This document shows positions 1 through 64,000 of a stretch of 64,000 bases of DNA, piece after piece. The translations under genes and the position numbers were made by a program. The stretch comes from Patescibacteria group bacterium (lineage in GTDB: Bacteria > Patescibacteriota > Patescibacteriia > SG8-24): assembly GCA_028714475.1 (NCBI GenBank), contig JAQTNC010000005.1:6857-70856 (forward strand). The letters are read 5' to 3'. Positions within the stretch are counted from its first letter, which is position 1. The number at the start of each line of letters is the position of its first letter. The notes under the pieces were generated by a model. That model worked only from the letters and a program-made list of their open reading frames with translations, searched no databases and was not told the origin of the DNA.

Positions 1-7
1 TGTTTAT

Positions 8-244
8 TTGGAGAAACGCTGGGCGAACATGGCGCTCTTCCTGATTTGGACCATTGACAAAATCTCCACGGGCGTCATGTTTCCGAAAAGCATTTTTTGG
101 CAGATTGTCGGCTGGCTGATCTTTGCCCCGTTCTTCTATCGGTCGTATCAGGTTGAAACGGCCAAGGCAAGATTAAAAGCTAAGGCGCCGGCTGTCGCGG
201 AGACTGAACCGAAGCCGGAGGGCGATTCACACCCCAAGACCTGA
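8..244 (+). CDS. hypothetical small membrane protein; frame is open to the 5' window edge so it may be the 3' end of a longer gene
   Basis: ORF with two hydrophobic helices (ALFLIWTI, IVGWLIFAPFFY) and a Lys/Ala-rich tail. The track start is a TTG; the first ATG is at 29. Confidence 0.35.
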   Translation: MEKRWANMALFLIWTIDKISTGVMFPKSIFWQIVGWLIFAPFFYRSYQVETAKARLKAKAPAVAETEPKPEGDSHPKT

Positions 245-247
245 CCC
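235..247 (+). repeat. copy 1 of the interspersed 13-mer CAAGACCTGACCC. Other copies lie at 1013-1025 (+), 3676-3688 (-), 6109-6121 (-) and 6165-6177 (+, 1 mismatch)
   Basis: Exact 13-mer read directly in the sequence five times within 6.2 kb, all intergenic or at gene ends. Confidence 0.6.
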
Positions 248-332
248 CGAAACCGGGCAACCCCAAGACTTTTTGCTTGAATAGCCGTATATATTGCGCT
301 AAAATTGAATTGCCTAGAAATGGCAACATGAT

Positions 333-815
333 ATGGAGTTGCTTAAGCTATTAAAAAACCACAGCAGGATTACTTTTGAACAGTATTTACGGATATTTGA
401 AGTATCTGCCGTTTTTGCGGGCGTCGTCTTTGCCGGCGTTCAATTAAATCACGTTCGTTTAATGCAGTCAGCCCAGCTGATGCTTTCTTTCAATGAGGAT
501 CTAAATAGTGAGAAGAACTCTAAAATTATCTACGCTGTTGAAGAGGGCCTGCCCGTCTTTCAGGAAAACGGCGGCCAGTTTAATGCAAATGACGTCGATA
601 AATATTTGAGTGTTTATGAATTACTTAATAATGCCAGGGATGCGGGGCTGATTACTGATGACATGATGTATAACGCTTTCTCTTTCAGCTTGATGAAAAC
701 GCATCAAAACAAGGAAATCGAAGACTATATTATACAACAGCGGATGAAGTATGGTGAACCATTGCTTTTTGATGGTTACGAAAGACTGGCAAAAAGCGTA
801 GAATTGATTAATTAA
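333..815 (+). CDS. hypothetical protein with an N-terminal transmembrane helix (AT-rich island gene)
   Basis: 160-aa ORF starting at ATG. It has an N-terminal hydrophobic segment VSAVFAGVVFAGVQL. Local AT content is much higher than the surrounding high-GC DNA. No recognisable catalytic motif. Confidence 0.5.
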   Translation: MELLKLLKNHSRITFEQYLRIFEVSAVFAGVVFAGVQLNHVRLMQSAQLMLSFNEDLNSEKNSKIIYAVEEGLPVFQENGGQFNANDVDKYLSVYELLNNARDAGLITDDMMYNAFSFSLMKTHQNKEIEDYIIQQRMKYGEPLLFDGYERLAKSVELIN

Positions 816-912
816 GCCTAATCGACATTTTATGCCGAAAAAGCGAGCGGCTTCGCACAAGGCGCCCAAGAGGACACACGTGCACAAGCCCAGCAAAAAG
901 AAATGACCAGAC

Positions 913-940
913 GGCCGTGGCGGGTGCCACGGCTTTTTGG
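913..940 (+). terminator. rho-independent terminator hairpin GGCCGTGGC-N4-GCCACGGC followed by TTTTT
   Basis: Perfect GC-rich stem plus a T-run about 100 bp downstream of the 333..815 ORF. A second, similar hairpin (GGCCGTGGG..CCCACGGTCC plus TTTT) lies at 1069-1098. Confidence 0.5.
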
Positions 941-1141
941 TTTTCTCGCGTTCGGCTTTGATCAGTAGTAAGCATCAGGGCCAGCTCTTGAATCCCAGCA
1001 AATGCAATAGTTCAAGACCTGACCCCGGCAATGTGTGCCGCCGACCGCCTAGGCGGAATAACCAAAAAGGCCGTGGGCAACCCCCCACGGTCCTTTTAAA
1101 AACGCGCGTCAATTATTCCGGGCAAAATTAATGGAGCCTGC

Positions 1142-1819
1142 TTGCAAGCTTTGAAATACGGTGTAGTCTTGCTAAATATGGACAAGAACAACACCCGACA
1201 CCTCAAGGGTCTATTCAATGGGCTGGTATATATCGTGTGTGTTTTAGTTGGAGTGTATTTGTGGAAACGTCTCAACACTGACGAAACGACTATTTATTAT
1301 CTTTTTAGCACAATCGCTCAAGTGGTAGCGGCACTATTTGGGCTTCTTGGAGCTGTGGTGCTTTTTCGCATACAAAATCTTGATAGAGAAATATGCGATA
1401 ATAGGGCGTGGATTTTGGGATGGTTGGATAGGTGGTGGAAATATTCGATACCAATTAGTACCCCATTTAGTGGGGTAATCAGTCTGGTTCGCGAGAAGCT
1501 TGCGTCAATCGGCGATGGGAACAGCTGTGACAAAGTAAACGCAATAAACTGCGTCGCTTTTCTTGAGGGTGGGGTGTCCCAACGGAAACGCCTTCTTGAT
1601 AGCCTCAAATGGGCGGCTTATCCGTCGTTAGTTGTCATAACAATTAGTTTTGTTGCCCTAGGTCTTACTAACTTTTTGCAGGAGCGTGGATGGGGGACAG
1701 AAGCTTGTTTGATGGGGATTATTCTGGGAACAGTTGCCGTTTGGTTTGATGTATCTATTATTAAACCAATCATCGAATTTAATTTGCACATTGACGAAGA
1801 CAAAGACGAAACGGAGTAG
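1142..1819 (+). CDS. hypothetical multi-pass membrane protein (AT-rich island gene)
   Basis: 225-aa ORF with at least four hydrophobic helices (LVYIVCVLVGVYLW, IAQVVAALFGLLGAVVLF, LVVITISFVALGL, LMGIILGTVAVWF) and an acidic C-terminal tail. The start could be the internal Met at 1181. Confidence 0.5.
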   Translation: MQALKYGVVLLNMDKNNTRHLKGLFNGLVYIVCVLVGVYLWKRLNTDETTIYYLFSTIAQVVAALFGLLGAVVLFRIQNLDREICDNRAWILGWLDRWWKYSIPISTPFSGVISLVREKLASIGDGNSCDKVNAINCVAFLEGGVSQRKRLLDSLKWAAYPSLVVITISFVALGLTNFLQERGWGTEACLMGIILGTVAVWFDVSIIKPIIEFNLHIDEDKDETE

Positions 1820-1981
1820 CTTACTAGCCGGCAAAAAACATCCTCAAAGCTCTAGACATGGGATAACGCGTCGTCGCCCGGTGCTGTTCTGCAACCAGAA
1901 CGAGATCACCGAGCCTAAGGACAACCAGCCGGTGTGGCGGGTGTTCCTGCCGGAGCCGACCGCCAAGGTGTAGAACCAAAA

Positions 1982-2004
1982 GGGCCGTGGGGTTACCCAC
2001 GGCC
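1982..2004 (-). terminator. terminator hairpin GGGCCGTGGG-TTA-CCCACGGCCC serving the minus-strand HEPN operon
   Basis: Perfect 10-bp stem. On the minus strand it is followed by UUUUGG. It lies 13 bp beyond the end of the 2017..2394 gene. Confidence 0.5.
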
Positions 2005-2016
2005 CGTTCTAAATAA

Positions 2017-2394
2017 CTATCGTTTTTTACGATTTGATGTAATCAAATAAGCTCGCTCTAACAAAATATTGTTAATGCTGCAATTTGTTATTACCGCAGA
2101 GCCATGCTCAATATTAAAAGCAGAATTGATACTTTTAACAAAGGGAACATTATCAGGAATCATCAATATTCTAGCAATAATATTAATATTACTTCCCAAA
2201 TATCTGTGTAATGTCTTTTGTATCGATACAAAGTTATCTTGATAATTCCTTTCGTTTAGCCAATCGGCGCTAACTAGCAGGTCCCATTTGTCATCTAAGT
2301 CCGAACGTTTAAATAATCCGAACAAAACAAATCTTCCCTTGGCGCGCGCCAAAGATTTTTCTGCCTCTATCAGTTTAGTAACAAAGGGTGTCAT
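2017..2394 (-). CDS. hypothetical protein, downstream partner of the HEPN protein (possibly a degenerate nucleotidyltransferase-like antitoxin or toxin partner)
   Basis: 125-aa ORF whose start overlaps the HEPN gene's stop by 4 bp (ATGA), implying translational coupling. The segment FVLFGLFKRSDLDDKWDLLV weakly resembles the hG[GS]..D.D core of minimal nucleotidyltransferases, but the Ser and the second Asp are not in canonical positions. Confidence 0.4.
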   Translation of the reverse strand: MTPFVTKLIEAEKSLARAKGRFVLFGLFKRSDLDDKWDLLVSADWLNERNYQDNFVSIQKTLHRYLGSNINIIARILMIPDNVPFVKSINSAFNIEHGSAVITNCSINNILLERAYLITSNRKKR

Positions 2395-2846
2395 ATGGTC
2401 CCCAGAAACTTTAACACACTTCTCGTGGCTCTGATCATCTCTTTGGCAACTTGGTCCTTGACGTTGCCGATTTCAACATATCTCTGTTCGGAACTCCACC
2501 CCGCCACTATGGACCAGTCCCCGAAGATGGCAGATTGTTTTATCTGCGTTTCCTTGCCTGAAACCACGAGCAGCTCTTCCAGCTTATGGGTGCACAGCGC
2601 GGTCCTAAGTCTGTCTCCAACGCCGCTTGGGGGCCAGCAGTTCCAGTTTAACGCGGAGCAGGCGGACGCTTTCAATGCAAGCTCGACCGCATAGCCGCAC
2701 AGATAGTAGGCACCTTCCCACTTCCTTTTGTTCAATAAATAATTCGCTTCGACCAAACGAGATTTGGCCAAACGTCTTAGTGCGGCTACATCCAGTTGTT
2801 TTATCGCCCCCGACATAGTCAGGCACCAGCCTATCAGGAGCTTCAT
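2391..2846 (-). CDS. HEPN domain protein
   Basis: 151-aa protein with the typical HEPN helical core (AKSRLVEANYLLNKRKWEGAYYLCGYAVELALKA) and an R-x5-H motif (RTALCTHKLEEL). Lies in the AT-rich island. Confidence 0.6.
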   Translation of the reverse strand: MKLLIGWCLTMSGAIKQLDVAALRRLAKSRLVEANYLLNKRKWEGAYYLCGYAVELALKASACSALNWNCWPPSGVGDRLRTALCTHKLEELLVVSGKETQIKQSAIFGDWSIVAGWSSEQRYVEIGNVKDQVAKEMIRATRSVLKFLGTI

Positions 2847-3213
2847 ATTATGTAAACACCGCGAAAGTCGTTGCCCACCGGGTGCCAGCAGCCCGTGCCC
2901 TGTACCAGAACGGTACTGGGCTTTACGGGCCCAAGAATTGACCGAAATGGATTATTTCTGACCACGTATAAATCCCAGCGCGACTGGGATTCACGTGGCA
3001 CGGCCACGGCTGACACGCAGTGAACATCCGTATTTTTGCTGGGTTTAGCTCATGTCTGCTAGGTTACGATGAATTTCAACTAAGCGGTGTTCCGCTTCCC
3101 GCCCTTCGGGCGGTCACCCGCAGGGTGAGAATCCCCATGGGCCCGCAACAGACCATACAAAATCTCGCCAGCCCAAGGGTGGGGCTGACGAGAGCGTCTC
3201 GAGGGCGTCTGGC

Positions 3214-3579
3214 CTAAGCGAGTTCGACGATGCGCAGGCGCGGATCGGGCCGCGGCGGGGTGGTGTCTAAGGCCACCTGTTCCTGCACCGCGTATTCGAC
3301 GCCCGGCGGAACCTCGATCTTCACGAGATGGACAGGGCGGTTGGCGACGAAGACGTCGCCCTTCGGGCCCTTGTCCCGGTAGGTTTGTCGCCACTCCTTG
3401 AACAACCGCAGGGCCATCGATTGGCTGTCCACCCCCTCGAGCGGCGTGTGGACGGTCCAGAAGAAGGGCTGGCCTTTCGGCGATTGCCCGTAGCGGGCAA
3501 CGTAGCGGATTTCGAAGACAGAACGGACTCCGGACGCGCGTTTCCGGGCGAGATATTCCTGTATGTCGATGACAGACAC
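3214..3579 (-). CDS. hypothetical protein
   Basis: 121-aa ORF with protein-like composition (MSVIDIQEYLARKRASGVRSVFEIRYV...). No recognisable domain. Confidence 0.35.
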   Translation of the reverse strand: MSVIDIQEYLARKRASGVRSVFEIRYVARYGQSPKGQPFFWTVHTPLEGVDSQSMALRLFKEWRQTYRDKGPKGDVFVANRPVHLVKIEVPPGVEYAVQEQVALDTTPPRPDPRLRIVELA

Positions 3580-3813
3580 GGCACTGACCTCCTGGGATAA
3601 TCCGAAGAAAAGCTAGCGCCTTTTCGGGCTTTTGTCAATGGCGCAACCGCAAGGGGGTTTCGTGACCGGGTGTAAGGGTCAGGTCTTGAATTATCGGTTT
3701 CTCGCAACGCATATAATTCAAGTCCCGCCCCCGCACTCCCGAAACCAAAAGACCGCCCGGGTGGGCGATCTTTGTTGTGTGCTAGAGGCGCTGCGGTTTT
3801 GCGGTGGATTCGA

Positions 3814-4020
3814 CTAGGCCAGGCGGCCTTCGAAGCGGTCGACTTTGTGGCGGAGGGCGGCGACTTCGCAGTCCAATGCCTCGTGTAGTTTCACGAAACC
3901 TTCGACATGGTTATTCAGGTTATCGATTTTGACCTCCATCGTCCCTTTCCATGCCACCAAGTCTTTGACGTTCGCGTCAATCTCGGTCAGTTTCACGATG
4001 ATTTTGTCCTGGATATCCAT
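3814..4020 (-). CDS. hypothetical small coiled-coil protein
   Basis: 68-aa ORF with a heptad-like pattern (IDANVKDLVAWKGTMEVKIDNLNNHVEGFVKLHEAL). Low GC relative to neighbours. Confidence 0.3.
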   Translation of the reverse strand: MDIQDKIIVKLTEIDANVKDLVAWKGTMEVKIDNLNNHVEGFVKLHEALDCEVAALRHKVDRFEGRLA

Positions 4021-4122
4021 ACGTTAGATAGGTTAGCAAAGTAGGGGCGGGGAGACAACAGAGGGTGGGAGGGGCATTTGTGAGGGTTTCGCACGGCCCC
4101 CTCGACCCCCTCGACTCGCTTC

Positions 4123-4242
4123 GCTCGCTCGGGGAAGAAAGGAGGGGCTCGCTCGGGGAAGAAAGGAGGGGCTCGCTCGGGGAAGAAAGGAGGGGCTCGC
4201 TCGGGGAAGAAAGGAGGGGCTCGCTCAGGGAAGAATGGGGGG
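4123..4242. repeat. tandem repeat, 5 copies of the 24-bp unit GCTCGCTCGGGGAAGAAAGGAGGG (last copy degenerate), about 100 bp upstream of the phosphate transporter gene
   Basis: Read directly: four perfect copies and one degenerate copy. Each unit contains AAGGAGG. There are no spacers, so it is not a CRISPR array. Confidence 0.85.
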
Positions 4243-4348
4243 CACTACGGCGGGGGCGCGATGATACAGGGCATCCCCAAAACACCTTAATTGACACCCC
4301 GCCAATGGTTATCTACGCTGAATTTATAACCTCATCTGACCCACCCGC

Positions 4349-6094
4349 ATGAGCATCCAGTTCATCGTTGTCGTTTTTGCGGTTTCCCTGGCCCTGGTGT
4401 TCAACTTCACGAACGGTTTTCATGATGTCGCCAATCAGGTCGCGACGGCCATAAAAACCGACGCCATCAAACCGCTGCGCGCCCTGCTCATCGCGGCCTC
4501 GTTTGATTTCATCGGCGCGTGCTTTCTCGGCAGCAAGGTCGCGGAAACCTTCGGCAAGGGAATCGTGGATCCGCACCTGATGACCAAGGGGACATCGAGT
4601 GTGCTCGTCATCATCGCGGCGCTCCTCGGGGCGATCCTCTGGAATCTTTGGACCTGGTGGACGGGCACGCCCTCGTCGTCGTCGCATGCGCTCATCGGCG
4701 GCCTGCTCGGCGCCTTCGTGGTCGGCTGGGGTTTTGCTCCGGTGAACTGGCTGAAGGTGCTGGGCGTCTTCGTCATCCTGGTCGCTTCCCCCTTGGTCGG
4801 TTTCATCGTGGCCTCGACGCTGACCCGCCTCGGCATTTATGTGAGCTCAATAATTTCTTTCCCCACGCGGACGAACAGCTTCTTCAGAAAAGCACAGTAC
4901 GTGACGCTCATCTCCCAGGCGCTTTCGCACGGGACCAACGACGCGCAAAAGGCCATGGGCGTCATCGTCTTCATTTTGGCCATTTCGGGAATGTACGCGC
5001 CGGTCTCGGGAGGATCGTTCATCCCCACGTGGGTCGTGGTCGCCTGTTCGATCGCCCTCGCGATGGGCGCCCTGTGCGGGGGCTGGAAAATCATCCGCAC
5101 TTTGGGCTGGGGGATCTACGACATCAAGCCGATCCACTCCTTCACGTCACAGTTCTCTTCGGCCGCCATCATCTACCTTTCCTCGCTCTTTGGGTATCCG
5201 ATTTCGACCACCCAGGTCATCTCGTCTTCCGTGATGGGCGCCGGCGCGGCGGAGAACCCCAAGCGCGTTCATTGGGAGGTCACAAAAGACATGGCCTTTG
5301 CCTGGCTCGTCACGATACCGGCTTCGGCCGCCGTCTCGGCGACCCTTCTCCTTCTCTTTCGGGGAAGGTGGCTCCATGTCATCGGGATAATCATTAGTGC
5401 TATATTGATATATATGATCTGGAAAAAATTGTCCGTCTCCCGTCTCTTTCCGAAGCAACTCAATTTCCTGAACATGCTCTCGGAGCAAGCCGGGATAGTG
5501 CACGAGGGATTAAAAACCGCGCAAAAATATTGCGAGCATACGAGCCCGGAAGCGGCGCAGATCGTCGACGAGGCGGAAAAAGCGGCCGACGAGGCGCATT
5601 ACAAAATCATCACGAGCATCCGGAGCACGTTCATCACCGGGAAATACGACCGACACAACATCGAGAACCTTTCCCAGAGGATCGATGACATCATGGATGA
5701 GGCCAAGAAGGCGGTCATGAGAATGGAGAAATTCGAAGTCCCGCCTGACCATTACATGATTGACATGCTCGGCAAGCTGTCGGAGGCAATCGTGCTCATC
5801 AAGGAGGCCATCGAAACACTGGGGACTGATCCGGAGCGCTGCGAAGAATGCATCAAAGCCGCGCGGAAACGCGAGAACACGATCCAGCACATCTATGAGG
5901 CGTGGTACGGCAAGACCGAGAGCGAAATCAAAGTTGATCTTGAAAATGTTTCTTCGGATCAAATGGTCGGCGTGCTCCGCGCCATGATTCGCAATCGCGA
6001 CGAGGAAAAGGTGCAAAATTCTTTCCTCAAAGCCGCTGACGCGGTGGTGATGTCGGCGACGGAGCTTGAGACCATGCTCGCGAAGATTTCGTAA
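4349..6094 (+). CDS. pit: inorganic phosphate transporter, PiT (PHO4) family, fused to a C-terminal PhoU-like/DUF47-type soluble domain
   Basis: N-terminal half is multi-TM with the PiT signature NGFHDVANQVATAI and GTNDAQKAMGVI repeats. The C-terminal roughly 190 aa is soluble, helical and charged, like the Pit-accessory DUF47/PhoU-like proteins that are normally encoded by a separate adjacent gene. Confidence 0.8.
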   Translation: MSIQFIVVVFAVSLALVFNFTNGFHDVANQVATAIKTDAIKPLRALLIAASFDFIGACFLGSKVAETFGKGIVDPHLMTKGTSSVLVIIAALLGAILWNLWTWWTGTPSSSSHALIGGLLGAFVVGWGFAPVNWLKVLGVFVILVASPLVGFIVASTLTRLGIYVSSIISFPTRTNSFFRKAQYVTLISQALSHGTNDAQKAMGVIVFILAISGMYAPVSGGSFIPTWVVVACSIALAMGALCGGWKIIRTLGWGIYDIKPIHSFTSQFSSAAIIYLSSLFGYPISTTQVISSSVMGAGAAENPKRVHWEVTKDMAFAWLVTIPASAAVSATLLLLFRGRWLHVIGIIISAILIYMIWKKLSVSRLFPKQLNFLNMLSEQAGIVHEGLKTAQKYCEHTSPEAAQIVDEAEKAADEAHYKIITSIRSTFITGKYDRHNIENLSQRIDDIMDEAKKAVMRMEKFEVPPDHYMIDMLGKLSEAIVLIKEAIETLGTDPERCEECIKAARKRENTIQHIYEAWYGKTESEIKVDLENVSSDQMVGVLRAMIRNRDEEKVQNSFLKAADAVVMSATELETMLAKIS

Positions 6095-6258
6095 GGGAGC
6101 ATTCATAAGGGTCAGGTCTTGGGATGTGGCCCACGACCTGCCATCCAAACACGAATTCACATCTCAAGACCCGACCCCCAGCCTTACAAAAACAACAAAA
6201 CGACCCGTCGAAACGGGTCGTGGCGACGAAACGCGAAAGACGCGGACGGGCGCGGCGG

Positions 6259-7077
6259 TCAGTATCCGCCGAAGTGCCCCATGCGGAACTCGATGACGAA
6301 GCTCGCCGTGACGCCCTTGGCTTGATTCTTCGGCGCGCCGTACTTGTTGAGCCCGGGATAGGGTTCGCCCCAACCGAACTCGCCGAAGACGGCGAAGGGC
6401 CCGCTCGTGAGCTTGGCCCGCGTGAACCACGACGTCTGGTTCGTGAACGAGTACGATTTCCGGCCGCCGAGGAAGCGCAGGTCCGTGTTGGGGAACCGCT
6501 TCGCCTCGTCCCGATAGCCGAGCGTGAAGGCCAGACCGGCGTCGAACAGCATGTAGTCGTACTTCGCCTTGCCTTCCGAGTGGACATCGTCCTCGGTGAA
6601 GCTGTAGTCGAGCTTCCGCCGCCCGTACTCGTAGTCTCCGACCAAGCGGAAGCCCGCGGTGCCGAGGTAGGCCGAGCCGAGGGCGCCTGCCTCGAGCATC
6701 TTGCCGGTGCCGGTGGGCCCGTAGAAGAGCCAGCCGCCGCCTCCGACGCCGAAGTTCGGGCAGGTCAGGGGCCAGAGTTCCAGCCGGGTGTTCAGTCCCA
6801 TGGTCGTGTGCTCGTAGTTCTGGCTCGACTTCGTGGCGTCGGCGTTCACGATCATCGGATACATGTTCACGGCGAAGGCGGTGTTCAGCCAGAGGAACGC
6901 GCCGAAGCTCGAATCCGTGGCCTCCAGCTTCTCGTTCAGCCTCGCGTCGGCGCGCACGGACGCGTCCGCCACCTTGTCGATCGTGTCCTTCGTTTCATCG
7001 GGGGTTGCCTGCGCCAGGGCCGCGGTCGGCCAGGTGAGGGAAGCAAGGGCCAGGGCCAGGGCTTTTATGTTTCGCAT
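6259..7077 (-). CDS. secreted beta-barrel outer-membrane-like protein (porin/OMP-like), hypothetical
   Basis: N-terminal signal peptide (ALALALASLTWPTAALA-QA). Alternating hydrophobic beta-strand patterns, Gly/aromatic-rich, with a C-terminal ...FRMGHFGGY aromatic terminus. The + strand ORF 6124..7107 is an Arg/Ala-rich shadow. Confidence 0.5.
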   Translation of the reverse strand: MRNIKALALALASLTWPTAALAQATPDETKDTIDKVADASVRADARLNEKLEATDSSFGAFLWLNTAFAVNMYPMIVNADATKSSQNYEHTTMGLNTRLELWPLTCPNFGVGGGGWLFYGPTGTGKMLEAGALGSAYLGTAGFRLVGDYEYGRRKLDYSFTEDDVHSEGKAKYDYMLFDAGLAFTLGYRDEAKRFPNTDLRFLGGRKSYSFTNQTSWFTRAKLTSGPFAVFGEFGWGEPYPGLNKYGAPKNQAKGVTASFVIEFRMGHFGGY

Positions 7078-7253
7078 GACGTCTTCCTTTGGGAAGGTGC
7101 GAGTTGATATTCGCTCCGGGATTGTCGCCTCCGGCGGCGGCCGTGTTTTGGCAAAGAGAACCTAACAGGCTTCGCCCGGATTGTCAATCAGCAACTGAAG
7201 CCGACCTTGACACTACGCGGCATTTAACCTATTAATATTGCCGTGGATGCCCA

Positions 7254-7745
7254 GTGGTGTTCATGAAAGCGCGGCACGGGGCCGCATGTCAGGAGGGTCG
7301 TTCCATGTCAAAAGGTCTCAAGCTATTGTTGGGTTCGGTCACGGCGTTGCTTCTCGGTTTGTGCAGCTTCTGGGTCGGATGGCTCAACCATACCAACATC
7401 AACCAGATTGGCGTCGCCTACAACTCTTTCGGCGGCAATGTCTGGATACAGGACCGGCCCGGCTGGTACATCACGCCGCCGACGGTCAAGGTCGCGTACA
7501 TCAGCACCCTGCCCATCAAGGTGACCGTGCCGTCCAATGCGGTCGTCATCATCACCAAGGTCGTTCGCTTCAGGCCCGAAGGCGTGGACGCGTTCATCCG
7601 CCAGCAGGGCTTCAGCTACTTCTCCTCGTCCGAGCTGGAGAACATCCTGATGGGCTATGCCTTCTCGGGAGGCACCTATCCGTTCCTGGAGATCGTGCAG
7701 GACACCGGCCAGGAGAAGGTCAACGATCGGCCCGTGCAGCGTTAG
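7254..7745 (+). CDS. hypothetical membrane-anchored protein
   Basis: 163-aa ORF with an N-terminal hydrophobic anchor LLLGSVTALLLGLCSFWVGWL followed by a beta-rich soluble part. The start may be the Met at 7305. A possible further small membrane ORF (GTG start near 7757, ending 8059) follows in another frame. Confidence 0.4.
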   Translation: MVFMKARHGAACQEGRSMSKGLKLLLGSVTALLLGLCSFWVGWLNHTNINQIGVAYNSFGGNVWIQDRPGWYITPPTVKVAYISTLPIKVTVPSNAVVIITKVVRFRPEGVDAFIRQQGFSYFSSSELENILMGYAFSGGTYPFLEIVQDTGQEKVNDRPVQR

Positions 7746-8105
7746 GTGGCATCGTGAACGTCGAACAAAAGGACAGTCAGGCGCGGCCCTTCGGCTACGG
7801 CAGGGCCTTGAGAGTCTTGGCCGCCACCGCCGCCGCCGTGACGCTCGTGCGCCTCATGTACACCTGCCAGCCGCTCATGAACTTCGTGTGGCTGAACGCC
7901 GCGGTTGCGTGTCACGCCTTCAATCGACCGCACCTGTTTCACACTTTCGGTGTGGCGGCGATGGTCTTCGTCGGCGCTTTGGGATGGGTTGCGGTCTGGG
8001 TCCTCTGTGGCCTGCTCGCCCTGACACCAGCGCGGGTCAAGAACTTGAGGCATCGTTAGCAGCGTCTCGCGGCTCAAAGCGTCTATCGCTTTGGGCCGTT
8101 TCTTA

Positions 8106-8134
8106 TTGCTTAATCTATTTACAGCCTCTATAAT
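8106..8134 (+). promoter_or_regulatory. near-consensus sigma70-type promoter TTGCTT-17-TATAAT embedded in the palindrome TAATCTATT / AATAGATTA
   Basis: -35 TTGCTT at 8106-8111, a 17-nt spacer, then -10 TATAAT at 8129-8134. The 9-bp inverted repeat arms span the -35 and -10 elements (operator-like). Confidence 0.55.
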
Positions 8135-8160
8135 AGATTAAGAGTAAGTTATTAGTGCAA

Positions 8161-8189
8161 AATAGAATAAGGCCGATTCTTATTCTATT
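8161..8189 (+). promoter_or_regulatory. perfect palindrome AATAGAATAAG-N7-CTTATTCTATT immediately upstream of the fic start, a putative operator
   Basis: 11-bp perfect inverted-repeat arms read directly, abutting the Fic start codon. Confidence 0.5.
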
Positions 8190-8198
8190 TTGAGCGTT

Positions 8199-9299
8199 AT
8201 GGCCAAACAACCGTTTATTCCGCCAAAACTACCGCCGAAATTGGACTATGAACGTCTGGTTGGCGACATTTCCAAGGCTCAAGCGGCCGTGGCCCGTCTT
8301 GACGGCCTCTTGGCCAACCTGCCCAATCCGCGCCTTTTAGCCCGTTCCCTCATTACCAAAGAGGCCGTCTTGAGCTCTAAAATAGAAGGCACCCAAGCCA
8401 CCCTTGGCGAGGTTATGGAAATGGACGCCAAGAACAACGCAGCGGAAGACACGAATCTCGGCCGGGATTTTCGTGAGATCACAAATTATCGCCGCGCGCT
8501 GGAACGCGGGCTTGTCCTGCTGGAATCAAAGCCGATTTCCGAAAACGTCATCAAGGAATTGCATGGCATCCTTTTGCAGTCGGCCCGTGGTCAAGGGCGA
8601 GCGCCCGGAGAGTTTCGGCGCGCCCAAGTCTACATCGGGACGGCGGGCGCCTCGATTGAGGAGGCCAGCTATATTCCGCCTCCGCCACAGGAAATCCCAA
8701 AGCTTTTTTCTGACCTGGAAAAATACGTCAACGTCGGCGTCGAGCGCGACGAGTTGGTGCGGATCGCCGTGGCTCACTACCAGTTCGAGGCCATTCATCC
8801 TTTTCTTGACGGCAACGGCCGCATCGGGCGCCTGCTCATCGCGCTCATGCTCCACGAGAAAAAGCTCCTGTCGCATCCCTTCGTGTACTTGAGCGAATAC
8901 TTCGAGGCGAACCGCCAGGATTACTACGCCCTGCTGCGGTCCGTGAGCGAACGCGGAAATTGGGAGGAATGGATATCGTTCTTCCTGCGCGGACTCGAGA
9001 TGCAGGCGCGCAAGACGCAGGAGACGTCACGCCGAATCATCGCCCTGAATGAGGCGATGAAGGGGAAGGCGTTCACCGTCGATTCTAAGTATGCCCTGGA
9101 ATTCTTGGACGCCATGTTCGTTAACCCTTACTTCAGCTCGCGGACCATCGGGCGTTTGGTTAAGGTCAAGAACGCACAGACCCTGTTCAATCTGATTCAC
9201 AAGTATCTAGCTGTCGGCATCATTTCCGATACCACGCCCACGGCTAAGCGCAACAAGGTTTATCGTTTCGACGCCTTGGCGAAGCTGTTGGGGGAATGA
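8199..9299 (+). CDS. fic: Fic family protein (AMPylation/adenylyltransferase family)
   Basis: Canonical Fic motif HPFLDGNGRIGRLL (HPFx[DE]GNGR) and N-terminal Fic_N-like region. The track start is TTG at 8190; the ATG at 8199 (MAKQPFIP) is preferred. Confidence 0.85.
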   Translation: MAKQPFIPPKLPPKLDYERLVGDISKAQAAVARLDGLLANLPNPRLLARSLITKEAVLSSKIEGTQATLGEVMEMDAKNNAAEDTNLGRDFREITNYRRALERGLVLLESKPISENVIKELHGILLQSARGQGRAPGEFRRAQVYIGTAGASIEEASYIPPPPQEIPKLFSDLEKYVNVGVERDELVRIAVAHYQFEAIHPFLDGNGRIGRLLIALMLHEKKLLSHPFVYLSEYFEANRQDYYALLRSVSERGNWEEWISFFLRGLEMQARKTQETSRRIIALNEAMKGKAFTVDSKYALEFLDAMFVNPYFSSRTIGRLVKVKNAQTLFNLIHKYLAVGIISDTTPTAKRNKVYRFDALAKLLGE

Positions 9300-9303
9300 A
9301 TAC

Positions 9304-10029
9304 ATGGAATCGCCGCGAAAAATCCTGCTCATCGTTTTCTCCGAAGACGACGCCACCTCCCGGGTTGTTTTGGCTGGCCTCTTGGCATCAGCCCGATTGG
9401 CGCCGGAAAACCTGCGCATCGTGAACGCCTTCGCCGCGCCGATGGGGTTCGAGGTTTTGGATGACGTGGACGGTGTCATCATCGGCGGCTCTCGGGGGTC
9501 GGTTTTTGAGCCGCTTCCGAACCTGCTCGCGACCATGGGGGTCCTGCGCGAGGCGCGCCGCCGGCGGTTGCCCATGCTCGGCATCTGTTTCGGCCATCAG
9601 CTGCTCGCCGCATCTTTGGGCGGCAAGGTCGTCCGCGATAACGAACATGAGGAATTCGGAACGTTCGACATTGAGCTGAAACCGGCCGCCATCGAATCGC
9701 CGCTGTTCGCCGGGATGCCGAAGGTTTTTGCGGCCCAATGCGCCCATCATGACCGCGTGACATTGCTGCCACCCGGCGCAGCCGTGCTCGCGTCAAGCGA
9801 ACTCTGCCCGATTCATGCCTTCGTCCTGCCCGACGAGAACATTTACGGCGTGCAGTTTCATCCCGAATACTCCCAGGAAGGCCTGGATACGATTTTGAGC
9901 TTGGCGCCGGTTGAACTTGCCAGCCATTCCGGCGGGATCTCGGCGGCCCGCGAGCGCCTGCGTGAGACGCCGGACGCCGGCCGGGTGCTAACGAATTTTA
10001 TTGGAGTGGCGTCAGGGCTAGGGATGTGA
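9304..10029 (+). CDS. class I glutamine amidotransferase-like protein
   Basis: GATase1 nucleophile elbow LPMLGICFGHQLL and the conserved His in the VQFHPE region. 241 aa. Confidence 0.75.
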   Translation: MESPRKILLIVFSEDDATSRVVLAGLLASARLAPENLRIVNAFAAPMGFEVLDDVDGVIIGGSRGSVFEPLPNLLATMGVLREARRRRLPMLGICFGHQLLAASLGGKVVRDNEHEEFGTFDIELKPAAIESPLFAGMPKVFAAQCAHHDRVTLLPPGAAVLASSELCPIHAFVLPDENIYGVQFHPEYSQEGLDTILSLAPVELASHSGGISAARERLRETPDAGRVLTNFIGVASGLGM

Positions 10030-10123
10030 AGGTGGACGCACGGCGTTTTAAGCGTGTTCGGGGACGCAAAATCATGCTATAATCATTGTATAATCCAATG
10101 CCAAAGCTATTTTTTCCCGCGTT

Positions 10124-10996
10124 ATGTCAAAAACCAGCACCGTCAAAGTCCCGCCTCAATTTGAAGAGATATTCAAAAAAAGTGAAGAAATCGTCGGCCG
10201 CTACTTCAAGGAACGGGTGGATGATCCTACTTCCGCGAAAATCGATATTTCCGGCGACCGCTACATCCTGGTTCGGGCCGCCTCAATGTCGGTGGAGTTC
10301 TTCAAGATCATATCCGAACTGTACAGTGATCGGGGGCTCGAAGAGTCAAACGCCATCGCCGCCAGCCTTCTTTTCGATTTCGCCCACGCCATCGGCAAGG
10401 CCGACGCCGAAAGCTTCCGGAAGAAGATGAATCTGATTGACCCGGTGGAAAAACTGTCCGCCGGTCCGATTCACTTCGCCTATTCCGGCTGGGCGTTCGT
10501 CGACATCTCGGAGGAAAGCAATCCGTCCCCGGACGAGAACTTCCTGCTGATTTATGACCACGTGGCCAGTTTTGAATCGGATGCCTGGATTAAAGAAGGA
10601 ATCAAGGCCGACCATCCAGTCTGCATCATGAACAGCGGTTACTCCTCCGGCTGGTGCGAGGTCAGTTTCGGCATCCCGCTGGTGTCGGTCGAACTGACCT
10701 GCCGAGCCAAAGGCGACAAGAAATGCCATTTCGTCATGGCTCCTCCGGACATGGTTGTCGGGAGGATCGCCGCGCACGTCGGCGAAGAGGGCATTCCGCA
10801 CATCGGCGAGGTTGGGAAATACGAGATTCCCGGATTTTTCGACCGCAAGATTCAGGAAGACAAGCTCCGGCAGAAGAATGTTGAATTGAAACAGCTTAAC
10901 GAAATGATGATCGGCCGCGAGGTCAAGATGGCCGAGATGAAGAAGCGGGTTGCTGATTTGGAGGCCCAACTTAAGAAACTAAGCGCAAACAAATGA
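10124..10996 (+). CDS. V4R-domain protein (putative small-molecule/hydrocarbon-binding sensor module) with a C-terminal coiled coil
   Basis: Cys pattern typical of V4R (CIMNSGYSSGWCEVSFG...ELTCRAKGDKKCHF). C-terminal roughly 60 aa are heptad-rich. The stop overlaps the start of the downstream histidine kinase (ATGA). Confidence 0.5.
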   Translation: MSKTSTVKVPPQFEEIFKKSEEIVGRYFKERVDDPTSAKIDISGDRYILVRAASMSVEFFKIISELYSDRGLEESNAIAASLLFDFAHAIGKADAESFRKKMNLIDPVEKLSAGPIHFAYSGWAFVDISEESNPSPDENFLLIYDHVASFESDAWIKEGIKADHPVCIMNSGYSSGWCEVSFGIPLVSVELTCRAKGDKKCHFVMAPPDMVVGRIAAHVGEEGIPHIGEVGKYEIPGFFDRKIQEDKLRQKNVELKQLNEMMIGREVKMAEMKKRVADLEAQLKKLSANK

Positions 10997-12582
10997 CCGG
11001 CGCGACAGCGGAAATCATCAGGCTCGCCGTCCTGGCCGCCAGCTGGGCTGTGCTGGCGTTGGCCGTCGGGATTGTGGCGCGCGATTACCTGAAAAAACGC
11101 GCTGGCGGCGGGCGGGGCGTTCGGCTTGAACGGGCCGCCATCTGGTCGTTTTCGGGCCTCGTGTTGGCGTTGGTCCTGCTGGGGGCCGTCTGGACGGCCG
11201 TCGTCCTCGTCAGTCATCTCGGCCTCGGAGTCGTCCTGCCGGTGACCGTCGCCTGGACCTCCTCGGCCCTGTTCTCCTTGTCCTGTTTGAGCCTTTGGCA
11301 TGACCGCGCCCTCCGTCTTTTCAGCGCCGCGGAAAAGGAGCTCCACCTCCAGCACGCGGACGAGCAGATGTCGAAGCGTCAGTCGATCGAGTTCGCGGAA
11401 AACGTCAAAGAAATGGAGCGGCTGAAGATTGCCCTCCTGAACCTGACGGATGACTTGCGCAGCGAGAAACAAGCGGCCCTTGAATCCAAGTCGCGCCTCC
11501 AATCGGTTTTCCGCGGCATCTCCGACGGAGTCTTCGTCGTCGGCCTTGATGGGCAAATTTCCTTGGTCAACCCGGTCATGGCCGGCTGGATCGGGGTTCC
11601 CCCGGAGTCGCTGGTCGGCCGGCCGTGGACCGATATCGTTTCATTCAGCGACGACCATGGGGAGCCGAAAAACGAATTTGTCAGGCGGCTGATGGCCGAA
11701 AAAGTCTCCCAGCCGGACTTTCATCACGACCTGATCCTGAAGACGAAGAGCGCCGACATGCCGGTTTCCGCAGCCATCTCCCCGGTCAACATCGAGGACC
11801 AGCAGTTCGGCACCGTCGTCGTCCTGCGCGACTATACCCGGGAAAAGAAGCTCGACCAGGCCAAGACCGAGTTCGTTTCCATCGCCTCCCATCAGCTGAG
11901 GACGCCCCTCACGGCCATCAACTGGTACATGGAATCCCTGCTGGCCGGCGATTTCGGGGAGCTGAAGGGCGAGGAGCGCGAGGCGCTGAACTCCATCCTG
12001 CAGTCGAGCCGGCAGATGACCAATCTGATCAGCGCCCTGCTCAATGTCGCCCGCATCGACATCGGCTATTTGCGGATACTTTCGGAGCCGGCCTCGATCA
12101 AGGAAATCTGCGAGGAGGTCATTCGGGAATCAGCCGCTCGGGTCAAGGAAAAACGGTTGAAGGTGGACTTCAGCGCCGATGACCTGCCGAAGGTGCCGCT
12201 GGACCGCAATCTCATGAAGATCGTCGCGGAGAACCTGTTCACCAACGCCGTCCGGTACACGCCGCCCGACGGCAGGATATCCGTCGAGCTTAGGCACCAG
12301 GGGGACCAGGCAATCCTGAAAGTGACTGACACCGGCTACGGCGTTCCCGCGAAACAGAAGGAGAAGATTTTTGGCAAGCTCTTTCGGGCGGACAACGTCA
12401 CCTCCCTGGTGCCGGAGGGCACTGGTCTGGGGCTGTACATCACCAAATCGATCGTCAGCCAATTCGGCGGCGACATCGGCTTCGATTCGGAGGAAGGCAA
12501 GGGGTCGACTTTTTGGGTGTCCGTGCCGCTGTCCGGTGTTGCCTCCAAGGAGGGGCGCCAAACCCTGGTCAGTATGCCGTGA
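10993..12582 (+). CDS. sensor histidine kinase (membrane, PAS, HisKA, HATPase_c)
   Basis: N-terminal TM helices, a PAS-like region, an H-box SIASHQLRTPLTAI, an N-box/G-boxes, and the ending GTGLGLYITKSIVSQFGGDIGFDSEEGKGSTFWVSVP. Confidence 0.85.
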   Translation: MTGATAEIIRLAVLAASWAVLALAVGIVARDYLKKRAGGGRGVRLERAAIWSFSGLVLALVLLGAVWTAVVLVSHLGLGVVLPVTVAWTSSALFSLSCLSLWHDRALRLFSAAEKELHLQHADEQMSKRQSIEFAENVKEMERLKIALLNLTDDLRSEKQAALESKSRLQSVFRGISDGVFVVGLDGQISLVNPVMAGWIGVPPESLVGRPWTDIVSFSDDHGEPKNEFVRRLMAEKVSQPDFHHDLILKTKSADMPVSAAISPVNIEDQQFGTVVVLRDYTREKKLDQAKTEFVSIASHQLRTPLTAINWYMESLLAGDFGELKGEEREALNSILQSSRQMTNLISALLNVARIDIGYLRILSEPASIKEICEEVIRESAARVKEKRLKVDFSADDLPKVPLDRNLMKIVAENLFTNAVRYTPPDGRISVELRHQGDQAILKVTDTGYGVPAKQKEKIFGKLFRADNVTSLVPEGTGLGLYITKSIVSQFGGDIGFDSEEGKGSTFWVSVPLSGVASKEGRQTLVSMP

Positions 12583-12607
12583 TCGGGGTCAAATACAGCC
12601 GACAAGC

Positions 12608-14920
12608 ATGACCAAAATCCGACTTTTCCTGCGGAACAACTGGAAAATTTTGGGGCCAATCATCCTGTTGGCCGGCTGTTTTGGTTTAGCCTGTTTTTTC
12701 CGCGACCGGATTCCCTTTGTCAGCGCCGAAGTTGGCTGCGCCACCCCGTCCAACGGGACAGGGACCATGCCCATCCCCAACACCACTTTCCTGAAGTCGT
12801 ACCGCCTCTTGGTGTTCACCAAAATCAACGGCGCTTGGCCGACCAAGGACGGCGGCTACATCGTTTCCGGCACCACGGACCCGAACATCATGTTCCTCCC
12901 GCCGGACGGTTTCGTGGCCAAACTCGACAAGCAGGGCAGCATCCAGTGGATGAGATTCCTGAAAACGACCAACGCGGGCGGCGTCGGGAACCCCCGCGGC
13001 GACGAGGACGTGCAGTCGATCATCGAGCTGAAGAGCGGCGGCTACCTGATGGCTGCCAAGGTCTGGGGGTTCATCACGGCCAAGGAATGGAACGCGGATG
13101 ACGTGGAGCTGAACAAGGTTCTGCTCACCAAGCTGGACAAGAACGGCAACGCGATCTGGAGCAAGTCCTTCCCCGCGTTCGTGGAGGACGCGAGAAATTC
13201 CCTGCTGGAAACGGATGACAAGGGTTTCCTGTTTCACGCCAACATCGCCGAACTGGCGCCCAACGAAAGAGGGGAGGACAGCGACGTTTACCTCGATCAG
13301 CCCTACGCGTCGCTCAAGGTTTTCAAGTTCGACCAAAACGGCGACCTCCAATGGTCAAAGAAAATCAAGAATTTCATTTCCCGCAAGAACGATTCCTACT
13401 TCATGCCGACGCCGGACGGCGGTTACGCCCTCGCGGGCAACATCGCCGAGACGAATCCGGAAAAAGACCCGCCGTATAATTACGATACTTATCCGGGTCT
13501 GGCCAAGTTCGACCAGGATTTCAATTTCTCCTGGGCGAAAAGCCTCGAAAGCACGCCTTTGGACATGGCCGCGGCCATTCCCAAACCGGAAGGGGGCTAT
13601 GAGCTGGGTTGGAAGAAGGTGCGCCAAGGGGCCAGCGTCATCCACGGCCTGGTCCGGACGCAGGACAACGGTTATCTGGTCCTGGGAAATTTGTCCGCGG
13701 GCTTGTCCCTGATAACCAACAGCCAGGATTTGAAATCCGGTCTGCCGCAAACCTATTTGATCGGCTACAAGTTTGGCCCACAGGGAAATCTGGAGTGGGT
13801 CAAGAAGATTTCCATAGGTTATTACGAGTTCACCATGCCGATGACGGATTTTTCCGTTTCCTCGACGACAGACAACAAAGTGATGGTGGTCGGCCCCATC
13901 ACTTGGGCGGATGAGGATTACCGGGCAAAAGCCAAAGCCGTTAATGACCAACGTGAATGGTATGTCGAGAAATACGGAGACGCCGAAATGTTGAAGGATG
14001 AGAAGCAAAAAACCAAACAATCGCGCGAGGATTGGAAAAAGGTCCAGGCGGTCATTACGATCGCTCAAGACGCTTTTCGTCCCGGCGTTTTCATGATGAA
14101 AACGGATCAGGAAATGAATGTCAGTTGGGCAAAGACGATCAATCCGCAACGCGGAACCACCAACTACGTCATGAAAGCGACGGCGGACAGCGGGGCCATT
14201 GTCGCCGGCGAATACGAAACCAACGTGGTCCAATCGGTCATGTTCGGTTATCTCATTACCTATTACAAGGACGGTTTCCTGATGAAACTGGACGCCAGCG
14301 GCAACGTCAACAACAGCAAATGGATCACGGATTATAACGGCAAAATCATCACGGAGCTGATGACGCCCTATGCCCTTTCCAACGATTTGGTCGCGTCAGC
14401 CGAATCCTATCCGGTTGTTTTGACGAAACGAAAACCAGAATTCTCCCTTTACAGAAAGGCGAAAACCGTCACTTACGCCCCGTTCAAGAGCGCCAAGGAA
14501 ACCCTTTGTCCCGTGACGCCCGCGGTTGCCGCCTACGACACTCCGCTCCAGAATTCAACCAGCACCTCAACCGCGACCAGAACGTGGCCGCAGATCGATT
14601 ACGAGAGGAGTGTCCCGGTTGAACCGGTCAACGACAAGAGCCGGACCATCCACAACGAGTTGCTGCCGATCTTGAATCAGCTTTACAGCAACCAGGTCAA
14701 GCTGACGGACAACATGGGCGGGGCGATGTTGAGTTACGTCTTTGATCGCGTCGTCACCGCTGACGACCTGACGGCGGTGAAAACATACCTCGAAGGCCTT
14801 GGTTACAAGACACAGGACGAGGGGACTCGCCAATTGACGATGTATAAGCCGGGGTATTTCCTGGTCATGACTTTTTCCACGGGGAACCTCAACAAGGCGT
14901 TTTTGGACGTGACTTATTAA
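12608..14920 (+). CDS. secreted/membrane-anchored repeat protein (beta-propeller-like DGGY/SGGY repeats), hypothetical
   Basis: The ATG at 12608 gives an N-terminal anchor/signal ILGPIILLAGCFGLACFF. Recurrent motifs DGGYIVSGTTDPN, SGGYLMAAKVWG, DGGYALAGNIAE, EGGYELGWKK, DNGYLVLGNLS and DSGAIVAGEYE appear. The track ORF start at 12371 overlaps the kinase and is rejected. Confidence 0.5.
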   Translation: MTKIRLFLRNNWKILGPIILLAGCFGLACFFRDRIPFVSAEVGCATPSNGTGTMPIPNTTFLKSYRLLVFTKINGAWPTKDGGYIVSGTTDPNIMFLPPDGFVAKLDKQGSIQWMRFLKTTNAGGVGNPRGDEDVQSIIELKSGGYLMAAKVWGFITAKEWNADDVELNKVLLTKLDKNGNAIWSKSFPAFVEDARNSLLETDDKGFLFHANIAELAPNERGEDSDVYLDQPYASLKVFKFDQNGDLQWSKKIKNFISRKNDSYFMPTPDGGYALAGNIAETNPEKDPPYNYDTYPGLAKFDQDFNFSWAKSLESTPLDMAAAIPKPEGGYELGWKKVRQGASVIHGLVRTQDNGYLVLGNLSAGLSLITNSQDLKSGLPQTYLIGYKFGPQGNLEWVKKISIGYYEFTMPMTDFSVSSTTDNKVMVVGPITWADEDYRAKAKAVNDQREWYVEKYGDAEMLKDEKQKTKQSREDWKKVQAVITIAQDAFRPGVFMMKTDQEMNVSWAKTINPQRGTTNYVMKATADSGAIVAGEYETNVVQSVMFGYLITYYKDGFLMKLDASGNVNNSKWITDYNGKIITELMTPYALSNDLVASAESYPVVLTKRKPEFSLYRKAKTVTYAPFKSAKETLCPVTPAVAAYDTPLQNSTSTSTATRTWPQIDYERSVPVEPVNDKSRTIHNELLPILNQLYSNQVKLTDNMGGAMLSYVFDRVVTADDLTAVKTYLEGLGYKTQDEGTRQLTMYKPGYFLVMTFSTGNLNKAFLDVTY

Positions 14921-14990
14921 AGGGGACACAAGTCAGGCTGGGGTGCGGGCCGCATCACAAGGCTCGACTCCACGAATCTAATCCGTAACC

Positions 14991-15018
14991 AAAACCGCCC
15001 CGCAATACTGCGGGGCGG
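14991..15018 (-). terminator. terminator hairpin CCGCCCCGCAATACTGCGGGGCGG followed by UUUU on the minus strand (serves cspA; possibly bidirectional)
   Basis: Perfect stem with a run of A on the + strand immediately 5' (a T-run on the minus strand). It lies 16 bp past the cspA stop. Confidence 0.6.
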
Positions 15019-15033
15019 CCGTGGTTTTTGGCG

Positions 15034-15231
15034 TTAGGCGCGGCGAACGTTCGCGGCGCGCGGACCCTTCGGGGAATCCTCCATCTCAAAGGAGACCTTG
15101 TCTCCCGTGCGGAGTTCCGTGAAGGCGACGTCGACGAGGGACGAAGAGTGGAAGAACAGATCCTGTCCTTCTCCCTCCGGGGCGATGAAGCCAAAGCCCT
15201 TGTCGGTCAGACGCTTGATGGTACCGGTCAT
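15034..15231 (-). CDS. cspA: cold-shock protein (CspA family)
   Basis: 65-aa protein with MTGTIKRLTDKGFGFIAPEGEGQDLFFH: RNP1-like KGFGFI and the FFH motif. Confidence 0.9.
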   Translation of the reverse strand: MTGTIKRLTDKGFGFIAPEGEGQDLFFHSSSLVDVAFTELRTGDKVSFEMEDSPKGPRAANVRRA

Positions 15232-15353
15232 GGTATTTGTTGGTTAATGACGTGCAAACTTACATGGTTCCGGACCGACTACTTCCATCGCCAATTTTGC
15301 TTGTTGACTATAGCACACCTCCGCTTATTTGTCCATGCCTGCGGCAAGCCGGG

Positions 15354-15734
15354 TCACGGGCGGTCCTCACGGCTCCCGTCGGCCAGCCAGTTCAGCACCG
15401 AACCGACCAGGGAGACGACGAGGCTGAACAGGAGCGCCCACCAGAAGCCGGCCACGGCAAATCCGGGGATGAGCCAGTCCACGAGCATGACCATGAGGGC
15501 GTTTATGACGAAAAGGAACAGGCCGAGCGTGAGGATGGTCGCGGGCAGGGTCAGGACGATGACGATGGGCTTCACGACGACGTTGACGACGCCGAGCACG
15601 ACGGCGACGATGAGGGCGGTGAGCGGGCCGTCCACCATGATGCCGGGCAGGATGTAGGCGGCGACCAGCACGGCGATGGTGTTTAGGATGAGTTTGAGGA
15701 TGAGGCGCATAGGTTTGTTCAGGCTTTTGTTCAC
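15354..15734 (-). CDS. PF04020/DUF360-type 4-TM membrane protein (phage holin 4_2 family-like)
   Basis: 126-aa protein with four hydrophobic helices and the family-typical segments LPGIMVDGPLTALIVAVVLGVVNVVVKPIVIVLTLPATILTLGLFLFVINALM and LIPGFAVAGFWWALLFSLVVSLV. Confidence 0.65.
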   Translation of the reverse strand: MNKSLNKPMRLILKLILNTIAVLVAAYILPGIMVDGPLTALIVAVVLGVVNVVVKPIVIVLTLPATILTLGLFLFVINALMVMLVDWLIPGFAVAGFWWALLFSLVVSLVGSVLNWLADGSREDRP

Positions 15735-15782
15735 CTCCGCCGAATACCCCGGGCGTCAGCCCGGGATTCCTGACGCGTGAAT

Positions 15783-15809
15783 CCCCCGAAGCCCGGAGGG
15801 CGAAGGGGG
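15783..15809. repeat. 27-mer CCCCCGAAGCCCGGAGGGCGAAGGGGG, identical copy at 41172-41198, embedded in GC-rich REP-like intergenic elements
   Basis: Exact 27-nt identity read at both sites. Neighbouring hairpins CCCCGGGCGTCAGCCCGGG (about 15745) and CCCCGGGCGTGAGCCCGGGG (about 15850). Confidence 0.7.
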
Positions 15810-15938
15810 CATCGGGCTGCGGTGAATGAAATATGAAGGGGTCTTAGATACCCCGGGCGTGAGCCCGGGGAGTCTTCATTACACGGTTGATTTTATCACA
15901 AAACGCTCCGACTCGGCGGAGCGTTGCGCTGGGCATCC

Positions 15939-16319
15939 TCAATCCTGTAAGAGGCCGCGCCAGGCGTTTGACAGCCGGCGGCGCAGTCTGCGCCACGCTC
16001 GGCGAAGGCGGCTCGGCGGCGGAGCCGGCGTCCAGTCCCAGCCGACGCGCGGCCGGATGGCGGCGAGGAACTTCTCGAGGAGCGGCAGCCGGTCTTCCGG
16101 CTTGGCTTTCGGGTTCCACCAGGTGACTTCGCCGTGATCGTTGATGACGAAGGCGATGTCGAGATCAATGCCGCTGAACATCCAGAAGTGTTCTTTGCCG
16201 TCTTTGGCAGTGATGGACAATTCATCGTTGATTTTCACGACGGCCGGCCAAAGTTCGGGGCGCGGGGTCAGCACTCTCGTCGCTCGGTGCAAGGCGAGGG
16301 CGGCTTCTTCGAGTTTCAT
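15939..16319 (-). CDS. hypothetical protein
   Basis: 126-aa ORF (MKLEEAALALHRATRVLTPRPELWPAVVKINDELSITAKDGKEHFWMF...). The C-terminal part is Arg-rich. No recognisable domain. Confidence 0.3.
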   Translation of the reverse strand: MKLEEAALALHRATRVLTPRPELWPAVVKINDELSITAKDGKEHFWMFSGIDLDIAFVINDHGEVTWWNPKAKPEDRLPLLEKFLAAIRPRVGWDWTPAPPPSRLRRAWRRLRRRLSNAWRGLLQD

Positions 16320-16423
16320 GAAAGACCTCCGTCGTCAGTAAATCGCGGATGGGTTCTTGTGTCAATCGGGTTTTCGGAACCGGGTATTCCCGCGAACGCA
16401 CGGGCGTGGTTCAATATGGTCGT

Positions 16424-17665
16424 ATGAAAATCGCGATTATCGGCGGGGGCGCGGCGGGGCTCATGGCCTTGGCGGCGGCGCGTGAGGCCAATCCGCAGGC
16501 CGAAATTCATCTGATTGAGCGTAACGAGGCCGTCGGCCGGAAGATACTGCTCACCGGCGGCGGGCGCTGTAACGTCACGACCGGGCTCACGGACGTCGCC
16601 GAGGTGTTGACTCGGTATCCGCGCGGCGCCGGTTTCCTGGAAGACGCGATGCGCGCGTTTCCGCCCACGGCGGTGCGGGCGTGGTTCGAGGCGCAAGGTG
16701 TGCCGCTCAAGGAAGAGGCCGACCGGCGCATTTTCCCGAAGTCCGACGACGGGCGTGACGTGGTGGCGGTCTTCGAGAGGCTTTTGCGCGAGCCGAAAGT
16801 CATCGCGCACTTGAAGGCTGTCGCTGAGGGCATCGAACGGTCGGCTGGCGGGATGTTTCAGGTCAAAATCCGCGGCCTCGCGTCGCCGCTCCAATTCGAC
16901 CGCGTCATCCTGACGACCGGAGGGCGGGCGTACCGCGAGACCGGTTCGACCGGCGACGGCTATGCTTTCGCCGCCAAGTTCGGTCACGTCATCACGCCAC
17001 TCGCGGCCAGCTTGAGTGCGCTTCACGTGCGCGAGAAATGGGCGGGCGAATTGGCCGGCGTTTCTTTCGCGCGGGCGCGCATGAGCGTCCCCAGGGGCGG
17101 CCATGAGTTCACCGGCCCATTCGTCTTTACCCATCGCGGCCTGACTGGTCCGGCGGTTTTCGCCGTCTCGTCGCTCATCGCGCACGAGCCGGTTTCCGCG
17201 ACCGAACCGCTGGAAATGGAAATTGACTTCCTGCCAGACGAAACGAAAGCGGCGGCAACCGAGCGGCTGAACCGCACTTGCCAACAGGCACCGACGCGTC
17301 ATTTCGAAAATGTGCTCACGGAGTTCGTGCCGAAGGCACTCGCGGCGGTCGTGTGCCGCGAAACCAAAATTCCTGCCGATCGCTTCGCCGGCAAGGTCAG
17401 CAAGAAGGATATGGTAGCCACGGTCGCCTGGCTCAAGGGCGCGCCCTTGCGTGTCATCGGCCGCGCGGCCGGCGAGGAGTTCGTGACGGCCGGCGGCGTT
17501 GACCTCACGGAAGTTAATCCGGCGACCATGGAGTCGCGGCTTTGTCCCGGCCTGTATTTCGCCGGCGAAATTTTGAATATTGACGCCTTTACCGGCGGTT
17601 TTAACCTTCAGTCCGCCTGGGCGACCGGGCGGTTGGCGGGTGATAGCGCGGCCAGGATATCCTGA
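16424..17665 (+). CDS. HI0933-like FAD-dependent flavoprotein (BaiN/aminoacetone oxidase family oxidoreductase)
   Basis: N-terminal Rossmann motif MKIAIIGGGAAGLMALAAA, then TGGGRCNVT, and a family-typical length (about 413 aa). The minus-strand ORF 16316..17680 is a shadow. Confidence 0.8.
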   Translation: MKIAIIGGGAAGLMALAAAREANPQAEIHLIERNEAVGRKILLTGGGRCNVTTGLTDVAEVLTRYPRGAGFLEDAMRAFPPTAVRAWFEAQGVPLKEEADRRIFPKSDDGRDVVAVFERLLREPKVIAHLKAVAEGIERSAGGMFQVKIRGLASPLQFDRVILTTGGRAYRETGSTGDGYAFAAKFGHVITPLAASLSALHVREKWAGELAGVSFARARMSVPRGGHEFTGPFVFTHRGLTGPAVFAVSSLIAHEPVSATEPLEMEIDFLPDETKAAATERLNRTCQQAPTRHFENVLTEFVPKALAAVVCRETKIPADRFAGKVSKKDMVATVAWLKGAPLRVIGRAAGEEFVTAGGVDLTEVNPATMESRLCPGLYFAGEILNIDAFTGGFNLQSAWATGRLAGDSAARIS

Positions 17666-17784
17666 CCGCGCGCTGAACAATTTGGCCGGGTTGGGCGGGG
17701 CGCAAGGGCGACACCCGCCACTATTGACAAATTAGCTAAAATATGATATTCTTCGTTAACGCTTAATTACTTGTTCAAAATCAT

Positions 17785-18459
17785 ATGGGAAATTTTGATC
17801 GCCGCCGTGAATCCGGTTCCGACCGGGGTGGCAAGAGGTTTGGAGGGGGAAGGGGAGGTTTCGGCGGCCGTGACGGCACGAGGCCGACGCAGTTGTTCAA
17901 GGCGACCTGCGAGGCCTGCAAGCGCCCTTGCGAGGTGCCGTTCCGCCCGACCGGCGAGAAGCCGGTTTACTGCCGCGATTGCTTCAAGGGAGGCAATGAC
18001 GGCCAACCGCGGAGATTTGGCGACCGGGATGCCGGACGTTCCTCCTTCGGCGAGAAACAGATGTTTTCGGCGACCTGCAGCCAATGCGGCAGCCGATGCG
18101 AGGTGCCGTTCCGCCCGACCGGCGAGAAGCCGGTTTACTGCCGCGCCTGTTTCGGCAAGGACACGCACGCGCCGAGCCGCGACGTCAGACCCGCGGTTGA
18201 CCAGTACAAGGCGCAGTTCGAGACGCTGAACTACAAGCTTGATCGCATCATGCGCGCCTTGGGTGTCGAGAGCGAGAGGAAAGTCCTGGTCGTTGACTCG
18301 ACGCCGGCTAAGGATTCGGGGACTGTCCCCGAACGGGGACTGTCCCCAGACGCAGCGGTTACAAAGAAAGAATCGGATGCCGCTCCGGCTAAGGCGGTCA
18401 AAGCGCCCAAGGCAGGCAAGGCCGCTGGCAAGAAAGCCAAGACCGCCAAGAAAAAATAA
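17785..18459 (+). CDS. RGG-box / double zinc-ribbon / Lys-rich-tail protein (putative nucleic-acid-binding)
   Basis: The N-terminal region contains a Gly/Arg-rich stretch (GGKRFGGGRGGFGGRDG) and ends in KAVKAPKAGKAAGKKAKTAKKK. It has two near-identical Cys modules, CEACKRPCEVPFRPTGEKPVYCRDCF and CSQCGSRCEVPFRPTGEKPVYCRACF. Confidence 0.5.
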   Translation: MGNFDRRRESGSDRGGKRFGGGRGGFGGRDGTRPTQLFKATCEACKRPCEVPFRPTGEKPVYCRDCFKGGNDGQPRRFGDRDAGRSSFGEKQMFSATCSQCGSRCEVPFRPTGEKPVYCRACFGKDTHAPSRDVRPAVDQYKAQFETLNYKLDRIMRALGVESERKVLVVDSTPAKDSGTVPERGLSPDAAVTKKESDAAPAKAVKAPKAGKAAGKKAKTAKKK

Positions 18460-18548
18460 TTGGATAAAAGCCAAAGGGCCGCCACGGGCGGTCCTTCGAC
18501 AGCGCGGCAAGTCGCATCGTGGTTGGAATTGAACTTCGGAGGATGTAC

Positions 18549-18932
18549 ATGGCAAAGAAGCTTGTCGATTTGTTTGATGCATGTCAGACGACTCGTGACG
18601 AGGTGGCCTTGGCAGAGCTCACCGCCGTCGGAATCGCGGTTGTCCACACCGAGCCACGCGACGACGTCAGAGGCCCGATCGTGTCCAGCGTTGCTGGTCA
18701 GCTTGGTGACATGATCATCGAGCGCAGTTACGCTGGATGGAGGGTGCCGATGCTCCAGTCGAACGTCGCACACGCCATCTTGGACGCGATGACTCTGACC
18801 GACCAACGGATGGAGGGATGCGTGACGAAGGTCGCGATGGACCGAGTGGCCGATGACACGACCATCCTGACCGACGGAGGCTTGGCTGCTCTTGCGAAGG
18901 TCTGCGCGGCCAACCCTACCGAAGGTGGGTAG
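18549..18932 (+). CDS. hypothetical protein
   Basis: About 127-aa ORF (MAKKLVDLFDACQTTRDEVALAELTAVGIAVVH...). The start is uncertain (track 18519). No domain recognised. Confidence 0.3.
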   Translation: MAKKLVDLFDACQTTRDEVALAELTAVGIAVVHTEPRDDVRGPIVSSVAGQLGDMIIERSYAGWRVPMLQSNVAHAILDAMTLTDQRMEGCVTKVAMDRVADDTTILTDGGLAALAKVCAANPTEGG

Positions 18933-19040
18933 CGCTGTTCGTTCGAAAGCCTACGTAGTGCACTGACCGGGCGTCATTCGACGCCCGGTCGCGCCGCGGG
19001 TTTGCTGGTTTTCCTTAAAACCAGTTTTCTGTTTCCCTCA

Positions 19041-19080
19041 TAATAATATTCCCCGAGCGGAGCGCAGCGGAGTCGAGGGG
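19041..19080 (+). repeat. member of the intergenic repeat family TAATATTCCCCGAGCGGAG ... GGAGTCGAGGGG (other members about 19122-19166, 41112-41150, 41476-41532, 42985-43053)
   Basis: The conserved boxes ATAATATTCCCCGAGCGGAG and GAGTCGAGGGG are read at 19041 and 42985. Variants CCCTGAGCG(A/G)AG...GAAGTCGAAGG occur at 41112 and 41476. Confidence 0.6.
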
Positions 19081-19289
19081 CAGGCCCTCCACTCGGGTCG
19101 GGCCAGAACTATTTTTTCCCGAGCGGACCCGCAATACTGCGGGGGAAGTCGAGGGGCAACCGATTTATCCCGGCGACGCTGCCGCTATCGAGGCGGCCAA
19201 GCCCTTGATTTTTCCCCTGGAATTCGCTATATTTTAAGCATGTTTAACGAACGCCGCAGGAGACTGACCAGGCTTGGCGGCAACGACAA

Positions 19290-20879
19290 ATGATAAACCG
19301 AGAGCATCCAACCGATGACCGGGTGGAGCGGCAAGAAGTTGCCGCCGGTTTCGCGCCGGTCATCGAAAGTCGCGCCTCGCTTTATCATCCGACCGTGAGT
19401 TACGAGGTCGTCGTGGGTGATCGAACCCGCCTTCAGCGCGAAGCGGCGGCAGCGCCGGACTTGCAGACTGGGGAGGCTGACCAGGATAAACGCGCCATCC
19501 AGGCGGCCGCCGCCGTCGAGACCCAGTGCGCGCCGGCCTTGTCCGAGCGGCAGATCACCGGAATCATTCGGGGCGTATCGCCAGACGAGGCGCGTGAACG
19601 CGGCGCGAGCGCGGTCGCCGGCCGTTTGGCTTCAGCGGCGGCTGCGGATGCCTTGCGCCTGTTGCCACCCGGCGCCGATGCGGAGGCGACCAGGAGGTTT
19701 CTCTCGGACACCTGTCGGCAGGCTCGCGACACGGTAGATGGCTACGCGAAAAGACGCGGCTTCAAGAACATAGATTTGGCCTTGGATTTGTTGCGCCTGG
19801 TGCAGGATGAAGCGTTGCGGCGGCGAGAGGAAGCAGACTTGGTGTTCGCCCACGCCGGTGACGGACGCATCTATGTCCTCGACGGCGAGACGGAGGAGTT
19901 CCGTTGCTTGACCGCTGACGACGCTTTGGCGAAACAGGCGCCCGGGGGAAAGGCCGACGTTAAATCAGGTCTGGCCCGCATCAGAATGGGCGACCGCGTT
20001 TTCGTCGTTTCCGCTGGCGTCCATCACAACCTTTCTGAAGAAGCGCTGGCGCGTTTGCTCGCGGAAGGTGGCGTCAGGGCAGCGGCCGAGCGCGCTGAGG
20101 CCGTGGCGTTCGGCGGAAGCACGGAGCGCGGCCGACCCGGTGACATCACGGCCGTTGAGATCCCCTTCGGCGCGGTCCAGGCCGAGACGGCGGTCGCCCC
20201 GGCCGATGAGAAAGGCGATGCAGAAAGGCTGGCGCAGTTGGAAGAGAAGATCGTCCGGGTGTCGGGCGAAGTGGCGCGCCTCGCGAGGTTGCGTACGGCC
20301 GCTTTGGCCATCAAGGATCCGAAACTCGTCGCTCCGGGTTATGACGTCGCTTTCGCCAAAGCAAGGCTGGCGCGCGATGTCGAAACCGAAGGCGGCTTGG
20401 CGGAGATTGAAAGCAAGTTGCGTCCCGTTCGCATCCAATCCTTGTCGTTGCGGCAGGAAGCGCTGACTATCAGGGCTGGGACCGCCGCGACCGCCGCTGA
20501 CCAGTTGCGGCAGGCACACGATCGGGCCATGAGAATGCGGATAGCGGCTGGGGTGATCGCGGCCGAACAAGCACACCGACCGGTCGCCGGTATCATGGTT
20601 GACCCCGGCGCGGGCGCGGCGGTGCGGCAAATGCTTTCAGCAGGTGGCGACGCGCGGGGTTTGCACGATCGGTTTAAGGTTGAAGTTGACGAGACCGAGC
20701 GCCGGCTTAAGGCGCTCGAAGCGACCAATCCCGTTTTGGTGGAGTTGGACAGGACGACGCGCGAACTGCGGAAGCTCCAGCAGGAGGAAATTCTGGCGAG
20801 ACCGACGGCGAGGCCGAAACCCGACAGCGGTTCCATAAAAAAACCTGGCGCCGTTCTTCCGGAACGCCGGGCGGGGTGA
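19290..20879 (+). CDS. hypothetical Ala-rich protein with a degenerate PP2C-phosphatase-like segment and a coiled-coil C-terminus
   Basis: Segments VFAHAGDGRIYVL and GDRVFVVSAGVHHNLSEEALARLLAEGG resemble PP2C motifs (xVGDSRxY, GDRLLLCSDGL..VSDEEI). The C-terminal roughly 250 aa is a helical Ala/Arg/Glu-rich coiled coil. Confidence 0.35.
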   Translation: MINREHPTDDRVERQEVAAGFAPVIESRASLYHPTVSYEVVVGDRTRLQREAAAAPDLQTGEADQDKRAIQAAAAVETQCAPALSERQITGIIRGVSPDEARERGASAVAGRLASAAAADALRLLPPGADAEATRRFLSDTCRQARDTVDGYAKRRGFKNIDLALDLLRLVQDEALRRREEADLVFAHAGDGRIYVLDGETEEFRCLTADDALAKQAPGGKADVKSGLARIRMGDRVFVVSAGVHHNLSEEALARLLAEGGVRAAAERAEAVAFGGSTERGRPGDITAVEIPFGAVQAETAVAPADEKGDAERLAQLEEKIVRVSGEVARLARLRTAALAIKDPKLVAPGYDVAFAKARLARDVETEGGLAEIESKLRPVRIQSLSLRQEALTIRAGTAATAADQLRQAHDRAMRMRIAAGVIAAEQAHRPVAGIMVDPGAGAAVRQMLSAGGDARGLHDRFKVEVDETERRLKALEATNPVLVELDRTTRELRKLQQEEILARPTARPKPDSGSIKKPGAVLPERRAG

Positions 20880-21066
20880 AGATATTTTGAATTGCCGCAC
20901 GATTTTCGCCCCGGTGGGCGTTTTTTTGTTATGGGCGGCGCGGCAGCGGTGACGCCAGATTCCGTCAGCCCAACGCCGGCCACTGCCATCTGCCATTTAC
21001 TGCCTCCTTGCGCTTTTTTTGCGGTTCCGCTAAAACCCCTAAAATGAAAAACTAACCGTTTCGCCT

Positions 21067-22314
21067 ATGCGCGATCAGCCCAGTTTGTCTGCAGGCGCGG
21101 ACGCATCGCCCCTGTGGCCGTGTCAAACGCTTCAGCCCGTCGAGCCGGAATACCACGAACTGTTTCCCGGGGCCGTTCTCCGGCGCTATGCCGCTGATTT
21201 TCCCGCTCACGGCTTGGCCGATGCGGTCCGGACCAATGTTTTCGAAGCCATCTTCGATGACGGAACGTGCCGTTTCGGCCTGCGCCATTCCGTCAAACCG
21301 AAATCGCCATGGGATTTCCTGTCGTCTGGCGAGTCGGCGGTCGTCATGAACGCCGGCTTTTGTTTTGTCGCCGATCACTCGCCGATGAAGCCGGTGAACC
21401 ACTCATATCATTTTCAGGCCTTGGGACGGCGGCTCATGAGCCTGCCGACGAAGACGAAGACAGCGCTCGTCTGTCGCGACGGGCGGTTTAGTCCGGCCAG
21501 GGTCGAGGCACGCGGCCGCTTGCGGATCGGCGCGACGGAAATGGTATGGGTCGGCAGTCACGAGGCGGACGGAGAAGCGGGGGAGAAGGCGATTGTCTTC
21601 GGCTTGGCTAACCAGACCCTGCGCAAGGACGAGCGCGGCATCGCGGCGATGCCAGACGACGGCATCATCGGGTGCCCACGAGGTTGTCGGCAGGTTCTCA
21701 TGCGTAACGGTCTGGACGGCAACCTCGTGGTCGCGGAAATTACCGGCGCAAGCGTGCCCGTTTTGACGGCGACGGTCATCCTCCAGGTGCCGGAAGCGAT
21801 GGCCGGACGATTACGTGTCGGCGATGCCGTTGAGGATTGGGTCGTCGGCGGGTTTTCCGCCCGTGATTTCGACGCGGCCGTCACGACGAGCGTTGAGCTG
21901 GGCTCGAATCCGGACGACCTTGCCGCCGCTGTCGAGGCCGAGCGCGTCATCATGGCGCGGCATCCGGACGGCTCGCCGTTCTATCGCAATCTCGATTCGC
22001 CCAAGGGCCGCGCCGCGGTTTTCGAGACGCAAGACGGTCGAGTTCACTTCCTCATCATCGATGCCCGTCCGGATGACCAGAACCAGAAAGGCGTCACGCT
22101 CGGCCAGCTCGCCCGATGGCTTCGGCGAGGCGGCGAGCCGCGCTGGGCCGTTTCCGTTGACGGCGGCCAATCCGCCAAGATCGGCTGGTCGGTGGGCGGT
22201 CGTCGGGATGTCGTCGGTAACCTTCATTACGTGAATTACGACCGCCCCAGGCCGTTCTGGGACGGATGGCGCGGCCGGCCAGTCACGTCCTGCGTGGCCG
22301 CTTGGCCGGTTTAG
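21067..22314 (+). CDS. phosphodiester glycosidase family protein (NAGPA/DUF2233-like), tentative
   Basis: C-terminal DGG(Q)S motif (VSVDGGQSAKIGW) and overall beta-rich composition typical of the family. Assignment rests on motif memory only. Confidence 0.4.
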   Translation: MRDQPSLSAGADASPLWPCQTLQPVEPEYHELFPGAVLRRYAADFPAHGLADAVRTNVFEAIFDDGTCRFGLRHSVKPKSPWDFLSSGESAVVMNAGFCFVADHSPMKPVNHSYHFQALGRRLMSLPTKTKTALVCRDGRFSPARVEARGRLRIGATEMVWVGSHEADGEAGEKAIVFGLANQTLRKDERGIAAMPDDGIIGCPRGCRQVLMRNGLDGNLVVAEITGASVPVLTATVILQVPEAMAGRLRVGDAVEDWVVGGFSARDFDAAVTTSVELGSNPDDLAAAVEAERVIMARHPDGSPFYRNLDSPKGRAAVFETQDGRVHFLIIDARPDDQNQKGVTLGQLARWLRRGGEPRWAVSVDGGQSAKIGWSVGGRRDVVGNLHYVNYDRPRPFWDGWRGRPVTSCVAAWPV

Positions 22315-22336
22315 AGCCTATCCAAAACGCATCAAT

Positions 22337-23230
22337 ATGAAAAAAGTCGAACTCGTCGAATCCGTCCGCCGCCAAACCACCATCGCCAGTCCGGCGACGA
22401 TACGCGGTTACTCACTAACAGGTTTCCAGCCGTGTACAGCGGAGCTTCTTCCCGCTCCGGCCGATCACGGCATCGTTTTCGAGGTTGCCGGCCAGCCGGT
22501 GGCGGTTAGCTTGGAAAATTTGGTGGTCGGCGGCCCGACGCACACGACCGCCTTGACGAACGGCAATGCGCAAGTCATCACAGTGGAACATTTTCTCGCC
22601 GCCGTGAGCGCCATGAACGTTGACAACCTTCTCGTCCGCTTCGGCAAGCTCGGCCTGCCCTTGCCGGATTTTTCGGCCGCCGCCTACGCTGACGCGCTGG
22701 CGGAAGCCGGCTGCGTTGAGTTGTCCGCCTTTCGCCGCGAGTACGTTGTTCGCGCGCCCTTTCGCGTTGAGGAACCGGATGACGGACGATACGCGGAAAT
22801 CAAGCCGCTCGACGGCCGCGATGGCTTCGTCGCCGAAACCGTCACCGTCTTTGATGACCCAATCGGCGAGATGTCGGCGCACTTCGTGAGCGGCGAAACC
22901 GATTTTCGACGCGACCTCGCTTGGGCGCGGAGCTTCGTGCCGCGGCCGCTCGACGACGCGGGCGAAAGGTGGGTGAAGGTGCGCGCACGATACCCCATCC
23001 TGCCCGAAGACCCGAAGGAGTCGCCGCTCGTCGTCTTCGGCAAGGACGGCTTCATCACGCCGCTCCGTGGACCCGACGAACCAGGTCGGCACAAGCTGGT
23101 GGATTTACTCGGCGACCTGACGCTCGCCGGGCATCGCCTCGTCGGCGAAATGAAGGTCTTCAAGCCAGGACACAGCTTCAACGCCACTGTCGCAAGAAGG
23201 ATTCGTGAGGAAGCGGGCGGGGGTAGCTAG
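22337..23230 (+). CDS. lpxC: UDP-3-O-acyl-N-acetylglucosamine deacetylase
   Basis: N-terminal region TIASPATIRGYSLTGFQPCTAELLPAPADHGIVFEV matches the LpxC N-terminus (..G.GLHTG....L.L.PAPA..GI.F). Length is 297 aa, as for LpxC. Confidence 0.7.
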   Translation: MKKVELVESVRRQTTIASPATIRGYSLTGFQPCTAELLPAPADHGIVFEVAGQPVAVSLENLVVGGPTHTTALTNGNAQVITVEHFLAAVSAMNVDNLLVRFGKLGLPLPDFSAAAYADALAEAGCVELSAFRREYVVRAPFRVEEPDDGRYAEIKPLDGRDGFVAETVTVFDDPIGEMSAHFVSGETDFRRDLAWARSFVPRPLDDAGERWVKVRARYPILPEDPKESPLVVFGKDGFITPLRGPDEPGRHKLVDLLGDLTLAGHRLVGEMKVFKPGHSFNATVARRIREEAGGGS

Positions 23231-23299
23231 TAGCTATTCTCGACGCAAGACAGCGGCTGGTTTAAGGAAACCAGCCGCTTTACGAAACGCCCCGAACCC

Positions 23300-23998
23300 T
23301 CAAGGAAGATTAACGGCCAGCCGGAAGCCGACCGTCGGGGCGCGGCCGGCGACATCCATGAGCCCGCGTCGCGCGACGCCGACGGAAAACGCGCAATGCC
23401 GCCAATCGCCGCCTTTGACGATGCAGTACATCCCGTCCGTCTCCGCCCCGTCAGAACCAAGCGCGTAGTGCGTGCCGAGCATCATCTGCTGGACGTTGCC
23501 CGTGACGTGATGGAGCCCAAGATGATTGGCGGCGAAATTCGGATCATCGACGTCCGTAGGGCCGATCACGCCGTCGCCGCGCGAACGGGCGCGGCTAGTA
23601 TCCGGCGCGTCGCCCCAGGGGAACTCCAGGCCGAACGGCGCGGCCGCCGCCGTCCATTGCGCCTCGGTCGGTAGGGTCAACTCAAAACCGTGTCGCCGCG
23701 ACAGCCAGCGGGCATAACGGATCGCCTCAAGATACGTCACGTCGGTCACCGGTTGGCGGTCGCGCGGCGAGGTGAGCGGCCGTTGGTACTGCGGACGGAA
23801 CCGCTCGAATTCAGCGTTGGTCACGCAACACCGCGCGATCCAGAACGGCCTGGTGTCAGCGAAACGCACCGGGGTCTCGTTGCGCCGATGCCCTTCGAGT
23901 CGGCAGGGGAGCGGCTTGTTCGTGCCGAGGCGCACGTCACCGCCCGGCACGCGGACAAAACCCAGTTCGACGAGTGGCAAACACGATGAAGCAGTCAT
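23300..23998 (-). CDS. formylglycine-generating enzyme (FGE/SUMF1) family protein
   Basis: C-terminal FGE-sulfatase signature: IVKGGDWRHCAF (RGGSW-like) and ...PTVGFRLAVN (GFRCA-like). Also VRLPTEAEWE-like TLPTEAQWTAAA. Confidence 0.7.
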   Translation of the reverse strand: MTASSCLPLVELGFVRVPGGDVRLGTNKPLPCRLEGHRRNETPVRFADTRPFWIARCCVTNAEFERFRPQYQRPLTSPRDRQPVTDVTYLEAIRYARWLSRRHGFELTLPTEAQWTAAAAPFGLEFPWGDAPDTSRARSRGDGVIGPTDVDDPNFAANHLGLHHVTGNVQQMMLGTHYALGSDGAETDGMYCIVKGGDWRHCAFSVGVARRGLMDVAGRAPTVGFRLAVNLP

Positions 23999-24335
23999 GG
24001 CGAATCTCCTATTGTAGGGTTGCGGGTTGAGAATGAACCTTGAAACGCGCCATTTTTACGTCCGCCCTCGGCCTTTGTCAACAGCATATTTTTTTGCTGT
24101 GTTGACACTAATTATTTTTATCTCGAAGCCGTCCGCGTGATGCCAATTGAACCAACGGGCAAGGCCATAATCTATTTCGGTTGGTTGCCGCCGCGCGAGC
24201 TACAAAATAATTGGCTCACCAAGTCAAAAAAGACTATAATAGGTATAGTTTTCGCCTCGACGACATTCGTTCGAAATGACGAGCAGTAATTATATTATTC
24301 AGCGGCCCAGCCGCTTAAGCGTCAGCATTCACCTT

Positions 24336-25379
24336 ATGAAAAAAACATTTTTTGCCCTCATGGCCTGTTTGGTTCTGGCCGGAGCCGGTTGTGTCGGTGG
24401 CACCGCGCCGACCACGACGCCCGTCACCGCGGAGCCCAAGGAAACCCCGGTGTTCATCGGCCTTTCCCTCGGGACGCTACGCGAGGAGCGGTGGGCGACC
24501 GATCGCGATTTTATCATCGAGCGCGCCAAACAGCTCGGCGCGGTCGTCAACGTGGAGAACGCCAATTCCGACGCGGACAAGCAGATGGAACAGGCGGAGA
24601 AGCTCATAAACCAGGGTGTCCAAGTGCTGATTGTCGTCCCTCATGACGGGGAAAAGGCGGCCGCCATCGTCGAGCGTGCGCACAAGGCCGGCGTCAAGGT
24701 CATCGCTTACGATCGCCTCATCAAGAACAGCGACCTCGATCTCTACGTCTCTTTCGATAGCGTGAAGGTCGGTCGCATGGAAGCGGAGGCCGTCGTGGCC
24801 GTGGCTCCGAAAGGCGACTATGCCTATGTTGGCGGCGCGGAGACCGACAACAACGCGACCTTGCTCAAGAACGGCACGATGCAGATCCTGCAGCCGAAGG
24901 TCGACAGTGGCGACATCAAGCTGGTTGTGGACGAGTTCACCCCCAACTGGCAGCCGGACTTGGCGTACAAGACCGTCAAGAATTATCTCGCGACCGGCAA
25001 GAAGCTTGACGGCGTAATCGCGGCCAACGACGGCACGGCCTTCGGTGCCATTCAGGCACTCAAGGAAAAGGGCTTGGCCGGTAAGGTGCCGGTTTCCGGC
25101 CAGGACGCGGAACTGTCGGCTTGCCAGCGCCTGGTGGACGGCACCCAAACCGTGACGGTGTATAAGCCGATAAGATCGCTGGCTGATCAGGCCGTCAACT
25201 TGGCCATTGCCCTCGCGAAAGACCGGGCACCAACCGTGAACAGCGTGACCAACAACGGCAAGATCGACGTCCCGTCCTTCATGATCGATCCGGTGGCCGT
25301 GACCAAGGACAACCTCATGGACACCGTCGTCAAGGACGGATTCCATTCCTACGACGAGATTTACGGCGCCAGCCGCTAG
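24336..25379 (+). CDS. periplasmic sugar-binding protein (ABC-type/periplasmic-binding-protein type I, xylose/ribose family), lipoprotein
   Basis: Lipoprotein signal MKKTFFALMACLVLAGAGCVGG. The PBP type I fold signature follows (VFIGLSLGTLREERWATDRDFIIERAKQLGAVVNVENANSDADKQMEQAEKLINQGVQVLIVVPHD). It is followed directly by a histidine kinase. Confidence 0.7.
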   Translation: MKKTFFALMACLVLAGAGCVGGTAPTTTPVTAEPKETPVFIGLSLGTLREERWATDRDFIIERAKQLGAVVNVENANSDADKQMEQAEKLINQGVQVLIVVPHDGEKAAAIVERAHKAGVKVIAYDRLIKNSDLDLYVSFDSVKVGRMEAEAVVAVAPKGDYAYVGGAETDNNATLLKNGTMQILQPKVDSGDIKLVVDEFTPNWQPDLAYKTVKNYLATGKKLDGVIAANDGTAFGAIQALKEKGLAGKVPVSGQDAELSACQRLVDGTQTVTVYKPIRSLADQAVNLAIALAKDRAPTVNSVTNNGKIDVPSFMIDPVAVTKDNLMDTVVKDGFHSYDEIYGASR

Positions 25380-25463
25380 GTCGGCACCGTCATGCCGTGG
25401 AGGCGGGGTTCGGCGATCAGCGCCGCCCCGTCTCCGCGGCAGCAGCACCAGGCACCAACGCCC

Positions 25464-27629
25464 ATGCAGAGCGCCAGAACCAAGCTTTTGATCGCTTTTC
25501 TGTCGGCCATCGCCGTTTTTCTGGCGGTGGAAGTCGTTTTGTTCATATTTTACGCCCGCGTCGTAGGGCAATATCAGGATGTGACGAGCAACGTGCTCGT
25601 TGAGTACCGGCTGGTCGAGGCGGCTGGCGAGTTGCCGGAAGACTACAACGGTGTCCTCAAGAACCTCAACAGCCTTGAACGACGCCAGAAATATACCAGC
25701 TTGCGCGACGAGATCATCGCCACGCTGGGTACCCTCGACCAGACCATCATTTACGGCGACAGCCGCATCGCCTTCTTGAGCGTGCGCAACACGATGTTGA
25801 GTCTCATCAGCGAATGTGACGCCGGCATCGAGGAGGTCGTGCGCGGCGACTTCACGAAGATGTCGGCCCATTACGACGAGTCCTTGCGTCTGGCGGGGTT
25901 CGTCAGGGAGAGCAGCACCGCCTTGCTGCTCAAGGAGATCGAATACACCAAAAGCCTGCAGCAGGATATCGCCAAGAGCCAGAACGACGTCAGCGCGATG
26001 GCGATGGTGCTGTTCCTGTTTTTGGCGGCGGGCGGCGTGATTTTCTCGGTGGTGTTGGCGCACATGATCGTTTGGCCGGTGACGCGTTTGGCGGTCGTCG
26101 CCAAGTCATTGGCCGCCGGTTCCTTTGACGTCAAGGTCGATGATTGGCTGGCTCGGCGTGATGATGATTACGGGCGGGCTGGCCGAGACTTGGGCGTCGT
26201 GGCGGCGGAACGGAAGCGCACCGTGGAGCGGCTAAAGGAAACGGAGAGCCGGGTGGAAACAGCCAATGCGGAGTTGAAGAATGATGTTCGGCAGTTGAAT
26301 GAACTGGCGACGTCGGCGGCCGAGGCGAATGCCCGGCTGGTGATGCGGACAAGCCACGAGGAATCAGCGGGCCGGATCATCCAGGGGCTCGTGAAGTTGC
26401 CGGACGTGTCGGCAGCCAGCGAGGACGCGTTGGCCGAGATCTGGCGCCTGCTGGGCGCCGACTTGGTTCAGCTCGCGATTTTTTCCGGGGATGAGGTTCG
26501 GGAGATGGCCGTTTGGCCGCCGCTCGGCGAGAGCGAGCGATTGCGCTTGACGTCCGAAGCAGGCGGCTTTGTCGCGTATGTTGCCAAGTCGGAACAGCCA
26601 GTGGTTTCTGACCTGACTGACGAGAAAAGGTTCAGCCTTGATCCGTCGTGGGCGCATCTCGGTTACCATCGCGTCATTGGCGTGGCCGTGCCTGGGGCCG
26701 GTGGCAACGCGATCGGCTTGCTGACGGTCTGCTTTCGCAAGTCGGGTGACGGTGATGGCGTCTTGGTCGGCTTCTTGAAGACAGTCAGCGGCGCGCTCGG
26801 CCTGGCCTTGGATCGCGCCCGGGAGGTCGAGCAGGGTGCTGGTCGTGAGGCCATTCGCGACTGGCTTACGTTGGCCGTCACGCGGGATTTGCGGACGCCG
26901 CTCGCCGCCGTGCATTGGAACCTGCAGGCCGTCATGGAGGGCCGAGCGGGACACCTGGAAAAACAGCCGCTGGAATTCCTGCGCGCGACAGCAGAAACGA
27001 TGGCGATGGTTTATGGGCGGCTGGATGACATGATGACCGCCTTGGATATCGCGGAAGGGCGATTGACGATTGTCGCCGAACCGTTCCGTCCGGAAGACGT
27101 CTGGTCGCCCGTTCAGGAATCCCTCAAGGATCGGTTCGAGGCGAAGCACATCCATCTGGAATACAATCCGCCGCCGGCGCCTTTGGCGACCATCACGGCT
27201 GACCGCACGAAGACGCAAGCGGTCATGAGCAAGCTGCTCATGAATGCGCTTTCCGGCTCGCTTCCGGGCGGCACGGTTCGCGTGCGTTTGGCGCTTGAGA
27301 AAGAACGTTTCCGTTTTGAGGTGAGCGATGACGGCGTCGGTATTCCCCGCGCCGACCAAGCGGGAATTTTCCGGCTGCTCCGGCCCGGGCCAAACGCCAC
27401 CCATGAGCCGGACGCCGCCGGGTTGGAACTGTTCATCGTCAAGAGCCTCATCGAGCGACAGGGCGGCAGCGTCGGTTTCCGCAGCGAAGAGGCGCGCGGC
27501 AGCGTTTTCTGGTTTGAATTGCCGCTCGCGTACGACAAAGCCGGCGAGGCTGGCAAGAGTCCGGCCAAAACCGCCAAAGGAGAAGAACCGGGCGCCACTG
27601 GATTACGTGACGGCCAACGAACCCCCTAA
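25464..27629 (+). CDS. sensor histidine kinase (TM, HAMP, GAF-like, HisKA, HATPase_c)
   Basis: TM helix and HAMP (MIVWPVTRLAVVAKSLAAGSFDVKV). H-box region LAVTRDLRTPLAAVHWNL. HATPase ending GLELFIVKSLIERQGGSVGFRSEEARGSVFWFELP. Start chosen at Met25 of the track ORF. Confidence 0.8.
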   Translation: MQSARTKLLIAFLSAIAVFLAVEVVLFIFYARVVGQYQDVTSNVLVEYRLVEAAGELPEDYNGVLKNLNSLERRQKYTSLRDEIIATLGTLDQTIIYGDSRIAFLSVRNTMLSLISECDAGIEEVVRGDFTKMSAHYDESLRLAGFVRESSTALLLKEIEYTKSLQQDIAKSQNDVSAMAMVLFLFLAAGGVIFSVVLAHMIVWPVTRLAVVAKSLAAGSFDVKVDDWLARRDDDYGRAGRDLGVVAAERKRTVERLKETESRVETANAELKNDVRQLNELATSAAEANARLVMRTSHEESAGRIIQGLVKLPDVSAASEDALAEIWRLLGADLVQLAIFSGDEVREMAVWPPLGESERLRLTSEAGGFVAYVAKSEQPVVSDLTDEKRFSLDPSWAHLGYHRVIGVAVPGAGGNAIGLLTVCFRKSGDGDGVLVGFLKTVSGALGLALDRAREVEQGAGREAIRDWLTLAVTRDLRTPLAAVHWNLQAVMEGRAGHLEKQPLEFLRATAETMAMVYGRLDDMMTALDIAEGRLTIVAEPFRPEDVWSPVQESLKDRFEAKHIHLEYNPPPAPLATITADRTKTQAVMSKLLMNALSGSLPGGTVRVRLALEKERFRFEVSDDGVGIPRADQAGIFRLLRPGPNATHEPDAAGLELFIVKSLIERQGGSVGFRSEEARGSVFWFELPLAYDKAGEAGKSPAKTAKGEEPGATGLRDGQRTP

Positions 27630-27673
27630 TGTTTTTGGTCGGGTTGGTTCACGACCGACCCGCCAACGCCCAT

Positions 27674-28675
27674 ATGAGAAAAAGCGTCATCATCCTGTTG
27701 GTTTGTGTGCTGATTCTGGCCATCGGCTGCTGGTTGGCTGCAGTGCGGCTTTCCGACCGGAAAACGGACAATCTGATTTCGCCGACCGTGACGATGGAAC
27801 CGGTGAAGGTTGGCCTGGTCGGTTCCCCGTCCGCGCGCTTTGCCGGGGAATATTTCGCGAGTCAAGGCGGGCTTTACGCCCAGCGCGGCTTGGACGTCAG
27901 TTTCGGCTCCAGTACCAGCCAGGAAATATTGGCCAAGGTGATTTCCGGCGAATATCAGTTTGGCTTGTTGTCGGCTGACGCCCTGATTAAGGCGAAGGCG
28001 GGAGGGCGGCCTTTGACGGCCGTGTTCGTGACCTATCGGGTTTGTCCCGTAGCGTTTTTCATTCGGCCCGGTTCGGGCATCGCGACAGCGGCGGATTTCG
28101 TCAACCGGAAAATCGGGGTCAATGACGACGAACGCCTGCCGTTTCGGTCGGCCATGCGTCGGGCTGGCGTCGCGGCCGGTGCTTGGCAGGAGGTGCCGCG
28201 CGGTGACAGCTTCGCGCCCTTCCTGAACGGCGACTATGACGTGCTGGTCGGCTGGGTTTCGGACGCCTACCGTCTGGGGCAAGCCGACGGCAGCCCGTAC
28301 GTGACGATAACGGCGGCGGATTTGGGTGTCCAGAACATGACTGACGTCATCGTGACCACCGAGGATTTCCTGAAGCGACAGCCGGAAATCATTCGCGGTT
28401 TCGTGGTGGCCACGCAGGAAGGGTGGCAGAAGTCCTTTGAGGAAACGAACCAGGCCGTTCAGTATGTCCATCATTTCCAAGCCGACGCGACCGCGGAAGG
28501 GACGACGACTGAACTGCAGGCCCTACATCCCTTCATCCAGCCCAACGTCGGTTCGGTCATCGGCGAATCCTCGTTTGTCGATTGGCGCCGCAGTGTCGAG
28601 GCACTGGACGAGCTGGATCATTTTCGTCAAGGCATTGACGTCGCCAGCCTGTATGACATGTCGTTCCTGCCCTGA
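27674..28675 (+). CDS. ABC-type substrate-binding protein, NMT1/THI5/SsuA-like (nitrate/sulfonate/bicarbonate family)
   Basis: N-terminal anchor MRKSVIILLVCVLILAIGCW, then KVGLVGSPSARFAGEYFASQGGLYAQRGLDVSFGSSTSQEILAKVISGEYQFGLLSADALIKAKAGGRPLTAV, typical of this periplasmic binding fold. Confidence 0.6.
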   Translation: MRKSVIILLVCVLILAIGCWLAAVRLSDRKTDNLISPTVTMEPVKVGLVGSPSARFAGEYFASQGGLYAQRGLDVSFGSSTSQEILAKVISGEYQFGLLSADALIKAKAGGRPLTAVFVTYRVCPVAFFIRPGSGIATAADFVNRKIGVNDDERLPFRSAMRRAGVAAGAWQEVPRGDSFAPFLNGDYDVLVGWVSDAYRLGQADGSPYVTITAADLGVQNMTDVIVTTEDFLKRQPEIIRGFVVATQEGWQKSFEETNQAVQYVHHFQADATAEGTTTELQALHPFIQPNVGSVIGESSFVDWRRSVEALDELDHFRQGIDVASLYDMSFLP

Positions 28676-28686
28676 ATGACGAAAAC

Positions 28687-31095
28687 ATGAAACTGAATTG
28701 GAAAATTTCCCTCATTTTCGTGGGTAGCGCGGTTCTTTCCACGGCCGCGGCCGCGGTTTTTTCCGGTTCTTTCGCCGCCAAACTCCTGCAGGATCGGACG
28801 GGGCAGGAAAACCAGCGCATGGCGGTCAGCGCCTTGCGCGAAATTGACACCTTGATGGACGCTGGCGCTACCGATGTCCGGGTGGTGGCCTCTGACATCA
28901 AGCTCACCGAATTCGTGTTGGGCAAGTCGACGCAAGAAATGGCTAACGCGCAGATGGCGGAATTCATTGAGCTGTGGGGTCGCTGGAACTCACTTTCCGT
29001 CGTCGGTGTTGACGGGGTGGTTTTGGCCTCTGACGACGAAAGCATAGTTGGGCATCGTTATGGCGCCGGTACCGCGGACTTCCTGTCTTTACGGCAGGCG
29101 TTGGTTTCGCCCCGCGTTTATTGCTCCGGCGCGGTTTCGAATGAACACGGTTACGGCCGTGAGTTGGTTTTTGCCTATCGGATGGTTGATGTCAACAGGC
29201 TGGGCCATCCGATCATCGCTGTTGTCGTCGGCCATCTGGCCATGGGTGCCATAGACGACGTCTTGGCCGCGACTGACGCCAACACCTATTTGGTGAGCAG
29301 CAGCGGTGAAACTGTTTCCCGCAACCTGCGTGACTACGGCCAACATCCGGTGCCGAGCCGCCTCGCGGCCTCGACGGCCGCCATTTCGCTTGAAGGCTTC
29401 CGGTTGGTCTCGTCTGATGGCGCTCTTTCCGGGACACAGGTCATCGCCGGTTACGCGAAGGAGAAGGGGTTGGGCGAATACGGCGGCAGCGGCTGGACGG
29501 CGGTGGTGGAAACGCCTGTAGCTGATCTCTCCGAGGCGGTCCGCAGCCTGACCATCTCCATGACCGTCATCCTGCTGCCGCTGTTCGTGCTGGTTTCCGG
29601 CCTGGCGATGCTGTTCGTGGCCTTTTTCGCCATCCGGCCGGCCCTGTCGCTCACCCAGACGGTGCGCTTCTTCTCCGCCGGCGACATGAGCCGGCGCTCG
29701 ACCATCGCGAGTGGCGACGAGTTCGGCGTCCTGGCCAACGCCTTCAACGAGATGGCGGAACGCGTCCAGTCTCTGCAGGGTCGCTTGTCGAATGAGGTGG
29801 GACGCAAGTCGCGCGAGCTGAAGAGGAAGATTGTCGAGTTAGCCACGCGGAACGTCGAAAAGGAAGCGACGGAGGAGCGTCTGCGCGAACAGCTTGATCG
29901 CCAGGAGGCGCTCACCAACATCGGGCGGAATCTCATCACGGCGGCAGACATCAAGACGGCCCTGGGCGTGGCCGCCGCCTCGGCCCAGCGGCTGCTCAAG
30001 GCCGACGGGGCGCACGTTATCTTGGTGGCCAGCGATGGCCATACCATAACCGACTTCGGACGAAGCGGATGCCATTGTGACCTGTCTGTTTTGGTGCCGG
30101 ATTCCGTCGAGACCGTGGCCATGAAGACCGTCGAGCCAGTCGTTTCCCTTGATTTGTCCAGGGAAAAACGGTTCAAGCTGCCCGCGAATCAGGAGGGTGT
30201 TGATTACAGCAGCATTTTGGCGGTTTCGGTGCGTGGCGAGGCCGGCAGTCCCATCGGCGCGTTTTTGGCCGCCACGCAGCGCTTGAACGGCTTCACCGCA
30301 TCCGACGCCAGCTTCATCCGTTCATTGGCCGATCTCATTGGCTTGGCCGTGGAGCGGCGGGCGGCGGCGGAGCGCATCAGCGAGTTGGGTCGGTTGCGCT
30401 CCCGCATCATCCAGATCATCTCCCGCGACTTCCGCAACCCGCTGTCCGTGGCTCGGTGGAACCTGTCCGTCCTGCTGGGCGGTCGGGCCGGACGCCTGCC
30501 TGACGAACAGCGGGATCTGGTGCGCGTCACCGAGGAGGCCGTGAGTTCGGCCAGGAATTACGTGAACGACCTGCTGGCCGCGCTGGACATTGAGGAACAC
30601 CGGGTCGTTTTTGCGCCGACGCGGTTCCGCTTGGAGGACGCTTGGCTGGCCGTGCGGGCGCACTACCTTGGTCAGTTCCAATCCAAGCACATCGCCTTGG
30701 AGTACGAGCCGCCGAAGGAACCTTTGCCGGAGGTCATCGCGGATGAGGAAAAGATCCGCGACGTCATCGGAAAGTTCACGGATAATGCCTTGTCGTACAC
30801 GCGTTTCGCCGGCACGGTCAAGGTCCGCCTGTCGTCCGTCGCCGATCGGGTTCGCTTCGAGATACAGGACACCGGCATCGGCATCCCGGCGGCTGACCAG
30901 CCGGAAATCTATCGCCGCTTCTATCGGGCATCGAACGCCGTTTATGGCCGCACCGAAGCGCCTGGCCTGGGGTTGTTCATCGCCAAGCATTTCATCGAGG
31001 AACAGGGCGGCGAGGTCGGCTTCCGAAGCGAGGAGGGGAAGGGAAGCGTGTTCTGGTTTGAGTTGCCGACCGTGAAAAGAGAAAAGTCAAAATAA
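28687..31095 (+). CDS. sensor histidine kinase (periplasmic Cache-like domain, HAMP, GAF, HisKA, HATPase_c)
   Basis: Signal/TM, a large periplasmic region, a second TM plus HAMP, a GAF-like region, an H-box (SRDFRNPLSVARWNL), and the HATPase ending GLGLFIAKHFIEEQGGEVGFRSEEGKGSVFWFELP. Confidence 0.8.
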   Translation: MKLNWKISLIFVGSAVLSTAAAAVFSGSFAAKLLQDRTGQENQRMAVSALREIDTLMDAGATDVRVVASDIKLTEFVLGKSTQEMANAQMAEFIELWGRWNSLSVVGVDGVVLASDDESIVGHRYGAGTADFLSLRQALVSPRVYCSGAVSNEHGYGRELVFAYRMVDVNRLGHPIIAVVVGHLAMGAIDDVLAATDANTYLVSSSGETVSRNLRDYGQHPVPSRLAASTAAISLEGFRLVSSDGALSGTQVIAGYAKEKGLGEYGGSGWTAVVETPVADLSEAVRSLTISMTVILLPLFVLVSGLAMLFVAFFAIRPALSLTQTVRFFSAGDMSRRSTIASGDEFGVLANAFNEMAERVQSLQGRLSNEVGRKSRELKRKIVELATRNVEKEATEERLREQLDRQEALTNIGRNLITAADIKTALGVAAASAQRLLKADGAHVILVASDGHTITDFGRSGCHCDLSVLVPDSVETVAMKTVEPVVSLDLSREKRFKLPANQEGVDYSSILAVSVRGEAGSPIGAFLAATQRLNGFTASDASFIRSLADLIGLAVERRAAAERISELGRLRSRIIQIISRDFRNPLSVARWNLSVLLGGRAGRLPDEQRDLVRVTEEAVSSARNYVNDLLAALDIEEHRVVFAPTRFRLEDAWLAVRAHYLGQFQSKHIALEYEPPKEPLPEVIADEEKIRDVIGKFTDNALSYTRFAGTVKVRLSSVADRVRFEIQDTGIGIPAADQPEIYRRFYRASNAVYGRTEAPGLGLFIAKHFIEEQGGEVGFRSEEGKGSVFWFELPTVKREKSK

Positions 31096-31104
31096 TCTGC
31101 CAGC

Positions 31105-32355
31105 ATGGGGCCGAACTTCCTGCCTACAACTAAGCGCGCTTGGCTCGGGGCGGCTTGTGGCGCGGTCGTTTTTTCGGGCGTTGCGGCCGTGGCTTGGAAT
31201 CGCCCAGCGCCGGTGTTGCCGCTCACCGTGGTTTCCGGCGGAGCAGCCCAAACGGACTCATCGGCGATTCCTGATGCGTCTGCGTTTGATGATTCGTCGG
31301 CAGCCGCTTCCGCGCCCGACGCCTTAAGCGCGGCTGCCGATTTCCCTTCGCCGAGACTGACAGTCGCGGCGGCCAAACCGGAAATCACGATTCTCGCGGT
31401 CGGCGACATCATGCTTTCGCGTACGGTGGCCGAACGCATCCGCCAAAACGGCGCCGCTTACCCTTATGCCCGCTTGGCCGGTTGGATCGCTTCGGCTGAA
31501 GTGGCTTTCGCCAATTTGGAAACGCCGCTCGTCGTCGGTCGGCCCGTGCGCTCCGGCGAGATGTCTTTTCATTCCGATCCGGGTCAGGCCAAGGAGTTGC
31601 GGCAGGCCGGATTTGACGTCGTTTCCTTGGCGAACAACCATACGCCGAACGCTGGCAGCGCCGGCTTGGCTTCCACCTTCCAGGCGCTTGCTGACGCTGG
31701 CGTCATGTTTTCCGGCGCCGGCAAGGATCTCGCCTCCGCCTCCGCGCCCGCCGTCGTCGAGGCCCAAGGCGTCCGGTTCGCCTTCCTTTCTTATAATGAC
31801 CCGTCCGTGGTGCCGGTGTCTTATGGCGCGACGGCCAGCCGGGGAGGGACGAACATGATGGATGCCAAAAGGCTGACCGCGGACGTGGCAGCGGCCCGAC
31901 AGCAGGCCGACGTCGTGATCGTTTCCATGCACGCCGGCGACGAGTATGTCGCCAGGCCGAACCGGCGTCAGGTCGAATTCGCGCATGCGGCCATTGATGC
32001 GGGCGCGGACGCGGTGATTGGCCACCATCCGCACGTCGTGCAGACGGCCGAGATATATAAGGAAAAGCTCATCCTCTACAGCCTCGGCAATTTCATCTTT
32101 GACCAGGATTGGTCACGCGCCACGCAGGATGGCCTGGCGGCGCGGCTCGTCTGGCGCGACGGGCGGTTCAGGCGCGTCGAGTTCACGCCGATTGACGTCA
32201 ACCTTTCCCAGCCGCGGACAGCGGACGCCGCCGGTGCCGAGCGCATCCTGAAAAGATTGGAACAGCCGCTTGTTCACCAGTCGTGCGCAAGCCCGGAAGA
32301 AGGCGATTGCCCATACATGGTTTTGTCGGCGGGAGCGGCGGCGAACGGGGAATGA
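31105..32355 (+). CDS. capA: CapA family protein (PGA_cap metallophosphatase-like; poly-gamma-glutamate capsule synthesis family)
   Basis: The core ILAVGDIMLSRTV...AFANLETPL...FDVVSLANNHT...SMHAGDEY...IGHHPHVVQ matches PGA_cap. Signal/anchor and a low-complexity Ala/Ser-rich N-terminus. Confidence 0.75.
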   Translation: MGPNFLPTTKRAWLGAACGAVVFSGVAAVAWNRPAPVLPLTVVSGGAAQTDSSAIPDASAFDDSSAAASAPDALSAAADFPSPRLTVAAAKPEITILAVGDIMLSRTVAERIRQNGAAYPYARLAGWIASAEVAFANLETPLVVGRPVRSGEMSFHSDPGQAKELRQAGFDVVSLANNHTPNAGSAGLASTFQALADAGVMFSGAGKDLASASAPAVVEAQGVRFAFLSYNDPSVVPVSYGATASRGGTNMMDAKRLTADVAAARQQADVVIVSMHAGDEYVARPNRRQVEFAHAAIDAGADAVIGHHPHVVQTAEIYKEKLILYSLGNFIFDQDWSRATQDGLAARLVWRDGRFRRVEFTPIDVNLSQPRTADAAGAERILKRLEQPLVHQSCASPEEGDCPYMVLSAGAAANGE

Positions 32356-32435
32356 GCGCCGGTCTTGCGGCCGAGGGTTTGGCTTGACCATGGGCAATCT
32401 TTTGTTTAAAATAAGCTATTTTTTAGGTTCCGCCG

Positions 32436-32464
32436 TTGTCCAAAACAGCCAGATAGCCTATACT
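32436..32464 (+). promoter_or_regulatory. sigma70-like promoter TTGTCC-17-TATACT upstream of the 6-TM transporter gene
   Basis: Hexamers and 17-nt spacing read directly. Placed 10 bp before the ATG at 32475. Confidence 0.4.
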
Positions 32465-32474
32465 TTCTTACGCC

Positions 32475-33113
32475 ATGAACATCCGCGAATACTTCCGCTT
32501 CAACCCCGTCATCTGGGTGCTCATCTATTCGGATTTCCTCATCATCGCGGCGACCGGTTTCCTGTCGCCGATTCTGGCCGTGTATCTGACCGACCAGATT
32601 CGCGGCGGCTCTCTCACCGTCGTCGGCATCGCCACCGCGATTTACTGGATCGTGAAGTCAGTCCTGCAGGTGCCCGTGTCCCTGTACGTGGACCGGTCGC
32701 GCAGCAACCTCACGGCTTACTCGGTCATGGTCGTGGGCTCGTTCGTGAGTAGCGTCGTGCCGCTCCTGTATTTCTTCTTCGCGCGCGAGGTCTGGCATGT
32801 GTACATGATTCAAGCGATGGCCGGCGTGGCGGACGCGTTCATGGTTCCGACTTGGTTGGCGCTGTTCACGAAGCACGTTGACCGACACAAGGAGGCATCC
32901 GAATGGGCGGCCTACAGCAACGCGAGCGGCATCGGCTTCGCGCTCGCGGCCGCGATTGGCGGCACCATCGCCGAGCGGTTCGGCTTCCGCATCATCTTCC
33001 TGCTCGTGTCGGCCTGCGCGTTTGTCGGTACCCTGTTGCTTTTCGTCATCCGGCACCGCCTGGTCGTCGGGGAACACCGACAGGCGCTCGCTCGGCTGGC
33101 GAAATCCGCCTGA
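32475..33113 (+). CDS. 6-TM MFS-like half transporter (N-terminal MFS half; truncated gene or genuine half-size MFS protein)
   Basis: 212 aa with about 6 hydrophobic helices and an MFS motif-A-like loop (SLYVDRSRSNL). A full MFS transporter has 12 TMs and about 400 aa. Confidence 0.4.
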   Translation: MNIREYFRFNPVIWVLIYSDFLIIAATGFLSPILAVYLTDQIRGGSLTVVGIATAIYWIVKSVLQVPVSLYVDRSRSNLTAYSVMVVGSFVSSVVPLLYFFFAREVWHVYMIQAMAGVADAFMVPTWLALFTKHVDRHKEASEWAAYSNASGIGFALAAAIGGTIAERFGFRIIFLLVSACAFVGTLLLFVIRHRLVVGEHRQALARLAKSA

Positions 33114-33117
33114 ACCT

Positions 33118-33819
33118 ATGCTTGAATTCTGGCAGAACTACCTTTTCCGTCCGCTCCTCAACCTGCTGCTTTATCTTTATAGCGGGCCGGCTTTCGGCAA
33201 CATGGGTTTCGCCATCATCGAGCTGACGGTGCTGCTCCGCATCGCGCTTTTGCCGCTCACCCTTCTCGACGAGCGCAACCGCTCCCTTTACGAAAGGTTG
33301 AGCCGCAAGATGGAGTCGCTCGCGCGCGACTTCAAGGGCGACCACGTCAAGCGCAAGGAGATGATCCGCGAGCTGCTCAAGCAACATCGCGTCAACTACT
33401 GGGCCAAGGTGCTGGTGCTCGGCGTCCAGGGCCTGGTGCTCGTTCTTCTCTATCAGGTCTTCATGGGCGGCTTGAAGTTCGACCGGCCGGAGGCGCTGTA
33501 TTCGTGGGTCAACAGGCCCGAGGCCGTCAACACCCTCTTTCTCGGCTTCGACCTGGCCAAGCACAGCACGTTCTGGCCTTTGCTGGTGGCGGTCGTCCTG
33601 TTCCTGGAGATATATTCCGTCCAGAAGAAGCACGTCCATCTCGTCACCCGCTCGGACGTCATGTACCTGATTTTCTTTCCGCTGTTCACGGCCGTCGCGC
33701 TCCTGCTTTTGCCCATGGTCAAGTCGCTCTTCATCTTGACCTCGATGGTCTTCTCGATGCTCGTGTTTTGGATCAGGCAGGTGGTTTTTGGCCACAAGGT
33801 GTCCGAAGATGACGATTAA
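33118..33819 (+). CDS. yidC: membrane protein insertase YidC/Oxa1 family (short form)
   Basis: MLEFWQNYLFRPLLNLLLYLY...GNMGFAIIELTVLLRIALLPLT matches the YidC core (G.WGLAIILLTILVR.LLLPL), followed by the amphipathic and TM segments typical of short YidC. The ATG is at Met81 of the track ORF 32878..33819. Confidence 0.65.
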   Translation: MLEFWQNYLFRPLLNLLLYLYSGPAFGNMGFAIIELTVLLRIALLPLTLLDERNRSLYERLSRKMESLARDFKGDHVKRKEMIRELLKQHRVNYWAKVLVLGVQGLVLVLLYQVFMGGLKFDRPEALYSWVNRPEAVNTLFLGFDLAKHSTFWPLLVAVVLFLEIYSVQKKHVHLVTRSDVMYLIFFPLFTAVALLLLPMVKSLFILTSMVFSMLVFWIRQVVFGHKVSEDDD

Positions 33820-33941
33820 AAGCTTCAATTAAGCCAAAAAACAATTGCCGTCCTTGCCGGGACGGCGGTTTTTTGGTTTACTGTATTGGTCTAAAGCCGG
33901 CTTTGTTGCGGACGGATCGCCGGCAGTTATCTATCGACGTT

Positions 33942-34538
33942 ATGGCCGACAGCCTGGATAAGATAATGTATTCCTTCGTCGTCGAGGACGTGCTGAAGGG
34001 ACTTTTCATTCACGTCCCGCCGGGATACGTCGCCTGCGTCTATGACCTCGGGCAGGGCGTGCTCAAGAAAGTCCTCACGCCGGGACTGCATCTCAAGATT
34101 CCGTTCTGGCAGAAGGCGAAGCTTTTCAACACGCAGACGCTTGAGTATTCCGTGAGCCGCCGTTTCAATCCAGAGAATGAGCAGGCGCTCGGCGACGGCC
34201 CGATCATCGCGCAGACCTTCGACAGCAAGCGCATCTCGGTCGAGGGCACGGTGCTGCTGCGGCTCGACGTGAACCAGGTGCCGACCATCTGGCAGACCAT
34301 TGGCGAGGATTTCGTCTCCAAGATCGTGCGGCCGACGATCCGCAGCCGCATGCGCATGATCACCAGTCGCTACAATTATCAGGACATCGTTTCCCTCCGC
34401 CGCGACGCGGTCGAGGTGGACTGCAAGAACGAGCTCGAGCGCATCTTCTATCCGCGCGGCATCTTCGTCGAGAACGTCCTGCTCTCGGAAATCTGCCACG
34501 TCGGCAACGCCAAGGCGCCGGAGGAGTGCGTGGAGTAG
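33942..34538 (+). CDS. SPFH/Band-7 domain protein (stomatin/prohibitin-like)
   Basis: About 198 aa; VPPGYVACVYDLGQGV..LTPGLHLKIPFWQKAKLFNTQTLEY...EGTVLLRLDV is typical of SPFH domain starts. Start at Met24 of the track ORF. Confidence 0.5.
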   Translation: MADSLDKIMYSFVVEDVLKGLFIHVPPGYVACVYDLGQGVLKKVLTPGLHLKIPFWQKAKLFNTQTLEYSVSRRFNPENEQALGDGPIIAQTFDSKRISVEGTVLLRLDVNQVPTIWQTIGEDFVSKIVRPTIRSRMRMITSRYNYQDIVSLRRDAVEVDCKNELERIFYPRGIFVENVLLSEICHVGNAKAPEECVE

Positions 34539-34619
34539 CGGTCGGGCTTGTCCCGACCTCACCAAATCGGACGCAAAAAACGTCGGGCGTACCGCGCCCG
34601 ACGTTTCGTTTTGGTGTCC

Positions 34620-35033
34620 CTAGTGCGCCGCATCACCCGTGGCCTCGATAATCATCATTTTGTAGAAGTTCACGATGTAAACCTCCGTCCAGGTTGCTTG
34701 GGTGTCGGGCTGCATACCCGGAAAAACGTCCTTCATCACCCTCTCGATTTCGCCCCGAATCCTGTCCAAAAAGGCGTCCCTGGCCTCCGCGTCCATGCCT
34801 TGCAGGGCGACCAGCGCCTCGCTGGCCATGGTCTCGAAAATCCGCTGCTTAGCTCCAGGTGGCTTGTCTTCCTTCAATTCCTGCTCATGACTATGGAATA
34901 TTTCCGTGGCCGCCGCCAAGGCGCGCTCCTTCGGGCTTGCTTCCGTTTCGTCGTGGTGATCTCGTTCCGAAAACATAAGTTTATGGTTATTTTCTATAAT
35001 AATTATATCACGCTCTTTAAACGCGGGCCACAC
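34620..35033 (-). CDS. hypothetical protein
   Basis: 137-aa acidic helical ORF. No domain recognised. Confidence 0.3.
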   Translation of the reverse strand: MWPAFKERDIIIIENNHKLMFSERDHHDETEASPKERALAAATEIFHSHEQELKEDKPPGAKQRIFETMASEALVALQGMDAEARDAFLDRIRGEIERVMKDVFPGMQPDTQATWTEVYIVNFYKMMIIEATGDAAH

Positions 35034-35114
35034 CTGGACTTGGTGCGGGTTGCTATATAGGGCACCAGCAAGCCGTTGCTGGTGCCCTTCTTCGCGTTGG
35101 GTTTCGAGACCCTT

Positions 35115-35654
35115 CTAGTTGTCGCCGGCGTAGAGGTTGTAGCCCAGGCCGTCCGGCGTGACCGTGCCGTCGGGGTCCTTGGTGAACTCGACGACACAGT
35201 TGCCCTCGGCGTAGCAGGTCAGCCACTTCGCGTCGTCCGGCGCGAAGGTCCGGACGTCGCGGATCGTGAGAGAGTCGATCGGCGCGATGGTGTGGCTGCC
35301 GTCGTCCCTGGTGACCGTCATGAACCGGCCCATGTATTGGCCCGGCCTGAAGTGGGACAGGGACAGGTCCAGGTAGTAGTTCCCGCTCACCTCGAACACC
35401 ACTTCCATCCCCAGGCCGTCCGGACCAGCGTAGTGGAACTCCGCGGCGGGATTGCCGTCGAAGTACTCGCCATTCACGACCATCATGCCTACGCAGTTGT
35501 CGCAGGCGTCCGGCGCGGCTCGGACGAGCCACTGGGGCGTCGCGAAGTCCACGAACTCGACGGTGGCGACCTCCTCGTCGTCCGGCGTGGCGGTTTGGTT
35601 GGCGCAGCCAGCGCCGACGATGGAGGATAAAAAGGCCAGGACGTACCAAAACAT
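35115..35654 (-). CDS. hypothetical lipoprotein
   Basis: Internal Met gives MFWYVLAFLSSIVGAGCANQTA (signal peptide plus lipobox-like AGC). The remainder is beta-rich and secreted. Confidence 0.45.
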   Translation of the reverse strand: MFWYVLAFLSSIVGAGCANQTATPDDEEVATVEFVDFATPQWLVRAAPDACDNCVGMMVVNGEYFDGNPAAEFHYAGPDGLGMEVVFEVSGNYYLDLSLSHFRPGQYMGRFMTVTRDDGSHTIAPIDSLTIRDVRTFAPDDAKWLTCYAEGNCVVEFTKDPDGTVTPDGLGYNLYAGDN

Positions 35655-35844
35655 CTCTTTGCTTGTGTTCACTGTCTGCTCCGTTTCTGTTTGGGCGCCA
35701 AACGAGCGCCGAAGTTGAGGGAAATATAACAAAAAACGCCCCTTTTGTCAAGGGGTGGCCGACCGGCGATTAGGGCGATAATAAGAACGAGACCGCAAGG
35801 GCGGTCTCGGGATACCCGGACAAAACCGGGCTAAGGCTCGACTT

Positions 35845-36456
35845 TCAGCGACGTCGGCGGAGCTGGAGAACGCGACCCTTCTGGTGCAACAGGGTGAGAA
35901 CCTCGCGCGCCTCATCGAAGGTCGTCACGATGACGCCGCCGGAATCATGGATGAAGTATTCGACCTGCAAGTTGACGAGGCTGCCCTCGTTGTCGGCCGC
36001 CAAGCGGAAGTCGCCGCGGTAGCCGACGATTGTCTTTCCGGCCGCCGAGCCGTAGCCGATTTCTGCCGCCGTGCCGCTGTCCACGTCCGTGCCGTCGAGC
36101 ACCGCGAACATGCTGTGACAGCCAAGAATGGCGCCGGCGTTGTTTTCGCCGAAAACGCGATTCAACTTTGCCCAGGCACGCTTCCGACGCACGCCGTATG
36201 GCATGGCCAGTACCGAGTTGACTTGAGCCTGCGGTGTCAGCGTCCATGGGTCAATTGGTTCGTAGCCGATCCGCGTCACCATCTGGACGATTTTTTCGTG
36301 GAAAGCCCGTCCGACTTCGGAAAAGCCGAGCGGTCCCGCCAGGTACAGTCTGTGTTTGTGGCTTAGCAGGTTGTTCAAGGCTTGCCTCCTTTGACGGTAA
36401 ATTACGCCCTGGTCTCGGAAAAAACAAGAGGCGTCCGACGGATGGTCGGACACCAA
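35845..36456 (-). CDS. nucleoside 2-deoxyribosyltransferase family protein
   Basis: RLYLAGPLGFSEVGRAFHEKIVQMVTRIGYEPIDPW matches the family N-terminal signature (YLAGP.F). The start codon is uncertain. Confidence 0.6.
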   Translation of the reverse strand: MVSDHPSDASCFFRDQGVIYRQRRQALNNLLSHKHRLYLAGPLGFSEVGRAFHEKIVQMVTRIGYEPIDPWTLTPQAQVNSVLAMPYGVRRKRAWAKLNRVFGENNAGAILGCHSMFAVLDGTDVDSGTAAEIGYGSAAGKTIVGYRGDFRLAADNEGSLVNLQVEYFIHDSGGVIVTTFDEAREVLTLLHQKGRVLQLRRRR

Positions 36457-36489
36457 CAGGCTTGCGGTCGACGCAGCGGAGCGCCGGCA

Positions 36490-36771
36490 TCACCGAAACC
36501 GGATGATGCGGTAGAAATGAATGGCCCGTGCGGTATTGAGCCAAAGGCCGATGTAGGAGTGTTCGGTCACCACACCGACGGCGCCGATACCGGGAGCGCT
36601 CACGGCAGCCACGGCCTCGCGCAAAGTCATGGTCTTGCCATTGAGTGTGGCGGCAACCTTCACGATTTCATGGGGCAGGGGAGCGGCGGCTCCCAGCTGT
36701 CCAGGATGCGGATCGTAGAAAAACCGTGTTTCGCCGAGCAGGGCGGGATCACAGTCAGCGGGTTGGATCAT
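36490..36771 (-). CDS. hypothetical small protein
   Basis: 93-aa ORF between divergently oriented genes. No recognisable motif; may be non-coding. Confidence 0.2.
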   Translation of the reverse strand: MIQPADCDPALLGETRFFYDPHPGQLGAAAPLPHEIVKVAATLNGKTMTLREAVAAVSAPGIGAVGVVTEHSYIGLWLNTARAIHFYRIIRFR

Positions 36772-37031
36772 GGCGTTTTCCTCGTTGTCGCGGAAAGAGC
36801 TTCTTGCGATATGTTACAGCGCGGTTGCCGGAGGGTCAAAACGTTTGCCTCAAGACTGATCATATCCCCAGTTTTTTCGGGGACAGTCCCCATGAAAATT
36901 GGGGATAGGTCGGTTTTTTGTACGGAATGGGCGGATGAATTGAAATCGCCGTCTCCTCAAGGGCAGGGGACGGCGCTTCGGCAAGAAGGCAAGCGGTTTT
37001 TGCGTCGTTGGCTAGGTAAGCGACGCGGCTA

Positions 37032-37059
37032 TTGACACCCCCTTTTGACCATATATAAT
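37032..37059 (+). promoter_or_regulatory. sigma70-type promoter TTGACA-16-TATAAT for the hrcA operon
   Basis: Consensus -35 TTGACA and -10 TATAAT read directly. The -10 abuts the CIRCE left arm. Confidence 0.6.
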
Positions 37060-37085
37060 TAGCACTCGGAGGGGTGGAGTGCTAA
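37059..37085 (+). promoter_or_regulatory. CIRCE operator TTAGCACTC-N9-GAGTGCTAA (HrcA binding site)
   Basis: Perfect match to the CIRCE consensus inverted repeat with a 9-nt spacer, 20 bp upstream of the hrcA start. Confidence 0.9.
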
Positions 37086-37104
37086 AACCCCAGTCGAGCG
37101 ATTT

Positions 37105-37824
37105 ATGCCTCAATCACCGGAAAAACGCCGCAAGCAGGTTTTCCGCGCCGTGGTCCGCGAGTACGTGGATTCGGCCGAGCCGGTCGGGTCGGAAACGATC
37201 CTGGCCAAGTATGCTTTTGGCGTTTCCTCGGCCACGCTCCGCCACGACCTCGCTGATTTGGTCGAGCAGGGCTTGCTCGTCCAGCCGCACACTTCGGCCG
37301 GGCGCGTTCCGACTGAAAGCGGCTACCGCTCCTATGTCGAGCAATTTGTCCGCGAGGCGGTGCTGGCCGAACGTCAGCGTCAGGCCATTGTTGCGGCGAT
37401 GTCGGCCTTCGAGGCGCAACGCGAAACCGCCGCGCGATCCTTCGCGCGCATGGTGGCGGAGATGACCGGCGATGCGGTCGTATTGCGCCTGAATCCGGAG
37501 GAAACGCTTTTCTCCGGCCTCTCGAACCTCGCGGCCAAACCGGAATCGCAACTGACGCCGCTCATGCTGGAGTTGTCGCGCGCCCTCGACGAGATTGAGG
37601 CGACGATGGAGGAAGTGCGCCGGCGCCTGTCGCAGGACGTCGCGGTCTTCATCGGCCACGACAATCCATTCGGCCAGGAATTTGCCGGCGTCTTCACCGA
37701 GCTGGCCGTGCCCGGCGTCGGCGCCACGACCATCGGCGTCGTCGGCCCGAAGCGCATGGACTACGACCGCAACGTCGCGCTCCTCCGGTTCCTGAAGGAA
37801 AGCGGCGGAGAAGATAATGAATAA
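37105..37824 (+). CDS. hrcA: heat-inducible transcription repressor HrcA (short form, 239 aa)
   Basis: N-terminal wHTH region RKQVFRAVVREYVDSAEPVGSETILAKY..GVSSATLRHDLADLVEQGLLVQPHTSAGRVPTESGYRSYV matches HrcA. A CIRCE element lies immediately upstream. Confidence 0.8.
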   Translation: MPQSPEKRRKQVFRAVVREYVDSAEPVGSETILAKYAFGVSSATLRHDLADLVEQGLLVQPHTSAGRVPTESGYRSYVEQFVREAVLAERQRQAIVAAMSAFEAQRETAARSFARMVAEMTGDAVVLRLNPEETLFSGLSNLAAKPESQLTPLMLELSRALDEIEATMEEVRRRLSQDVAVFIGHDNPFGQEFAGVFTELAVPGVGATTIGVVGPKRMDYDRNVALLRFLKESGGEDNE

Positions 37825-37859
37825 TATGTAGCGGGCGGGCTTGCCCCGCCACCACCGAC

Positions 37860-38519
37860 ATGCCAGACGAAACCAACAACCCAAACGAGTGCGAGTTCAA
37901 GGAAGAGTGTTGCAGCGGCGGCGCCTGTGATTGCATGAGTGGCGTGTGCAGCAACGATTGTCGTTGCACCGACGCTCAGGGATCCGCCGCTCCGGCGAAA
38001 TCCGGAATTCAGAATAAGGATGAACCGCAGGCTTCCGCGCCAGCCGACGAACTCGCCGCGGCCAAAGCCCAGGCCGCCGAATATCTCGATGGCTGGAAGC
38101 GCGCCATGGCCGATTATGCCAACCTCAAGAAGGAATCCGAGCGCGAAAAGGCGGAAATGGCCAAGTTCGCCGCCGCGATTCTTGTGAGGGAAATCTTGCC
38201 CGCGCTCGACAGCCTCAAGCAGGCGTCAGCGGAGAATCCGTTCGCATCCGTGGGCGGGGAGACGCCGGACGCGGCCAAGGTGATGGCGTGGGCCGCTGGC
38301 GTCGGCAACGTCGCGGCGCAGCTCCAAGCCGCGCTCAAGAAGGCCGGCGTCGAAGCCATCGAGGAACCCGGCGCCCCATTTGACCCGCACATTCACGAAG
38401 CCGTGACCACGCGCAAGGAAGAGGGGAAAGCCTCTGGCTTGGTTCTGGAAGTCCTGCAGCCCGGTTACCGCATGAGCGACCGCATCATCCGCGCCGCGAA
38501 GGTGGTTGTGAGTGAATGA
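37860..38519 (+). CDS. grpE: nucleotide exchange factor GrpE with an unusual Cys-rich N-terminal extension
   Basis: The GrpE core (AEYLDGWKRAMADYANLKKESEREK ... PGYRMSDRIIRAAKVVVSE) is preceded by NPNECEFKEECCSGGACDCMSGVCSNDCRC, which carries 9 Cys in about 30 residues. Confidence 0.85.
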   Translation: MPDETNNPNECEFKEECCSGGACDCMSGVCSNDCRCTDAQGSAAPAKSGIQNKDEPQASAPADELAAAKAQAAEYLDGWKRAMADYANLKKESEREKAEMAKFAAAILVREILPALDSLKQASAENPFASVGGETPDAAKVMAWAAGVGNVAAQLQAALKKAGVEAIEEPGAPFDPHIHEAVTTRKEEGKASGLVLEVLQPGYRMSDRIIRAAKVVVSE

Positions 38520-39066
38520 TATGGCCGTGAACATCACCTATTTCGTCCACGGCACGACTACGGACAACGAGAAAGAGATTTCTTCCGGCTGGTCCGACGT
38601 CGAATTATCCGAAACGGGCATCATGCAGTCGGTGGGACTAAAGGAGAAAATCAAAGGGGAAAAATTCGACGTCGTCTTCTGTTCTGACCTGAAACGCGCT
38701 GTGGCATCCGCAAAACTGACTTTCGAAGGGGGAATCGAAATCATCCCCGACCAAAGACTGCGCGAATGCAATTATGGCGATTACAATGGCCGACCATCAG
38801 CCATCGTCGAACCGTTGCAGGAAAAAAGCGTTTTCGAGCGTCTGCCTAATGGCGAAAGTTACGAAGACGTCAAAAATCGCGTCGCCGAGTTCCTCAAATA
38901 CCTGAAAGAAAATTACGACGGCAAACACGTTGCCATTGTCGCCCACAAGGGGCCGCAACTCGCCCTCGATGTCCTGCTGAAAGGAAAAACTTGGGAGCAG
39001 GCCTTCGCGGAAGACTGGCGGAAACGTCATGCCTGGCAACCCGGCTGGGAATATCAAATCAATTAA
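38512..39066 (+). CDS. histidine phosphatase superfamily protein (phosphoglycerate-mutase-like) inserted in the hrcA-grpE-dnaK operon
   Basis: NITYFVHGTTTDNE...DVELSETGIMQS...VVFCSDLKRAVASA...AIVAHKGPQ follows the branch-1 histidine phosphatase layout. The catalytic Arg of the RHG motif is replaced (VHG). Overlaps the grpE end by 8 nt. Lower GC than its neighbours. Confidence 0.55.
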   Translation: MNDMAVNITYFVHGTTTDNEKEISSGWSDVELSETGIMQSVGLKEKIKGEKFDVVFCSDLKRAVASAKLTFEGGIEIIPDQRLRECNYGDYNGRPSAIVEPLQEKSVFERLPNGESYEDVKNRVAEFLKYLKENYDGKHVAIVAHKGPQLALDVLLKGKTWEQAFAEDWRKRHAWQPGWEYQIN

Positions 39067-39107
39067 TAACTAGCACCTAGAACCTAGCACCTAGAACCTA
39101 ATCTCAT

Positions 39108-41036
39108 ATGCCAAAAATCCTCGGTATCGATCTCGGTACAACCAATTCCTGCATGGCCGTCATCGAGGGCGGTCAGCCGAAAGTGTTAGAGAACAAGGAA
39201 GGCGCGCGCACCACGCCGTCCGTCATCGCCGTCACCAAGACCGGCGAGCGGCTCGTCGGCCAGGTCGCCAAGCGTCAGTCGGTCGTGAACCCGGAGAACA
39301 CGCTCTATTCCATCAAGCGGCTCATCGGCCGCCGCTGGAGCGACCCGGAAACCCAGCACGAGGCCCAGCTCCTGCCGTTCAAGCTCGTGCAGTCCGGCGA
39401 CGGCGTGAAGGTCACGATGGCCGGCAAGGAATACAGCCCGCAGGAGATTTCCGCCATGGTGCTCCAGAAGCTCAAGGCCGACGCGGAAGAGAAGCTCGGC
39501 GAAGCGATCACCGAGGCGGTCATCACCGTGCCGGCGTACTTCGACGACGCCCAGCGCCAGGCGACGAAAGTCGCGGGCGAGATTGCCGGCCTCAACGTCA
39601 AGCGCATCATCAACGAGCCGACCGCGGCCGCCCTCGCCTACGGTTTCGACAAGAAGACCGGCGGCAAGATCGTCGTCTATGACCTCGGCGGCGGCACCTT
39701 CGACGTGTCGGTGCTCGACATCGCCAGCGACACGGTGGAAGTGAAGGCGACCAACGGCGACACGCATCTCGGCGGCGACGACTTCGACCAGCGCCTCATC
39801 AAGTGGGTGATTGACGAGTTCCGCCGCGACCAGGGCATTGACCTCTCGAAGGACGTGCTCGCGGTCCAGCGCATCAAGGAGGCCGTGGAAAAGGCCAAGA
39901 TTGAGCTTTCGACCACGGCCGACACGGAAATCAACCAGCCGTTCATCACTTCCGACGCCGCTGGGCCGAAGCATTTATTGATGAAACTCTCGCGCGCCAA
40001 GCTGGAAGAGTTGGTCGGCGATTTGGTCGAGAAGACTTTGGAACCGTGCCGCAAGGCGCTCGCTGACGCCAAGATGACGGTTGCTGACGTGTCCGAAGTG
40101 GTCATGGTCGGCGGCATGACGCGCATGCCTTTGGTGCTTCAGACGGTCGAGAAATTCTTCAACAAGAAACCGAACGTCACCGTGAATCCGGACGAGGTCG
40201 TGGCCATGGGCGCGGCCGTGCAGGCTGGCGTGCTTCAGGGCGAGGTGCGCGACGTGCTCCTGCTCGACGTGACCCCGCTGTCTTTGGGCCTCGAGACTCT
40301 CGGCGGCGTGATGACGCGGCTCATCGAGCGCAACACCACCATTCCGACTTCCAAGACCCAGACTTTCTCGACTGCCGCCGACAACCAGTCGTCGGTGGAA
40401 ATCCACGTCCTCCAGGGCGAGCGCGATTTCTCCGCGGACAACAAGACGCTCGGCCGGTTCATTTTGGACGGCATTCCGCCAGCGCCACGCGGTATCCCGC
40501 AGGTGGAGGTGAAGTTCGACATTGACGCGAACGGCATCCTGTCTGTCTCCGCGAAGGAGAAGGTGACGGGCAAGGAACAGAAGATCGTCATCACGGCTTC
40601 GACTGGTTTGTCCAAGGACGAGGTGGAGCGGATGAAGAAGGATGCGGAGATGCACGCGGCCGAGGACAAGGCGAAGAAGGAGCTGGTCGAGCTCAAGAAC
40701 AACGCCGAGACGATGATCTACACGACCGAGAAGATGATGAAGGAATACGGCGACAAGGTTCCGGCCGACCAGAAGTCTGGCATCGAGGAAAAGCTCGCGG
40801 CCCTGAAGGCGGTGAAGGATGGCACGGACGCCGAGGCGATCAAGAAGGCGGCTTCGGACCTAACCGACCTAGCCACCAAAGTCGGCGGCGAGATGTACCA
40901 GAAGGAAATGGAAGAAAAGAACAAGGCGTCTGGCGCAGCCCCAGCCGGTGACCAACCGCCTGCTGGTGGTGAGTCGGGCGGCGATAAACCGTCTGGCGAC
41001 GGCCCCATCGATGCTGACTTCACGGAGAAAAAGTGA
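39108..41036 (+). CDS. dnaK: molecular chaperone DnaK (Hsp70)
   Basis: 642 aa. Signatures: [33 protein letters not shown], and a C-terminal Gly/Ala-rich tail. Confidence 0.97.
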
Positions 41037-41056
41037 CGCGCAATTCCTTAATGCGC

Positions 41057-41103
41057 GTCATCCCGGGCGACCCCGGCTAAATGCCGGGGGAGACCCGGGA
41101 ACC
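41057..41103. repeat. 47-bp GC-rich REP/MITE-like element; an exact inverted copy is at 61027-61073
   Basis: GTCATCCCGGGCGACCCCGGCTAAATGCCGGGGGAGACCCGGGAACC at 41057 equals the reverse complement of 61027-61073. The flanks are also related (CGCGCAATTCC..AATG). Confidence 0.8.
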
Positions 41104-41635
41104 ATTCCGCTTAATATTCCCCTGAGCGAAGTCGAAGGACATTCCTAATATCCACCACCCCCGCGACCTGTCCCCCGAAGCCCGGAGGGCGAAGGGGGAA
41201 AGCGGGAATCCAGAAAAAAGCAGCTCCCGCCGGGCGGACCCGCTTCCGTCGACAGCGCTCGCGCTGGATGCGTAATTGCGCGAGCGATTGTCTCCGGAAC
41301 CGGCTCCGCCCGGCGGTCGCCTCGGAAGCACCTTCCACCAACCAAATAAAAGCATGCGCTCGGCCTGCGGAGGCGACACATTAGGCGTCGCCTGGCCTCG
41401 CGAGCAGACGACAAGTTGTCCGCAAGGAAAGTTATATAACCGTAGCGGCGGGGCTTGCCCCCGCACCACCACAAATATTCCCTGAGCGGAGTCTCCCGAA
41501 GGGAGACGAAGTCGAAGGGCATTCCTTAATTCACATGCTCATCTCAGTCATCATCGTCGTCGTCGTAATCGTCGGCGTCACACTGTATTTCGCTACCAGA
41601 CATGAAGGCTAGGCCAATTTGTTATTTCCTGAAGT

Positions 41636-42004
41636 ATGAAATACATCGTAAAAAAATTTGAGCTTGACTTACTTGATCCAAAAATCAGAAAGTCACCAGA
41701 GAGCTTGAGCGAACTTTTGGCTGATGATTTTTTCGAATTTACCCAGAGTGGCACGGCCTGCACAAAAAAGGACATCATCGAGGTTCTACCAACTCTTCCG
41801 GAAGAAAATATTTCGGTGCGTGATTATCAGGAAAAGTTATTAGCGCCGAATTTAATATTAGTTCATTACATCGCAGACCGACTTGTTCCGTCGAGCGGCC
41901 TGAAACGAACCACCTTATGTAGTTCTATTTGGAAAAACATCAGAGGTCGTTGGCAAATGGTGTTTTTCCAGGGAACCCCAGCCTTAATGTCTAGCAGCGG
42001 CTAA
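41636..42004 (+). CDS. DUF4440/NTF2-like (SnoaL-like) small protein, tentative
   Basis: 122 aa; AT-rich. The segment LLADDFFEFTQSGTACTKKDII resembles the DUF4440 core. Low-confidence family assignment. Confidence 0.35.
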   Translation: MKYIVKKFELDLLDPKIRKSPESLSELLADDFFEFTQSGTACTKKDIIEVLPTLPEENISVRDYQEKLLAPNLILVHYIADRLVPSSGLKRTTLCSSIWKNIRGRWQMVFFQGTPALMSSSG

Positions 42005-42046
42005 GCGCCCCTAGGCAACAACGCTCCTAGCATATATCCTCCCGCC

Positions 42047-42571
42047 ATGAAATCCACCCCCAACAACCTTGCCTTCATCGATGGCCAGAATCTCTACATG
42101 GGCACGACGTCGCCGGACGGCGGCTCGTGGCGGGTTGATTTGACCAAGTTTCGCGTCTACCTGAATCAGAAGTATGGCGTGAGCAAGGCCCTGTATTTTC
42201 TGGGTTACGTCAACGAGAATTTCCAGGAGCTTTACGAGGAAATTCAGGCGGCCGGATTCATTCTCGTCTTCAAACAGCACACTGCCGCCATGATGGGGCA
42301 GAAGAAGGGCAACGTCGATACCGATATCGTCTTCAATATCATGCGGCGGCTGTATAAGAAGGACGATTTTGAGAAGATCGTTCTGGTGTCTGGGGACGGT
42401 GACTACAAGAACTTGGTCGATTTCCTGATTGAAGAGGGTCGGCTGGAAAAAGTCCTGGCACCGTGCCGCAAGAGAGCGTCCTCATTATACAAGCAGATCG
42501 GGTCAGAATATTTCGACTGTCTCGACAGCGATGACATCAAACGCAAGATTGAAAAAGTTAAACAAAAATAA
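42047..42571 (+). CDS. NYN domain (LabA-like/PIN-like) protein
   Basis: LAFIDGQNLYMG at the N-terminus and KIVLVSGDGDYKNLVDFL match the NYN/LabA signature (FIDG.NL ... LVSGD.D). Confidence 0.7.
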   Translation: MKSTPNNLAFIDGQNLYMGTTSPDGGSWRVDLTKFRVYLNQKYGVSKALYFLGYVNENFQELYEEIQAAGFILVFKQHTAAMMGQKKGNVDTDIVFNIMRRLYKKDDFEKIVLVSGDGDYKNLVDFLIEEGRLEKVLAPCRKRASSLYKQIGSEYFDCLDSDDIKRKIEKVKQK

Positions 42572-42684
42572 GAGGGGCTCCTTAGGCAGTTAGCCGTTCG
42601 GATCCCCCCTCGTCGTGATGACTAAAGCATACTACATAACGTATACCCCGTCAAGACCATAAAGACCGTCAAATATACAATAAT

Positions 42685-42981
42685 ATGACCCAACCCATCC
42701 AACCCCAGCAAAATCAGCTTCAGATAAAGGCTGACGACAAGATCCTCCAAGGCGTCTATTCGAACGCGATGCAGGTTCAGCACTCCAAGGAGGAATTCGT
42801 GATAGACTTCATGAACCTGTTCCCGCCGGCGGGGACGCTGAATGCGCGGGTCATTGTTTCGCCGGGACACCTCAAGCGGATGATCGCCGCGCTCGCCGAG
42901 AACCTCGCGAAGTACGAAGGGAACTTCGGCAAGATCGACACGGCGCAGGAACCGGCGGAGATCGGCTTCGCGGCGAAATAG
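42685..42981 (+). CDS. DUF3467 family protein
   Basis: 98 aa. Pattern IKADDKILQGVYSNAMQVQHSKEEFVIDFMNLFPP...ARVIVSPGHLKRMIAALAENLAKYEGNFG matches the DUF3467 consensus as remembered. Confidence 0.5.
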   Translation: MTQPIQPQQNQLQIKADDKILQGVYSNAMQVQHSKEEFVIDFMNLFPPAGTLNARVIVSPGHLKRMIAALAENLAKYEGNFGKIDTAQEPAEIGFAAK

Positions 42982-43060
42982 CCACAATAATATTCCCCGA
43001 GCGGAGCCCTGCACCGGAGCGGAGCGACTGGTGCGGGGCGGAGTCGAGGGGGGCTTCCTT

Positions 43061-43753
43061 ATGGGCTTGATGGAAAATTACCAGCAATCGGAAAGTCCGA
43101 AAGCAAAAAGGGGAATGCCAAAGGGCGTCAAAGCGGCGCTCCTGTTGGGCGCGCTCGCCGCGATCGCGCTGGCCTACGTTTACGGCTACGGACAGTTGAC
43201 CAAGCGGTTGCAGACATCAAAGCCGCCCGCCGAGGCCAACCAACCGAACCAACAGACCGACAATGAATTGAAGGCGCAGACCATCATCTATGTCGGCGCG
43301 GTGGCGGATACGGTCGCGCCGACCATCCGCGACCTGTACGACTTCGGCATGAAGATTCAGAACGCCCATGAACTCAAGGACACAGCCACGGCCGAGGACA
43401 TGGCGAAGCTCGTCAGGAGAACCTGCACCACCGCCCTGAACGCGGATGTCGCCGCCCAACTGGCCATGGTTCAGAGCCAGCCGGTCAGCGTCACGCGCTT
43501 TTCCGCCACCACCGCCAAGCTGACCACGGCTATCGGGAACTTCCAAAAGTTCTGCGCCAACGCCGCGCTGACGTCCTACGACGCCGACGTCGTGAACCTC
43601 GGCAAGGACGAATACCTGCCCTACGTCGCATCGCTAATTGAAGTCGGCACCACCCTCGACACCGACTATGCGGCTCTCACCGCCGCCACGCCGAAGATAG
43701 ATTGGAAGGACGTTGAGCCGTGGTACGAAAACGCGTCGCGGTTGATGAAATAA
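43061..43753 (+). CDS. hypothetical membrane-anchored protein
   Basis: About 230 aa with an N-terminal anchor AALLLGALAAIALAYVYGY and a helical Ala/Thr-rich body. Preceded by the TAATATTCCCCGAGCGGAG...GAGTCGAGGGG repeat module. Confidence 0.4.
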   Translation: MGLMENYQQSESPKAKRGMPKGVKAALLLGALAAIALAYVYGYGQLTKRLQTSKPPAEANQPNQQTDNELKAQTIIYVGAVADTVAPTIRDLYDFGMKIQNAHELKDTATAEDMAKLVRRTCTTALNADVAAQLAMVQSQPVSVTRFSATTAKLTTAIGNFQKFCANAALTSYDADVVNLGKDEYLPYVASLIEVGTTLDTDYAALTAATPKIDWKDVEPWYENASRLMK

Positions 43754-43767
43754 GTAATTCGGAAAAA

Positions 43768-43803
43768 CAGGAACCGGCGGAAATCGGCTTCGCCGCTAAG
43801 TAA
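43768..43803 (+). pseudogene. orphan duplicate of the DUF3467 gene 3' end (encodes QEPAEIGFAAK plus stop) with no upstream start
   Basis: CAGGAACCGGCGGAAATCGGCTTCGCCGCTAAGTAA at 43768-43803 versus CAGGAACCGGCGGAGATCGGCTTCGCGGCGAAATAG at 42946-42981. There are 5 differences, all synonymous. The upstream frame hits a stop at about 43714. Confidence 0.5.
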
Positions 43804-43870
43804 AGTTTGTCCTGCACGTGGATTCCCGCTTTCGCGGGAATGACATGATCGGGAAGCGCGTTCAAATTCC

Positions 43871-44983
43871 ATGCCCAAAGACCTCTACCAAATCCTCGGC
43901 GTCTCGAAATCCGCCTCGGCGGACGAGATTAAGGCTGCCTTCCGCAAACTCGCGCACGAGCACCACCCGGACAAGACGGGCGGCGACGACAAGAAATTCA
44001 AGGAAATCAACGGCGCCTACCAGGTGCTCGGTGACGCGGAAAAGCGCAAGAAATACGACCAATTTGGGCCGGATTTTGAGCGCATGGGCGGATTCCCTGG
44101 CGGACAGCCGGGCGGCGGCTTCGATTTCTCACAGGGGTTCGGTGGATTTGGCGGCCAGCAAGGTGGAGTAAAGTTCGATCTCGGCGATCTCGGCGACCTC
44201 TCCGACATGTTCGGCGGAATCTTCGGCGGTAGCGCCGGAGGCGGCGGACCGCGCGGTCCATCGAGAGGAAGACACATTGAGATGGACGTCAAACTCACCT
44301 TCAGCGAGGCCGTCTTCGGCACGGAAAAGGAAATCACCCTCCACCGCAACGTCCTCTGCGAGACCTGTCATGGCACCGGTGCCGAGCCGGGCGCAAAGAT
44401 TGTCGAGTGCGGCAACTGCGGCGGCAAGGGCAAGGTGCTCACCTACCAAAGAACCATCCTCGGCACCATGCAGACCGTAGGCACCTGTCCCAAATGCATG
44501 GGCGAAGGGCGCATCCCGGAAAAACCCTGTCACCATTGTTCCGGCACCGGTCGCATCAAAGGCCAACGCACCCTCACCGTGAAAGTCCCGGCCGGCATCG
44601 CGGACGGAGAAGTCCTCCGCGTCTCCGGCGAAGGCGAACCAGGGGAGCGGGGAGCGCGCCCCGGCGACCTCTATCTCAATCTGCGTGTCGCCGCCGACAA
44701 GCGCTTCGTGAGGAACGGCTTCGACATCGTGAGCCATCTGGAAATCCCGATTAACATCGCCGCCCTCGGCGGCAACATGACCGTCGAGACCGTGGACGGC
44801 GAGGTCGAATTGAAGCTCCCCGCCGGCACCCAGCCCGGCCAACTTTTCCGCCTGCGCAACAAGGGCGTGCCGATGCTCAAGAAAACCGGCTGCGGCGACC
44901 ACATCGTTGAGGTCAGCGTCGCCGTGCCGAAGAAACTTTCCAGAGGTCAGAAAAAGGCGTTGGAGAAATGGGATGAGCTATAA
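43871..44983 (+). CDS. dnaJ: molecular chaperone DnaJ
   Basis: J domain with HPD (YQILGVSKSASADEIKAAFRKLAHEHHPDK). G/F-rich region. Four CxxCxGxG zinc-finger repeats (CETCHGTG, CGNCGGKG, CPKCMGEG, CHHCSGTG). Confidence 0.95.
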   Translation: MPKDLYQILGVSKSASADEIKAAFRKLAHEHHPDKTGGDDKKFKEINGAYQVLGDAEKRKKYDQFGPDFERMGGFPGGQPGGGFDFSQGFGGFGGQQGGVKFDLGDLGDLSDMFGGIFGGSAGGGGPRGPSRGRHIEMDVKLTFSEAVFGTEKEITLHRNVLCETCHGTGAEPGAKIVECGNCGGKGKVLTYQRTILGTMQTVGTCPKCMGEGRIPEKPCHHCSGTGRIKGQRTLTVKVPAGIADGEVLRVSGEGEPGERGARPGDLYLNLRVAADKRFVRNGFDIVSHLEIPINIAALGGNMTVETVDGEVELKLPAGTQPGQLFRLRNKGVPMLKKTGCGDHIVEVSVAVPKKLSRGQKKALEKWDEL

Positions 44984-45000
44984 TCATGAATCATAGAAAG

Positions 45001-45032
45001 ACCGCCCCGCAGTACTGCGGGGCGGTTTTGAT
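45001..45032 (+). terminator. rho-independent terminator ACCGCCCCGCAGTACTGCGGGGCGGT plus TTTT after dnaJ
   Basis: Perfect stem with a T-run 18 bp after the dnaJ stop. The same CCCCGCAGTACTGCGGGG core is reused at 46403-46428 and (with AATACTG) at 14995-15018. Confidence 0.7.
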
Positions 45033-45277
45033 TTGGTGTGACAGCCTTTAGTCACCGAACACAAATATTGTTCAGTGATTGAGCTTAACATTTCTGGATC
45101 CCCGCTGCTGCGGGGATGGTGAAAATGTTTATGTATTCTTACCACCCCCGCGGAGGCGGGGTCCAGAAACAAGTGTGACATTCATTTATCAGAAACGGTA
45201 CTTGCGTCGAAACCACTCCAATGTTAACCTCGCGCCCTAATTATCAAACTACCTGCCTTGAAGCACTCTAACTAACC

Positions 45278-45651
45278 TTTACCACCCCCGCGGAAGCGGG
45301 GGTCAAGACATGCGGTGGCAAAAATACAGTCGCTATTTCGTCTATATCCTAGCCAGTGGAAAAAACGGCACCCTGTATGTTGGCGTTACGTTGAATCTGG
45401 CGAAGCGGGTGGAGGACCACAAGGCGGGCGCCATCCCGGGCTTTACTGCCAAATACAATGTAAAGCAACTAGTCTATTTTGAAATAGTCGATAATTTCGA
45501 TGCCGCTCTTGCCCGCGAGAAGGCCATCAAAAAATGGAATCGAGCGTGGAAAAATAGAGCTGATTGAGAAAGGGAATCCGTGGTGGAATGACTTGACCAA
45601 CACGGTCGAGTGAGTCTTTCTGGACCCCCGCTTTCGCGGGGGTGGTAAGAG
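45278..45651. mobile_element. MITE-like unit: GIY-YIG nuclease gene bracketed by about 30-bp inverted repeats (45278-45308 and 45620-45651); an additional solo copy of the repeat lies at 45138-45166
   Basis: CTTTACCACCCCCGCGGAAGCGGGGGTCAAG (45278) and the reverse complement of CTGGACCCCCGCTTTCGCGGGGGTGGTAAGAG (45620) are near-identical. The solo copy CTTACCACCCCCGCGGAGGCGGGGTCCAG lies 140 bp upstream. Confidence 0.5.
45310..45567 (+). CDS. GIY-YIG nuclease family protein (YhbQ/UPF0213-like single-domain)
   Basis: 85 aa: YFVYILASGKNGTLYVGVTLNLAKRVEDHKAG...KQLVYFEIVDNFDAALAREKAIKKWNRAWK. GIY...YVG motif, Arg, and the Glu in EIV; typical of the 85-100 aa family. Confidence 0.8.
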   Translation: MRWQKYSRYFVYILASGKNGTLYVGVTLNLAKRVEDHKAGAIPGFTAKYNVKQLVYFEIVDNFDAALAREKAIKKWNRAWKNRAD

Positions 45652-45797
45652 TTTTAGATGACAATATTCAAGTGCCAGGGGGTCTTCCATTTGTCCCTCC
45701 ACCTAGCGAAATGCTATAATTACGATATCCACAGGCGAGCCCCGCCTGTCAGACAGGGCAAAAGCCCCAAGCTAACCTCGGTTCGCCGAATACCGCC

Positions 45798-46379
45798 ATG
45801 TTCCTGATTCCTGCCGCTCAAGCCGCCGAAGCCGCCCCGGATGTCGCGTCCGGTGCCGTTCAGGTTGGCCACAATCTCGCGAACTGGGTATCTGCCATCA
45901 ACTGGGCCGCCCCGACTTGGGACCTGTTCATCGTCCTGTTTTTCATCGTTACCGTCTTCCTCTACGGCATGTCGCTCGGCCGCGACCGCATCGTCGTCAT
46001 CCTCGTCTCTATCTACATGGCTCTCGCGGTCGTCTCGAACGCCCCGTACATCGGCAGCTTGAGGAACGGCGGCGAGCAATATGCCGCCTTCCGCATCGCC
46101 ATCTTCGTCGGCATCTTCATCACCCTGTTTTTCCTGCTTTCTCGATCGGCTCTGCTACGCAACATCGGCAACCTGGCCAACGGCAGCTGGTTCCAGGTGC
46201 TGGCGTTTTCCATCATGCATGTCGGTCTCCTCGTGAGCATCACCTTGTCGCTTCTGCCGCCGGAGGCGCTCGGCAGCCTGGCGCCGGCAACGCGCACCAT
46301 CTTCGTCTCCGACAACGGCCGCTTCTTCTGGATCGTGGCGCCCATAATCAGCATGGCGATGCTCAAGGGAGGGGAGTGA
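45798..46379 (+). CDS. hypothetical multi-pass membrane protein
   Basis: 193 aa with about 5 hydrophobic helices (LFIVLFFIVTVFLYG, IVVILVSIYMALAVV, IAIFVGIFITLFFLL, LAFSIMHVGLLVSITLSLL, FWIVAPIISMAML). Confidence 0.5.
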   Translation: MFLIPAAQAAEAAPDVASGAVQVGHNLANWVSAINWAAPTWDLFIVLFFIVTVFLYGMSLGRDRIVVILVSIYMALAVVSNAPYIGSLRNGGEQYAAFRIAIFVGIFITLFFLLSRSALLRNIGNLANGSWFQVLAFSIMHVGLLVSITLSLLPPEALGSLAPATRTIFVSDNGRFFWIVAPIISMAMLKGGE

Positions 46380-46402
46380 GGCGGATCAAAATGGATATAC
46401 AG

Positions 46403-46428
46403 CCCCCGCAGTACTGCGGGGGTTTTTG
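46403..46428 (+). terminator. rho-independent terminator CCCCCGCAGTACTGCGGGGG plus TTTTT
   Basis: Perfect 9-bp stem and T-run 24 bp after the 45798..46379 gene. Confidence 0.7.
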
Positions 46429-46622
46429 TCGGCAGCCGCTGGTCCGGGCGCGCTGCGCCCGGCTTCCCTCGTTCGACCACTCATCGCACAGCTAAGTGCG
46501 CCTCGTGGTCTCTCTCGGTCCAGCCGAGCACATCGCATCCCGTCCAGCGGCTGCCAAAACCCCGGGCTAACGCCCGGGGTTCGTTGGATGATAATCGTCA
46601 ACTGTCCGCTGTCCACCGACGT

Positions 46623-47309
46623 CTACTCCGCCGGCTCCGTCGGCGCTGGGACTTTCGCCCCGTTGCCAGCCGGCGCCGGCGAGAGGGTCACATCAATCTC
46701 GTCAGCCGTGAAGGAGGCGGCGCGAAGGATATCCTCCTTGGCTACCATAACCGTGAGCGTCTGTCCCGCCCGAAGGTCAGACAACTTGATCTCCGTTTGA
46801 CGGGTGCGGCTCGGCGGCGTCGGTCGCACAGGGGTTTTCCCGGCAGCCAAGTCAGCCGCGTATTGGCGTTGCGCCGCGTTGAATTCCTCGGCCGCCTTGG
46901 CGAGCTCTGCCGACGTCAGCGCCTCGGCCCTGTACAGCTTGGTGTCAGGGCCGACCTTGATTGTGCGTTGGGTGGGAGCCTGCTCGTCAAGCGGATTGCG
47001 GACGGTTTGGTTGGCCTCGATGACCAAAGAATCCGTGCCCACGGTCACGACCTTTCCGGCGAGTCGATGAATGGCCACGTTTTCAGGAAAGATGCGGGAA
47101 TCCGCAATCTTTTTCTGGGCCGACGCATAACCGGCTGCGAAACCGCCGTCAGTGGGATGGGTGCTGCCGACGGCGTAACCAGTGGCGTAAGCCACGGCCA
47201 CAACCACGGCCGCCGCGAGCCACGGCACGTATTTCCTTTTGAGGTGCGGCTTCAGGCCGGCCAAAGCCTTGCCGACGACCGGGGGAATATTTTTTTCTTC
47301 CATAGGCAT
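46623..47309 (-). CDS. hypothetical membrane-anchored Ala/Pro-rich protein
   Basis: Start at an internal Met (MPMEEKNIPP). N-terminal anchor LAAAVVVAVAYATGYAVG, then an extracytoplasmic low-complexity region. No domain recognised. Confidence 0.4.
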   Translation of the reverse strand: MPMEEKNIPPVVGKALAGLKPHLKRKYVPWLAAAVVVAVAYATGYAVGSTHPTDGGFAAGYASAQKKIADSRIFPENVAIHRLAGKVVTVGTDSLVIEANQTVRNPLDEQAPTQRTIKVGPDTKLYRAEALTSAELAKAAEEFNAAQRQYAADLAAGKTPVRPTPPSRTRQTEIKLSDLRAGQTLTVMVAKEDILRAASFTADEIDVTLSPAPAGNGAKVPAPTEPAE

Positions 47310-47448
47310 ATGGTTAATGTCGGTGGTATCATAGCATATTTTTGCCCAAAAAATCATGTCTAAATCCTTGGCTTGTGGACAAGCCGGACAGGGTCGCTAA
47401 CTGGGCGGTTTTGTGTTATAGTTAAAGCGCATTAATATTGAATACGAT

Positions 47449-48351
47449 ATGTCCTTAACGGAAGGGCCAAAAGAGCCAAAAACGGAAAAAACGAGCCGTT
47501 TGGTCAGGCGGATTCACGCCCTCATGCTCGCCGTGGCGGTTTTTGCGTTGTCCGCATTGGCGGGCGGCTCCGTGACGAAGGTCGTGCTGGCTGCCCAGTA
47601 CCAGGAGCCAAGCGGCCAGCCGCCGACCGGCAACATCCCGGTCACGGTCTGGAACGCCTTGGATCTGCCGACCGGCACCGAGGCGCAGGCGGCGGCGATT
47701 TTCGTGAGCGGCGGCGGTCCGCCACCTGCCCGCGTCGGCCTACAGGTCGGCACCAAGGATTTGGACATGGGGGCGAGCGCCGACGGCCAGAACCTGGTAT
47801 ACGGCGTGACTGATTTCGACAAGATGAGTGCCGGCGATCGGCTGATGCTGCTCCAGACGGTGAAGGACAACACCTACACCGACCGGATGGTCGTGAACAA
47901 GACCGGCGACCTTTACGCTTCGGGAGCCATTGTTTCCGGAGGCAACCTCAACACCGACAGCTGTTTCGGTCCGACTTTCCAGGGACTCACGACGACGACC
48001 TACACCGGCAACCTCAACAGCGGAACCCAGGGGTATTATGCCGCTTCGACGGTGTGCGCGGAGATTTTCGGCGCGGGTGCGCACGTTTGTTCCTCCGCGG
48101 AGATGATGAGTAGCCTGAAATGCTCCACGGCTTTTCCGCCGCACAAGATTCGCGACGCGGCCTTGAGCGGCTCCGACGGCTGGATTCAGGATGGCCCGCC
48201 GGGCTACACCGCGCCGGCCCAGGATTGCATGGGTTGGCGGTCCAACGCGCCTGGCAACCTCGGTCGCATGTGGCGTTTTGACGCCGCGACCGGCGGACAG
48301 GGTTACCTAACGACTTGTAATCAGGCGGTCCGTTTTGCCTGTTGCCGCTGA
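47449..48351 (+). CDS. secreted/anchored protein carrying the Cys-rich C-terminal domain shared with the 990-aa fibre protein
   Basis: N-terminal anchor IHALMLAVAVFALSALAGGSV. The C-terminal roughly 110 aa (GPPGYTAPAQDCMGWRSNAPGNLGRMWRFDAATGGQGYLTTCNQAVRFACCR) aligns with the C-terminus of 48368..51346 (GAPGFTKPASNDCAGWTSEAANTYGDFWEFQGDNGGTGYATSCNAKYPIACCR). Confidence 0.55.
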   Translation: MSLTEGPKEPKTEKTSRLVRRIHALMLAVAVFALSALAGGSVTKVVLAAQYQEPSGQPPTGNIPVTVWNALDLPTGTEAQAAAIFVSGGGPPPARVGLQVGTKDLDMGASADGQNLVYGVTDFDKMSAGDRLMLLQTVKDNTYTDRMVVNKTGDLYASGAIVSGGNLNTDSCFGPTFQGLTTTTYTGNLNSGTQGYYAASTVCAEIFGAGAHVCSSAEMMSSLKCSTAFPPHKIRDAALSGSDGWIQDGPPGYTAPAQDCMGWRSNAPGNLGRMWRFDAATGGQGYLTTCNQAVRFACCR

Positions 48352-48367
48352 CGACGGCATTGGCCAT

Positions 48368-51346
48368 ATGCATATGAACCAGAGGTCAGCTACCAAGAGG
48401 ACGATTCTTGCCGCGGCCACGGCATTCATCGCGACGTTCGCGGGAACGACGGCGGCGGTTGCCGCAGTGTGTCCGGACCACAACCCCAACTACTCCATCA
48501 TGTGCACCGGCGGCAATTCCTGGTGCGGCAACACCTGTCAGTCGGAACCGGTTTGCGTCGGCGAAAAATCCAAGGTTGACTGTTCGGGTTGCGGTTGCGT
48601 CTGTCCTGACGCACGGCCGAACGACTGCACGGGCGTGAACGGCCTGTGTCAGGAGACCAACGCCACCTGTGCCGCCCTGCACAAGCAGTCCGTCTGCGAC
48701 GCGACGCCGGGAGCCACCATCCAGCGCTGCGGCAACTGCGTTTCCGGCTATTCGCTCTGCGCGCCGGACACCTGTGTCGTCTCCACCAACCCCGCCTGTC
48801 CGCCGCCGGCCATCTGGGATCCCTGTGCCGGAACGTGTTCAGAAAAATATGTCCTCGCCAATCCGACGCCGGCTCAGTCGCCGCAATCGGTCAACCTGAA
48901 GATGAGCGGCAACATGTCGCTCGTCGGCGGCGACGTCTACCTGGCGAGCAACAAGGCGCTCCGTTTGGACGGCGCCGGACCGACCCTCCTCAACATCGGC
49001 AACTGGGATCTGGCCGGAACATCGGGGAACGTCATGGTTTGGGGCAGTCTGGGCGCCAACGATGGGCTGTTTGCCAACGCCATCTCGACCTTGCCGACGC
49101 CTGTCGGTCAGACGTTCGCCGACCTGCCGCCGAACAACACCGTCTGGACCGACAACATCTGCTTCAACGGCGGCACGAGATGTCGCAACTCCTGGCCGAT
49201 TGGCTTGCCGGAAATCGCCATTGCCGGCCAGACCGTGCGTTATACGGGTTCGGACTGGGTGGCGACATCCTTCCTGACCAACACGGGCACGGCCATCGGC
49301 ATCGGCACGGATACGCCCGGCTGGCCGCTCGACGTGCGCGTGAACGCGAGCACGGCCATGCTGAACCTGGACGACCAACTCGGCACGCTCTGGACCGGCG
49401 TCCGCCTGGCGCGCGTGACCGGCGTTGACCTCAACAAGGAGAAGTGGTTCGTGGGCATGAACAACGCCAATGAGCGGTTGAGCTTCATCCGCGACGGCGT
49501 AGCAACCTCCATGACGCTCGACACCAACGGCCGCGTCGGCATTGGCATCGCCGCGCCATCACAGCTCCTGAACGTCTACGGTGGAAACATCCGGGCGGAA
49601 CGGGGCAATGACGGCCTGAACGTGATGTATCAGCTGGCGAGCGAAACCGTCGGCAAAAGCTGGAGCTTCGGGATGGACGTCGAGGCGGCGGGGGTCGGCG
49701 ATTTCCGCCTCTCGCGCGGCAACTCCCTGAACAGCACCTATCTCTCGGTGTTGGCTGATTCCGGCCGCGTCGGCCTGAAGAACGCCGATCCCGGATTCGC
49801 TTTGGATGTCTCTGCCCAGCCGCCGGCGGATACCACGGCCATCGTTCGGATCGACCAGGGGAGCGGCGCGCCCAAGGTCTGGACCGGCTATCGAATGGAT
49901 CGCGTCCGCGGCGCGGAGCAATGGTTCCTCGGCATGAACGACACGGATGAAACGCTGCGCATTCGGTCTTCGAGCAGCGATGACCGCGTCGTCATTGACT
50001 CGGCGAACGGCAACGTCGGCATCGGCGACAGTACGCCGGCGGCGCTTTTGACGGTCGGCAACAACGAGCGGTTCACGGTTTCTTCGGCAGGCGATGTCGC
50101 GGCGGTCGGCAATTTGGCCGTCGGCGGCGGCCAGCTGACAACCACCTCGGTCGGCACGGCCAACGTCTTCAACACCAGTGCCACGGGGCTGAACATCGGC
50201 GGTGCCGCCTCGAACATGTCCATCGGACCGGGTGGCGCCACCGCCACGTCCATCAACCTCGCGGGCGGCGATACGGCCACCGGCTGCACCTTGAACGGCG
50301 CAACCGGAGATTTGGCCTGCTCGGGCAACATCACCGGCGGCAACGTTGGCAACCAGGGCTATTGGTCGCGCTCCGGCACCACCCTTCAGCCGAAAACCGC
50401 GGGTGACAACATCACCACCTCCGGCAACATCTCGACCACCGGCACCGGCGCTTTGAATATCGCCGGCAACGCGATTTTAGGGGACGGCCCGGGCCACAAC
50501 GTTATTTTCGGCGCCGGCGAAGCCATCCTGCAGGGTGGGCACCTGAACTTCGACTACAATACCTTTTATATTGACGCCGTGAACAACCGCTTGGGCTTCG
50601 GCACCAACGTCCCGGGCTACAAGATCGACGTCAGCTCGTCCTCCGACACCTCGATGATTCGTCTGGATAACGATACCGGCGCGTCGCGGCTGTGGACCGG
50701 CTTGCGGATGGATCGCGTCCGCGGCACGGAGAAATGGTTTCTCGGCATGAATGCCACTGACGAGAGTTTCCGGTTGCGTCGCGACGGCGGGACTGACGAC
50801 GTAATCGTGGATTCGACCGGCAAGGTCGGCATTGGCAGCACCCCATCATACAAGCTGGACGTGGCCGGCACGGTTCGGTCCACCGGCATTCGCATGGAAA
50901 CCGGCGCGGTCAACAACTACGTGCTCACGAGCGACGTGAACGGTCAGGCAAGCTGGCGGCCCATGCAGTACGCCGACGAATGCACGGGCGGCAAGTTCCA
51001 TCACCTGACGGCCGGAACCTACGACGGCAACGACCTCGGCAACTACAAGAACGTCGACAACGTCTGCGACGCCGGGAACCACATCTGCACCCCGGACGAG
51101 ATTCTGCGCACGGTGTACTGTTCGGCGTCCGGCACGCTGCCGGCCAGCGGTAACGCATGGGTCGCTAACGGCGCGCCGGGTTTCACCAAGCCAGCCTCCA
51201 ACGACTGCGCCGGCTGGACATCCGAAGCGGCCAACACCTACGGTGACTTCTGGGAATTCCAGGGCGACAACGGCGGCACGGGTTATGCCACCAGCTGCAA
51301 CGCCAAATACCCGATTGCGTGTTGTCGCGCGTACTGGTGGCTGTGA
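48368..51346 (+). CDS. giant secreted fibre/adhesin-like protein (about 990 aa): Cys-rich N-terminal module, about 130-aa repeat modules, Cys-rich C-terminal lectin-like domain
   Basis: Signal peptide (TILAAATAFIATFAGTTAAVAA). About 20 Cys in residues 30-180. Repeated modules WTGxRLxRVxGxExWFxGMNxxDExxRxRxxGxxxxVxDSxGxVGIG (four or more copies). C-terminal domain ends ...IACCRAYWWL. The start is the internal Met of the track ORF. Confidence 0.7.
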   Translation: MHMNQRSATKRTILAAATAFIATFAGTTAAVAAVCPDHNPNYSIMCTGGNSWCGNTCQSEPVCVGEKSKVDCSGCGCVCPDARPNDCTGVNGLCQETNATCAALHKQSVCDATPGATIQRCGNCVSGYSLCAPDTCVVSTNPACPPPAIWDPCAGTCSEKYVLANPTPAQSPQSVNLKMSGNMSLVGGDVYLASNKALRLDGAGPTLLNIGNWDLAGTSGNVMVWGSLGANDGLFANAISTLPTPVGQTFADLPPNNTVWTDNICFNGGTRCRNSWPIGLPEIAIAGQTVRYTGSDWVATSFLTNTGTAIGIGTDTPGWPLDVRVNASTAMLNLDDQLGTLWTGVRLARVTGVDLNKEKWFVGMNNANERLSFIRDGVATSMTLDTNGRVGIGIAAPSQLLNVYGGNIRAERGNDGLNVMYQLASETVGKSWSFGMDVEAAGVGDFRLSRGNSLNSTYLSVLADSGRVGLKNADPGFALDVSAQPPADTTAIVRIDQGSGAPKVWTGYRMDRVRGAEQWFLGMNDTDETLRIRSSSSDDRVVIDSANGNVGIGDSTPAALLTVGNNERFTVSSAGDVAAVGNLAVGGGQLTTTSVGTANVFNTSATGLNIGGAASNMSIGPGGATATSINLAGGDTATGCTLNGATGDLACSGNITGGNVGNQGYWSRSGTTLQPKTAGDNITTSGNISTTGTGALNIAGNAILGDGPGHNVIFGAGEAILQGGHLNFDYNTFYIDAVNNRLGFGTNVPGYKIDVSSSSDTSMIRLDNDTGASRLWTGLRMDRVRGTEKWFLGMNATDESFRLRRDGGTDDVIVDSTGKVGIGSTPSYKLDVAGTVRSTGIRMETGAVNNYVLTSDVNGQASWRPMQYADECTGGKFHHLTAGTYDGNDLGNYKNVDNVCDAGNHICTPDEILRTVYCSASGTLPASGNAWVANGAPGFTKPASNDCAGWTSEAANTYGDFWEFQGDNGGTGYATSCNAKYPIACCRAYWWL

Positions 51347-51395
51347 CCGCTATCCGCAATCCTCCTAATTTCGCCAACAATTTTTTGGAAAAATT

Positions 51396-54300
51396 ATGAA
51401 CAGGCACAACAACTTCGCGGCGCGGCTCGGGGATTGGTCGATTTCCCTGGTCGGTCCGGCGGTCATCGTAGGCGTTTTAGGTTGGATGGTCGGCGTGCAA
51501 CCGGTGCTCGCGGTTGACAAGTGCAAGGATTTTGGCCTGCCGTCCTTTAAATGTCCCGCGACCGCGACCCACGACGTCTGCGGAACGTCCCCGTTTTTCT
51601 ACTGTTTTTCCGGGGCTGATGACGCCTGCACCGGCGGCACTCCGGCACCGAACTACATTTTTGACTGTGAGAGCTGCTCCTGCAAATGTGATACCGCCAA
51701 TTTTCCCTGCGCCGGCTGTGCGGCCACGTCCGTGACGCCGGGGGGGAACTGTTCCCCGCCCAACAACGGTAAATACGCGAACGGCTGTCCGGAATCCTGC
51801 ACCTGTCCTTCCGGCACGACTAGGTGCATCAGCACCAACACCTGCGTCACCAATCAGTCCTGCCCGACCGGCATGACCTTCGACCCCTGCCTTCCTGGCT
51901 GCGTCACCCCGTACATCCTGCGCAGCCCAGCCACCGTGCAGGCCAACGCTTTCATTAATATAGACGGCAACGTCAAGACCGGCGGCGACCTGTATATGGC
52001 GGACGGCAAGGCCGTGCGTCTGGACAGCGCTGGGGCGACGGTGCTCAACATCGGCAATTGGGGCGGCGGCTCGTTCGCGGTCCGCGCTTTCGGTGCCTTG
52101 ACCGCTGACGGACGGATCGGTTCCGGAGCCCCTTCGCCGGCGTATCGGTTGGACATCGTGAGTGGCACCGACACCCAGGACATCCTTAATCTCAACGATC
52201 AGGACGGCAACGCCGCCAGCCGCGTCTGGACCGGCACCCGCTTGGCGCGTGAGTCCACGGAAAAGTGGTACATCGGCATGAACGCCACTTCTGACGATTT
52301 GCTCATGTCACGTAACGGCGGCGGCGTCGGCAACACCTCAATCTTCGTGAGCAACGCGACTGGCGATGTCGGTGTCGGCACGACCAACCCGACCGGCACT
52401 CTCTCCGTCGGCAACGGCGCCGTGACCCTTTTCTCGGTGGATGGCGCGACCGGCGACGTGGTGACGGCCGGCAACCTGGCCGTGAACGGCGGCAACCTCA
52501 CGACGACCGCCGGAATCTTCAACATCGCCGGCACGGCCTCGACCGTGAACCTCGGTGGCGGCGCGGCAAGCACCGGCTGTACCTTGGATGCCGACGGCAA
52601 TTTGGTCTGTGCCGGCACCATTACCTCATCCGGTTCCGGCGGCGGCGGCGCGGTCGGCTATTGGCAGCGCGGCGGCACGACCCTTTCGCCGGCGACAACC
52701 GACGATACCATCAGTACCGGCGGCAACATCATGACCACGGGCTCGGGGAGCATCACCTCGAACGGAAACCTGACGGTCAAGGGCGTCACCGTCTTGGGCG
52801 ACAATCCGGCGACGGACACGCTGACCCTGAACCTGCTGGACGTTCTCGTGCCGGGTGGCTTGAGTATCGACGCCGGCACGCTTTACGTTGATCCGGTCAA
52901 CAATCGCGTCGGCATCAGCCAAACCATCCCCGGTTACCGGTTCGACGTCAGCGCGGACAACGATTCGACCGCCATCGTACGCATTAATGACGACCGGGAC
53001 GGCAACACCGCCACGCGGCTTTGGACCGGCACGACGCTGTCGCGAGAAAGCCTGGAAAAATGGTTCCTCGGCATGAACGGCACCGATGACGACTTCACGC
53101 TCAACCGCAACGGCGGCGGGAGCGCGCTGACCGTGCTTAACAGCAACGGCTACGTTGGCATCGGCACGGACGACCCCGCGTCCCGTCTCGACGTCAATGG
53201 AACGGTCACATCGACCGGCATCGCGCTGGCTGGCGACTACACGCAGACCTCGGGCAATTTCACCTTCTCCGGCGGTGGCACGTTCTCGACCAGCGCGGCG
53301 AACACCACCCTCGGCACGACCAACATCGTGGCTGGCAAGACCATTACCCTCGGCGCCGCGGCCGGCGACCCGGCTGGCGCGAACGGCGCGATGTACTACA
53401 ACACCACCACCAACAACTTTCGCTGTTTCCAGGGCGGTGGCTGGACGGACTGTTATTCCGACGGCGCGGCAGTCGGGAGCGGCGTGAACGGGCAGGTCGT
53501 CTTCTGGACCGGCACGCGGTCCGTGGCCGGCGACAACGGTTTCTTCTGGGACAACATCACCAAACGCCTCGGCCTCGGCACGGTTAGCCCCGCATACCCC
53601 CTGGACATCCGCAACGACGGCGCCACGGGCACGACCGAGATGCGCCTCAATAACGACAACGCGACGAGGCTCTGGACCGGTACGGCGCTGTCGCGCCAGT
53701 CGAGCGAGAAATGGTTCATCGGCATGAACAGTAGCAACGATGACTTAAGCATCACGAGGAACGGCGATACCACCTCGATGCTGTCCGTCAGCAACGCGAC
53801 CGGCGACGTGACCGTGACGAACAACCTGGCCGTGAACGGCGGCACCATCTCCACGACGGCCGCAACGTTCAACCTGGCGCCGTCGGCAACGACCGTGAAC
53901 ATCGGCGGCGGCAGCGGCTCCACCGGCTGTTCCGTGGACGTGAACGGCAACCTCATCTGTTCAGGAACCATTTCGTCTGGCGGCGGCGGCGCGGTCGGCT
54001 ATTGGCAACGCGCTGGGACGACGCTCTCGCCGGCGACGGCGGGCGACGTCATCGCCACTTCCGGTGACATCCAGACGACGGGGGCGGGCAACATCCAGAC
54101 GACGGGCACCGGCGGCATCACGTCTAACGGCAACCTCTCCGTCAAGGGCAATACGACCTTGGGCGACGCTTTCGGCGACACCTTGACCATTAGCGGCCAG
54201 GCCGTCAACATCCCGAGCGGCCTCCTTTTCGGCGGCAACGCGCTGTTTTTGAGCAACAACACCAAGCGCGTCGCCATCGGCGCCGCTTCGGCCAGCTACC

Positions 54301-57140
54301 GTCTCGACATCGTCTCGGCCAACGACTCGCAAGTCATCATGCGGCTTAATGACGACAAGAACTACCCGACGTCACGGCTCTATACCGGCACGACTCTTTC
54401 GAGGGCCGGCACCGAGAAGTGGTTCCTCGGCATGAACTCCACGGACGACGACTTCACACTCAACCGCAACGCCGGTGCCAGCTCATCGTTCACCGTCCTA
54501 AACAGCAACGGCAACGTCGGCATCGGCACGGACAACCCTGCCCAGCCGCTCGACGTGAACGGCACGGCTCAAGTGGCCGGTTTCAAGATGCCGACCGGTG
54601 CGGCGGCCGGAAAGGTACTGATGTCGGACGCCAACGGCGTCGGCACTTGGCAACCCGTGGGGGTTGGTTCTGGTGTCGTGGCTGGTTCCGGCACGGCCGG
54701 ACAGGTGACATTCTGGGACGGTTCTTCTTCCATCACCGGCGACAACGCCCTTTACTGGGACAACGCCAGTAAACAGCTCGGCGTCGGCACCAACAGTCTC
54801 GTCGCCAGGCTGACCGTGGATGCGAGCGCCGGTGGCGAGGGCTTGAGCATCGCCACTTCAGCCGCGAGCAGTCCGCTCGACATCACTTCCGGCGGGCTGT
54901 CTGTCTTCAACGTTTCTCCGAGCGGCGGCGTGACGGCCGCGGAATCAGTGACCGCACCCTACGTCGGTGGCGCTTGGGTGGACGGCTCTTACCTAAGCGT
55001 CACGGGCGACGGCACGGTCGCCCGCATCACGACCGGGCACAATGATGCGGCGGAATTCTCCCAAATCATTTATAATTCAGCGAACGGCAGTGGCATCTCG
55101 GCTTACTCTAACGGCGGGACGGCGGCTTCTTTCGGCACCGGTAACGGCGTCGGGGGCGGCGCCTTGCCTCTCCGGTTGAGCACGAATTCCGGCAACGGCA
55201 TGAAGGAAATCTTGCGTCTGACGCGCGGCATATTCGGTGCTGGCGCCAATGGTGACGGCGGCAAGATCGTGTTTGAGAACGAGAAGTCCGACCAGACTTA
55301 CGGCGAGGTGGCAGGCATCGCTGGCATCACCGCTAACGCGAACCCCCTTCAGTGGCGCGGCGCGATGGCTTTCTACACGGTTCAAGACGGCGTTGAGCGC
55401 GAACGCGTCCGCATCGCGGAAAGCGGGGCGGTCGGCATCAATACAGATTCGCCGACCGAGATGCTGGAGGTGAATGGCGGCTACATCAAGTCCAACTGGG
55501 GTTTCTGCATCAACGCATCCTGCATCACCAGCTGGCCGACGGGCGGCGGCGGAACGGTCACGGGCAGCGGGACGCCCAGCTACGTGCCGAAATGGACGGG
55601 CGCCTCGGCCTTGTCGAACTCCCTGATTTATGATACCGGCTCTAATGTCGGCATCAGCGTCACCTCGCCCCAGAGCAAATTGGACGTGCAGGGAAATTTC
55701 CGGGTCGGTGGCGGCGATGGCATCCTTAACGTCGAAGCCCGAGGCTCCACGTACGGCTCCGAGACGCTGGCCATGCAGACGACCATCGACAACCGCAAGA
55801 TCAGCGACGGCTTTCCGTATGGGGGAGATGACCGGTACGTTCTCGCCCTGCAGCCCGACTATGGCCGCGTTGGCATCGGCACGGCGAGTCCGCGCAACAA
55901 GCTGGACGTGTGGGGCGGGGAAATCAACGTTACCGGCGCCGACATCAACGGCACCGCAGTCATTACTTCGAACGCCGGCACCGCCTATTACGGGAACAAC
56001 GCCTACGACAACGGCATCGCCATCGATCCCAGCGGCAATGTCGGCATCGGCGTGGCGCCGGGAGCCAAACTGCAGGTGCAGGGCGCCGGTGGCGTCAACG
56101 TTGATATGGTGGTCAACGGCCGCATCATGACCGGCGACGCCGGGGCTTCGGGCGGCATGTGGATCGATTCGGGCATGACCCGGTTCGTGGGCGACGACGG
56201 GGCCGGGGGCGTGGGCATCTGGAACAACGGTTGGCAGTTAGGGGTTTACCCCACTTACGTTAACGTTGCCCAGGGCCTGTCGATTTGGGGCTACACCGAC
56301 CTAACCGGGTTTACCGATTGGGGCGATGCTACGGTGACAGGATACCTGACGGTCAATGGCGGACCCGGCAACGCGGCCTTTAGTGTCGCGTCTCCGGCCG
56401 ATGTCACCATGCAGGCCATCCGCGCCGACGGCACCGGCAACTATACAGCCTTGTTCAACAATAGTGGTGCCACGAATGTCGCGACGATTGGGGTCAACAG
56501 CACCAACGGTTCCGCAGCCGCTTTCTCTACGGGAAATGCGGCTAAACCCGCAGTTACCATCTCCGCATCGGACAATAATTCGCAGGCCCTGCATGTCCAT
56601 CAAGGTCGCATTGGCATTATGGTCGATTCGCCTTCTTACCCCTTGGACATAGCCGGATCAGCGCACGCCACTGGTAGCTGGTTGACGTCAGATGTCCGTT
56701 GGAAGAAGGACGTACGGACCATCGATGACGCCCTCGAAAAGGTCAATGAGTTGCGCGGCGTCACGTTCTACTGGAAGACCGTCGAGTATCCGAACAAGGG
56801 ATTTGACGATCGGCAACACCTGGGCCTGATTGCCCAGGAGGTCGAGCCGGTTCTGCCGCAGGTCGTCAGCACCGACAATCAGGGCTATAAGTCGGTCGCG
56901 TATGATACGCTGGCCGCCCTGCTCGTCGAGGCCGTCAAGGAAGTCGACCAACAGGCAGTCAAGCTGGCTCCCGATGGCAGCGTGGTGCTGACCGGTGATT
57001 TGCAGGCCAACGAAAACCGATGGGGCGCGGCCAGCAACTGGATAGCCTGCCCCGAAAAAGGCGAGTGCGCCTGCCCGAACGGCTCCTACGTGACGCAGAT
57101 AAAGGATCGTGGCACTTGGATTCAATGTCATAAGCTCTAG
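51396..57140 (+). CDS. giant secreted fibre-like protein (1914 aa) with a Cys-rich N-terminal module, many repeat modules and a C-terminal phage tail-fibre S74 intramolecular-chaperone domain
   Basis: N-terminal anchor/signal. A Cys-rich module homologous to those of 48368 and 58818. Repeats RLWTGTxLSRESxEKWFLGMNxTDDDFTLNRNGG...NSNGxVGIGTDxP. A C-terminal SDVRWKKDVRTIDDALEKVNELRGVTFYWK...QHLGLIAQEVEPVLPQVV..GYKSVAYDTLAALLVEAVKE matches the Peptidase_S74 chaperone-of-endosialidase domain. Confidence 0.75.
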   Translation: MNRHNNFAARLGDWSISLVGPAVIVGVLGWMVGVQPVLAVDKCKDFGLPSFKCPATATHDVCGTSPFFYCFSGADDACTGGTPAPNYIFDCESCSCKCDTANFPCAGCAATSVTPGGNCSPPNNGKYANGCPESCTCPSGTTRCISTNTCVTNQSCPTGMTFDPCLPGCVTPYILRSPATVQANAFINIDGNVKTGGDLYMADGKAVRLDSAGATVLNIGNWGGGSFAVRAFGALTADGRIGSGAPSPAYRLDIVSGTDTQDILNLNDQDGNAASRVWTGTRLARESTEKWYIGMNATSDDLLMSRNGGGVGNTSIFVSNATGDVGVGTTNPTGTLSVGNGAVTLFSVDGATGDVVTAGNLAVNGGNLTTTAGIFNIAGTASTVNLGGGAASTGCTLDADGNLVCAGTITSSGSGGGGAVGYWQRGGTTLSPATTDDTISTGGNIMTTGSGSITSNGNLTVKGVTVLGDNPATDTLTLNLLDVLVPGGLSIDAGTLYVDPVNNRVGISQTIPGYRFDVSADNDSTAIVRINDDRDGNTATRLWTGTTLSRESLEKWFLGMNGTDDDFTLNRNGGGSALTVLNSNGYVGIGTDDPASRLDVNGTVTSTGIALAGDYTQTSGNFTFSGGGTFSTSAANTTLGTTNIVAGKTITLGAAAGDPAGANGAMYYNTTTNNFRCFQGGGWTDCYSDGAAVGSGVNGQVVFWTGTRSVAGDNGFFWDNITKRLGLGTVSPAYPLDIRNDGATGTTEMRLNNDNATRLWTGTALSRQSSEKWFIGMNSSNDDLSITRNGDTTSMLSVSNATGDVTVTNNLAVNGGTISTTAATFNLAPSATTVNIGGGSGSTGCSVDVNGNLICSGTISSGGGGAVGYWQRAGTTLSPATAGDVIATSGDIQTTGAGNIQTTGTGGITSNGNLSVKGNTTLGDAFGDTLTISGQAVNIPSGLLFGGNALFLSNNTKRVAIGAASASYRLDIVSANDSQVIMRLNDDKNYPTSRLYTGTTLSRAGTEKWFLGMNSTDDDFTLNRNAGASSSFTVLNSNGNVGIGTDNPAQPLDVNGTAQVAGFKMPTGAAAGKVLMSDANGVGTWQPVGVGSGVVAGSGTAGQVTFWDGSSSITGDNALYWDNASKQLGVGTNSLVARLTVDASAGGEGLSIATSAASSPLDITSGGLSVFNVSPSGGVTAAESVTAPYVGGAWVDGSYLSVTGDGTVARITTGHNDAAEFSQIIYNSANGSGISAYSNGGTAASFGTGNGVGGGALPLRLSTNSGNGMKEILRLTRGIFGAGANGDGGKIVFENEKSDQTYGEVAGIAGITANANPLQWRGAMAFYTVQDGVERERVRIAESGAVGINTDSPTEMLEVNGGYIKSNWGFCINASCITSWPTGGGGTVTGSGTPSYVPKWTGASALSNSLIYDTGSNVGISVTSPQSKLDVQGNFRVGGGDGILNVEARGSTYGSETLAMQTTIDNRKISDGFPYGGDDRYVLALQPDYGRVGIGTASPRNKLDVWGGEINVTGADINGTAVITSNAGTAYYGNNAYDNGIAIDPSGNVGIGVAPGAKLQVQGAGGVNVDMVVNGRIMTGDAGASGGMWIDSGMTRFVGDDGAGGVGIWNNGWQLGVYPTYVNVAQGLSIWGYTDLTGFTDWGDATVTGYLTVNGGPGNAAFSVASPADVTMQAIRADGTGNYTALFNNSGATNVATIGVNSTNGSAAAFSTGNAAKPAVTISASDNNSQALHVHQGRIGIMVDSPSYPLDIAGSAHATGSWLTSDVRWKKDVRTIDDALEKVNELRGVTFYWKTVEYPNKGFDDRQHLGLIAQEVEPVLPQVVSTDNQGYKSVAYDTLAALLVEAVKEVDQQAVKLAPDGSVVLTGDLQANENRWGAASNWIACPEKGECACPNGSYVTQIKDRGTWIQCHKL

Positions 57141-57145
57141 AGCAA

Positions 57146-57180
57146 AAAGCCGTCTGGCCAAGCCAGACGGCTTTTTTAGC
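57146..57180 (+). terminator. rho-independent terminator AAAAAGCCGTCTGGCCAAGCCAGACGGCTTTTTT after the 1914-aa gene
   Basis: Perfect 11-bp stem, a 4-nt loop and a T-run starting 6 bp after the stop. Confidence 0.8.
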
Positions 57181-57345
57181 GCTGAAGTACTGGAGTACTG
57201 AAGAGCTGAAGAAATTGCTGGAATCTTTTTTTGCCAAGTTTTTCCTCTTCAGCACTTCAGTACTTCTGCACTCCTGCACTGACTTCTCCAGCACCCCGGC
57301 ACTTCCCAACTCCGCCCTTTTCGGCTATATTTATTGCTGGACCAT

Positions 57346-58779
57346 ATGCTAAAATTATTCGATAGTTTAGCCAAGAAAAAGCGCGTGTTCAAGCCGCTTC
57401 AGGCCGGACGGGTGACGATGTATAACTGCGGGCCGACGGTGTACGACTACGTCCATATCGGCAACCTGCGGTCTTTCCTGCTGGCCGACCTCGTGCGCCG
57501 CTTCCTTGATCACCGCGGTTTTGAGGTGCGGCAAGTGATGAACATCACCGACGTCGGCCACATGCTGGCGGACGCGGATGTCGGCGAGGACAAGCTCGAG
57601 GTTTCGGCCGCCAAGGCCGGCAAGACGCCCGCCGAAGTGGCCAGGTTCTTCACCGAGGCTTTTTTTCGTGACATTGATCGGCTCGGCGTGCGGCGCGCCG
57701 CCATGTATCCGCGGGCGAGCGAGCACGTGCCGGAGATGATCGCCATGATCGGCCGGCTCCTGGAGAAGGGCTGCGCCTACAAGGTTCAGGAAACCGACGG
57801 CGGCGCCAGCATATATTTTGACGTCTCGACTTTTCCGGAATACGGCCGGCTTTCCGGCAACGTCATCGAGGGGCTGAATCCCGGCGCCCGCGTTGACGTG
57901 CGCTCCGAGAAGAAACATCCGGCTGATTTCGCCCTCTGGATCCACAATCCGAAGCACCTCATGCAATGGGAAACGCCGTGGGGCAAAGGCTATCCCGGCT
58001 GGCACATCGAGTGCTCGGCCATGTCCACCAAATACCTGGGTGACACCATCGACATCCATACCGGCGGCGAGGACAACAAGTTTCCTCATCACGAGTGCGA
58101 GATCGCGCAGGCTGAGTGCGCCACTGGCCAGAAGTTCGTCCGTTATTGGCTGCACGGCACCCACCTTCTGGTGGATGGCGAGAAGATGTCAAAATCCAAA
58201 GGCAACTTTTATACGCTCGACGACCTCACGGCCAAAGGTTACGAGCCGCGCCATGTCCGCTACCTCCTCCTCTCCTCGCATTATCGGGCGCCGCTCAATT
58301 TCACCTTGGCGGGTCTCGATGCGGCCAAGTCCGCCTTGGCCCGTCTCGACAATTTCGCGGATCTGTTGCGGGATTATGCGCCGAAGAAAAACGGCCGGAG
58401 CGATCGGGTCGGGATGACGGCGATGAAAGGCCTGAATCAGGCCCTGGATGACGATCTGAACGTGGCCGAAGCGCTGGCCGCGGCCTTTGAGCATGTCCAC
58501 GCGATCAATGAGCGCTTGGCTTCCGGCGAACTGACGGCCCGCGAAAAGGCCGGCGCCGAGGCTTTTATGAAGGCCCTAGGCGATGTTTTCGGTTTCGTTT
58601 TCGGCCGCGCCGCCGATGAGGCCGACGTGCCAGCCTCGGTCCGGGAACTCATGGAGAAACGCGAAACGGCGCGCCGTGAAAAGCGTTTCGTCGAATCGGA
58701 CCGCGTGCGCGACGAGATCAAGGCGCTCGGCTGGATGGTCGAGGATACGCCGGAAGGCTGTCGCGTCAAGCGGCTGTAA
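57346..58779 (+). CDS. cysS: cysteine--tRNA ligase
   Basis: [20 protein letters not shown] (HIGH-type motif HIGN). The Zn-binding Cys residues (C at NCGPT, HIECSAM). KMSKS at [10 protein letters not shown]. The alternative start at 57334 is in frame. Confidence 0.9.
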
Positions 58780-58817
58780 GTCGCCGCCAGTGTCGGTCAT
58801 CATCCTAGACATCGATT

Positions 58818-59897
58818 ATGATCAATAGTCGCCAACTGATCGCCGCCAGTGCCGTGACCCTCGCGCTGCTTGTGGCCGCGCCGGCGTTGGCCAAGGACCG
58901 CTGTCGCGATTGGGGACAGCCGTCGTTCAAGTGTCCGACCACGGCCACGCGCGCGGTCTGCGGCAAGGAGCCTAACTTGTACTGCTTTGACGATCGCGGC
59001 AACCCGAACGCCGACCTTTGTTCCGGCGTCACTCCCGCGCCTCGCTTCAAGTTCGATTGCGAGACCTGCACCTGTCGGTGCGACGAGGAAAAATATCCCT
59101 GTGACGGTTGTTCTTCCGCCAAGAACGCCTTAGGCGCCACGTGCAACGGCGTCGTCGGCGGCGCCTACGTTGACCGTTGCGGCACCTGCGGCTGCGGCGC
59201 CGGCACGGCCATCTGCGTATCCACGAATACCTGCGTGACGATTGTGGACTGCCCGACTGGTTTCGGTTTCGAACCGTGTTCGGCCGCCTGTATCCCTGGT
59301 TTCGTCACCCCGACCGCGACTGTTGAGCCGCCAGTGCCGCCGTCAGGAGAAACGTCGACCGCGCCGAGTTCGGCAGCTGACCAGATTGCCGCCGCGCCTG
59401 CCGCGCCAGCCGACGGCCGTCCGGAAGAGCTTCCGGCTGGCGAGATGGGGGAGCGGCAGGCTGAAACGGCGGACGGTTCGGCTTTCGGTTGGACATTGGT
59501 CCTCCTCGCGGCCTTCGTGGCTGGCCTCGGGTTAGGCAGTTATTTCTCCGGCCGTTTCGGCCGTCCCGGGCGCGTCGAAACCCCGTTTCACGGCGTCGTG
59601 GAAAAAATCAGCGGCCGCGAATTGAGCCTGACCGTTGGGCAAGGGCGTGATCGTCGACGTCTCTCGGTGAGCGTCGGGCCAGCCGCGGAAATCAACGCCT
59701 TGACCCTGCCGGAAGAAGGCGAAGGCCGTCTTGAACGCCATCATATACCGCTTGCGTGCCTGCGGCCTCATGACACGGTGGAGGTCGCGATGACGCAAAC
59801 CAAGCCCGACAAGAAGCTGATTGCCGACTCGGTCGCGCTCATGACCACCGACGCGACGCTGGCCAGAAGGCGGGCGTGCCTGAAGGAAGATGCGTAG
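58818..59897 (+). CDS. single-pass membrane protein with an extracytoplasmic Cys-rich module homologous to the N-termini of the two giant fibre proteins, plus a cytoplasmic C-terminal domain
   Basis: Signal peptide. DRCRDWGQPSFKCPTTATRAVCGKEPNLYCF...FDCETCTCRCD aligns with DKCKDFGLPSFKCPATATHDVCGTSPFFYCF...FDCESCSCKCD of 51396. An Ala/Pro/Ser linker, TM FGWTLVLLAAFVAGLGLGSYF, then about 120 cytoplasmic residues. Confidence 0.55.
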   Translation: MINSRQLIAASAVTLALLVAAPALAKDRCRDWGQPSFKCPTTATRAVCGKEPNLYCFDDRGNPNADLCSGVTPAPRFKFDCETCTCRCDEEKYPCDGCSSAKNALGATCNGVVGGAYVDRCGTCGCGAGTAICVSTNTCVTIVDCPTGFGFEPCSAACIPGFVTPTATVEPPVPPSGETSTAPSSAADQIAAAPAAPADGRPEELPAGEMGERQAETADGSAFGWTLVLLAAFVAGLGLGSYFSGRFGRPGRVETPFHGVVEKISGRELSLTVGQGRDRRRLSVSVGPAAEINALTLPEEGEGRLERHHIPLACLRPHDTVEVAMTQTKPDKKLIADSVALMTTDATLARRRACLKEDA

Positions 59898-59976
59898 ATT
59901 CGTAGTTGCGGGGACACAATAATGCGGAGGGCTTTCGCTCTCCGCATCTTTGAATCTTCGAATTATTGCGTCATGC

Positions 59977-60933
59977 CTACAGCCATTTCCGGCTCTTGAG
60001 GTAACCCATTGTCGCGACCATGACCAAGAAGACGATGCCGAGCATGAACCAGAAGTCGCCCGGCACCCCCAGGAGCGGCATATTCTCCGCGCGCATCGAG
60101 AAGATGGCGGCGGCGAGATTCATCGGAAAGACGATGAAGGCCAGGGCCGTCAGCGTCTTGGTCGCCTGGCCGGTCTCATAGGTGACGAGCGAAAGGTAGG
60201 ACTCGTACACGGCGTCAATCGTGTTGCGGTCGTTATCGAGGAAATCCCATATCTCCTGCGTGTGGCCGACCAGGTCCTCGTAATAGACGTGCAGATCCTG
60301 GAAATGGAGGATGCGCGGCGCGACGGCGATGAATTTCTCCAGGACGTGCTTGTGGGCCTGCATGATGCGCCGGAAGTCCACGATGTTGGACTTGACCCGC
60401 AGGATTTCCTTGACTGAGCTGTTCTGGGCGTCAGTGAACATGCGCGACTCCAGGGTGTTGATGTCGTTGGAGACGTGCGTGAGCATCGGAAAGCAGCCGA
60501 TGTACAGCTGGTTTAGCATGGCATGCAACCAATCGGCCGGACGTTCCACCTCCTGCGCCATCGTCACGCTGCGATCGCCGCGGAACAACTCGGCCATGCT
60601 CTGGAGCGGCGGCAGGACGCCGAAATGGTTGGTGACGATGAAATTTGGGCCGATGAAGATGTCCAGTTCCGTTGATCGGATGGCTCGCTTGTCCCGATCA
60701 AAATACGGGAACAGCATGACCATGAACAGGTACTGTCCGCGTTCCAGGAGCTTCGGGCGCTGGTAAGGCGGCAAACAGTCCCGCAGGTCCATTTCGAGGA
60801 AGAACGGGAAAAGCTCCTTGAGCTTGGCGCTGGCCTCGGCCGACGGCTTCCTGACGTCCACCCAGGTCATTTCCGGATGGCGATAGACGTCGAGGAGCGG
60901 CTGACCGTCGTATTTTGGCATTTTTTCGTGCAT
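59977..60933 (-). CDS. CorA-family divalent cation transporter homologue lacking the canonical GMN motif
   Basis: The C-terminus TLTALAFIVFPMNLAAAIFSMRAENMPLLGV...LKSRKWL aligns with the CorA pore region (LT..ATIF.PLTFIAGIYGMNFE.MPEL...KKKKWL). SMR occupies the GMN position. Confidence 0.6.
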   Translation of the reverse strand: MHEKMPKYDGQPLLDVYRHPEMTWVDVRKPSAEASAKLKELFPFFLEMDLRDCLPPYQRPKLLERGQYLFMVMLFPYFDRDKRAIRSTELDIFIGPNFIVTNHFGVLPPLQSMAELFRGDRSVTMAQEVERPADWLHAMLNQLYIGCFPMLTHVSNDINTLESRMFTDAQNSSVKEILRVKSNIVDFRRIMQAHKHVLEKFIAVAPRILHFQDLHVYYEDLVGHTQEIWDFLDNDRNTIDAVYESYLSLVTYETGQATKTLTALAFIVFPMNLAAAIFSMRAENMPLLGVPGDFWFMLGIVFLVMVATMGYLKSRKWL

Positions 60934-61185
60934 ATTTTGCGGTTAGCCGTTTATTCGTCCCGATAACGTTATTTTACCATTTTTCAAGCCCTGGCGGAAT
61001 GGCTAAAACGAAGTCATTCGGCGCGTGGTTCCCGGGTCTCCCCCGGCATTTAGCCGGGGTCGCCCGGGATGACACACCGTGGATCCCGGCTCGCGCGGGA
61101 AGGCATTCCCGCTTGGCCGGGACGACGCGCTCATTGGAATTGCGCGTCGATTGCGTGTCATTTCTTCTTAAAATGGCCAAATTGA

Positions 61186-61193
61186 TGTATAAT
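61186..61193 (+). promoter_or_regulatory. extended -10 element TGTATAAT positioned 9 nt upstream of the ATG at 61203 (near-leaderless transcript)
   Basis: TGnTATAAT read directly. No good -35 element. The distance to the ATG is consistent with a leaderless or 2-3-nt-leader mRNA. Confidence 0.35.
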
Positions 61194-61202
61194 GTTAATA
61201 TC

Positions 61203-61706
61203 ATGAATTTTGCGGAAAAACCGGAAGCGCAACCGGCCGCCGCGCCGCCTGAAACCCAGGCGGAGCAGTTGGCGTCCCCGGAAAGCGGCCCGCGGCCGGA
61301 AGGGACACCGGCCCAGGAGAGAAAACAGCCCGTTCCCGTCGCGCCGATGCCGCAAATCGTCCTGCCGGACGTCGCCCCAAGCGCGGCCGCGCCGGCCAAG
61401 GACCCACAACTCATGAGGGTTGAGCGCGTGCTTGAGGACGGCTTGCTCGAGGCCTATTTGGCCATGCCGGCCAAGGAGCGCGCGCGCTTCAGGGCCGTCG
61501 GCGAGGAAACGGCCGCCAAGATTAACGTCCTGATCGAGCAGTCAAAGGCCACGGCCAAGGCCGTGTTGAAGCTCATCCGCGACTGGCTGAGGATGATTCC
61601 CGGCGTCAACCGTTTTTTCCTGGAACAGGAAGCGAAGCTGAAGACTGACCGCGTCATGCTCCTCAACGAACAGCGCCGCCGTGACAAGGAAGGGGGAACC
61701 GTATGA
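61203..61706 (+). CDS. hypothetical Pro/Ala-rich protein, translationally coupled (ATGA) to the downstream ATPase
   Basis: Start at internal Met MNFAEKPEAQP. Low-complexity N-terminus, helical C-terminus. The stop overlaps the start of the 61703 ORF. Confidence 0.35.
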   Translation: MNFAEKPEAQPAAAPPETQAEQLASPESGPRPEGTPAQERKQPVPVAPMPQIVLPDVAPSAAAPAKDPQLMRVERVLEDGLLEAYLAMPAKERARFRAVGEETAAKINVLIEQSKATAKAVLKLIRDWLRMIPGVNRFFLEQEAKLKTDRVMLLNEQRRRDKEGGTV

Positions 61707-64000
61707 CGCCGATTTTTGTCGTTTCCCCGGTGACTGCCTTGCCGGTCGAGCCAGTCGCCGCCGTACCCATCGTCTCGACGAGCGGAAGCGTTCTCTTGAC
61801 GCTGGTTTTGGTTTTTGTCGGCTTGGCCTTGGGCATCGTCGTCATCTTGAACGTCATCCGTCATTTCATGCGCCGACGCTTCCAGACCGGCGCGGCTTTC
61901 CGGCGCGTGGTCATTCTTGTGACCGTGCCGAAGGAAACGCAGGAGAAAGGCGAGTCCGGCATGAAGGAAAAGGAACTGCGCGAGATTCAGGAGGACATCG
62001 GGGTCATGGAGAGCGTTTTCGCGAGCATCGGCGGTTTGCCCGCGGAGAAGGGCATCACGTCCTGGTTTGTTGGCCGCCAGGACGCCTTTTCGTTCGAGAT
62101 TGTCTCGCAACAAGGGCTGGTCTCCTTTTATATCGCCGTCCCGGAATCGCGCAAGGATTTCATCGAACAGCAGGTTCACGCCCATTTCCCGCACGCGCAG
62201 ATCGAGGAAGTCGAGGATTACAACGTTTTCGTCCCGAACGGGGCCGTGGTGGCCGCTCGATTGCTGTTCCGTCGGATGCCGGCCTTCCCGCTCAAGACCT
62301 TCCGCAAGCTGGAGCACGATCCGCTGAACGCGCTCGCGAACGCGCTCGCCAAGGTGGACAAGGCGGATGGCGCGGCCATTCAGGTCGTCGTCCGCTCGTC
62401 GCGGCGGCGCTGGCGGCGGCGCGGCGCCAGGTTCACGAGCGCCATGCAGCAGGGCAAGACCATGAATCAGGCCTTGGCGGAGACGACTTGGCGCGGGCAG
62501 GTTCTCAAGGCGTTCATGTTGGCCAAGCCGAAGACCGTCGAACAGGGCGGCAAGGAGCACAAGCTTTCACCGCTCGAGGAAGAGATGGTCAAGTCAATGG
62601 AGGAGAAGATCTCCAAGTTCGGGCTCGATGCGAACGTGCGGGTGGTGGCGTCGGCCGCGACCGCCGAGCGCGCCAGCCTTTACGTCAACAACATCATCGG
62701 CGCTTTCAGCCAATTCAACAGCCCGCAGTACGGCAATTCCCTGGTGCGCAGCAACCCCAGCCAAAAGCGGCTCATTCATGATTTCATCTACCGTCATTTC
62801 CGCGAACGTGGCCATTTGGTGCTGAACGGCGAGGAGCTGGCGAGCATGTACCATTTTCCGCTGCCTTCGACCGAAACGCCGAACATCCGCTGGCTGACCG
62901 CGCGCAAGGCCGCGCCGCCGTCCAACCTGCCGAAGGAGGGCCTGTATCTCGGTGAAGTCGAGTATCGCGGCATCACCACGCCGGTGTTCATCAAGCCGGG
63001 CGACCGCCTGCGCCATATGTACTGCATCGGCAAGTCCGGTGCCGGCAAGTCGGAGTTCATCGCCAACCTCGCCGCGCAGGACGTGAAAAACGGCGACGGC
63101 CTCTGCATCATCGATCCGCACGGCGACCTCGTGGAAACCGTGCTCGGTTGCGTGCCGCGGGAACGGGCCGACGACGTGGTCGTGTTCGACCCATCGGACA
63201 TGGACCGGCCAATCGGTCTCAACATGCTCGAGGCCCCGAGCGAGGAGATGAAGGATTTCGTCTGCGGCGAGATGATCGCCATCTTCTACAAGCTCTTCCC
63301 GCCGGAGATGATCGGCCCGATGTTCGAGCACAACATGCGCAACTTCATGTTGACGCTCATGTCGGACCGCGACAACCCGGGTACCATCGCCGAGGTGCCG
63401 CGCCTCATCGTTGATCCGGAATACCAGAAGCAGTGGGTGAAGAAGGTCCGCGATCCGGTCGTGCTCAATTTTTGGGAGAAGGAAATCGCCAAGACCTCGG
63501 ACTTCCACAAGTCGGAGATGTTCGGCTACCTCATCTCCAAGGTCGGCCGCTTCGTCGAGAACGCGATGATGCGCAACATCATCGGCCAGCAGAAATCGGC
63601 CTTCGACTTCCGCAAGATCATGGATGAGCGGAAAATCTTCCTCGTGAACCTGTCGAAAGGCAAGATCGGCGACATCAACGCGAACCTGCTCGGTCTCATC
63701 ATCGTCACCAAGCTGCAGATGGCGGCCATGGGCCGCGCCGACATGCCGGCCAGCGAGCGCAAGCCATTCTACCTTTACATCGACGAGTTCCAGAATTTCA
63801 TCACGCCGTCCGTCGCGACGATTCTCTCCGAGGCGCGCAAATACGCCTTGAGCCTCTACTTGAGCCATCAGTACCTCGGTCAGCTTTCGCCTAAGGGCGA
63901 CAACGAGATTCGCGACGCCGTGCTCGGCAACGCCGGCACGATCATGTGCGGGCGCATCGGCGTCGAGGACGCGCAGTACCTGGAAAAAGAGTTCGCGCCG
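61703..64000 (+). CDS. membrane-anchored P-loop ATPase of the VirB4/TrbE-HerA/FtsK (DUF87-like) superfamily; 3' end beyond the window. Not present in the supplied ORF track
   Basis: Hand translation from the ATG at 61703 is open to the window end (766 codons). N-terminal TM (LLTLVLVFVGLALGIVVILNVI). Walker A at about residue 445 (MYCIGKSGAGKSEF), followed by LCIIDPHGDL. Walker B at FYLYIDEFQNF. The track lists only antisense and off-frame shadows here. Confidence 0.6.
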   Translation, partial: MTPIFVVSPVTALPVEPVAAVPIVSTSGSVLLTLVLVFVGLALGIVVILNVIRHFMRRRFQTGAAFRRVVILVTVPKETQEKGESGMKEKELREIQEDIGVMESVFASIGGLPAEKGITSWFVGRQDAFSFEIVSQQGLVSFYIAVPESRKDFIEQQVHAHFPHAQIEEVEDYNVFVPNGAVVAARLLFRRMPAFPLKTFRKLEHDPLNALANALAKVDKADGAAIQVVVRSSRRRWRRRGARFTSAMQQGKTMNQALAETTWRGQVLKAFMLAKPKTVEQGGKEHKLSPLEEEMVKSMEEKISKFGLDANVRVVASAATAERASLYVNNIIGAFSQFNSPQYGNSLVRSNPSQKRLIHDFIYRHFRERGHLVLNGEELASMYHFPLPSTETPNIRWLTARKAAPPSNLPKEGLYLGEVEYRGITTPVFIKPGDRLRHMYCIGKSGAGKSEFIANLAAQDVKNGDGLCIIDPHGDLVETVLGCVPRERADDVVVFDPSDMDRPIGLNMLEAPSEEMKDFVCGEMIAIFYKLFPPEMIGPMFEHNMRNFMLTLMSDRDNPGTIAEVPRLIVDPEYQKQWVKKVRDPVVLNFWEKEIAKTSDFHKSEMFGYLISKVGRFVENAMMRNIIGQQKSAFDFRKIMDERKIFLVNLSKGKIGDINANLLGLIIVTKLQMAAMGRADMPASERKPFYLYIDEFQNFITPSVATILSEARKYALSLYLSHQYLGQLSPKGDNEIRDAVLGNAGTIMCGRIGVEDAQYLEKEFAP

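Follow-up and report, generated by a model that had tools for sequence, protein, structure and literature searches.

A putative Ssn/SRM cassette in a chaperone operon of Patescibacteria

The nuclease gene and its product

The window analysed here is a stretch of 64 kb (64,000 nucleotides) from a Patescibacteria metagenome-assembled genome. Within its chaperone operon, the gap between dnaJ and the gene for a 193-aa membrane protein measures 814 nt and harbors a small intergenic nuclease gene, hereafter ssn, of which the window contains one copy. Hairpin repeats flank the gene on both sides, and further copies are found upstream of it (Table 1).

Table 1. Features of the ssn locus and its surroundings (positions in the window; bits and E-values from a covariance model of the repeat)
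Feature	Position	Strand	Evidence
Solo canonical GTC-type SRM, TGTCATTCCCGCGAAAGCGGGAATCCAC	43816..43847	-	46.1 bits, E 1e-10
Intrinsic terminator of dnaJ, family CCCCGCARTACTGCGGGG	44998..45029	+	14-bp stem, then T run
R', extra right-type SRM, TTCACC-ATCCCCGC-AGCA-GCGGGGAT-CCAGAA	45092..45123	-	33.9 bits, E 3.5e-7
L', extra degraded left-type SRM	45138..45168	+	27 bits, E 3e-5; 3 mismatches
L, left SRM hairpin, TTTACC-ACCCCCGC-GGAA-GCGGGGGT-CAAGAC	45278..45309	+	35.8 bits, E 1e-7
ssn, gene of an Ssn-family single-domain GIY-YIG nuclease	45310..45613	+	Pfam, tblastn, homologue alignment
R, right SRM hairpin, CTTACC-ACCCCCGC-GAAA-GCGGGGGT-CCAGAA	45618..45649	-	43.4 bits, E 8e-10
Promoter-like site of the downstream 193-aa membrane-protein gene	45691..45720	+	TTGTCC, 18-nt spacer, TG-TATAAT; 10/12 matches

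The annotated open reading frame (45310-45567) encodes 85 aa, and its sole Pfam match is the GIY-YIG family PF01541 (E 9.5e-17, residues 9-82), in agreement with an earlier, sequence-only reading of this DNA. Its homologues (n=5147) come from many phyla and are mostly 94-100 aa long and 60-70% identical, with lengths ranging over 92-108 aa. Single-domain GIY-YIG nucleases of this kind have been described as the Ssn family (Chenal et al., 2025, Nat Commun 16:2388; PMC11893778), which is defined there by the CDD model cd10448. They bind a hairpin repeat in single-stranded DNA, the NTS of Neisseria or its generalised form, the SRM, and cut just 5' of it; their genes typically carry this repeat on their flanks (PMC11893778).

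Like Neisseria SsnA, the window's protein belongs to a group of single GIY-YIG domains of ~94-100 aa, and the two share their catalytic Tyr, Tyr and Glu. BLASTP aligns it without gaps to a 94-aa Ssn homologue of N. gonorrhoeae (53% identity over 85 aa, E 1e-34), which we took as the SsnA orthologue, the assayed protein being that of N. meningitidis. In this alignment, Y12, Y23 and E70 correspond to Y6, Y17 and E64, the residues mutated in SsnA (PMC11893778), and the catalytic triad is invariant in 33 aligned sequences. With tblastn, the match to N. gonorrhoeae NZ_CP119140.1, a chromosome filed as a plasmid, has an E-value of 2e-24, compared to E < 1e-10 as the published criterion for SsnA homology.

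The AlphaFold model shows one compact domain (pLDDT 89.8), whose closest solved folds are UPF0213 BH0048 (PDB 1zg2) and Slx1; sequence and fold searches of the PDB returned these matches only and no solved Ssn structure. UPF0213/YhbQ proteins and Slx1, which is structure-specific, are likewise small URI-type GIY-YIG domains, but their sequence similarity to the window's protein is weak (E 8e-4). Slx1 requires Slx4 and a RING domain, and we know of no association of either group with hairpin repeats.

The length of 85 aa given in the sequence-only reading proved to be that of a truncated product. The gene has a 1-nt insertion in an A5 run (45550-45554), at which tblastn splits it into frame 1 (45310-45552) and frame 2 (45551-45610), and the codons for the invariant C-terminus WKIELIEKGNPWWNDL lie in the +1 frame past this run. 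The frame-corrected product has 100 aa, a length within the homologue range, and ends with a TGA at 45611-45613; its C-terminus includes W80, K81, E86, N89, P90, W92, D94 and L95, which are invariant in 32 homologues. Likewise, the frame of an intact 100-aa homologue (P0002) continues without interruption across the frameshift site, and the AlphaFold model has confident helices at residues 78-88 and 95-98. Given that the frameshifted 85-aa frame lacks the invariant C-terminus, the window's copy is probably inactive and decaying. The same 85-aa frame is found in assemblies from two separate runs; a shared assembly or sequencing error in the homopolymer could in principle produce it, and +1 slippage on AAA-A could bypass it.

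A GIY-YIG catalytic domain is also the hallmark that the protein shares with I-TevI, and NCBIfam, which contains no Ssn-specific model, yields a weak, sub-threshold match to a group I intron endonuclease (19.6 bits, cut-off 56). The gene could thus be read as a classical free-standing homing endonuclease, which would cut a double-stranded target and be copied by repair. However, in I-TevI and its relatives the catalytic domain is joined by a linker to a DNA-binding domain; they cut double-stranded DNA and reside in introns or as free-standing phage genes. The window's protein, by contrast, consists of one 100-aa domain, shows no DNA-binding module in Pfam or in the AlphaFold model, has no hits in a phage collection, and is encoded outside any intron, intein or phage context. 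Moreover, the characterized members of the Ssn family leave double-stranded DNA uncut and cleave single strands only (PMC11893778). We therefore reject this reading, which the sequence-only reading had also entertained, as very improbable, on account of the single domain, the missing DNA-binding domain and the lack of a phage homologue. Once recognized as ssn, the gene will not be mislabeled as a homing endonuclease or 'excinuclease ABC subunit C'.

The hairpin repeats and their association with ssn

The covariance model, whose training set took in three of the window's copies (not those at 43816 and 45138), finds exactly five repeats in the 64 kb (E 1e-10 to 3e-5), all of them within 1.8 kb of ssn; its next-best hit (E 0.35) is one of the same five hairpins on the other strand. 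As single-stranded DNA, four of the five fold on their NTS-forward strand into an 8-bp stem with a 4-nt loop (-10.3 to -10.8 kcal/mol). The left repeat L is NTS-forward on the top strand and abuts the ATG at 45310 (-10.8 kcal/mol, z -3.6); the right repeat R is NTS-forward on the bottom strand and begins 4 nt past the corrected stop codon (-10.8 kcal/mol, z -4.1). Further upstream, R' (-10.6 kcal/mol, z -5.9) and L' (6-bp stem, -7.9 kcal/mol), the latter 140 nt from L, form an oppositely oriented pair with 14 nt between them. The fifth copy stands alone, 25 nt ahead of the dnaJ start codon. Recognizing these repeats as SRMs also explains spurious small open reading frames that are called across them.

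The near-identical inverted repeats that the sequence-only reading saw around the gene are borne out. The 25-mer TACCACCCCCGCGGAAGCGGGGGTC has three matches with <=3 mismatches (45140+, 45280+ and 45623-), while 0/100 shuffles gave any, and the arms 45274-45308 and 45619-45653 constitute a 35-nt inverted repeat that is 89% complementary, with the arms 310 nt apart. The related hairpins it had noticed near 43826 and 45097 are real (43819 and 45095) and belong to the same family according to the covariance model. Its third copy at 45138 is genuine as well, yet not solitary, as it is paired with the copy at 45092. The search for further copies, which it had proposed, yielded these five in 64 kb and gene-less doublets elsewhere in metagenomes.

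As in the published Ssn/SRM loci, both gene flanks exhibit an oriented hairpin whose 8-bp stem encloses a 4-nt loop and which is followed by C-CAG. We consider it highly probable (about 85%) that the locus is an Ssn/SRM cassette, that is, an Ssn-family GIY-YIG nuclease gene with its cognate hairpin repeat on either side, the two copies being inverted relative to each other. Judged by sequence, it is a new member of an already described system, located in a chaperone operon of Patescibacteria. It differs from the published members in that its gene is frameshifted and in that its host, a metagenome-assembled genome, falls outside the RefSeq reference and representative genomes sampled in the published association analysis (PMC11893778). 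The window's copy itself is an ordinary, probably dead member of a family described in 2025.

In the four Ssn members studied, the folded hairpin is bound in single-stranded DNA only and on one strand only, with the C just 3' of the palindrome as the main determinant of binding. Cleavage occurs a few nucleotides 5' of the motif, and the trinucleotide 5' of the palindrome has the greatest influence on it; the characterized members do not act on double-stranded DNA or RNA (PMC11893778). By analogy to its family, an intact form of the window's protein would be predicted to cleave single-stranded DNA as directed by the hairpin, perhaps including the ACC-type repeats described below. Because L is NTS-forward on the top strand and R on the bottom strand, the predicted cuts would fall on opposite strands and just outside the cassette, near 45275 (top) and near 45652 (bottom).

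The association of gene and repeat extends beyond this locus. Among related loci, 75 were usable, and the published SRM pattern lies in forward orientation <=150 nt upstream of the gene in 29 of them and in reverse orientation downstream in 20, compared to a chance expectation of 0.004 copies per such window; the exact Neisseria-type NTS is found upstream in 14 loci. A structure-based finder detects upstream repeats in 51 of the 75 loci, downstream repeats in 45 and both in 34; since its background is high (2.2 hits per kb), only the orientation-specific enrichment near the gene was used. The repeat stems covary, with compensatory changes in 4/8 pairs. By these counts, the ssn gene and its hairpins form one unit across the whole family, as the sequence-only reading had surmised for this locus.

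The same data bear on the idea of ordinary REP elements or terminators that lie by chance beside an unrelated small nuclease gene. Each repeat is indeed a GC-rich intergenic hairpin, the right copy comes after a stop codon, and in other genomes many loci have the repeat but no such gene (this analysis; PMC11893778). However, the gene-repeat association is orientation-specific, is seen at dozens of loci in many phyla and exceeds background roughly 100-fold. In addition, a terminator scan that picked up the dnaJ terminator flagged 0/5 repeats, no T run follows the hairpins, and the window's terminators are of a different, conserved hairpin family (CCCCGCARTACTGCGGGG, four occurrences in the window). 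Together with the published finding that family members cut at the repeat (PMC11893778), the association counts and the terminator scan refute this explanation, which we regard as practically untenable; the sequence-only reading had itself named it as the one that would speak against a mobile unit.

A further alternative places the role of the hairpins in RNA, where, as structures in the 5' and 3' UTRs, they would regulate the translation or the stability of the mRNA for the nuclease. The left hairpin reaches up to the ATG, its 3' arm contains a GGGGG that could hide a ribosome-binding site, and the loop of the sense strand reads GGAA or GAAA. Against this, the distance between hairpin and start codon ranges from 1 to 113 nt across loci, no Rfam family matched anywhere in the window at gathering thresholds, many copies of the same repeat lie at a great distance from any gene, and the RNA form is not bound by SsnA (PMC11893778). 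We thus judge an RNA role to be quite improbable.

The gene-adjacent repeats of the locus deviate from the published ones at the positions that mattered most for cleavage there. At the trinucleotide 5' of the palindrome they read ACC, whereas among gene-flanking repeats in related loci (n=68) GTC occurs in 57, CTC in 5, GTT in 2 and ACC in 0. Of the five window copies, the published SRM pattern HGTCWY...RNCYNB retrieves the solo one (43818-43845) and misses both the ACC-type copies (n=3) and R'; two further hits of the expression, at 25616 and 61012, are not SRM copies. The pattern is therefore too strict for this locus, as well as for long-loop variants and non-GTC flanks, and variant motifs were anticipated under the name NTSvar (PMC11893778). 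The loci of the two nearest homologues, L083 and L087, have ACC-type repeats as well, which suggests that these repeats mark a subclade with shifted cleavage specificity. Such a shift, in repeats that the published pattern misses, would be of interest because the family has been proposed as a toolbox of sequence-specific cutters of single-stranded DNA.

In Neisseria meningitidis, deletion of ssnA raises transformation with NTS-containing DNA about five-fold (PMC11893778), and the cassette might likewise have a working function for its host here, such as the restriction of incoming single-stranded DNA in natural transformation. Its harmless placement between a terminator and a promoter would be in line with this. 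However, the gene is frameshifted, with six invariant residues lost, and a promoter scan of the stretch from the upstream repeats to its ATG returned no candidate. Furthermore, unlike Ssn genomes with hundreds of repeats, the 64 kb seen here contain five, all next to ssn, and therefore present no genome-wide target set. We consider a host function at this locus unlikely.

A probable insertion into the chaperone operon

Six relatives keep the gene order dnaK-DUF3467-dnaJ-193aa, and their gap between dnaJ and the 193-aa gene measures 62-174 nt, without ssn and without SRM. These relatives are distant (DnaJ 59-62% identical), and the nearest DnaJ in the database is 62% identical. Empty sites, which the sequence-only reading had suggested looking for in related strains, are present in all six of these more distant relatives, and from them we infer that the unit is an insertion in the window. 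The alternative, repeated loss elsewhere instead of gain here, would take six independent losses and is less parsimonious. The inserted segment is limited on the left by the dnaJ terminator and on the right by the promoter-like site of the 193-aa gene, at whose place the relatives have TGGTATAAT; both lie outside the Ssn system. In the scenario we propose, the cassette and the two extra repeats would have arrived between these limits as an insertion of ~650 bp, and the 1-nt frameshift would have been acquired afterwards, removing the invariant C-terminal 19 residues.

The neighboring DUF3467-dnaJ gap exhibits further states. A seventh syntenic relative, L087, carries an ssn cassette there, another relative, L086, holds L and three tandem copies of R without a gene, and the window holds a solo R, equal in position and orientation to the right repeat of the L087 cassette.

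Possible mobility and related systems

Compatible with the Ssn/SRM assignment, and adding a claim to it, is the view that the cassette is or was a selfish element that moves via its own nuclease, comparable to an insertion sequence or to REPIN/RAYT, with L-ssn-R as the autonomous form and gene-less L-R doublets as non-autonomous ones. The empty site in 6/6 syntenic relatives and the states of the neighboring gap in L087, L086 and the window argue for it. Likewise, one metagenome-assembled genome contains two paralogous cassettes (~80% identical), whose similarity starts at the outer edge of the left repeat, with no convincing similarity upstream. In metagenomes, there are ~40 gene-less ACC-type L-R doublets with unrelated flanks, and all adjacent pairs but one are ordered forward then reverse. 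Lastly, the 60-70% identity across phyla fits horizontal transfer.

Several observations stand against this view. The window's cassette has no target-site duplication, and the flank repeats of gene-less doublets (n=38) do not rise above a re-paired control, in an analysis that mis-assigned a few right ends to the inner hairpin. The sole gene copy of the window is frameshifted, and a phage genome collection contains no ssn homologue. The hits in a plasmid collection (n=31) are all on large replicons, some of which are chromosomes, and 30 were typed as non-mobilizable. Moreover, the repeats of N. gonorrhoeae flank the gene in the order R-gene-L, opposite to the window's L-gene-R, so the latter geometry is not universal. 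Finally, GIY-YIG nucleases hydrolyse DNA and, to our knowledge, neither form covalent intermediates nor transfer strands; any spread of Ssn would therefore need host repair or recombination.

On balance, we hold the mobile-element view to be possible and lean somewhat against it. As gene-less inverted ACC-type doublets are common in metagenomes, mobility of the cassette is plausible but unproven. Of the mobile or homing cassette proposed in the sequence-only reading, the insertion relative to six relatives stands, while homing does not. A resemblance to insertion sequences was raised in the 2025 paper as a hypothesis only, and the doublets, the empty sites and the ACC-type repeats are not mentioned there (PMC11893778).

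Still more tentatively, SRM-ssn-SRM cassettes may represent a class of mobile elements in which a GIY-YIG nuclease for single-stranded DNA replaces the transposase, with the doublets as miniature derivatives. If so, they would be the GIY-YIG counterpart of REPIN/RAYT, and the chaperone operon would display a natural series of states: empty site, doublet, cassette and solo repeat. This series, together with the abundance of gene-less doublets, offers a concrete way to test the mobility of the cassette.

REP/RAYT and REPIN-RAYT systems are reportedly treated in the work of Nunvar (2010), of Ton-Hoang (2012) and of Bertels and Rainey. In common with them, the ssn locus has a single small nuclease gene between inverted hairpin repeats, the same repeat occurs as gene-less inverted doublets, and the repeat would, by analogy to the Ssn family, be recognized as a hairpin in single-stranded DNA. 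The enzymes, however, differ: RAYTs are HUH/Y1 tyrosine transposases with a covalent intermediate, whereas ssn encodes a hydrolytic GIY-YIG nuclease. A similar comparison applies to IS200/IS605 elements, whose TnpA also recognizes subterminal hairpins in single-stranded DNA and cleaves a short distance 5' of the hairpin; unlike the repeats of the cassette, both end hairpins are on the same strand there, the chemistry is that of a Y1 transposase, and insertion takes place 3' of a tetra- or pentanucleotide. MITEs, such as the Correia elements of Neisseria, depend on a cognate DDE transposase and have target-site duplications, whereas the L-R doublets were found without duplication. Like MITEs, these doublets are short, gene-less elements with terminal inverted repeats, scattered in intergenic DNA, and their existence fits the description of the unit as 'MITE-like' in the sequence-only reading.

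Hairpin repeats in the window

The 85-aa ORF encodes a GIY-YIG domain (PF01541, E 9.5e-17) and has 5147 relatives in the database, typically 94-100 aa long. It is enclosed by a 35-nt inverted repeat (arms 45274-45308 and 45619-45653), each arm of which folds into a hairpin of its own (8-bp stem, 4-nt loop; about -10.8 kcal/mol as single-stranded DNA). The 25-mer TACCACCCCCGCGGAAGCGGGGGTC is matched with at most three mismatches at 45140 (+), 45280 (+) and 45623 (-), and not once in 100 shuffles; the near-identical inverted repeats that a sequence-only reading had placed around the ORF are real. A covariance model of the repeat (SRM, the generalised hairpin repeat of Ssn nucleases) was trained on 60 repeats, three of them from the window. 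Across the 64 kb it detects exactly five copies and no further match better than E 0.35. It also places the 'related hairpins' of that reading, at 43819 and 45095, in the same family as the flanking repeats.

The real terminators of this genome are a different conserved hairpin from the SRM, CCCCGCARTACTGCGGGG followed by Ts. A T run follows the hairpins at 45006, the dnaJ terminator, and at 46405, just beyond the end of the downstream gene for a 193-aa membrane protein. In this genome the terminator hairpin seems to be a conserved, repeated sequence in its own right.

Gene callers and ORF lists place spurious small ORFs across SRM repeats, in whose translations peptides such as PAKAGI/V, PRKRGS and RFRGND recur; at one related locus, L086, an 85-aa 'gene' wholly overlies four repeats. 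The motif (A/G)TGTTAACCTCGC, located between the upstream repeat R' and the left repeat both in the window and at L083, where the closest intact homologue is encoded, may serve as a promoter element or belong to the cassette.

Positions of the features discussed (window coordinates unless a locus is named)
Feature	Position	Strand	Remark
SRM, solo R near dnaJ	43816-43847	-	covariance model
SRM R'	45092-45123	-	covariance model
SRM L'	45138-45168	+	covariance model
SRM L (left)	45278-45309	+	covariance model
SRM R (right)	45618-45649	-	covariance model
Terminator-type hairpin	14999-15014		core CCCCGCA(A/G)TACTGCGGGG
Terminator-type hairpin	19128-19143		same core
Terminator-type hairpin	45006-45021		same core
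Terminator-type hairpin	46405-46420		same core
Spurious ORF over SRM	45469-45702	-	
Spurious ORF over SRM	45527-45664	-	
Spurious ORF over SRM	43677-43865	-	
Spurious ORF over SRM	L086 298-555		
Motif (A/G)TGTTAACCTCGC	45222-45236		
Motif (A/G)TGTTAACCTCGC	L083 1251-1265		
822-bp segment	42946-43802		
240-aa ORF	43031-43753		within 822-bp segment
35-nt direct repeat	42946-42980		flanks 822-bp segment
35-nt direct repeat	43768-43802		flanks 822-bp segment

Relation to the Ssn nucleases

The Ssn family is defined as cd10448, single-domain GIY-YIG proteins (Chenal et al., 2025; PMC11893778). SsnA of N. meningitidis (94 aa) binds the NTS hairpin repeat CGTCATTCCCGCGMAVGCGGGAATCYRG as single-stranded DNA only and on the forward strand only, cuts a few nucleotides upstream of it, and is inactive on duplex DNA and on RNA (PMC11893778). 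Binding depends most on the C immediately 3' of the palindrome and cleavage on the three nucleotides 5' of it, while Y6A, Y17A and E64A abolish cutting (PMC11893778). Furthermore, one or more SRMs lie close to 71% of homologues, with both sides occupied in 42%, and the meningococcal system reduces transformation by NTS-containing DNA (PMC11893778).

The gonococcal 94-aa protein aligns with the window protein without gaps (53% identity over 85 residues), and with an E value of 1e-34, below the E < 1e-10 by which that paper defines homology (PMC11893778), the two count as homologues; gonococcal Y6, Y17 and E64 correspond to Y12, Y23 and E70. Among solved structures, UPF0213 BH0048 and Slx1 have the closest folds, and the PDB contains no Ssn structure. 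The window locus is a new example of the published Ssn/SRM systems, and probably one in decay.

We fetched 80 loci encoding relatives, 75 of them usable for repeat counts, from Alpha-, Beta-, Gamma- and Deltaproteobacteria, Planctomycetes, Omnitrophota, Bacteroidota, Ignavibacteria, Acidobacteria and several Patescibacteria. By eye, the genes are repeatedly preceded at close range by GTCATTCCCGCGAAAGCGGGAATCCAG and followed at close range by its reverse complement. The published SRM pattern occurs in forward orientation within 150 nt upstream of the gene at 29 of the 75 loci and in reverse within 150 nt downstream at 20, against a chance expectation of 0.004 copies per 150-nt window; a looser, structure-based finder with a higher background (0.16 expected) places repeats upstream at 51 loci, downstream at 45 and on both sides at 34. 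The stems covary (variants CCCGC, CCCGG, CCTGC and CCCAC), with compensatory changes in four of the eight stem pairs, in 29 cells, although the 100% pairing is by construction, as the set was chosen for perfect stems. Judging by these loci, the whole family shares this arrangement of gene and repeats. N. gonorrhoeae ssnA (NZ_CP119140.1 1881872-1882941) differs from most other loci in its opposite repeat order, with a reverse-oriented repeat upstream and a forward-oriented one right after the stop codon. Its source is a 2.17-Mb chromosome listed as a plasmid in PLSDB.

A variant repeat and a frameshifted gene

The gene-flanking repeats of the window read TTACC-ACCCCCGC, the family form xGTC-ATTCCCGC. 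The three bases that precede the stem in 68 gene-flanking repeats of related loci are GTC in 57 cases, CTC in five, GTT in two and ACC in none. The ACC-type copies of the window do not match the published pattern, and the variant escapes the published motif; the solo copy (43818-43845) is the only one that passes. ACC-type repeats also occur at the loci of the two nearest homologues, as AACC-ACCCCCGC (L083) and TACC-ACCCCCGC (L087). Since ACC occupies the positions that governed cleavage in the Ssn study (PMC11893778), these loci may reasonably be taken for a candidate subclade with shifted cleavage specificity.

Across an alignment of 33 relatives, the segment W-K-I-E-L-I-E-x-x-N-P-x-W-x-D-L varies little or not at all. 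The window gene extends past the 85-aa ORF and carries this segment in the +1 frame, right after an A5 run (45550-45554), and tblastn breaks the gene in two (45310-45552, frame 1; 45551-45610, frame 2). P0002, an intact 100-aa homologue 73% identical to the window protein, has an uninterrupted frame through this site. The frameshift might in principle be a homopolymer sequencing error; the assemblies of two separate runs (SRR22315508, SRR22315509) both have the same truncated ORF. The AlphaFold model of the frame-corrected protein (pLDDT 89.8) predicts helices with confidence at residues 78-88 and 95-98, both within the portion removed by the frameshift. The window copy is probably inactive.

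Probable insertion at dnaJ and gene-less doublets

NCBI attributes a DnaJ identical to that of the window to a Patescibacteria MAG. Six relatives (DnaJ 59-62% and the 193-aa protein 64-77% identical) share the order DUF3467-dnaJ-193aa as well as the genes that follow downstream, and hrcA-grpE-dnaK is visible upstream in the three whose loci reach that far. Between dnaJ and the 193-aa gene, all six have 62-174 nt, occupied by nothing but a terminator and a TGGTATAAT promoter; the window has 814 nt, with a five-element block bounded by the dnaJ terminator (44998-45029) and a TG-TATAAT promoter (45691-45720). The sequence-only reading had proposed a mobile or homing cassette. This is partly right: nuclease and repeats do make up a single unit, and its behaviour is that of an insertion. 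'Homing' is wrong.

The DUF3467-dnaJ gap, covered by the fetched sequence, has no repeat in L084, L085, L138 and L139; L140 has one forward repeat (19-50) within a gene called just upstream of dnaJ. The same gap holds an ACC-type L-ssn-R in L087, one L and three tandem R without a gene in L086, and in the window a solo R in the same orientation as theirs. The L086 copies (430-559) are three perfect tandem units of canonical reverse SRM plus spacer with a 49-nt period, which shows that tandem amplification of the repeats at a single site can occur.

Adjoining the solo SRM, between the DUF3467 gene and dnaJ, lies an 822-bp segment that carries a 240-aa ORF with no Pfam match and is flanked by a 35-nt direct repeat (89% identical) corresponding to the 3' end of the DUF3467 gene. 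Relatives whose fetched sequence covers the gap have no comparable segment, so this one has the appearance of a further insertion, unrelated to the first, in which the target was duplicated.

One MAG carries a pair of paralogous cassettes with about 80% identity; their resemblance sets in at the outer boundary of the left repeat and does not convincingly continue upstream. Scanning metagenomes for the ACC-type core gave 49 loci, of which only three encode an Ssn-like protein and about 40 are gene-less L-R doublets: a forward repeat followed, after 10-110 nt, by a reverse repeat. The spacer often contains smaller hairpins and has TTTATAAA at its centre. Flanking sequences are unrelated from one doublet to the next, and all adjacent pairs but one run forward-then-reverse, the geometry seen around the gene.

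The cassette may transpose autonomously through its own nuclease. Against this, we found no target-site duplication and no phage copies, matches in the plasmid collection lie on large, mostly non-mobilizable replicons, the local ssn gene is broken, and in Neisseria the order of the repeats around the gene is reversed. Likewise, GIY-YIG chemistry is hydrolytic, and these enzymes are not known to carry out strand transfer.

Chenal et al. (2025) likened NTS-ssnA-NTS to an insertion sequence and compared it with IS200/IS605 and REP/RAYT; its mobility was not demonstrated there, and the words REPIN, MITE and doublet are absent from the paper (PMC11893778). Within a limited literature collection, we found no later paper on Ssn or SRM. 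The most interesting remainder is the support for the hypothesis that SRM cassettes and their gene-less doublets may constitute a GIY-YIG analogue of REPIN/RAYT.

Most metagenomic ACC-type repeats (L088-L136) lie in elements of about 100 bp (e.g. L100 450-555, L125 1911-2015), consisting of ACCACCCCCGCGAAGGCGGGGGTCTGGYCC, two small GC hairpins around TTTATAAA, and CCGGATCCCCGCCTTCGCGGGGATGG. Their 3' flank is CTGG, where CCAG is usual, in several the inverted complementarity reaches a few bases past the repeats, and many come from one sample, Ga0302315.

Follow-up and report, generated by a model that had tools for sequence, protein, structure and literature searches.

The window analyzed here, a 64,000-nucleotide stretch of a Patescibacteria contig, contains a cluster of four plus-strand open reading frames (p300, p990, p1914, and p359), which we confirmed to exist and which probably encode cell-surface adhesive fibers of the phage tail fiber or mosaic adhesive trimer (MAT) kind in an Uhrbacteria-like member of the Patescibacteria, an ultra-small bacterium that is uncultured. 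As with the similar fibers of the predator Bdellovibrio, their most likely role is to capture host cells. The question addressed is how hosts are recognized and held by many Patescibacteria outside the Saccharibacteria; among cultivated relatives, type IV pili, a T4SS, and unspecified adhesins are known to take part. An initial annotation of this DNA had proposed that the four genes have modules in common, and this was borne out by BLAST (E-values from 1e-10 to 1e-77).

The cluster opens with p300 (47449–48351), a short protein predicted to be secreted or anchored. It has an N-terminal hydrophobic segment (aa ~18–49; 47449–47595), a middle part that contains an EPSxxPPxGNIPVTVWN motif and is otherwise uncharacterized, and, at the C-terminus, a predicted C-type lectin-like domain (CTLD; aa 170–300; 47956–48348). 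The non-S74 fiber p990 (48374–51346) was listed as an open reading frame from TTG 48335; the annotation places the start of its 990-aa product (P0014) at ATG 48374. It consists of a predicted signal peptide (aa 1–30; 48374–48463; site AVA/AVC), a 20-Cys N-module (aa 31–168; 48464–48877), a shaft with one Cys pair (aa 169–865; 48878–50968), and a predicted CTLD tip (aa 866–990; 50969–51343). In the S74-type fiber p1914 (51396–57140), the predicted signal peptide (aa 1–39; 51396–51512) and 20-Cys N-module (aa 40–175; 51513–51920) are followed by a shaft (aa 176–1100; 51921–54695), a distal shaft that resembles phage tail fibers (aa 1101–1764; 54696–56687), the S74 chaperone (aa 1765–1860; 56688–56975), and a 4-Cys tail (aa 1861–1914; 56976–57137). 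The last gene, p359 (58818–59897), has a predicted signal peptide (aa 1–25; 58818–58892; site ALA/KD), a 20-Cys N-module (aa 26–170; 58893–59327), a Pro/Ala-rich linker (aa 171–222; 59328–59483), a hydrophobic segment predicted to be a TM helix (aa ~223–245; 59484–59552), and a predicted cytoplasmic tail of 114 aa (59553–59894). The hydrophobic segment agrees with the original description of this protein as membrane-bound. Between p1914 and p359 lies cysS (57334–58779, plus strand), which encodes cysteinyl-tRNA synthetase (Pfam tRNA-synt_1e, 3.6e-103) and was missing from the initial annotation. It is a housekeeping gene that forms the conserved right flank of the fiber cassette and is no functional part of the fibers.

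The gene order hrcA-grpE-dnaK-dnaJ-...-fibers-cysS-corA recurs in related Patescibacteria contigs. The fiber locus occupies the same dnaJ-to-cysS interval in eight related contigs, including one of 1.5 Mb. A p300-type gene opens the cassette in every related locus. A 193-aa multi-pass membrane protein (45798–46379, plus strand) is always found between dnaJ and the fiber genes, with 63–76% identity to its counterparts in loci L003, L006, and L007, and the position of a 244-aa N-terminally anchored protein (46623–47357, minus strand) is also kept in relatives (31–39% identity); both are linked to the fibers by synteny only. The content of the locus is variable. There are 2–4 fiber genes per locus, lengths at the same locus range from 704 to 2585 aa, and at least six interchangeable tip types occur on the same N-module base. 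The fibers share 32–53% identity with their counterparts and differ from them by large indels; for DnaJ, CysRS, and the 193-aa protein the range is 59–76%. Among 54 family members, Pfam recognized only S74 (in 11) and YadA_head repeats (in 9), and YadA_head was also present in the L003 and L009 orthologues. The ~45 window open reading frames scanned matched only housekeeping, transport, and signaling families in Pfam. Together with the gene order kept in relatives, this upholds the earlier view that the locus is cellular and has no other phage genes. Bacteria of this kind have a wall but lack an outer membrane.

The Cys-rich N-module was found in p990, p1914, and p359, as first reported. The copies in p1914 (aa 36–172) and p359 (aa 22–165) are 49% identical (BLASTP, E = 5e-45), those in p359 and p990 are 28% identical (E = 3e-10), and each of the three contains exactly 20 Cys, which would allow up to ten disulfides. 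The module is ~140 aa long, directly follows A-x-A signal peptide sites in the three paralogues, and showed no internal repeat on self-comparison. It had no match in Pfam, NCBIfam, or PDB sequences, the latter also when searched with an N-module profile, and so matches no known family. A conserved stretch, GD.Y...GKA.R.DG.G.T.LN.GNW, comes after it. An exhaustive profile search among 1.84 billion representatives recovered 61 clusters (proteins of 193–3434 aa), and in all of these the N-module lies directly behind the signal peptide. A word-indexed homologue search with the whole of p359 returned only p359 itself, probably owing to swamping by low-complexity words. The 20-Cys N-module is a rare Cys-rich domain family without annotation and is new here, and so is its apparent presentation by p359 on a membrane stalk. 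The cytoplasmic tail of p359 had no similarity to the neighboring 244-aa protein by BLAST.

The shafts of p1914 and p990 are related (BLASTP, E = 1e-77). Many repeats of ~130 aa had been described, but the shaft is not built from regular repeats of that length: copies of the motif unit WTG..L.R...EKWF.GMN ... GNVGIGT..P..LDV are unevenly spaced, with eight capping loops in p1914 and five in p990. At the DNA level, p1914 contains one tandem duplication (52472–53205 and 53822–54567) with a period of 1350–1365 nt (~450 aa) and 72–79% identity. The single proteins of the cluster gave no MAT match among PDB sequences, and the link to MATs needs a profile: the family profile A3 matched bd2133 (E = 2.7e-6), 8ojn (1.1e-5), and 8ol4 (5e-3) via the capping-loop region. 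MAT entries in the PDB cover tips and shafts. The sequence link between shaft and MATs rests on short motifs that are also present in phage fibers, and bd2133 and 8ojn are reached by profile at E-values of only 1e-5 to 1e-6. For MATs, the capping-loop consensus NVGIGTxxPxxKL is documented in a supplement (PMC10769870).

The S74 domain assigned to the end of p1914 was readily detected by Pfam (Peptidase_S74, PF13884; aa 1765–1824, E = 2.8e-17, score 63.2 bits, cut-off 22). The motif SDVRWK at residues 1765–1770 corresponds to SDxxxK, with Ser1765 (codon 56688–56690) and Lys1770 as putative catalytic residues, and p1914 carries a complete S74 chaperone with this motif. Among PDB sequences, this end matched MYRF and the tip of a phage long tail fiber. 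PHROG tail fiber families matched p1914 at aa 1131–1856 only, and its distal ~600 aa are 22–33% identical to phage tail fiber proteins; the first 1100 aa gave a single weak phage match. Judged by these matches, phage similarity is found only in p1914, over its final 600 or so residues. Of the phage tail fiber-like layout originally proposed for the cluster, the secreted, modular, fiber-like organization and the S74 end have held up, but not a phage resemblance beyond this part of p1914.

The C-terminal module is indeed common to p300 (aa 170–300) and p990 (aa 869–986), as had been noted (36% identity, BLASTP E = 7e-23). An AF2 model of the C-module (pLDDT 85.9, pTM 0.80) matched snaclecs, mincle, and endostatin in Foldseek, with a probability of up to 0.99, and also matched the MAT tip Bd2740 by fold. 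We conclude from the model that this Cys-containing domain is a non-canonical CTLD and not a new domain. In p300, the assignment is based on homology to the modeled p990 domain, and an AF2 model of whole p300 with ten homologues had a pLDDT of 37. The C-module and p300 profiles had no match among PDB sequences. When the C-module profile was compared with an approximate endostatin sequence using hhalign, the expected Cys/Trp region was aligned at a probability of 0.17, which is not significant, so that the CTLD assignment comes from the fold search only. A canonical Ca-dependent C-type lectin was ruled out: neither Lectin_C nor DUF1566 or any other sequence family matched in Pfam at E ≤ 0.1, and the EPN/QPD and WND Ca/sugar-binding motifs were not seen when the C-modules of p300 and p990 were read through. 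Eight Cys in a distinctive arrangement that finishes with ..ACC(K/R) mark the CTLD module, which also occurs as many stand-alone proteins of ~180 aa. In CPR bacteria, diversity-generating retroelements (DGRs) classically target CTLD tips. We found no direct repeats touching 47956–48351 or 50936–51346 and no reverse transcriptase family among the window open reading frames scanned, and a DGR with an Mtd-like variable protein was rejected since there is no TR/VR repeat.

It had been stated that no described adhesin has this combination of modules, but the MAT superfamily of Bdellovibrio bacteriovorus follows the same logic. In MATs, the signal peptide is followed by an N-domain of ~130 aa that all paralogues conserve and that is described only as β-rich, then by phage-like shafts with capping loops; the end is an S74 chaperone or, in the non-S74 members, one of several tips, including a C-type lectin fold; surface display, tip diversity, and glycan binding have been reported (Caulton et al, Nat Microbiol 2024; PMC10769870). 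Of the features that mark a MAT, the cluster has the following: a signal peptide followed by an N-domain of ~130–140 aa common to the paralogues (p990, p1914, and p359), a long capping-loop shaft with a profile match, and a C-terminus that is either S74 with SDxxxK (p1914) or a non-S74 adhesive tip (p990). The likeness extends to a predicted C-type lectin fold of the non-Ca type (Bd2740 and the C-module), to tip swapping, and to several paralogues per genome. Bdellovibrio must attach to other cells, and we draw the parallel to the present organism. The cluster differs from MATs in the 20 Cys of its N-domain, which suggest that the N-module may be a domain distinct from the MAT N-domain. Its genes lie together at a single chromosomal site that is conserved, p1914 has the additional 4-Cys tail after its S74 domain, p359 is a paralogue that has a membrane stalk but no fiber, and the organism is a monoderm-type CPR bacterium, whereas that of MATs is a Gram-negative predator. 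No Patescibacteria appear in the paper's lists of MAT-like proteins from other organisms (PMC10769870), and our literature search found no paper linking MAT, S74, or tail fiber-like proteins with Patescibacteria.

Other known fibers are alike in part. Phage S74 fibers and tailspikes (K1F endosialidase, T5 pb1/L-shaped fiber, and T4-like gp37) have the S74 Ser-Lys dyad also present in p1914, resemble its distal ~600 aa, and use the same capping-loop motif; in the cluster, however, there are no virion genes nearby, a Sec signal peptide is predicted, a Cys-rich module replaces the virion-attachment N-domain, and the first 1100 aa of p1914 are essentially without phage match. In Bd2740, Bordetella phage Mtd, invasin/intimin D5, Link modules, endostatin, and the C-terminal domain of Legionella Lcl, an α/β CTLD fold forms the very C-terminal end of an elongated protein, as predicted here, and Bd2740 and Mtd likewise have no Ca/sugar motif. 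The cluster's CTLD differs from these in having no sequence-family match, in its 8-Cys pattern and stand-alone forms, and in the absence of a DGR. YadA-family trimeric autotransporter adhesins have a similar modular trimeric logic, and their head domain occurs in the family members mentioned above, but the conserved end of the cluster proteins is N-terminal, which reverses the orientation, and there is no C-terminal β-barrel translocator. A trimeric autotransporter adhesin was rejected: Pfam found no YadA family in the window proteins, and their C-termini are CTLD or S74.

We propose the following model for the fibers. Each protein would be exported by Sec, with A-x-A sites read directly before the first Cys. 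The N-module would form the conserved, cell-proximal base of the paralogues. β-rich shaft units, each closed by a GNVGIGT..P..L.V loop as in MAT and phage fibers, would project the distal end outward, probably as trimers. The distal end would be the variable, ligand-binding part, with p990 and p300 binding through the CTLD, whose fold comes from a confident model. In p1914, the S74 domain may drive trimer folding, cut itself at Ser1765, shed 150 residues, and bare a phage-like tip. Shaft length would shift by tandem duplication and tips would be swapped between lineages, a pattern expected of the host- or prey-recognition determinants of an episymbiont. Surface location, trimerization, S74 cleavage, and ligand binding are all predictions of this model.

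The S74 domain and PHROG matches at the C-terminus of p1914 are also what a domesticated prophage remnant or part of a tailocin would show, in which case the proteins would be tail fibers of a phage or contractile-injection particle and not free-standing adhesins. CTLD-module relatives occur on four IMG/VR contigs, and in one of these (L013) the module lies directly behind baseplate-wedge, baseplate, and tail fiber genes. Yet none of the ~45 window open reading frames scanned belongs to a capsid, terminase, sheath, tube, baseplate, or integrase family, no tRNA genes were found, and the dnaJ–cysS interval houses the cassette in each of the related genomes examined. Sec signal peptides are predicted on all cluster proteins, phage resemblance is nearly absent from the first 1100 aa of p1914, and the N-module was not found in IMG/VR with the patterns used. 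We regard this origin as very unlikely.

Structural envelope proteins that take no part in recognizing other cells, such as those of an S-layer or an envelope scaffold, would likewise be secreted, β-rich, and repetitive; the conserved, vertically inherited place beside housekeeping genes and disulfide-rich domains suited to a robust extracellular matrix also fit such a role. It is nevertheless unlikely: interchangeable C-termini and the variation in gene number (2 to 4) and length (704 to 2585 aa) are atypical of a lattice-former, the tips are an adhesive fold (CTLD) or a chaperone typical of fibers and spikes, and no match to SLH or another S-layer family was found. The proteins could also be read as polymorphic toxins or contact-dependent delivery proteins whose variable ends would be effector domains; polymorphic toxins in general join a constant N-terminal part to C-terminal cassettes that vary. 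The characterized tips, though, are CTLD and S74 and not enzyme or toxin folds, Pfam and NCBIfam revealed no toxin families, and there are no small immunity-like open reading frames behind the genes, the gaps being 22–49 nt and the next gene a fiber gene or cysS, which makes effector delivery a highly improbable role.

Adhesive fibers of the MAT kind remain our preferred reading. The initial annotation had raised the prospect of a new class of surface fiber. The layout is already described in MATs, whose kind the shaft, S74 end, and CTLD tips match, while the N-module stays unmatched; the N-module, its stalk display in p359, and, for a CPR lineage, a locus that is conserved but varies in content are new. 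By its position, our guess is that the N-module anchors the fiber base, and p359 is a speculative candidate for a membrane dock, an idea weakened by the relatives, in which the gene at this position has no TM helix (L006 and L008) or is missing (L003 and L007). It is possible, though doubtful, that the N-module is a new disulfide-rich fold and lineage-specific surface anchor, that fiber bases dock by homotypic N-module contacts onto p359-like membrane stalks, and that this replaces sortase, SLH, or outer membrane anchoring; if true, host range in the clade would be determined by the dnaJ-cysS cassette and its swappable tips. The conserved position, constant base, and exchangeable lectin-like or S74 tips make the cassette a concrete candidate for host recognition, and the design principle of MATs and phage fibers would extend from a Gram-negative predator to the CPR.

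Five plus-strand ORFs occupy positions 47449–59897. Four encode the fibre-cluster proteins, named here by length in residues: p300 (47449–48351), p990 (48374–51346), p1914 (51396–57140) and p359 (58818–59897). The fifth, cysS (57334–58779), encodes a cysteinyl-tRNA synthetase (Pfam tRNA-synt_1e, E 3.6e-103). The mechanical ORF of p990 opens at 48335, and its 990-aa database product (P0014) starts from the ATG at 48374. Since the gaps p300–p990, p990–p1914 and cysS–p359 measure only 22, 49 and 38 nt, shared transcripts for these pairs are plausible; a promoter and terminator scan gave nothing firm. The modules that the initial annotation had described as common to these genes are real. By BLASTP, the ~140-aa N-terminal domain (N-module) of p1914 matched that of p359 (49% identity, E 5e-45), which in turn matched that of p990 (28%, E 3e-10). 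The Cys-containing C-terminal domain ending in ACCR (C-module) was shared by p300 and p990 (36%, E 7e-23), and the shafts of p1914 and p990 were also related (E 1e-77).

Every N-module of p990, p1914 and p359 contains exactly 20 Cys and starts directly after an A-x-A-type signal-peptide site (AVA/AVC, VLA/VDKC and ALA/KDRC). It has no internal repeat; Pfam, NCBIfam, PHROGs and PDB sequences contain nothing that matches it, and neither does IMG/VR for the patterns searched. When 1.84 billion cluster representatives were searched exhaustively by HMM, only 61 proteins reached E ≤ 1e-3, 34 of them E ≤ 1e-10. In these proteins, 193 to 3434 aa long, the module is always N-terminal and follows a signal peptide; an alignment of 48 copies has 19 columns with at least 50% Cys and 13 with at least 96%. 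This one base carries at least six different types of C-terminal end: a C-type-lectin-like domain (CTLD, about 19), the intramolecular chaperone Peptidase_S74 (S74) with a Cys tail (about 8) or a coiled coil (about 7), and domains recognizable by "YNC...C.R.N", "...CFKYR" or "...CLYWDR". Pfam recognized only Peptidase_S74 (11/54) and YadA_head (9/54) in the family. In p359, the N-module is followed by a Pro/Ala-rich linker, a hydrophobic helix (~aa 223–245) and a 114-residue tail. Speculatively, p359 might be a membrane dock for the fibre bases, and P0055, another protein with an N-module and a transmembrane helix, fits this idea. Against it, contigs L006 and L008 have a gene at this position that encodes no transmembrane helix, and L003 and L007 lack the gene altogether.

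The C-module also lacked matches in Pfam, NCBIfam, PHROGs and PDB sequences. Its profile found 46 further proteins, most of them unannotated and consisting of a signal anchor plus the module; many of P0072–P0117 are such stand-alone proteins of 145–236 aa with an N-terminal signal or anchor. The AF2 model of the p990 C-module, built on an alignment of 54 sequences, was confident (pLDDT 85.9, pTM 0.80). Foldseek matched it to snake-venom CTLDs, mincle and endostatin (probability up to 0.99, best E 2.4e-3) and, in a viral library, to CTLDs of poxviruses and herpesviruses and to DUF1566 proteins of phages. Because the fold match is moderate and the canonical Ca/sugar motifs EPN/QPD and WND are absent, we regard the module as a CTLD by predicted fold and not as a demonstrated lectin. 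The CTLD-coding ends of p300 and p990 overlap no TR/VR-type repeat, which rules out a diversity-generating retroelement here. Among the CTLD relatives, P0116 is fused to collagen repeats and P0090 is labelled Woesearchaeota. Relatives also occur on four IMG/VR contigs, including L013 (4869–5324) and L015 (4719–5342); the one on L013 directly follows baseplate-wedge, baseplate and tail-fibre genes, yet has a signal peptide.

The shaft repeat (WTG..L.R...EKWF.GMN..DD.F.L.R......V.NSNG.VGIGT..P..LDV) terminates in a "capping loop" motif, present eight times in p1914 and five times in p990. The same motif, NVGIGTxxPxxKL, is listed for the mosaic adhesive trimer (MAT) fibres of Bdellovibrio (PMC10769870). 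A profile of 54 family members matched three PDB chains of Bdellovibrio fibres (bd2133, E 2.7e-6; 8ojn, 1.1e-5; 8ol4, 5e-3), with the alignment running through exactly the capping-loop repeat region. Within the window, a tandem duplication in p1914 (52472–53205 and 53822–54567; period 1350–1365 nt, 72–79% identity) illustrates part of the change in fibre length. Similarity to phages is restricted to distal p1914: PHROG tail-fibre families matched aa 1131–1856, and tblastn against 50,697 phage records matched roughly aa 1310–1860 at 22–33% identity, with one weak match to the first 1100 residues. p1914 has a full S74 domain, whose catalytic motif is S1765-DVRW-K1770; cleavage would free 150 residues including a 4-Cys tail. 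This 54-aa tail (56976–57137; aa 1861–1914; WG..S.W..CP..G.C.CP.G.Y.T.....G..I.C..L) matches no known family and is conserved in eight family members, p1914 and the ends of P0013, P0017, P0018, P0020, P0025, P0039 and P0048.

Exact database matches belong to a Patescibacteria group bacterium MAG (locus tags PHT12_02655 and PHT12_02675), and the only named relative among species-representative genomes was a Candidatus Uhrbacteria MAG. A Pfam scan of about 45 window ORFs identified phosphate transporter, Fic, histidine kinase, PGA_cap, LpxC, YidC, hrcA, grpE, dnaK, dnaJ, cysS and corA families, and no virion, integrase or contractile-system families; the window has no tRNA genes. The order hrcA–grpE–dnaK–(DUF3467)–dnaJ–193-aa membrane protein–~230-aa protein on the other strand–small CTLD protein–fibre(s)–cysS–(short N-module protein)–corA recurs in L003/L004/L005, L006, L007, L009/L010 (a 1.5-Mb contig) and L011, and partially in L008 and L012. 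Given this conservation, the fibre cassette is chromosomal and vertically inherited, and its content is variable: fibre genes number two to four, and the p1914 counterparts are 853–854, 1347, 1914, 2573 or 2585 aa long with differing C-termini. Compared with their L006 counterparts, the window's DnaJ, CysRS and 193-aa protein are 61–76% identical; the fibres are 46–53% identical in alignable parts, with large indels.

A prophage or tailocin origin of the fibre genes, which would accord with the CTLD module lying next to baseplate genes on a few IMG/VR contigs, is contradicted by this context and synteny, and the initial annotation's view of a cellular locus free of other phage genes holds. An S-layer or scaffold role fits poorly with swappable tips and a variable gene number, and no toxin or immunity signature backs a polymorphic-toxin reading.

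Several neighbouring features accompany the cassette. dnaJ and the fibre genes are always separated by the genes for the 193-aa multi-pass membrane protein (45798–46379, +; 63–76% identity across loci) and for an anchored protein of 244 aa (46623–47357, −). Neither protein was assigned to a family, and both may be part of the fibre system or simply syntenic. The dnaK–dnaJ gap (41636–43753) holds a DUF4440 gene (41636–42004), an NYN-domain gene (42047–42571) and a 240-aa ORF (43031–43753), a local insertion since relatives carry only a DUF3467 gene there. An open ORF of > 772 aa (61685–64000, +) runs off the window end and is 64–68% identical to the ~845-aa proteins that L007 and L011 encode 3′ of corA. 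In L011 this product matches DUF8128, T4SS-DNA_transf and TraG-D_C, so a type IV secretion coupling-protein-like ATPase gene is conserved just past the cassette. L008 (JBAIWZ010000015.1, 5.7 kb; S74 fibre end, cysS, N-module protein) is binned as Acutalibacteraceae and is probably mis-binned, its gene order being that of Patescibacteria. Elsewhere, five tandem copies of the 24-nt unit GCTCGCTCGGGGAAGAAAGGAGGG (4123–4242) lie ~100 nt upstream of a PHO4-family phosphate transporter gene (4349–6094). One ORF (17785–18459, +) encodes two treble-clef zinc fingers (zf_Tbcl_2, E 9e-30), seen as a 62-nt direct repeat of 92% identity (17924–17985 and 18092–18153). An LpxC-family deacetylase (22337–23230, +; E 1.9e-46) precedes an FGE-sulfatase-domain protein (23300–23998, −; E 1.7e-29); the presence of LpxC is unexpected, as this lineage is generally considered to have no lipid A.

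The initial annotation had held that no described system combines such modules; the proteins instead belong with MAT-like or phage-fibre-like adhesins. Caulton et al. established the MAT logic experimentally in Bdellovibrio (PMC10769870). Of the 21 paralogues there, 13 are S74 and 8 non-S74 members; a conserved N-domain of ~130 aa follows their signal peptide, their tips include a C-type lectin fold of the non-Ca kind, they are displayed on the surface, and one member binds glycan. The layout of the window fibres follows this logic point by point. They differ in their rare, unannotated 20-Cys base, in forming a positionally fixed, content-variable cassette, in two extra elements, a Cys tail following S74 and an N-module borne on a membrane stalk, and in the lineage that encodes them, as the organisms listed for MAT-like proteins exclude Patescibacteria (PMC10769870); we found no paper linking the two. 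The novelty lies in these features, and the design principle is known.

The anatomy of the cluster proteins fits fibrous adhesins: they have a Sec signal, a conserved base that paralogues have in common, an extensible, beta-rich shaft, and a diversified distal end with either an adhesive fold or an S74 chaperone. Because of this fit and the match to MAT logic, we propose that p990 and p1914 are surface fibres binding another cell, with p300 as a putative short lectin-like companion. The analysis establishes the domains and their motifs, the pattern of conservation and the non-phage surroundings; by inference, such fibres would trimerise and lie on the cell surface, p1914 would undergo S74 cleavage, and the target would be another cell. 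Patescibacteria generally live as episymbionts, and for the cultivated members adhesins are essential. For an uncultured CPR clade, the cluster offers a host-recognition candidate that is concrete and can be tested.

Follow-up and report, generated by a model that had tools for sequence, protein, structure and literature searches.

A conserved four-cysteine module follows the S74 chaperone domain in a surface fibre protein of Patescibacteria

INTRODUCTION

The Patescibacteria (CPR) are believed to lead a life of attachment to other microbes, and to our knowledge little is known of their attachment structures beyond type IV pili. In the 64,000-nucleotide stretch of DNA analysed here (the window), one gene encodes a protein in which an S74 intramolecular chaperone domain is followed by a short Cys-bearing tail. 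The original prediction viewed this domain against phage tail spikes, where it forms the extreme C-terminus and is removed by autocleavage, and proposed that the released fragment might have a signalling or anchoring function of its own. The question is what such a tail might do behind a domain that is expected to cut itself off. Our literature search turned up no earlier account of S74 fibres from Patescibacteria.

RESULTS AND DISCUSSION

A chromosomal fibre gene built on a MAT-like plan

The protein has 1914 residues, and its parts run in order from a signal peptide through a Cys-rich N-terminal domain, a long repetitive shaft and the S74 chaperone to a four-Cys tail. The gene as a whole, its N-terminal domain and its transcript end are located as follows (window coordinates).

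51396..57140, + strand: whole gene, 1914-aa secreted surface fibre protein (ORF listing)
51516..51929, + strand: N-terminal Cys-rich domain, aa 41 to about 178 (homology to a neighbouring membrane protein)
57144..57177, + strand: intrinsic terminator directly 3' of the stop codon at 57138-57140 (RNA fold)

The terminator, which a terminator scanner missed and RNA folding revealed, consists of a GC stem (57149-57158/57162-57171) followed by U6 (dG -28.5 kcal/mol, z = -6.6). A second, independent Logan assembly encodes an identical 1914-aa protein. Since the protein is the same in an independent assembly and its stop codon is followed by a strong terminator, the tail is the true C-terminus and not the product of a frameshift.

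The gene lies between dnaJ and cysS in a chromosomal island (hrcA-grpE-dnaK-dnaJ … cysS-corA) of a Patescibacteria MAG, the host being an uncultured Uhrbacteria-like Patescibacteria bacterium. Because the neighbours dnaK, dnaJ, cysS and corA are housekeeping genes and the synteny of the island is kept in related genomes, we rejected a prophage origin, and with it the phage tail-spike setting of the original prediction. The protein belongs to a set of several paralogous surface fibres whose tips differ, its sisters carrying other Cys-rich ends, and its shaft is homologous to the upstream paralogue (E 2e-66).

At the other end of the chain, a signal peptide is predicted from the sequence at aa 1-39, with cleavage at VLA|VD. 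The Cys-rich domain behind it shares 47% identity (E 2e-40) with the N-terminus of the membrane protein encoded at 58818..59897, and it also heads the tail-bearing fibres P0122, P0123, P0125 and P0138; it is likely the cell-proximal docking end. The motif VGIG..P...L is repeated along the shaft.

This architecture recalls the MAT (mosaic adhesive trimeric) fibres of Bdellovibrio bacteriovorus, in particular their S74 subgroup (e.g. Bd3182), which are likewise chromosomally encoded bacterial surface fibres with a signal peptide, a conserved N-terminal domain and a long shaft, trimeric in MAT, that bears VG..P...L-type loops (PMC10769870). The shaft motif found here resembles the capping-loop motif of MAT fibres, and MAT paralogues, like the fibres of this lineage, have as their tip an S74 SDxxxK chaperone in some cases and a different end in others (PMC10769870). 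As an architectural match only, the protein belongs to the MAT-like fibre class. It differs in coming from another phylum and in having a Cys-rich N-terminal domain; moreover, MAT S74 proteins stop at the S74 domain, whereas here a conserved four-Cys module follows a shortened helix.

The S74 domain and its catalytic dyad

The shaft end and the chaperone domain occupy three consecutive segments.

56613..56687, + strand: final stalk turns ahead of the predicted cleavage site, GIMVDSPSYPLDIAGSAHATGSWLT (alignment with the MyRF beta-helical stalk in 7dc3)
56688..56867, + strand: Peptidase_S74 core as modelled by Pfam, aa 1765-1824 (PF13884 match)
56868..56957, + strand: remainder of the chaperone domain including the shortened terminal alpha-helix (AF2)

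The core matches Peptidase_S74 (PF13884) with E 2.8e-17 and 63.2 bits against a cut-off of 22, over profile positions 1-57 of 58. Its motif TSDVRWKKD (nt 56685-56711) follows the SDxxxK pattern, with S1765 (56688-56690) as the predicted nucleophile and K1770 (56703-56705), five residues on, as the predicted general base. Both residues are invariant in the 18 aligned proteins that combine S74 and tail, and they align with the S587(A)/K592 positions of MyRF as well as with the motifs of the S16 and T5 fibres. The AF2 model of the domain (pLDDT 79-96) has the fold of solved chaperone domains, as judged by Foldseek (7dc3, E 4.4e-5; 3gw6, E 4.3e-3; 3gud, E 4.8e-3). The S74 assignment of the original prediction is thus borne out, and its dyad proves conserved on proper alignment. 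The same fold and Ser-Lys dyad follow the beta-helical fibre in the phage chaperone domains of endoNF (3GW6), phi29/GA-1 gp12 (3GUD), T5 pb1 and S16 gp37 (6F45), all covered by PF13884 and MEROPS S74; the best match in both sequence and structure is the ICA domain of MyRF (7DC3; PMC8326128).

In MyRF the chain is cut N-terminal to the Ser, between P586 and S587 (PMC8326128), and by this precedent the scissile bond is predicted to be T1764|S1765. The stretch from S1765 to L1914 is exactly 150 aa, in agreement with the fragment of roughly 150 residues originally expected from a cut at the Ser. In the Bdellovibrio fibre Bd3182, S74 self-cleavage has been demonstrated experimentally (PMC10769870). 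The invariance of the dyad across divergent S74+tail proteins implies that cleavage is under selection, in which case the tail would be removed together with the chaperone.

A shortened helix and an additional mini-domain

The Pfam model stops 60 aa into the chaperone, which runs on via a helix to about aa 1856, so that the tail starts only about there. Two segments follow.

56958..57014, + strand: junction, aa 1855-1873, VKLAPDGSVVLTGDLQANE (kept only among S74+tail proteins)
57015..57137, + strand: four-Cys tail core, aa 1874-1914, NRWGAASNWIACPEKGECACPNGSYVTQIKDRGTWIQCHKL (conservation, AF2)

The terminal helix (aa 1836-1853, nt 56901-56954; H97-114 of the 175-aa AF2 model) is about 18 aa long. 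Only 15 residues follow the LVEA motif, whereas in 118 tail-less homologues the median is 27 (5-95%: 25-53) and the helix about 12 residues longer. In MyRF, C-terminal elements, chiefly the terminal helix, drive the trimerisation that cleavage requires (PMC8326128). The junction has a mean pairwise identity of 46% in 19 proteins and an AF2 pLDDT of 66-77. S74 domains of clearly distinct subtypes carry the tail, and the helix junction at which they are joined to it, K-E-L-D…K-L..DG, is conserved.

Of the last 203 aa, no more than 72% is covered by any of the 120 nearest S74 homologues (47-53% identity); every one of these ends 82-141 aa past the Ser in a K/E/Q-rich helix, and just one has any Cys. 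In 47 PHROG phage families the match is confined to query residues about 21-154, mostly ending at 140-146, and among the PHROG matches listed the aligned part falls at the end of the phage profile or close to it. About 57 residues (aa 1858-1914) are therefore extra, close to the figure of about 55 given at the outset and with the four Cys that were noted then. The premise that S74 forms the extreme C-terminus accordingly stands for phage families, where the domain ends in a coiled coil or helix bundle, but not in general, given that MyRF also has sequence after it (PMC8326128). The protein studied here departs from the usual combination of extreme C-terminal position and long trimerising helix: it is encoded by a cellular gene, its helix is short, and 57 further, Cys-rich residues lie beyond the coverage of PHROG and Pfam models. 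It is not a copy of the MyRF arrangement either, for there the domain is followed by a long coiled coil, a transmembrane helix and an ER-tethering luminal domain, whereas the present tail is soluble, about 57 aa long and without a membrane segment.

The module core comprises some 41 residues with the consensus N.WG..SGWI.CP..GEC.CP.G.YVT.I.DRG..I.C.KL. The four Cys (C1885, C1891, C1893 and C1911, codons 57048-50, 57066-68, 57072-74 and 57126-28) and one Gly are invariant across 28 sequences. With a mean pairwise identity of 55%, compared with 33% for S74 and 16% for the shaft end, the core is the best-conserved segment of the C-terminus. AF2 models it with pLDDT 81-89, the monomer showing only a small sheet of three short strands. 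The tail had no match in Pfam, NCBIfam or PHROG and its profile none among PDB sequences; Foldseek found no fold match (best E 1.6 in the PDB and 2.0 in BFVD). The four-Cys tail is an undescribed, lineage-specific mini-domain.

Several known identities were considered and rejected. An EGF-like domain would have six Cys rather than four; cEGF reached at best E 0.018, below threshold, in 3 of the 28 members, and the tail of the window had no match. The end of the protein (…DRGTWIQCHKL) has no hydrophobic stretch and no NCBIfam match, which speaks against LPXTG, PEP-CTERM, MYXO-CTERM and similar C-terminal sorting signals. About 90 of 122 HMMER matches to the tail were WD40 proteins, aligned over query aa 2-27 only through their repeated SPDGK.VLTGS.D.TA.LWD motif; the likeness, which concerns the junction, is due to chance, since the window has a single copy of the motif and a WD40 protein requires several tandem blades of about 40 aa.

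Distribution of the tail and alternative roles

Among 1.84 billion proteins the tail was found in 27 representative clusters and was the extreme C-terminus in all of them. It follows an S74 domain in 18 clusters and occurs without S74 in nine; in a syntenic orthologue (L004) it sits straight on the shaft. Five tail-only proteins are short and lipoprotein-like, and a tail-only lipoprotein, P0168 (275 aa), is encoded between S74 fibres of the same island, including the tail-bearing P0132. The tail-only fibres of L004 and L008 and the tip of the paralogue had no match in Pfam, NCBIfam or PHROGs. A protein search with the tail alignment A1 returned nothing but 22 word candidates, and a locus search with the tighter alignment A2 gave four genome loci, two metagenome loci and no viral loci. 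In PHROG, BFVD and the viral locus searches there was no phage family or viral contig with the tail. A six-frame scan of the window detected one tail only and no tail-only lipoprotein. A protein downstream of cysS at locus L001, also with a Cys-rich C-terminus, is unrelated to the tail (hhalign probability 1%).

Could the tail be a neutral read-through extension or an artefact? Missing database annotation is all that would favour this, and conservation already refutes it: a search of 1.84 billion proteins with just the tail gives homologues down to E 2.4e-16, which excludes chance, and its four Cys are invariant. With the strong terminator and the identical second assembly added, the probability of such an explanation is negligible.

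The distribution also bears on the released fragment with an autonomous signalling or anchoring function. Its size and conserved dyad are right, and a conserved tail must be functional somehow; yet the same tail ends S74-less proteins that could never release it, and thus its role cannot depend on release by autocleavage. The surroundings offer no receptor, regulatory neighbour or anchoring motif, and neither in phage nor in MAT systems is a later role known for S74 chaperones once they are released (PMC10769870). With nothing found in its support, we regard this original proposal as very improbable.

A distal binding knob, that is, an EGF-like or lectin-like adhesive tip kept in place because S74 stays uncut or the fragment remains bound, would suit the nine S74-less clusters and L004, where the tail is the permanent exposed terminus of protease-less fibres. 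The C-x-C-P-x-G stretch has a weak EGF-like flavour (the cEGF matches above), and sister fibres of the island bear other Cys-rich tips. Against it, Ser and Lys are invariant in 18/18 S74+tail proteins, implying cleavage, the tail is far more conserved than a host-recognition tip would be expected to be, and it is only about 41 aa long with no fold match. Such a knob seems unlikely.

Alternatively, the tail may be a docking or recognition tag, a conserved handle by which a lineage-specific partner tethers or sorts the fibre C-terminus until S74 cleavage. The partner could be a further tail copy, borne by the small tail-only lipoproteins of the island, or else a factor of export or quality control. 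Consistent with this, the tail is the most conserved segment and always terminal, P0168 is encoded among S74 fibres that include the tail-bearing P0132, and in MyRF S74 cleavage frees the trimer from a tethered C-terminal part (PMC8326128). However, the window itself has no tail-only lipoprotein, the loci L006-L010 share no conserved tail-specific neighbour gene, and the tail has no hydrophobic or sortase-type signal. We consider a docking tag rather unlikely. A more elaborate version is quite improbable: the tail would be a docking module, homotypic or disulfide-exchanging, by which the fibre C-terminus is tethered, for example to island lipoproteins, and S74 cleavage a MyRF-like release switch that either deploys a trimeric fibre of roughly 1,760 residues from the episymbiotic CPR cell surface or leaves a trimeric, disulfide-linked product of 150 aa that has a role of its own.

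A possible trimer cap

Our preferred reading, held tentatively and at a little under even chances, is that the tail is a C-terminal trimer cap, stabilised by disulfides, which works alongside the chaperone and departs with it as part of the 150-aa fragment. The protein would be a trimeric cell-surface fibre on the MAT-like plan with an exchangeable C-terminal end. By analogy with endoNF, T5 pb1, Bd3182 and MyRF, three S74 copies would associate and template the folding of the upstream beta-helical shaft, after which S74 would cut the chain between T1764 and S1765. The tail stands where the trimerising coiled coil of other chaperones has its distal part, and it would set and lock the register of the three chains, possibly through disulfides between chains at the invariant C-x-C. 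Where S74 is present, the cap would work as a part of the chaperone and be discarded in the 150-aa fragment, and in S74-less fibres it would be retained as a permanent end-piece.

The T4 fibritin foldon and the interchain cystine knots of collagen are small C-terminal elements of trimer registration. Like them, the tail is a short terminal module on a presumably trimeric fibre, and its C-x-C recalls interchain disulfide knots; this is an analogy, with no sequence or fold similarity to either detected. That the tail core is the most conserved segment fits a role in assembly and argues against a diversifying receptor-binding tip. However, high conservation fits recognition of a conserved partner equally well, five of the tail-only proteins are short, lipoprotein-like and at most putatively trimeric, and against a cap that is only a folding aid it may be said that there is no evident reason why ordinary S74 coiled coils should not suffice in this lineage. 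What we observe directly are the domain identities, the conserved dyad, a tail that is both conserved and modular, a terminal helix shorter than usual and the chromosomal setting; cleavage, trimerisation, disulfides and the cap function we infer from these.

The finding refines known biology without overturning it. In an Uhrbacteria-like lineage, phage-like, S74-type surface fibres, presumably matured by S74, form a variable set within a fixed chromosomal island, in parallel with the prey-recognition fibres of Bdellovibrio. Their four-Cys mini-domain can replace part of the S74 trimerising helix or to end a fibre alone. If it is indeed a compact, disulfide-locked trimerisation cap, it would represent a new solution for registering trimeric fibres and, possibly, a small fusion tag.

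The S74 domain and the end of the fibre protein

The fibre gene belongs to a set of related coding regions:

51396..57140, + strand: fibre gene, a single ORF of 1914 aa
48335..51346, + strand: paralogous fibre of 1003 aa immediately upstream, homologous in the shaft (E 2e-66)
58818..59897, + strand: 359-aa membrane protein after cysS, with an N-terminal Cys-rich domain as in the fibre (47% identity, E 2e-40)

The sole Pfam domain in the fibre is Peptidase_S74 (PF13884; aa 1765-1824, E 2.8e-17, 63 bits at a cut-off of 22 bits). The Pfam model accounts for no more than the chaperone's first 60 residues, and the domain runs on to a terminal helix, aa 1836-1853 in the AlphaFold2 model. Domains of the S74 family form trimers, act as chaperones for the upstream beta-helix and cut N-terminal to a Ser by means of a Ser-Lys dyad. 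In the fibre both S1765 and K1770 lie within the motif TSDVRWKKD. When PDB sequences were searched, this region aligned with the MyRF ICA domain (7dc3, E 1.7e-7), where S1765 pairs with the site of the S587A mutation and K1770 with K592, and also with the S16 long tail fibre (6f45) and T5 pb1 (8hqz). The model of the last 175 aa has a pLDDT of 79-96 across the S74 domain, and Foldseek matched it to MyRF ICA (E 4.4e-5), phi29-type gp12 (3gud) and endoNF (3gw6). The original prediction was to be given up if the dyad proved not conserved on alignment; it is invariant in 18 of 18 aligned relatives. The size of roughly 150 residues predicted for the fragment, should autocleavage occur, also agrees with the sequence, S1765 to L1914 being 150 aa.

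The same prediction held that about 55 additional residues with four Cys follow the domain, and its structural reading was largely right: about 57 residues (aa 1858-1914; Cys at 1885, 1891, 1893 and 1911) lie beyond anything in ordinary S74 proteins. We consider this tail to be extra because the nearest homologues stop short of it. Alignments with the 120 S74 proteins nearest in sequence (47-53% identity) span no more than 72% of the fibre's final 203 residues; all these proteins end in a K/E/Q-rich helix 82-141 aa past the Ser, and Cys is present in only one of them. Likewise, 47 PHROG phage tail-fibre/baseplate families match only residues ~21-154 of the 203-aa query, most stopping at 140-146, and in the matches shown the phage profile ends with the aligned stretch or shortly after it. 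After the LVEA motif, the fibre has 15 residues before the tail versus a median of 27 (5-95%: 25-53) in 118 tail-less homologues. The tail therefore occupies the usual place of the distal coiled coil.

Directly after the stop codon RNA folding revealed a strong intrinsic terminator (57144..57177; GC stem 57149-57171 followed by U6; dG -28.5 kcal/mol, z -6.6), a rho-independent terminator detected by folding only, as a consensus terminator scan gave no call there. An exact copy of the protein occurs in an independent Logan assembly. We therefore take the C-terminus to be genuine. The idea that the tail is an artefact can practically be dismissed.

The tail as a conserved terminal module

A HMMER scan of the last 60 aa against 1.84 billion representative proteins gave 122 matches. 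Around 90 were WD40 proteins hitting residues 2-27 only, through their repeated SPDGK.VLTGS.D.TA.LWD; we rejected these as chance resemblance. The attracting stretch is the WD40-blade-like junction (56961..57035, aa 1856-1880; LAPDGSVVLTGDLQANENRWGAAS).

The true tail is found in 27 representatives and is the extreme C-terminus in all of them. In 18 it is preceded by an S74 domain, and the distance from the Ser to the protein end is 145-155 aa in the S74+tail loci checked. The nine others comprise five short lipoprotein-like proteins, the remainder being long fibres. The consensus reads GDL.A..N.WG.GSGWI.CP..GEC.CP.G.YVTKI.DRG..I.C.KL; its four Cys and a single Gly never vary, and W28, P40, G52 and the final Leu hardly do. 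Visibly different S74 subtypes are joined to the tail via a conserved helix junction (…KELD…K-L..DGS.V.GDL).

Mean pairwise identity by segment among 19 S74+tail proteins
Shaft end: 16%
S74 domain: 33%
Junction: 46%
Tail core: 55%

Two tail-only fibres, P0133 (about 9300..9700 of locus L008) and P0192, have a distinct conserved segment before the tail (…PVALNGRV.TKVS.ENG.I.VGDPITTSS.PGVGM.A..PGMIIGYAL…). It has no match in Pfam or PHROG and may represent a further type of fibre end.

The tail itself has no match in Pfam or NCBIfam, nor does its profile match PDB sequences. Per-member Pfam scans yielded only sub-threshold cEGF hits (3 of 28 members, E 0.018), owing to the C-x-C-P-x-G motif. In the AlphaFold2 model the core is a sheet of three strands (SNWIAC / YVTQIK / WIQCH; pLDDT 81-89), and Foldseek searches of PDB (best E 1.6) and BFVD (best E 2.0) retrieved no relative.

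A cellular island with a variable fibre slot

The original prediction had placed the domain in a phage-spike setting. This is contradicted by the neighbouring dnaK (39108), dnaJ (43871), cysS (57334) and corA (59977, minus strand), and by island synteny: relatives keep the order hrcA-grpE-dnaK-dnaJ-(small ORFs)-[fibre genes]-cysS-corA, with a varying fibre slot. The fibre gene is thus cellular, not phage. No tRNA or Rfam element was found within the window, and at the sensitivity used no IMG/VR viral contig encodes the tail. The window CysS matches the CysS of an NCBI 'MAG: Patescibacteria group bacterium' at 100% identity, the next relatives being Candidatus Uhrbacteria.

Content of the fibre slot in related loci
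L006: 1242-aa S74+tail fibre
L007 (Uhrbacteria GCA_016929435.1): 853-aa S74+tail fibre
L001: S74+tail fibre
L008: 1551-aa fibre with tail, without S74
L004: fibre with tail, without S74
L009: fibre ending in another Cys-rich tip
L010: no fibre
JGI contig (sample 3300075153): three S74 fibres next to a tail-only lipoprotein of 275 aa

The island (about 39100..60900 in the window; L006-L010; JGI contig) is a conserved hot spot which, in related Patescibacteria, holds between 0 and 4 fibre genes that differ in their ends. Searches for the tail gave four loci in GTDB representative genomes and two in JGI metagenomes. Three of the four genome loci (L001, L002, L004) are 5-6 kb contigs in MAGs labelled Vicinamibacterales, Gammaproteobacteria and Acutalibacteraceae. 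Since L001 and L004 carry the Patescibacteria fibre-cysS synteny (their CysS being 74% identical to the window CysS), these short contigs are probably mis-binned.

The upstream paralogue starts with a signal peptide and a Cys-rich N-domain and ends in another Cys-rich tip, ~125 aa long (YADECTGG…ACCRAYWWL), which also terminates the first fibre of L006 and L009 and has no match in Pfam or PDB sequences. The shaft of the 1914-aa fibre consists of repeated modules (for example at aa 270-310, 540-580, 750-790 and 990-1030): the unit (R/K)LWTGT.L.R...EKWF.GMN..DD....R.G, in at least four copies, and the frequent turn VGIGT..P...LDV.G. The upstream paralogue has both modules too. In the 359-aa protein the signal peptide and N-terminal Cys-rich domain lead into a Pro-rich linker, then a transmembrane helix and finally a cytoplasmic part. 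The protein is a candidate for docking the fibres at the membrane through their N-terminal domains. The architecture parallels that of Bdellovibrio MAT fibres, with a common N-terminal domain, a long shaft and S74 or non-S74 tips; S74 self-cleavage was experimentally demonstrated for one of them, Bd3182 (PMC10769870).

Possible role of the tail

The reading that we favour, at somewhat below even chances, is that the tail is a disulfide-stabilised C-terminal cap fixing the register of three chains. Trimerisation of MyRF, without which it is not cleaved, is driven mainly by its C-terminal coiled coil (PMC8326128). In S74 proteins the tail would replace the truncated coiled coil in this role and depart with the 150-aa fragment; in fibres lacking S74 it would be a permanent end-piece. 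Such a cap accounts for the strictly terminal position, for occurrence with and without S74, for conservation exceeding that of any neighbouring segment, for the conserved helix junction and for the invariant C-x-C. The tail-only lipoprotein of the JGI island might instead point to a conserved docking or recognition tag, which we regard as unlikely. Still less probable is a retained adhesive knob, given the invariant S74 dyad and the high conservation of the tail. An autonomous released fragment with a signalling or anchoring function, as originally proposed, is unsupported and very improbable, because the same tail also ends S74-less proteins that cannot release it.

The fibre appears to be an S74-matured bacterial surface fibre, and its four-Cys end a previously undescribed, lineage-restricted terminal module. 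Its relevance to the cell surface of CPR bacteria and to how trimeric fibres fold is moderate.
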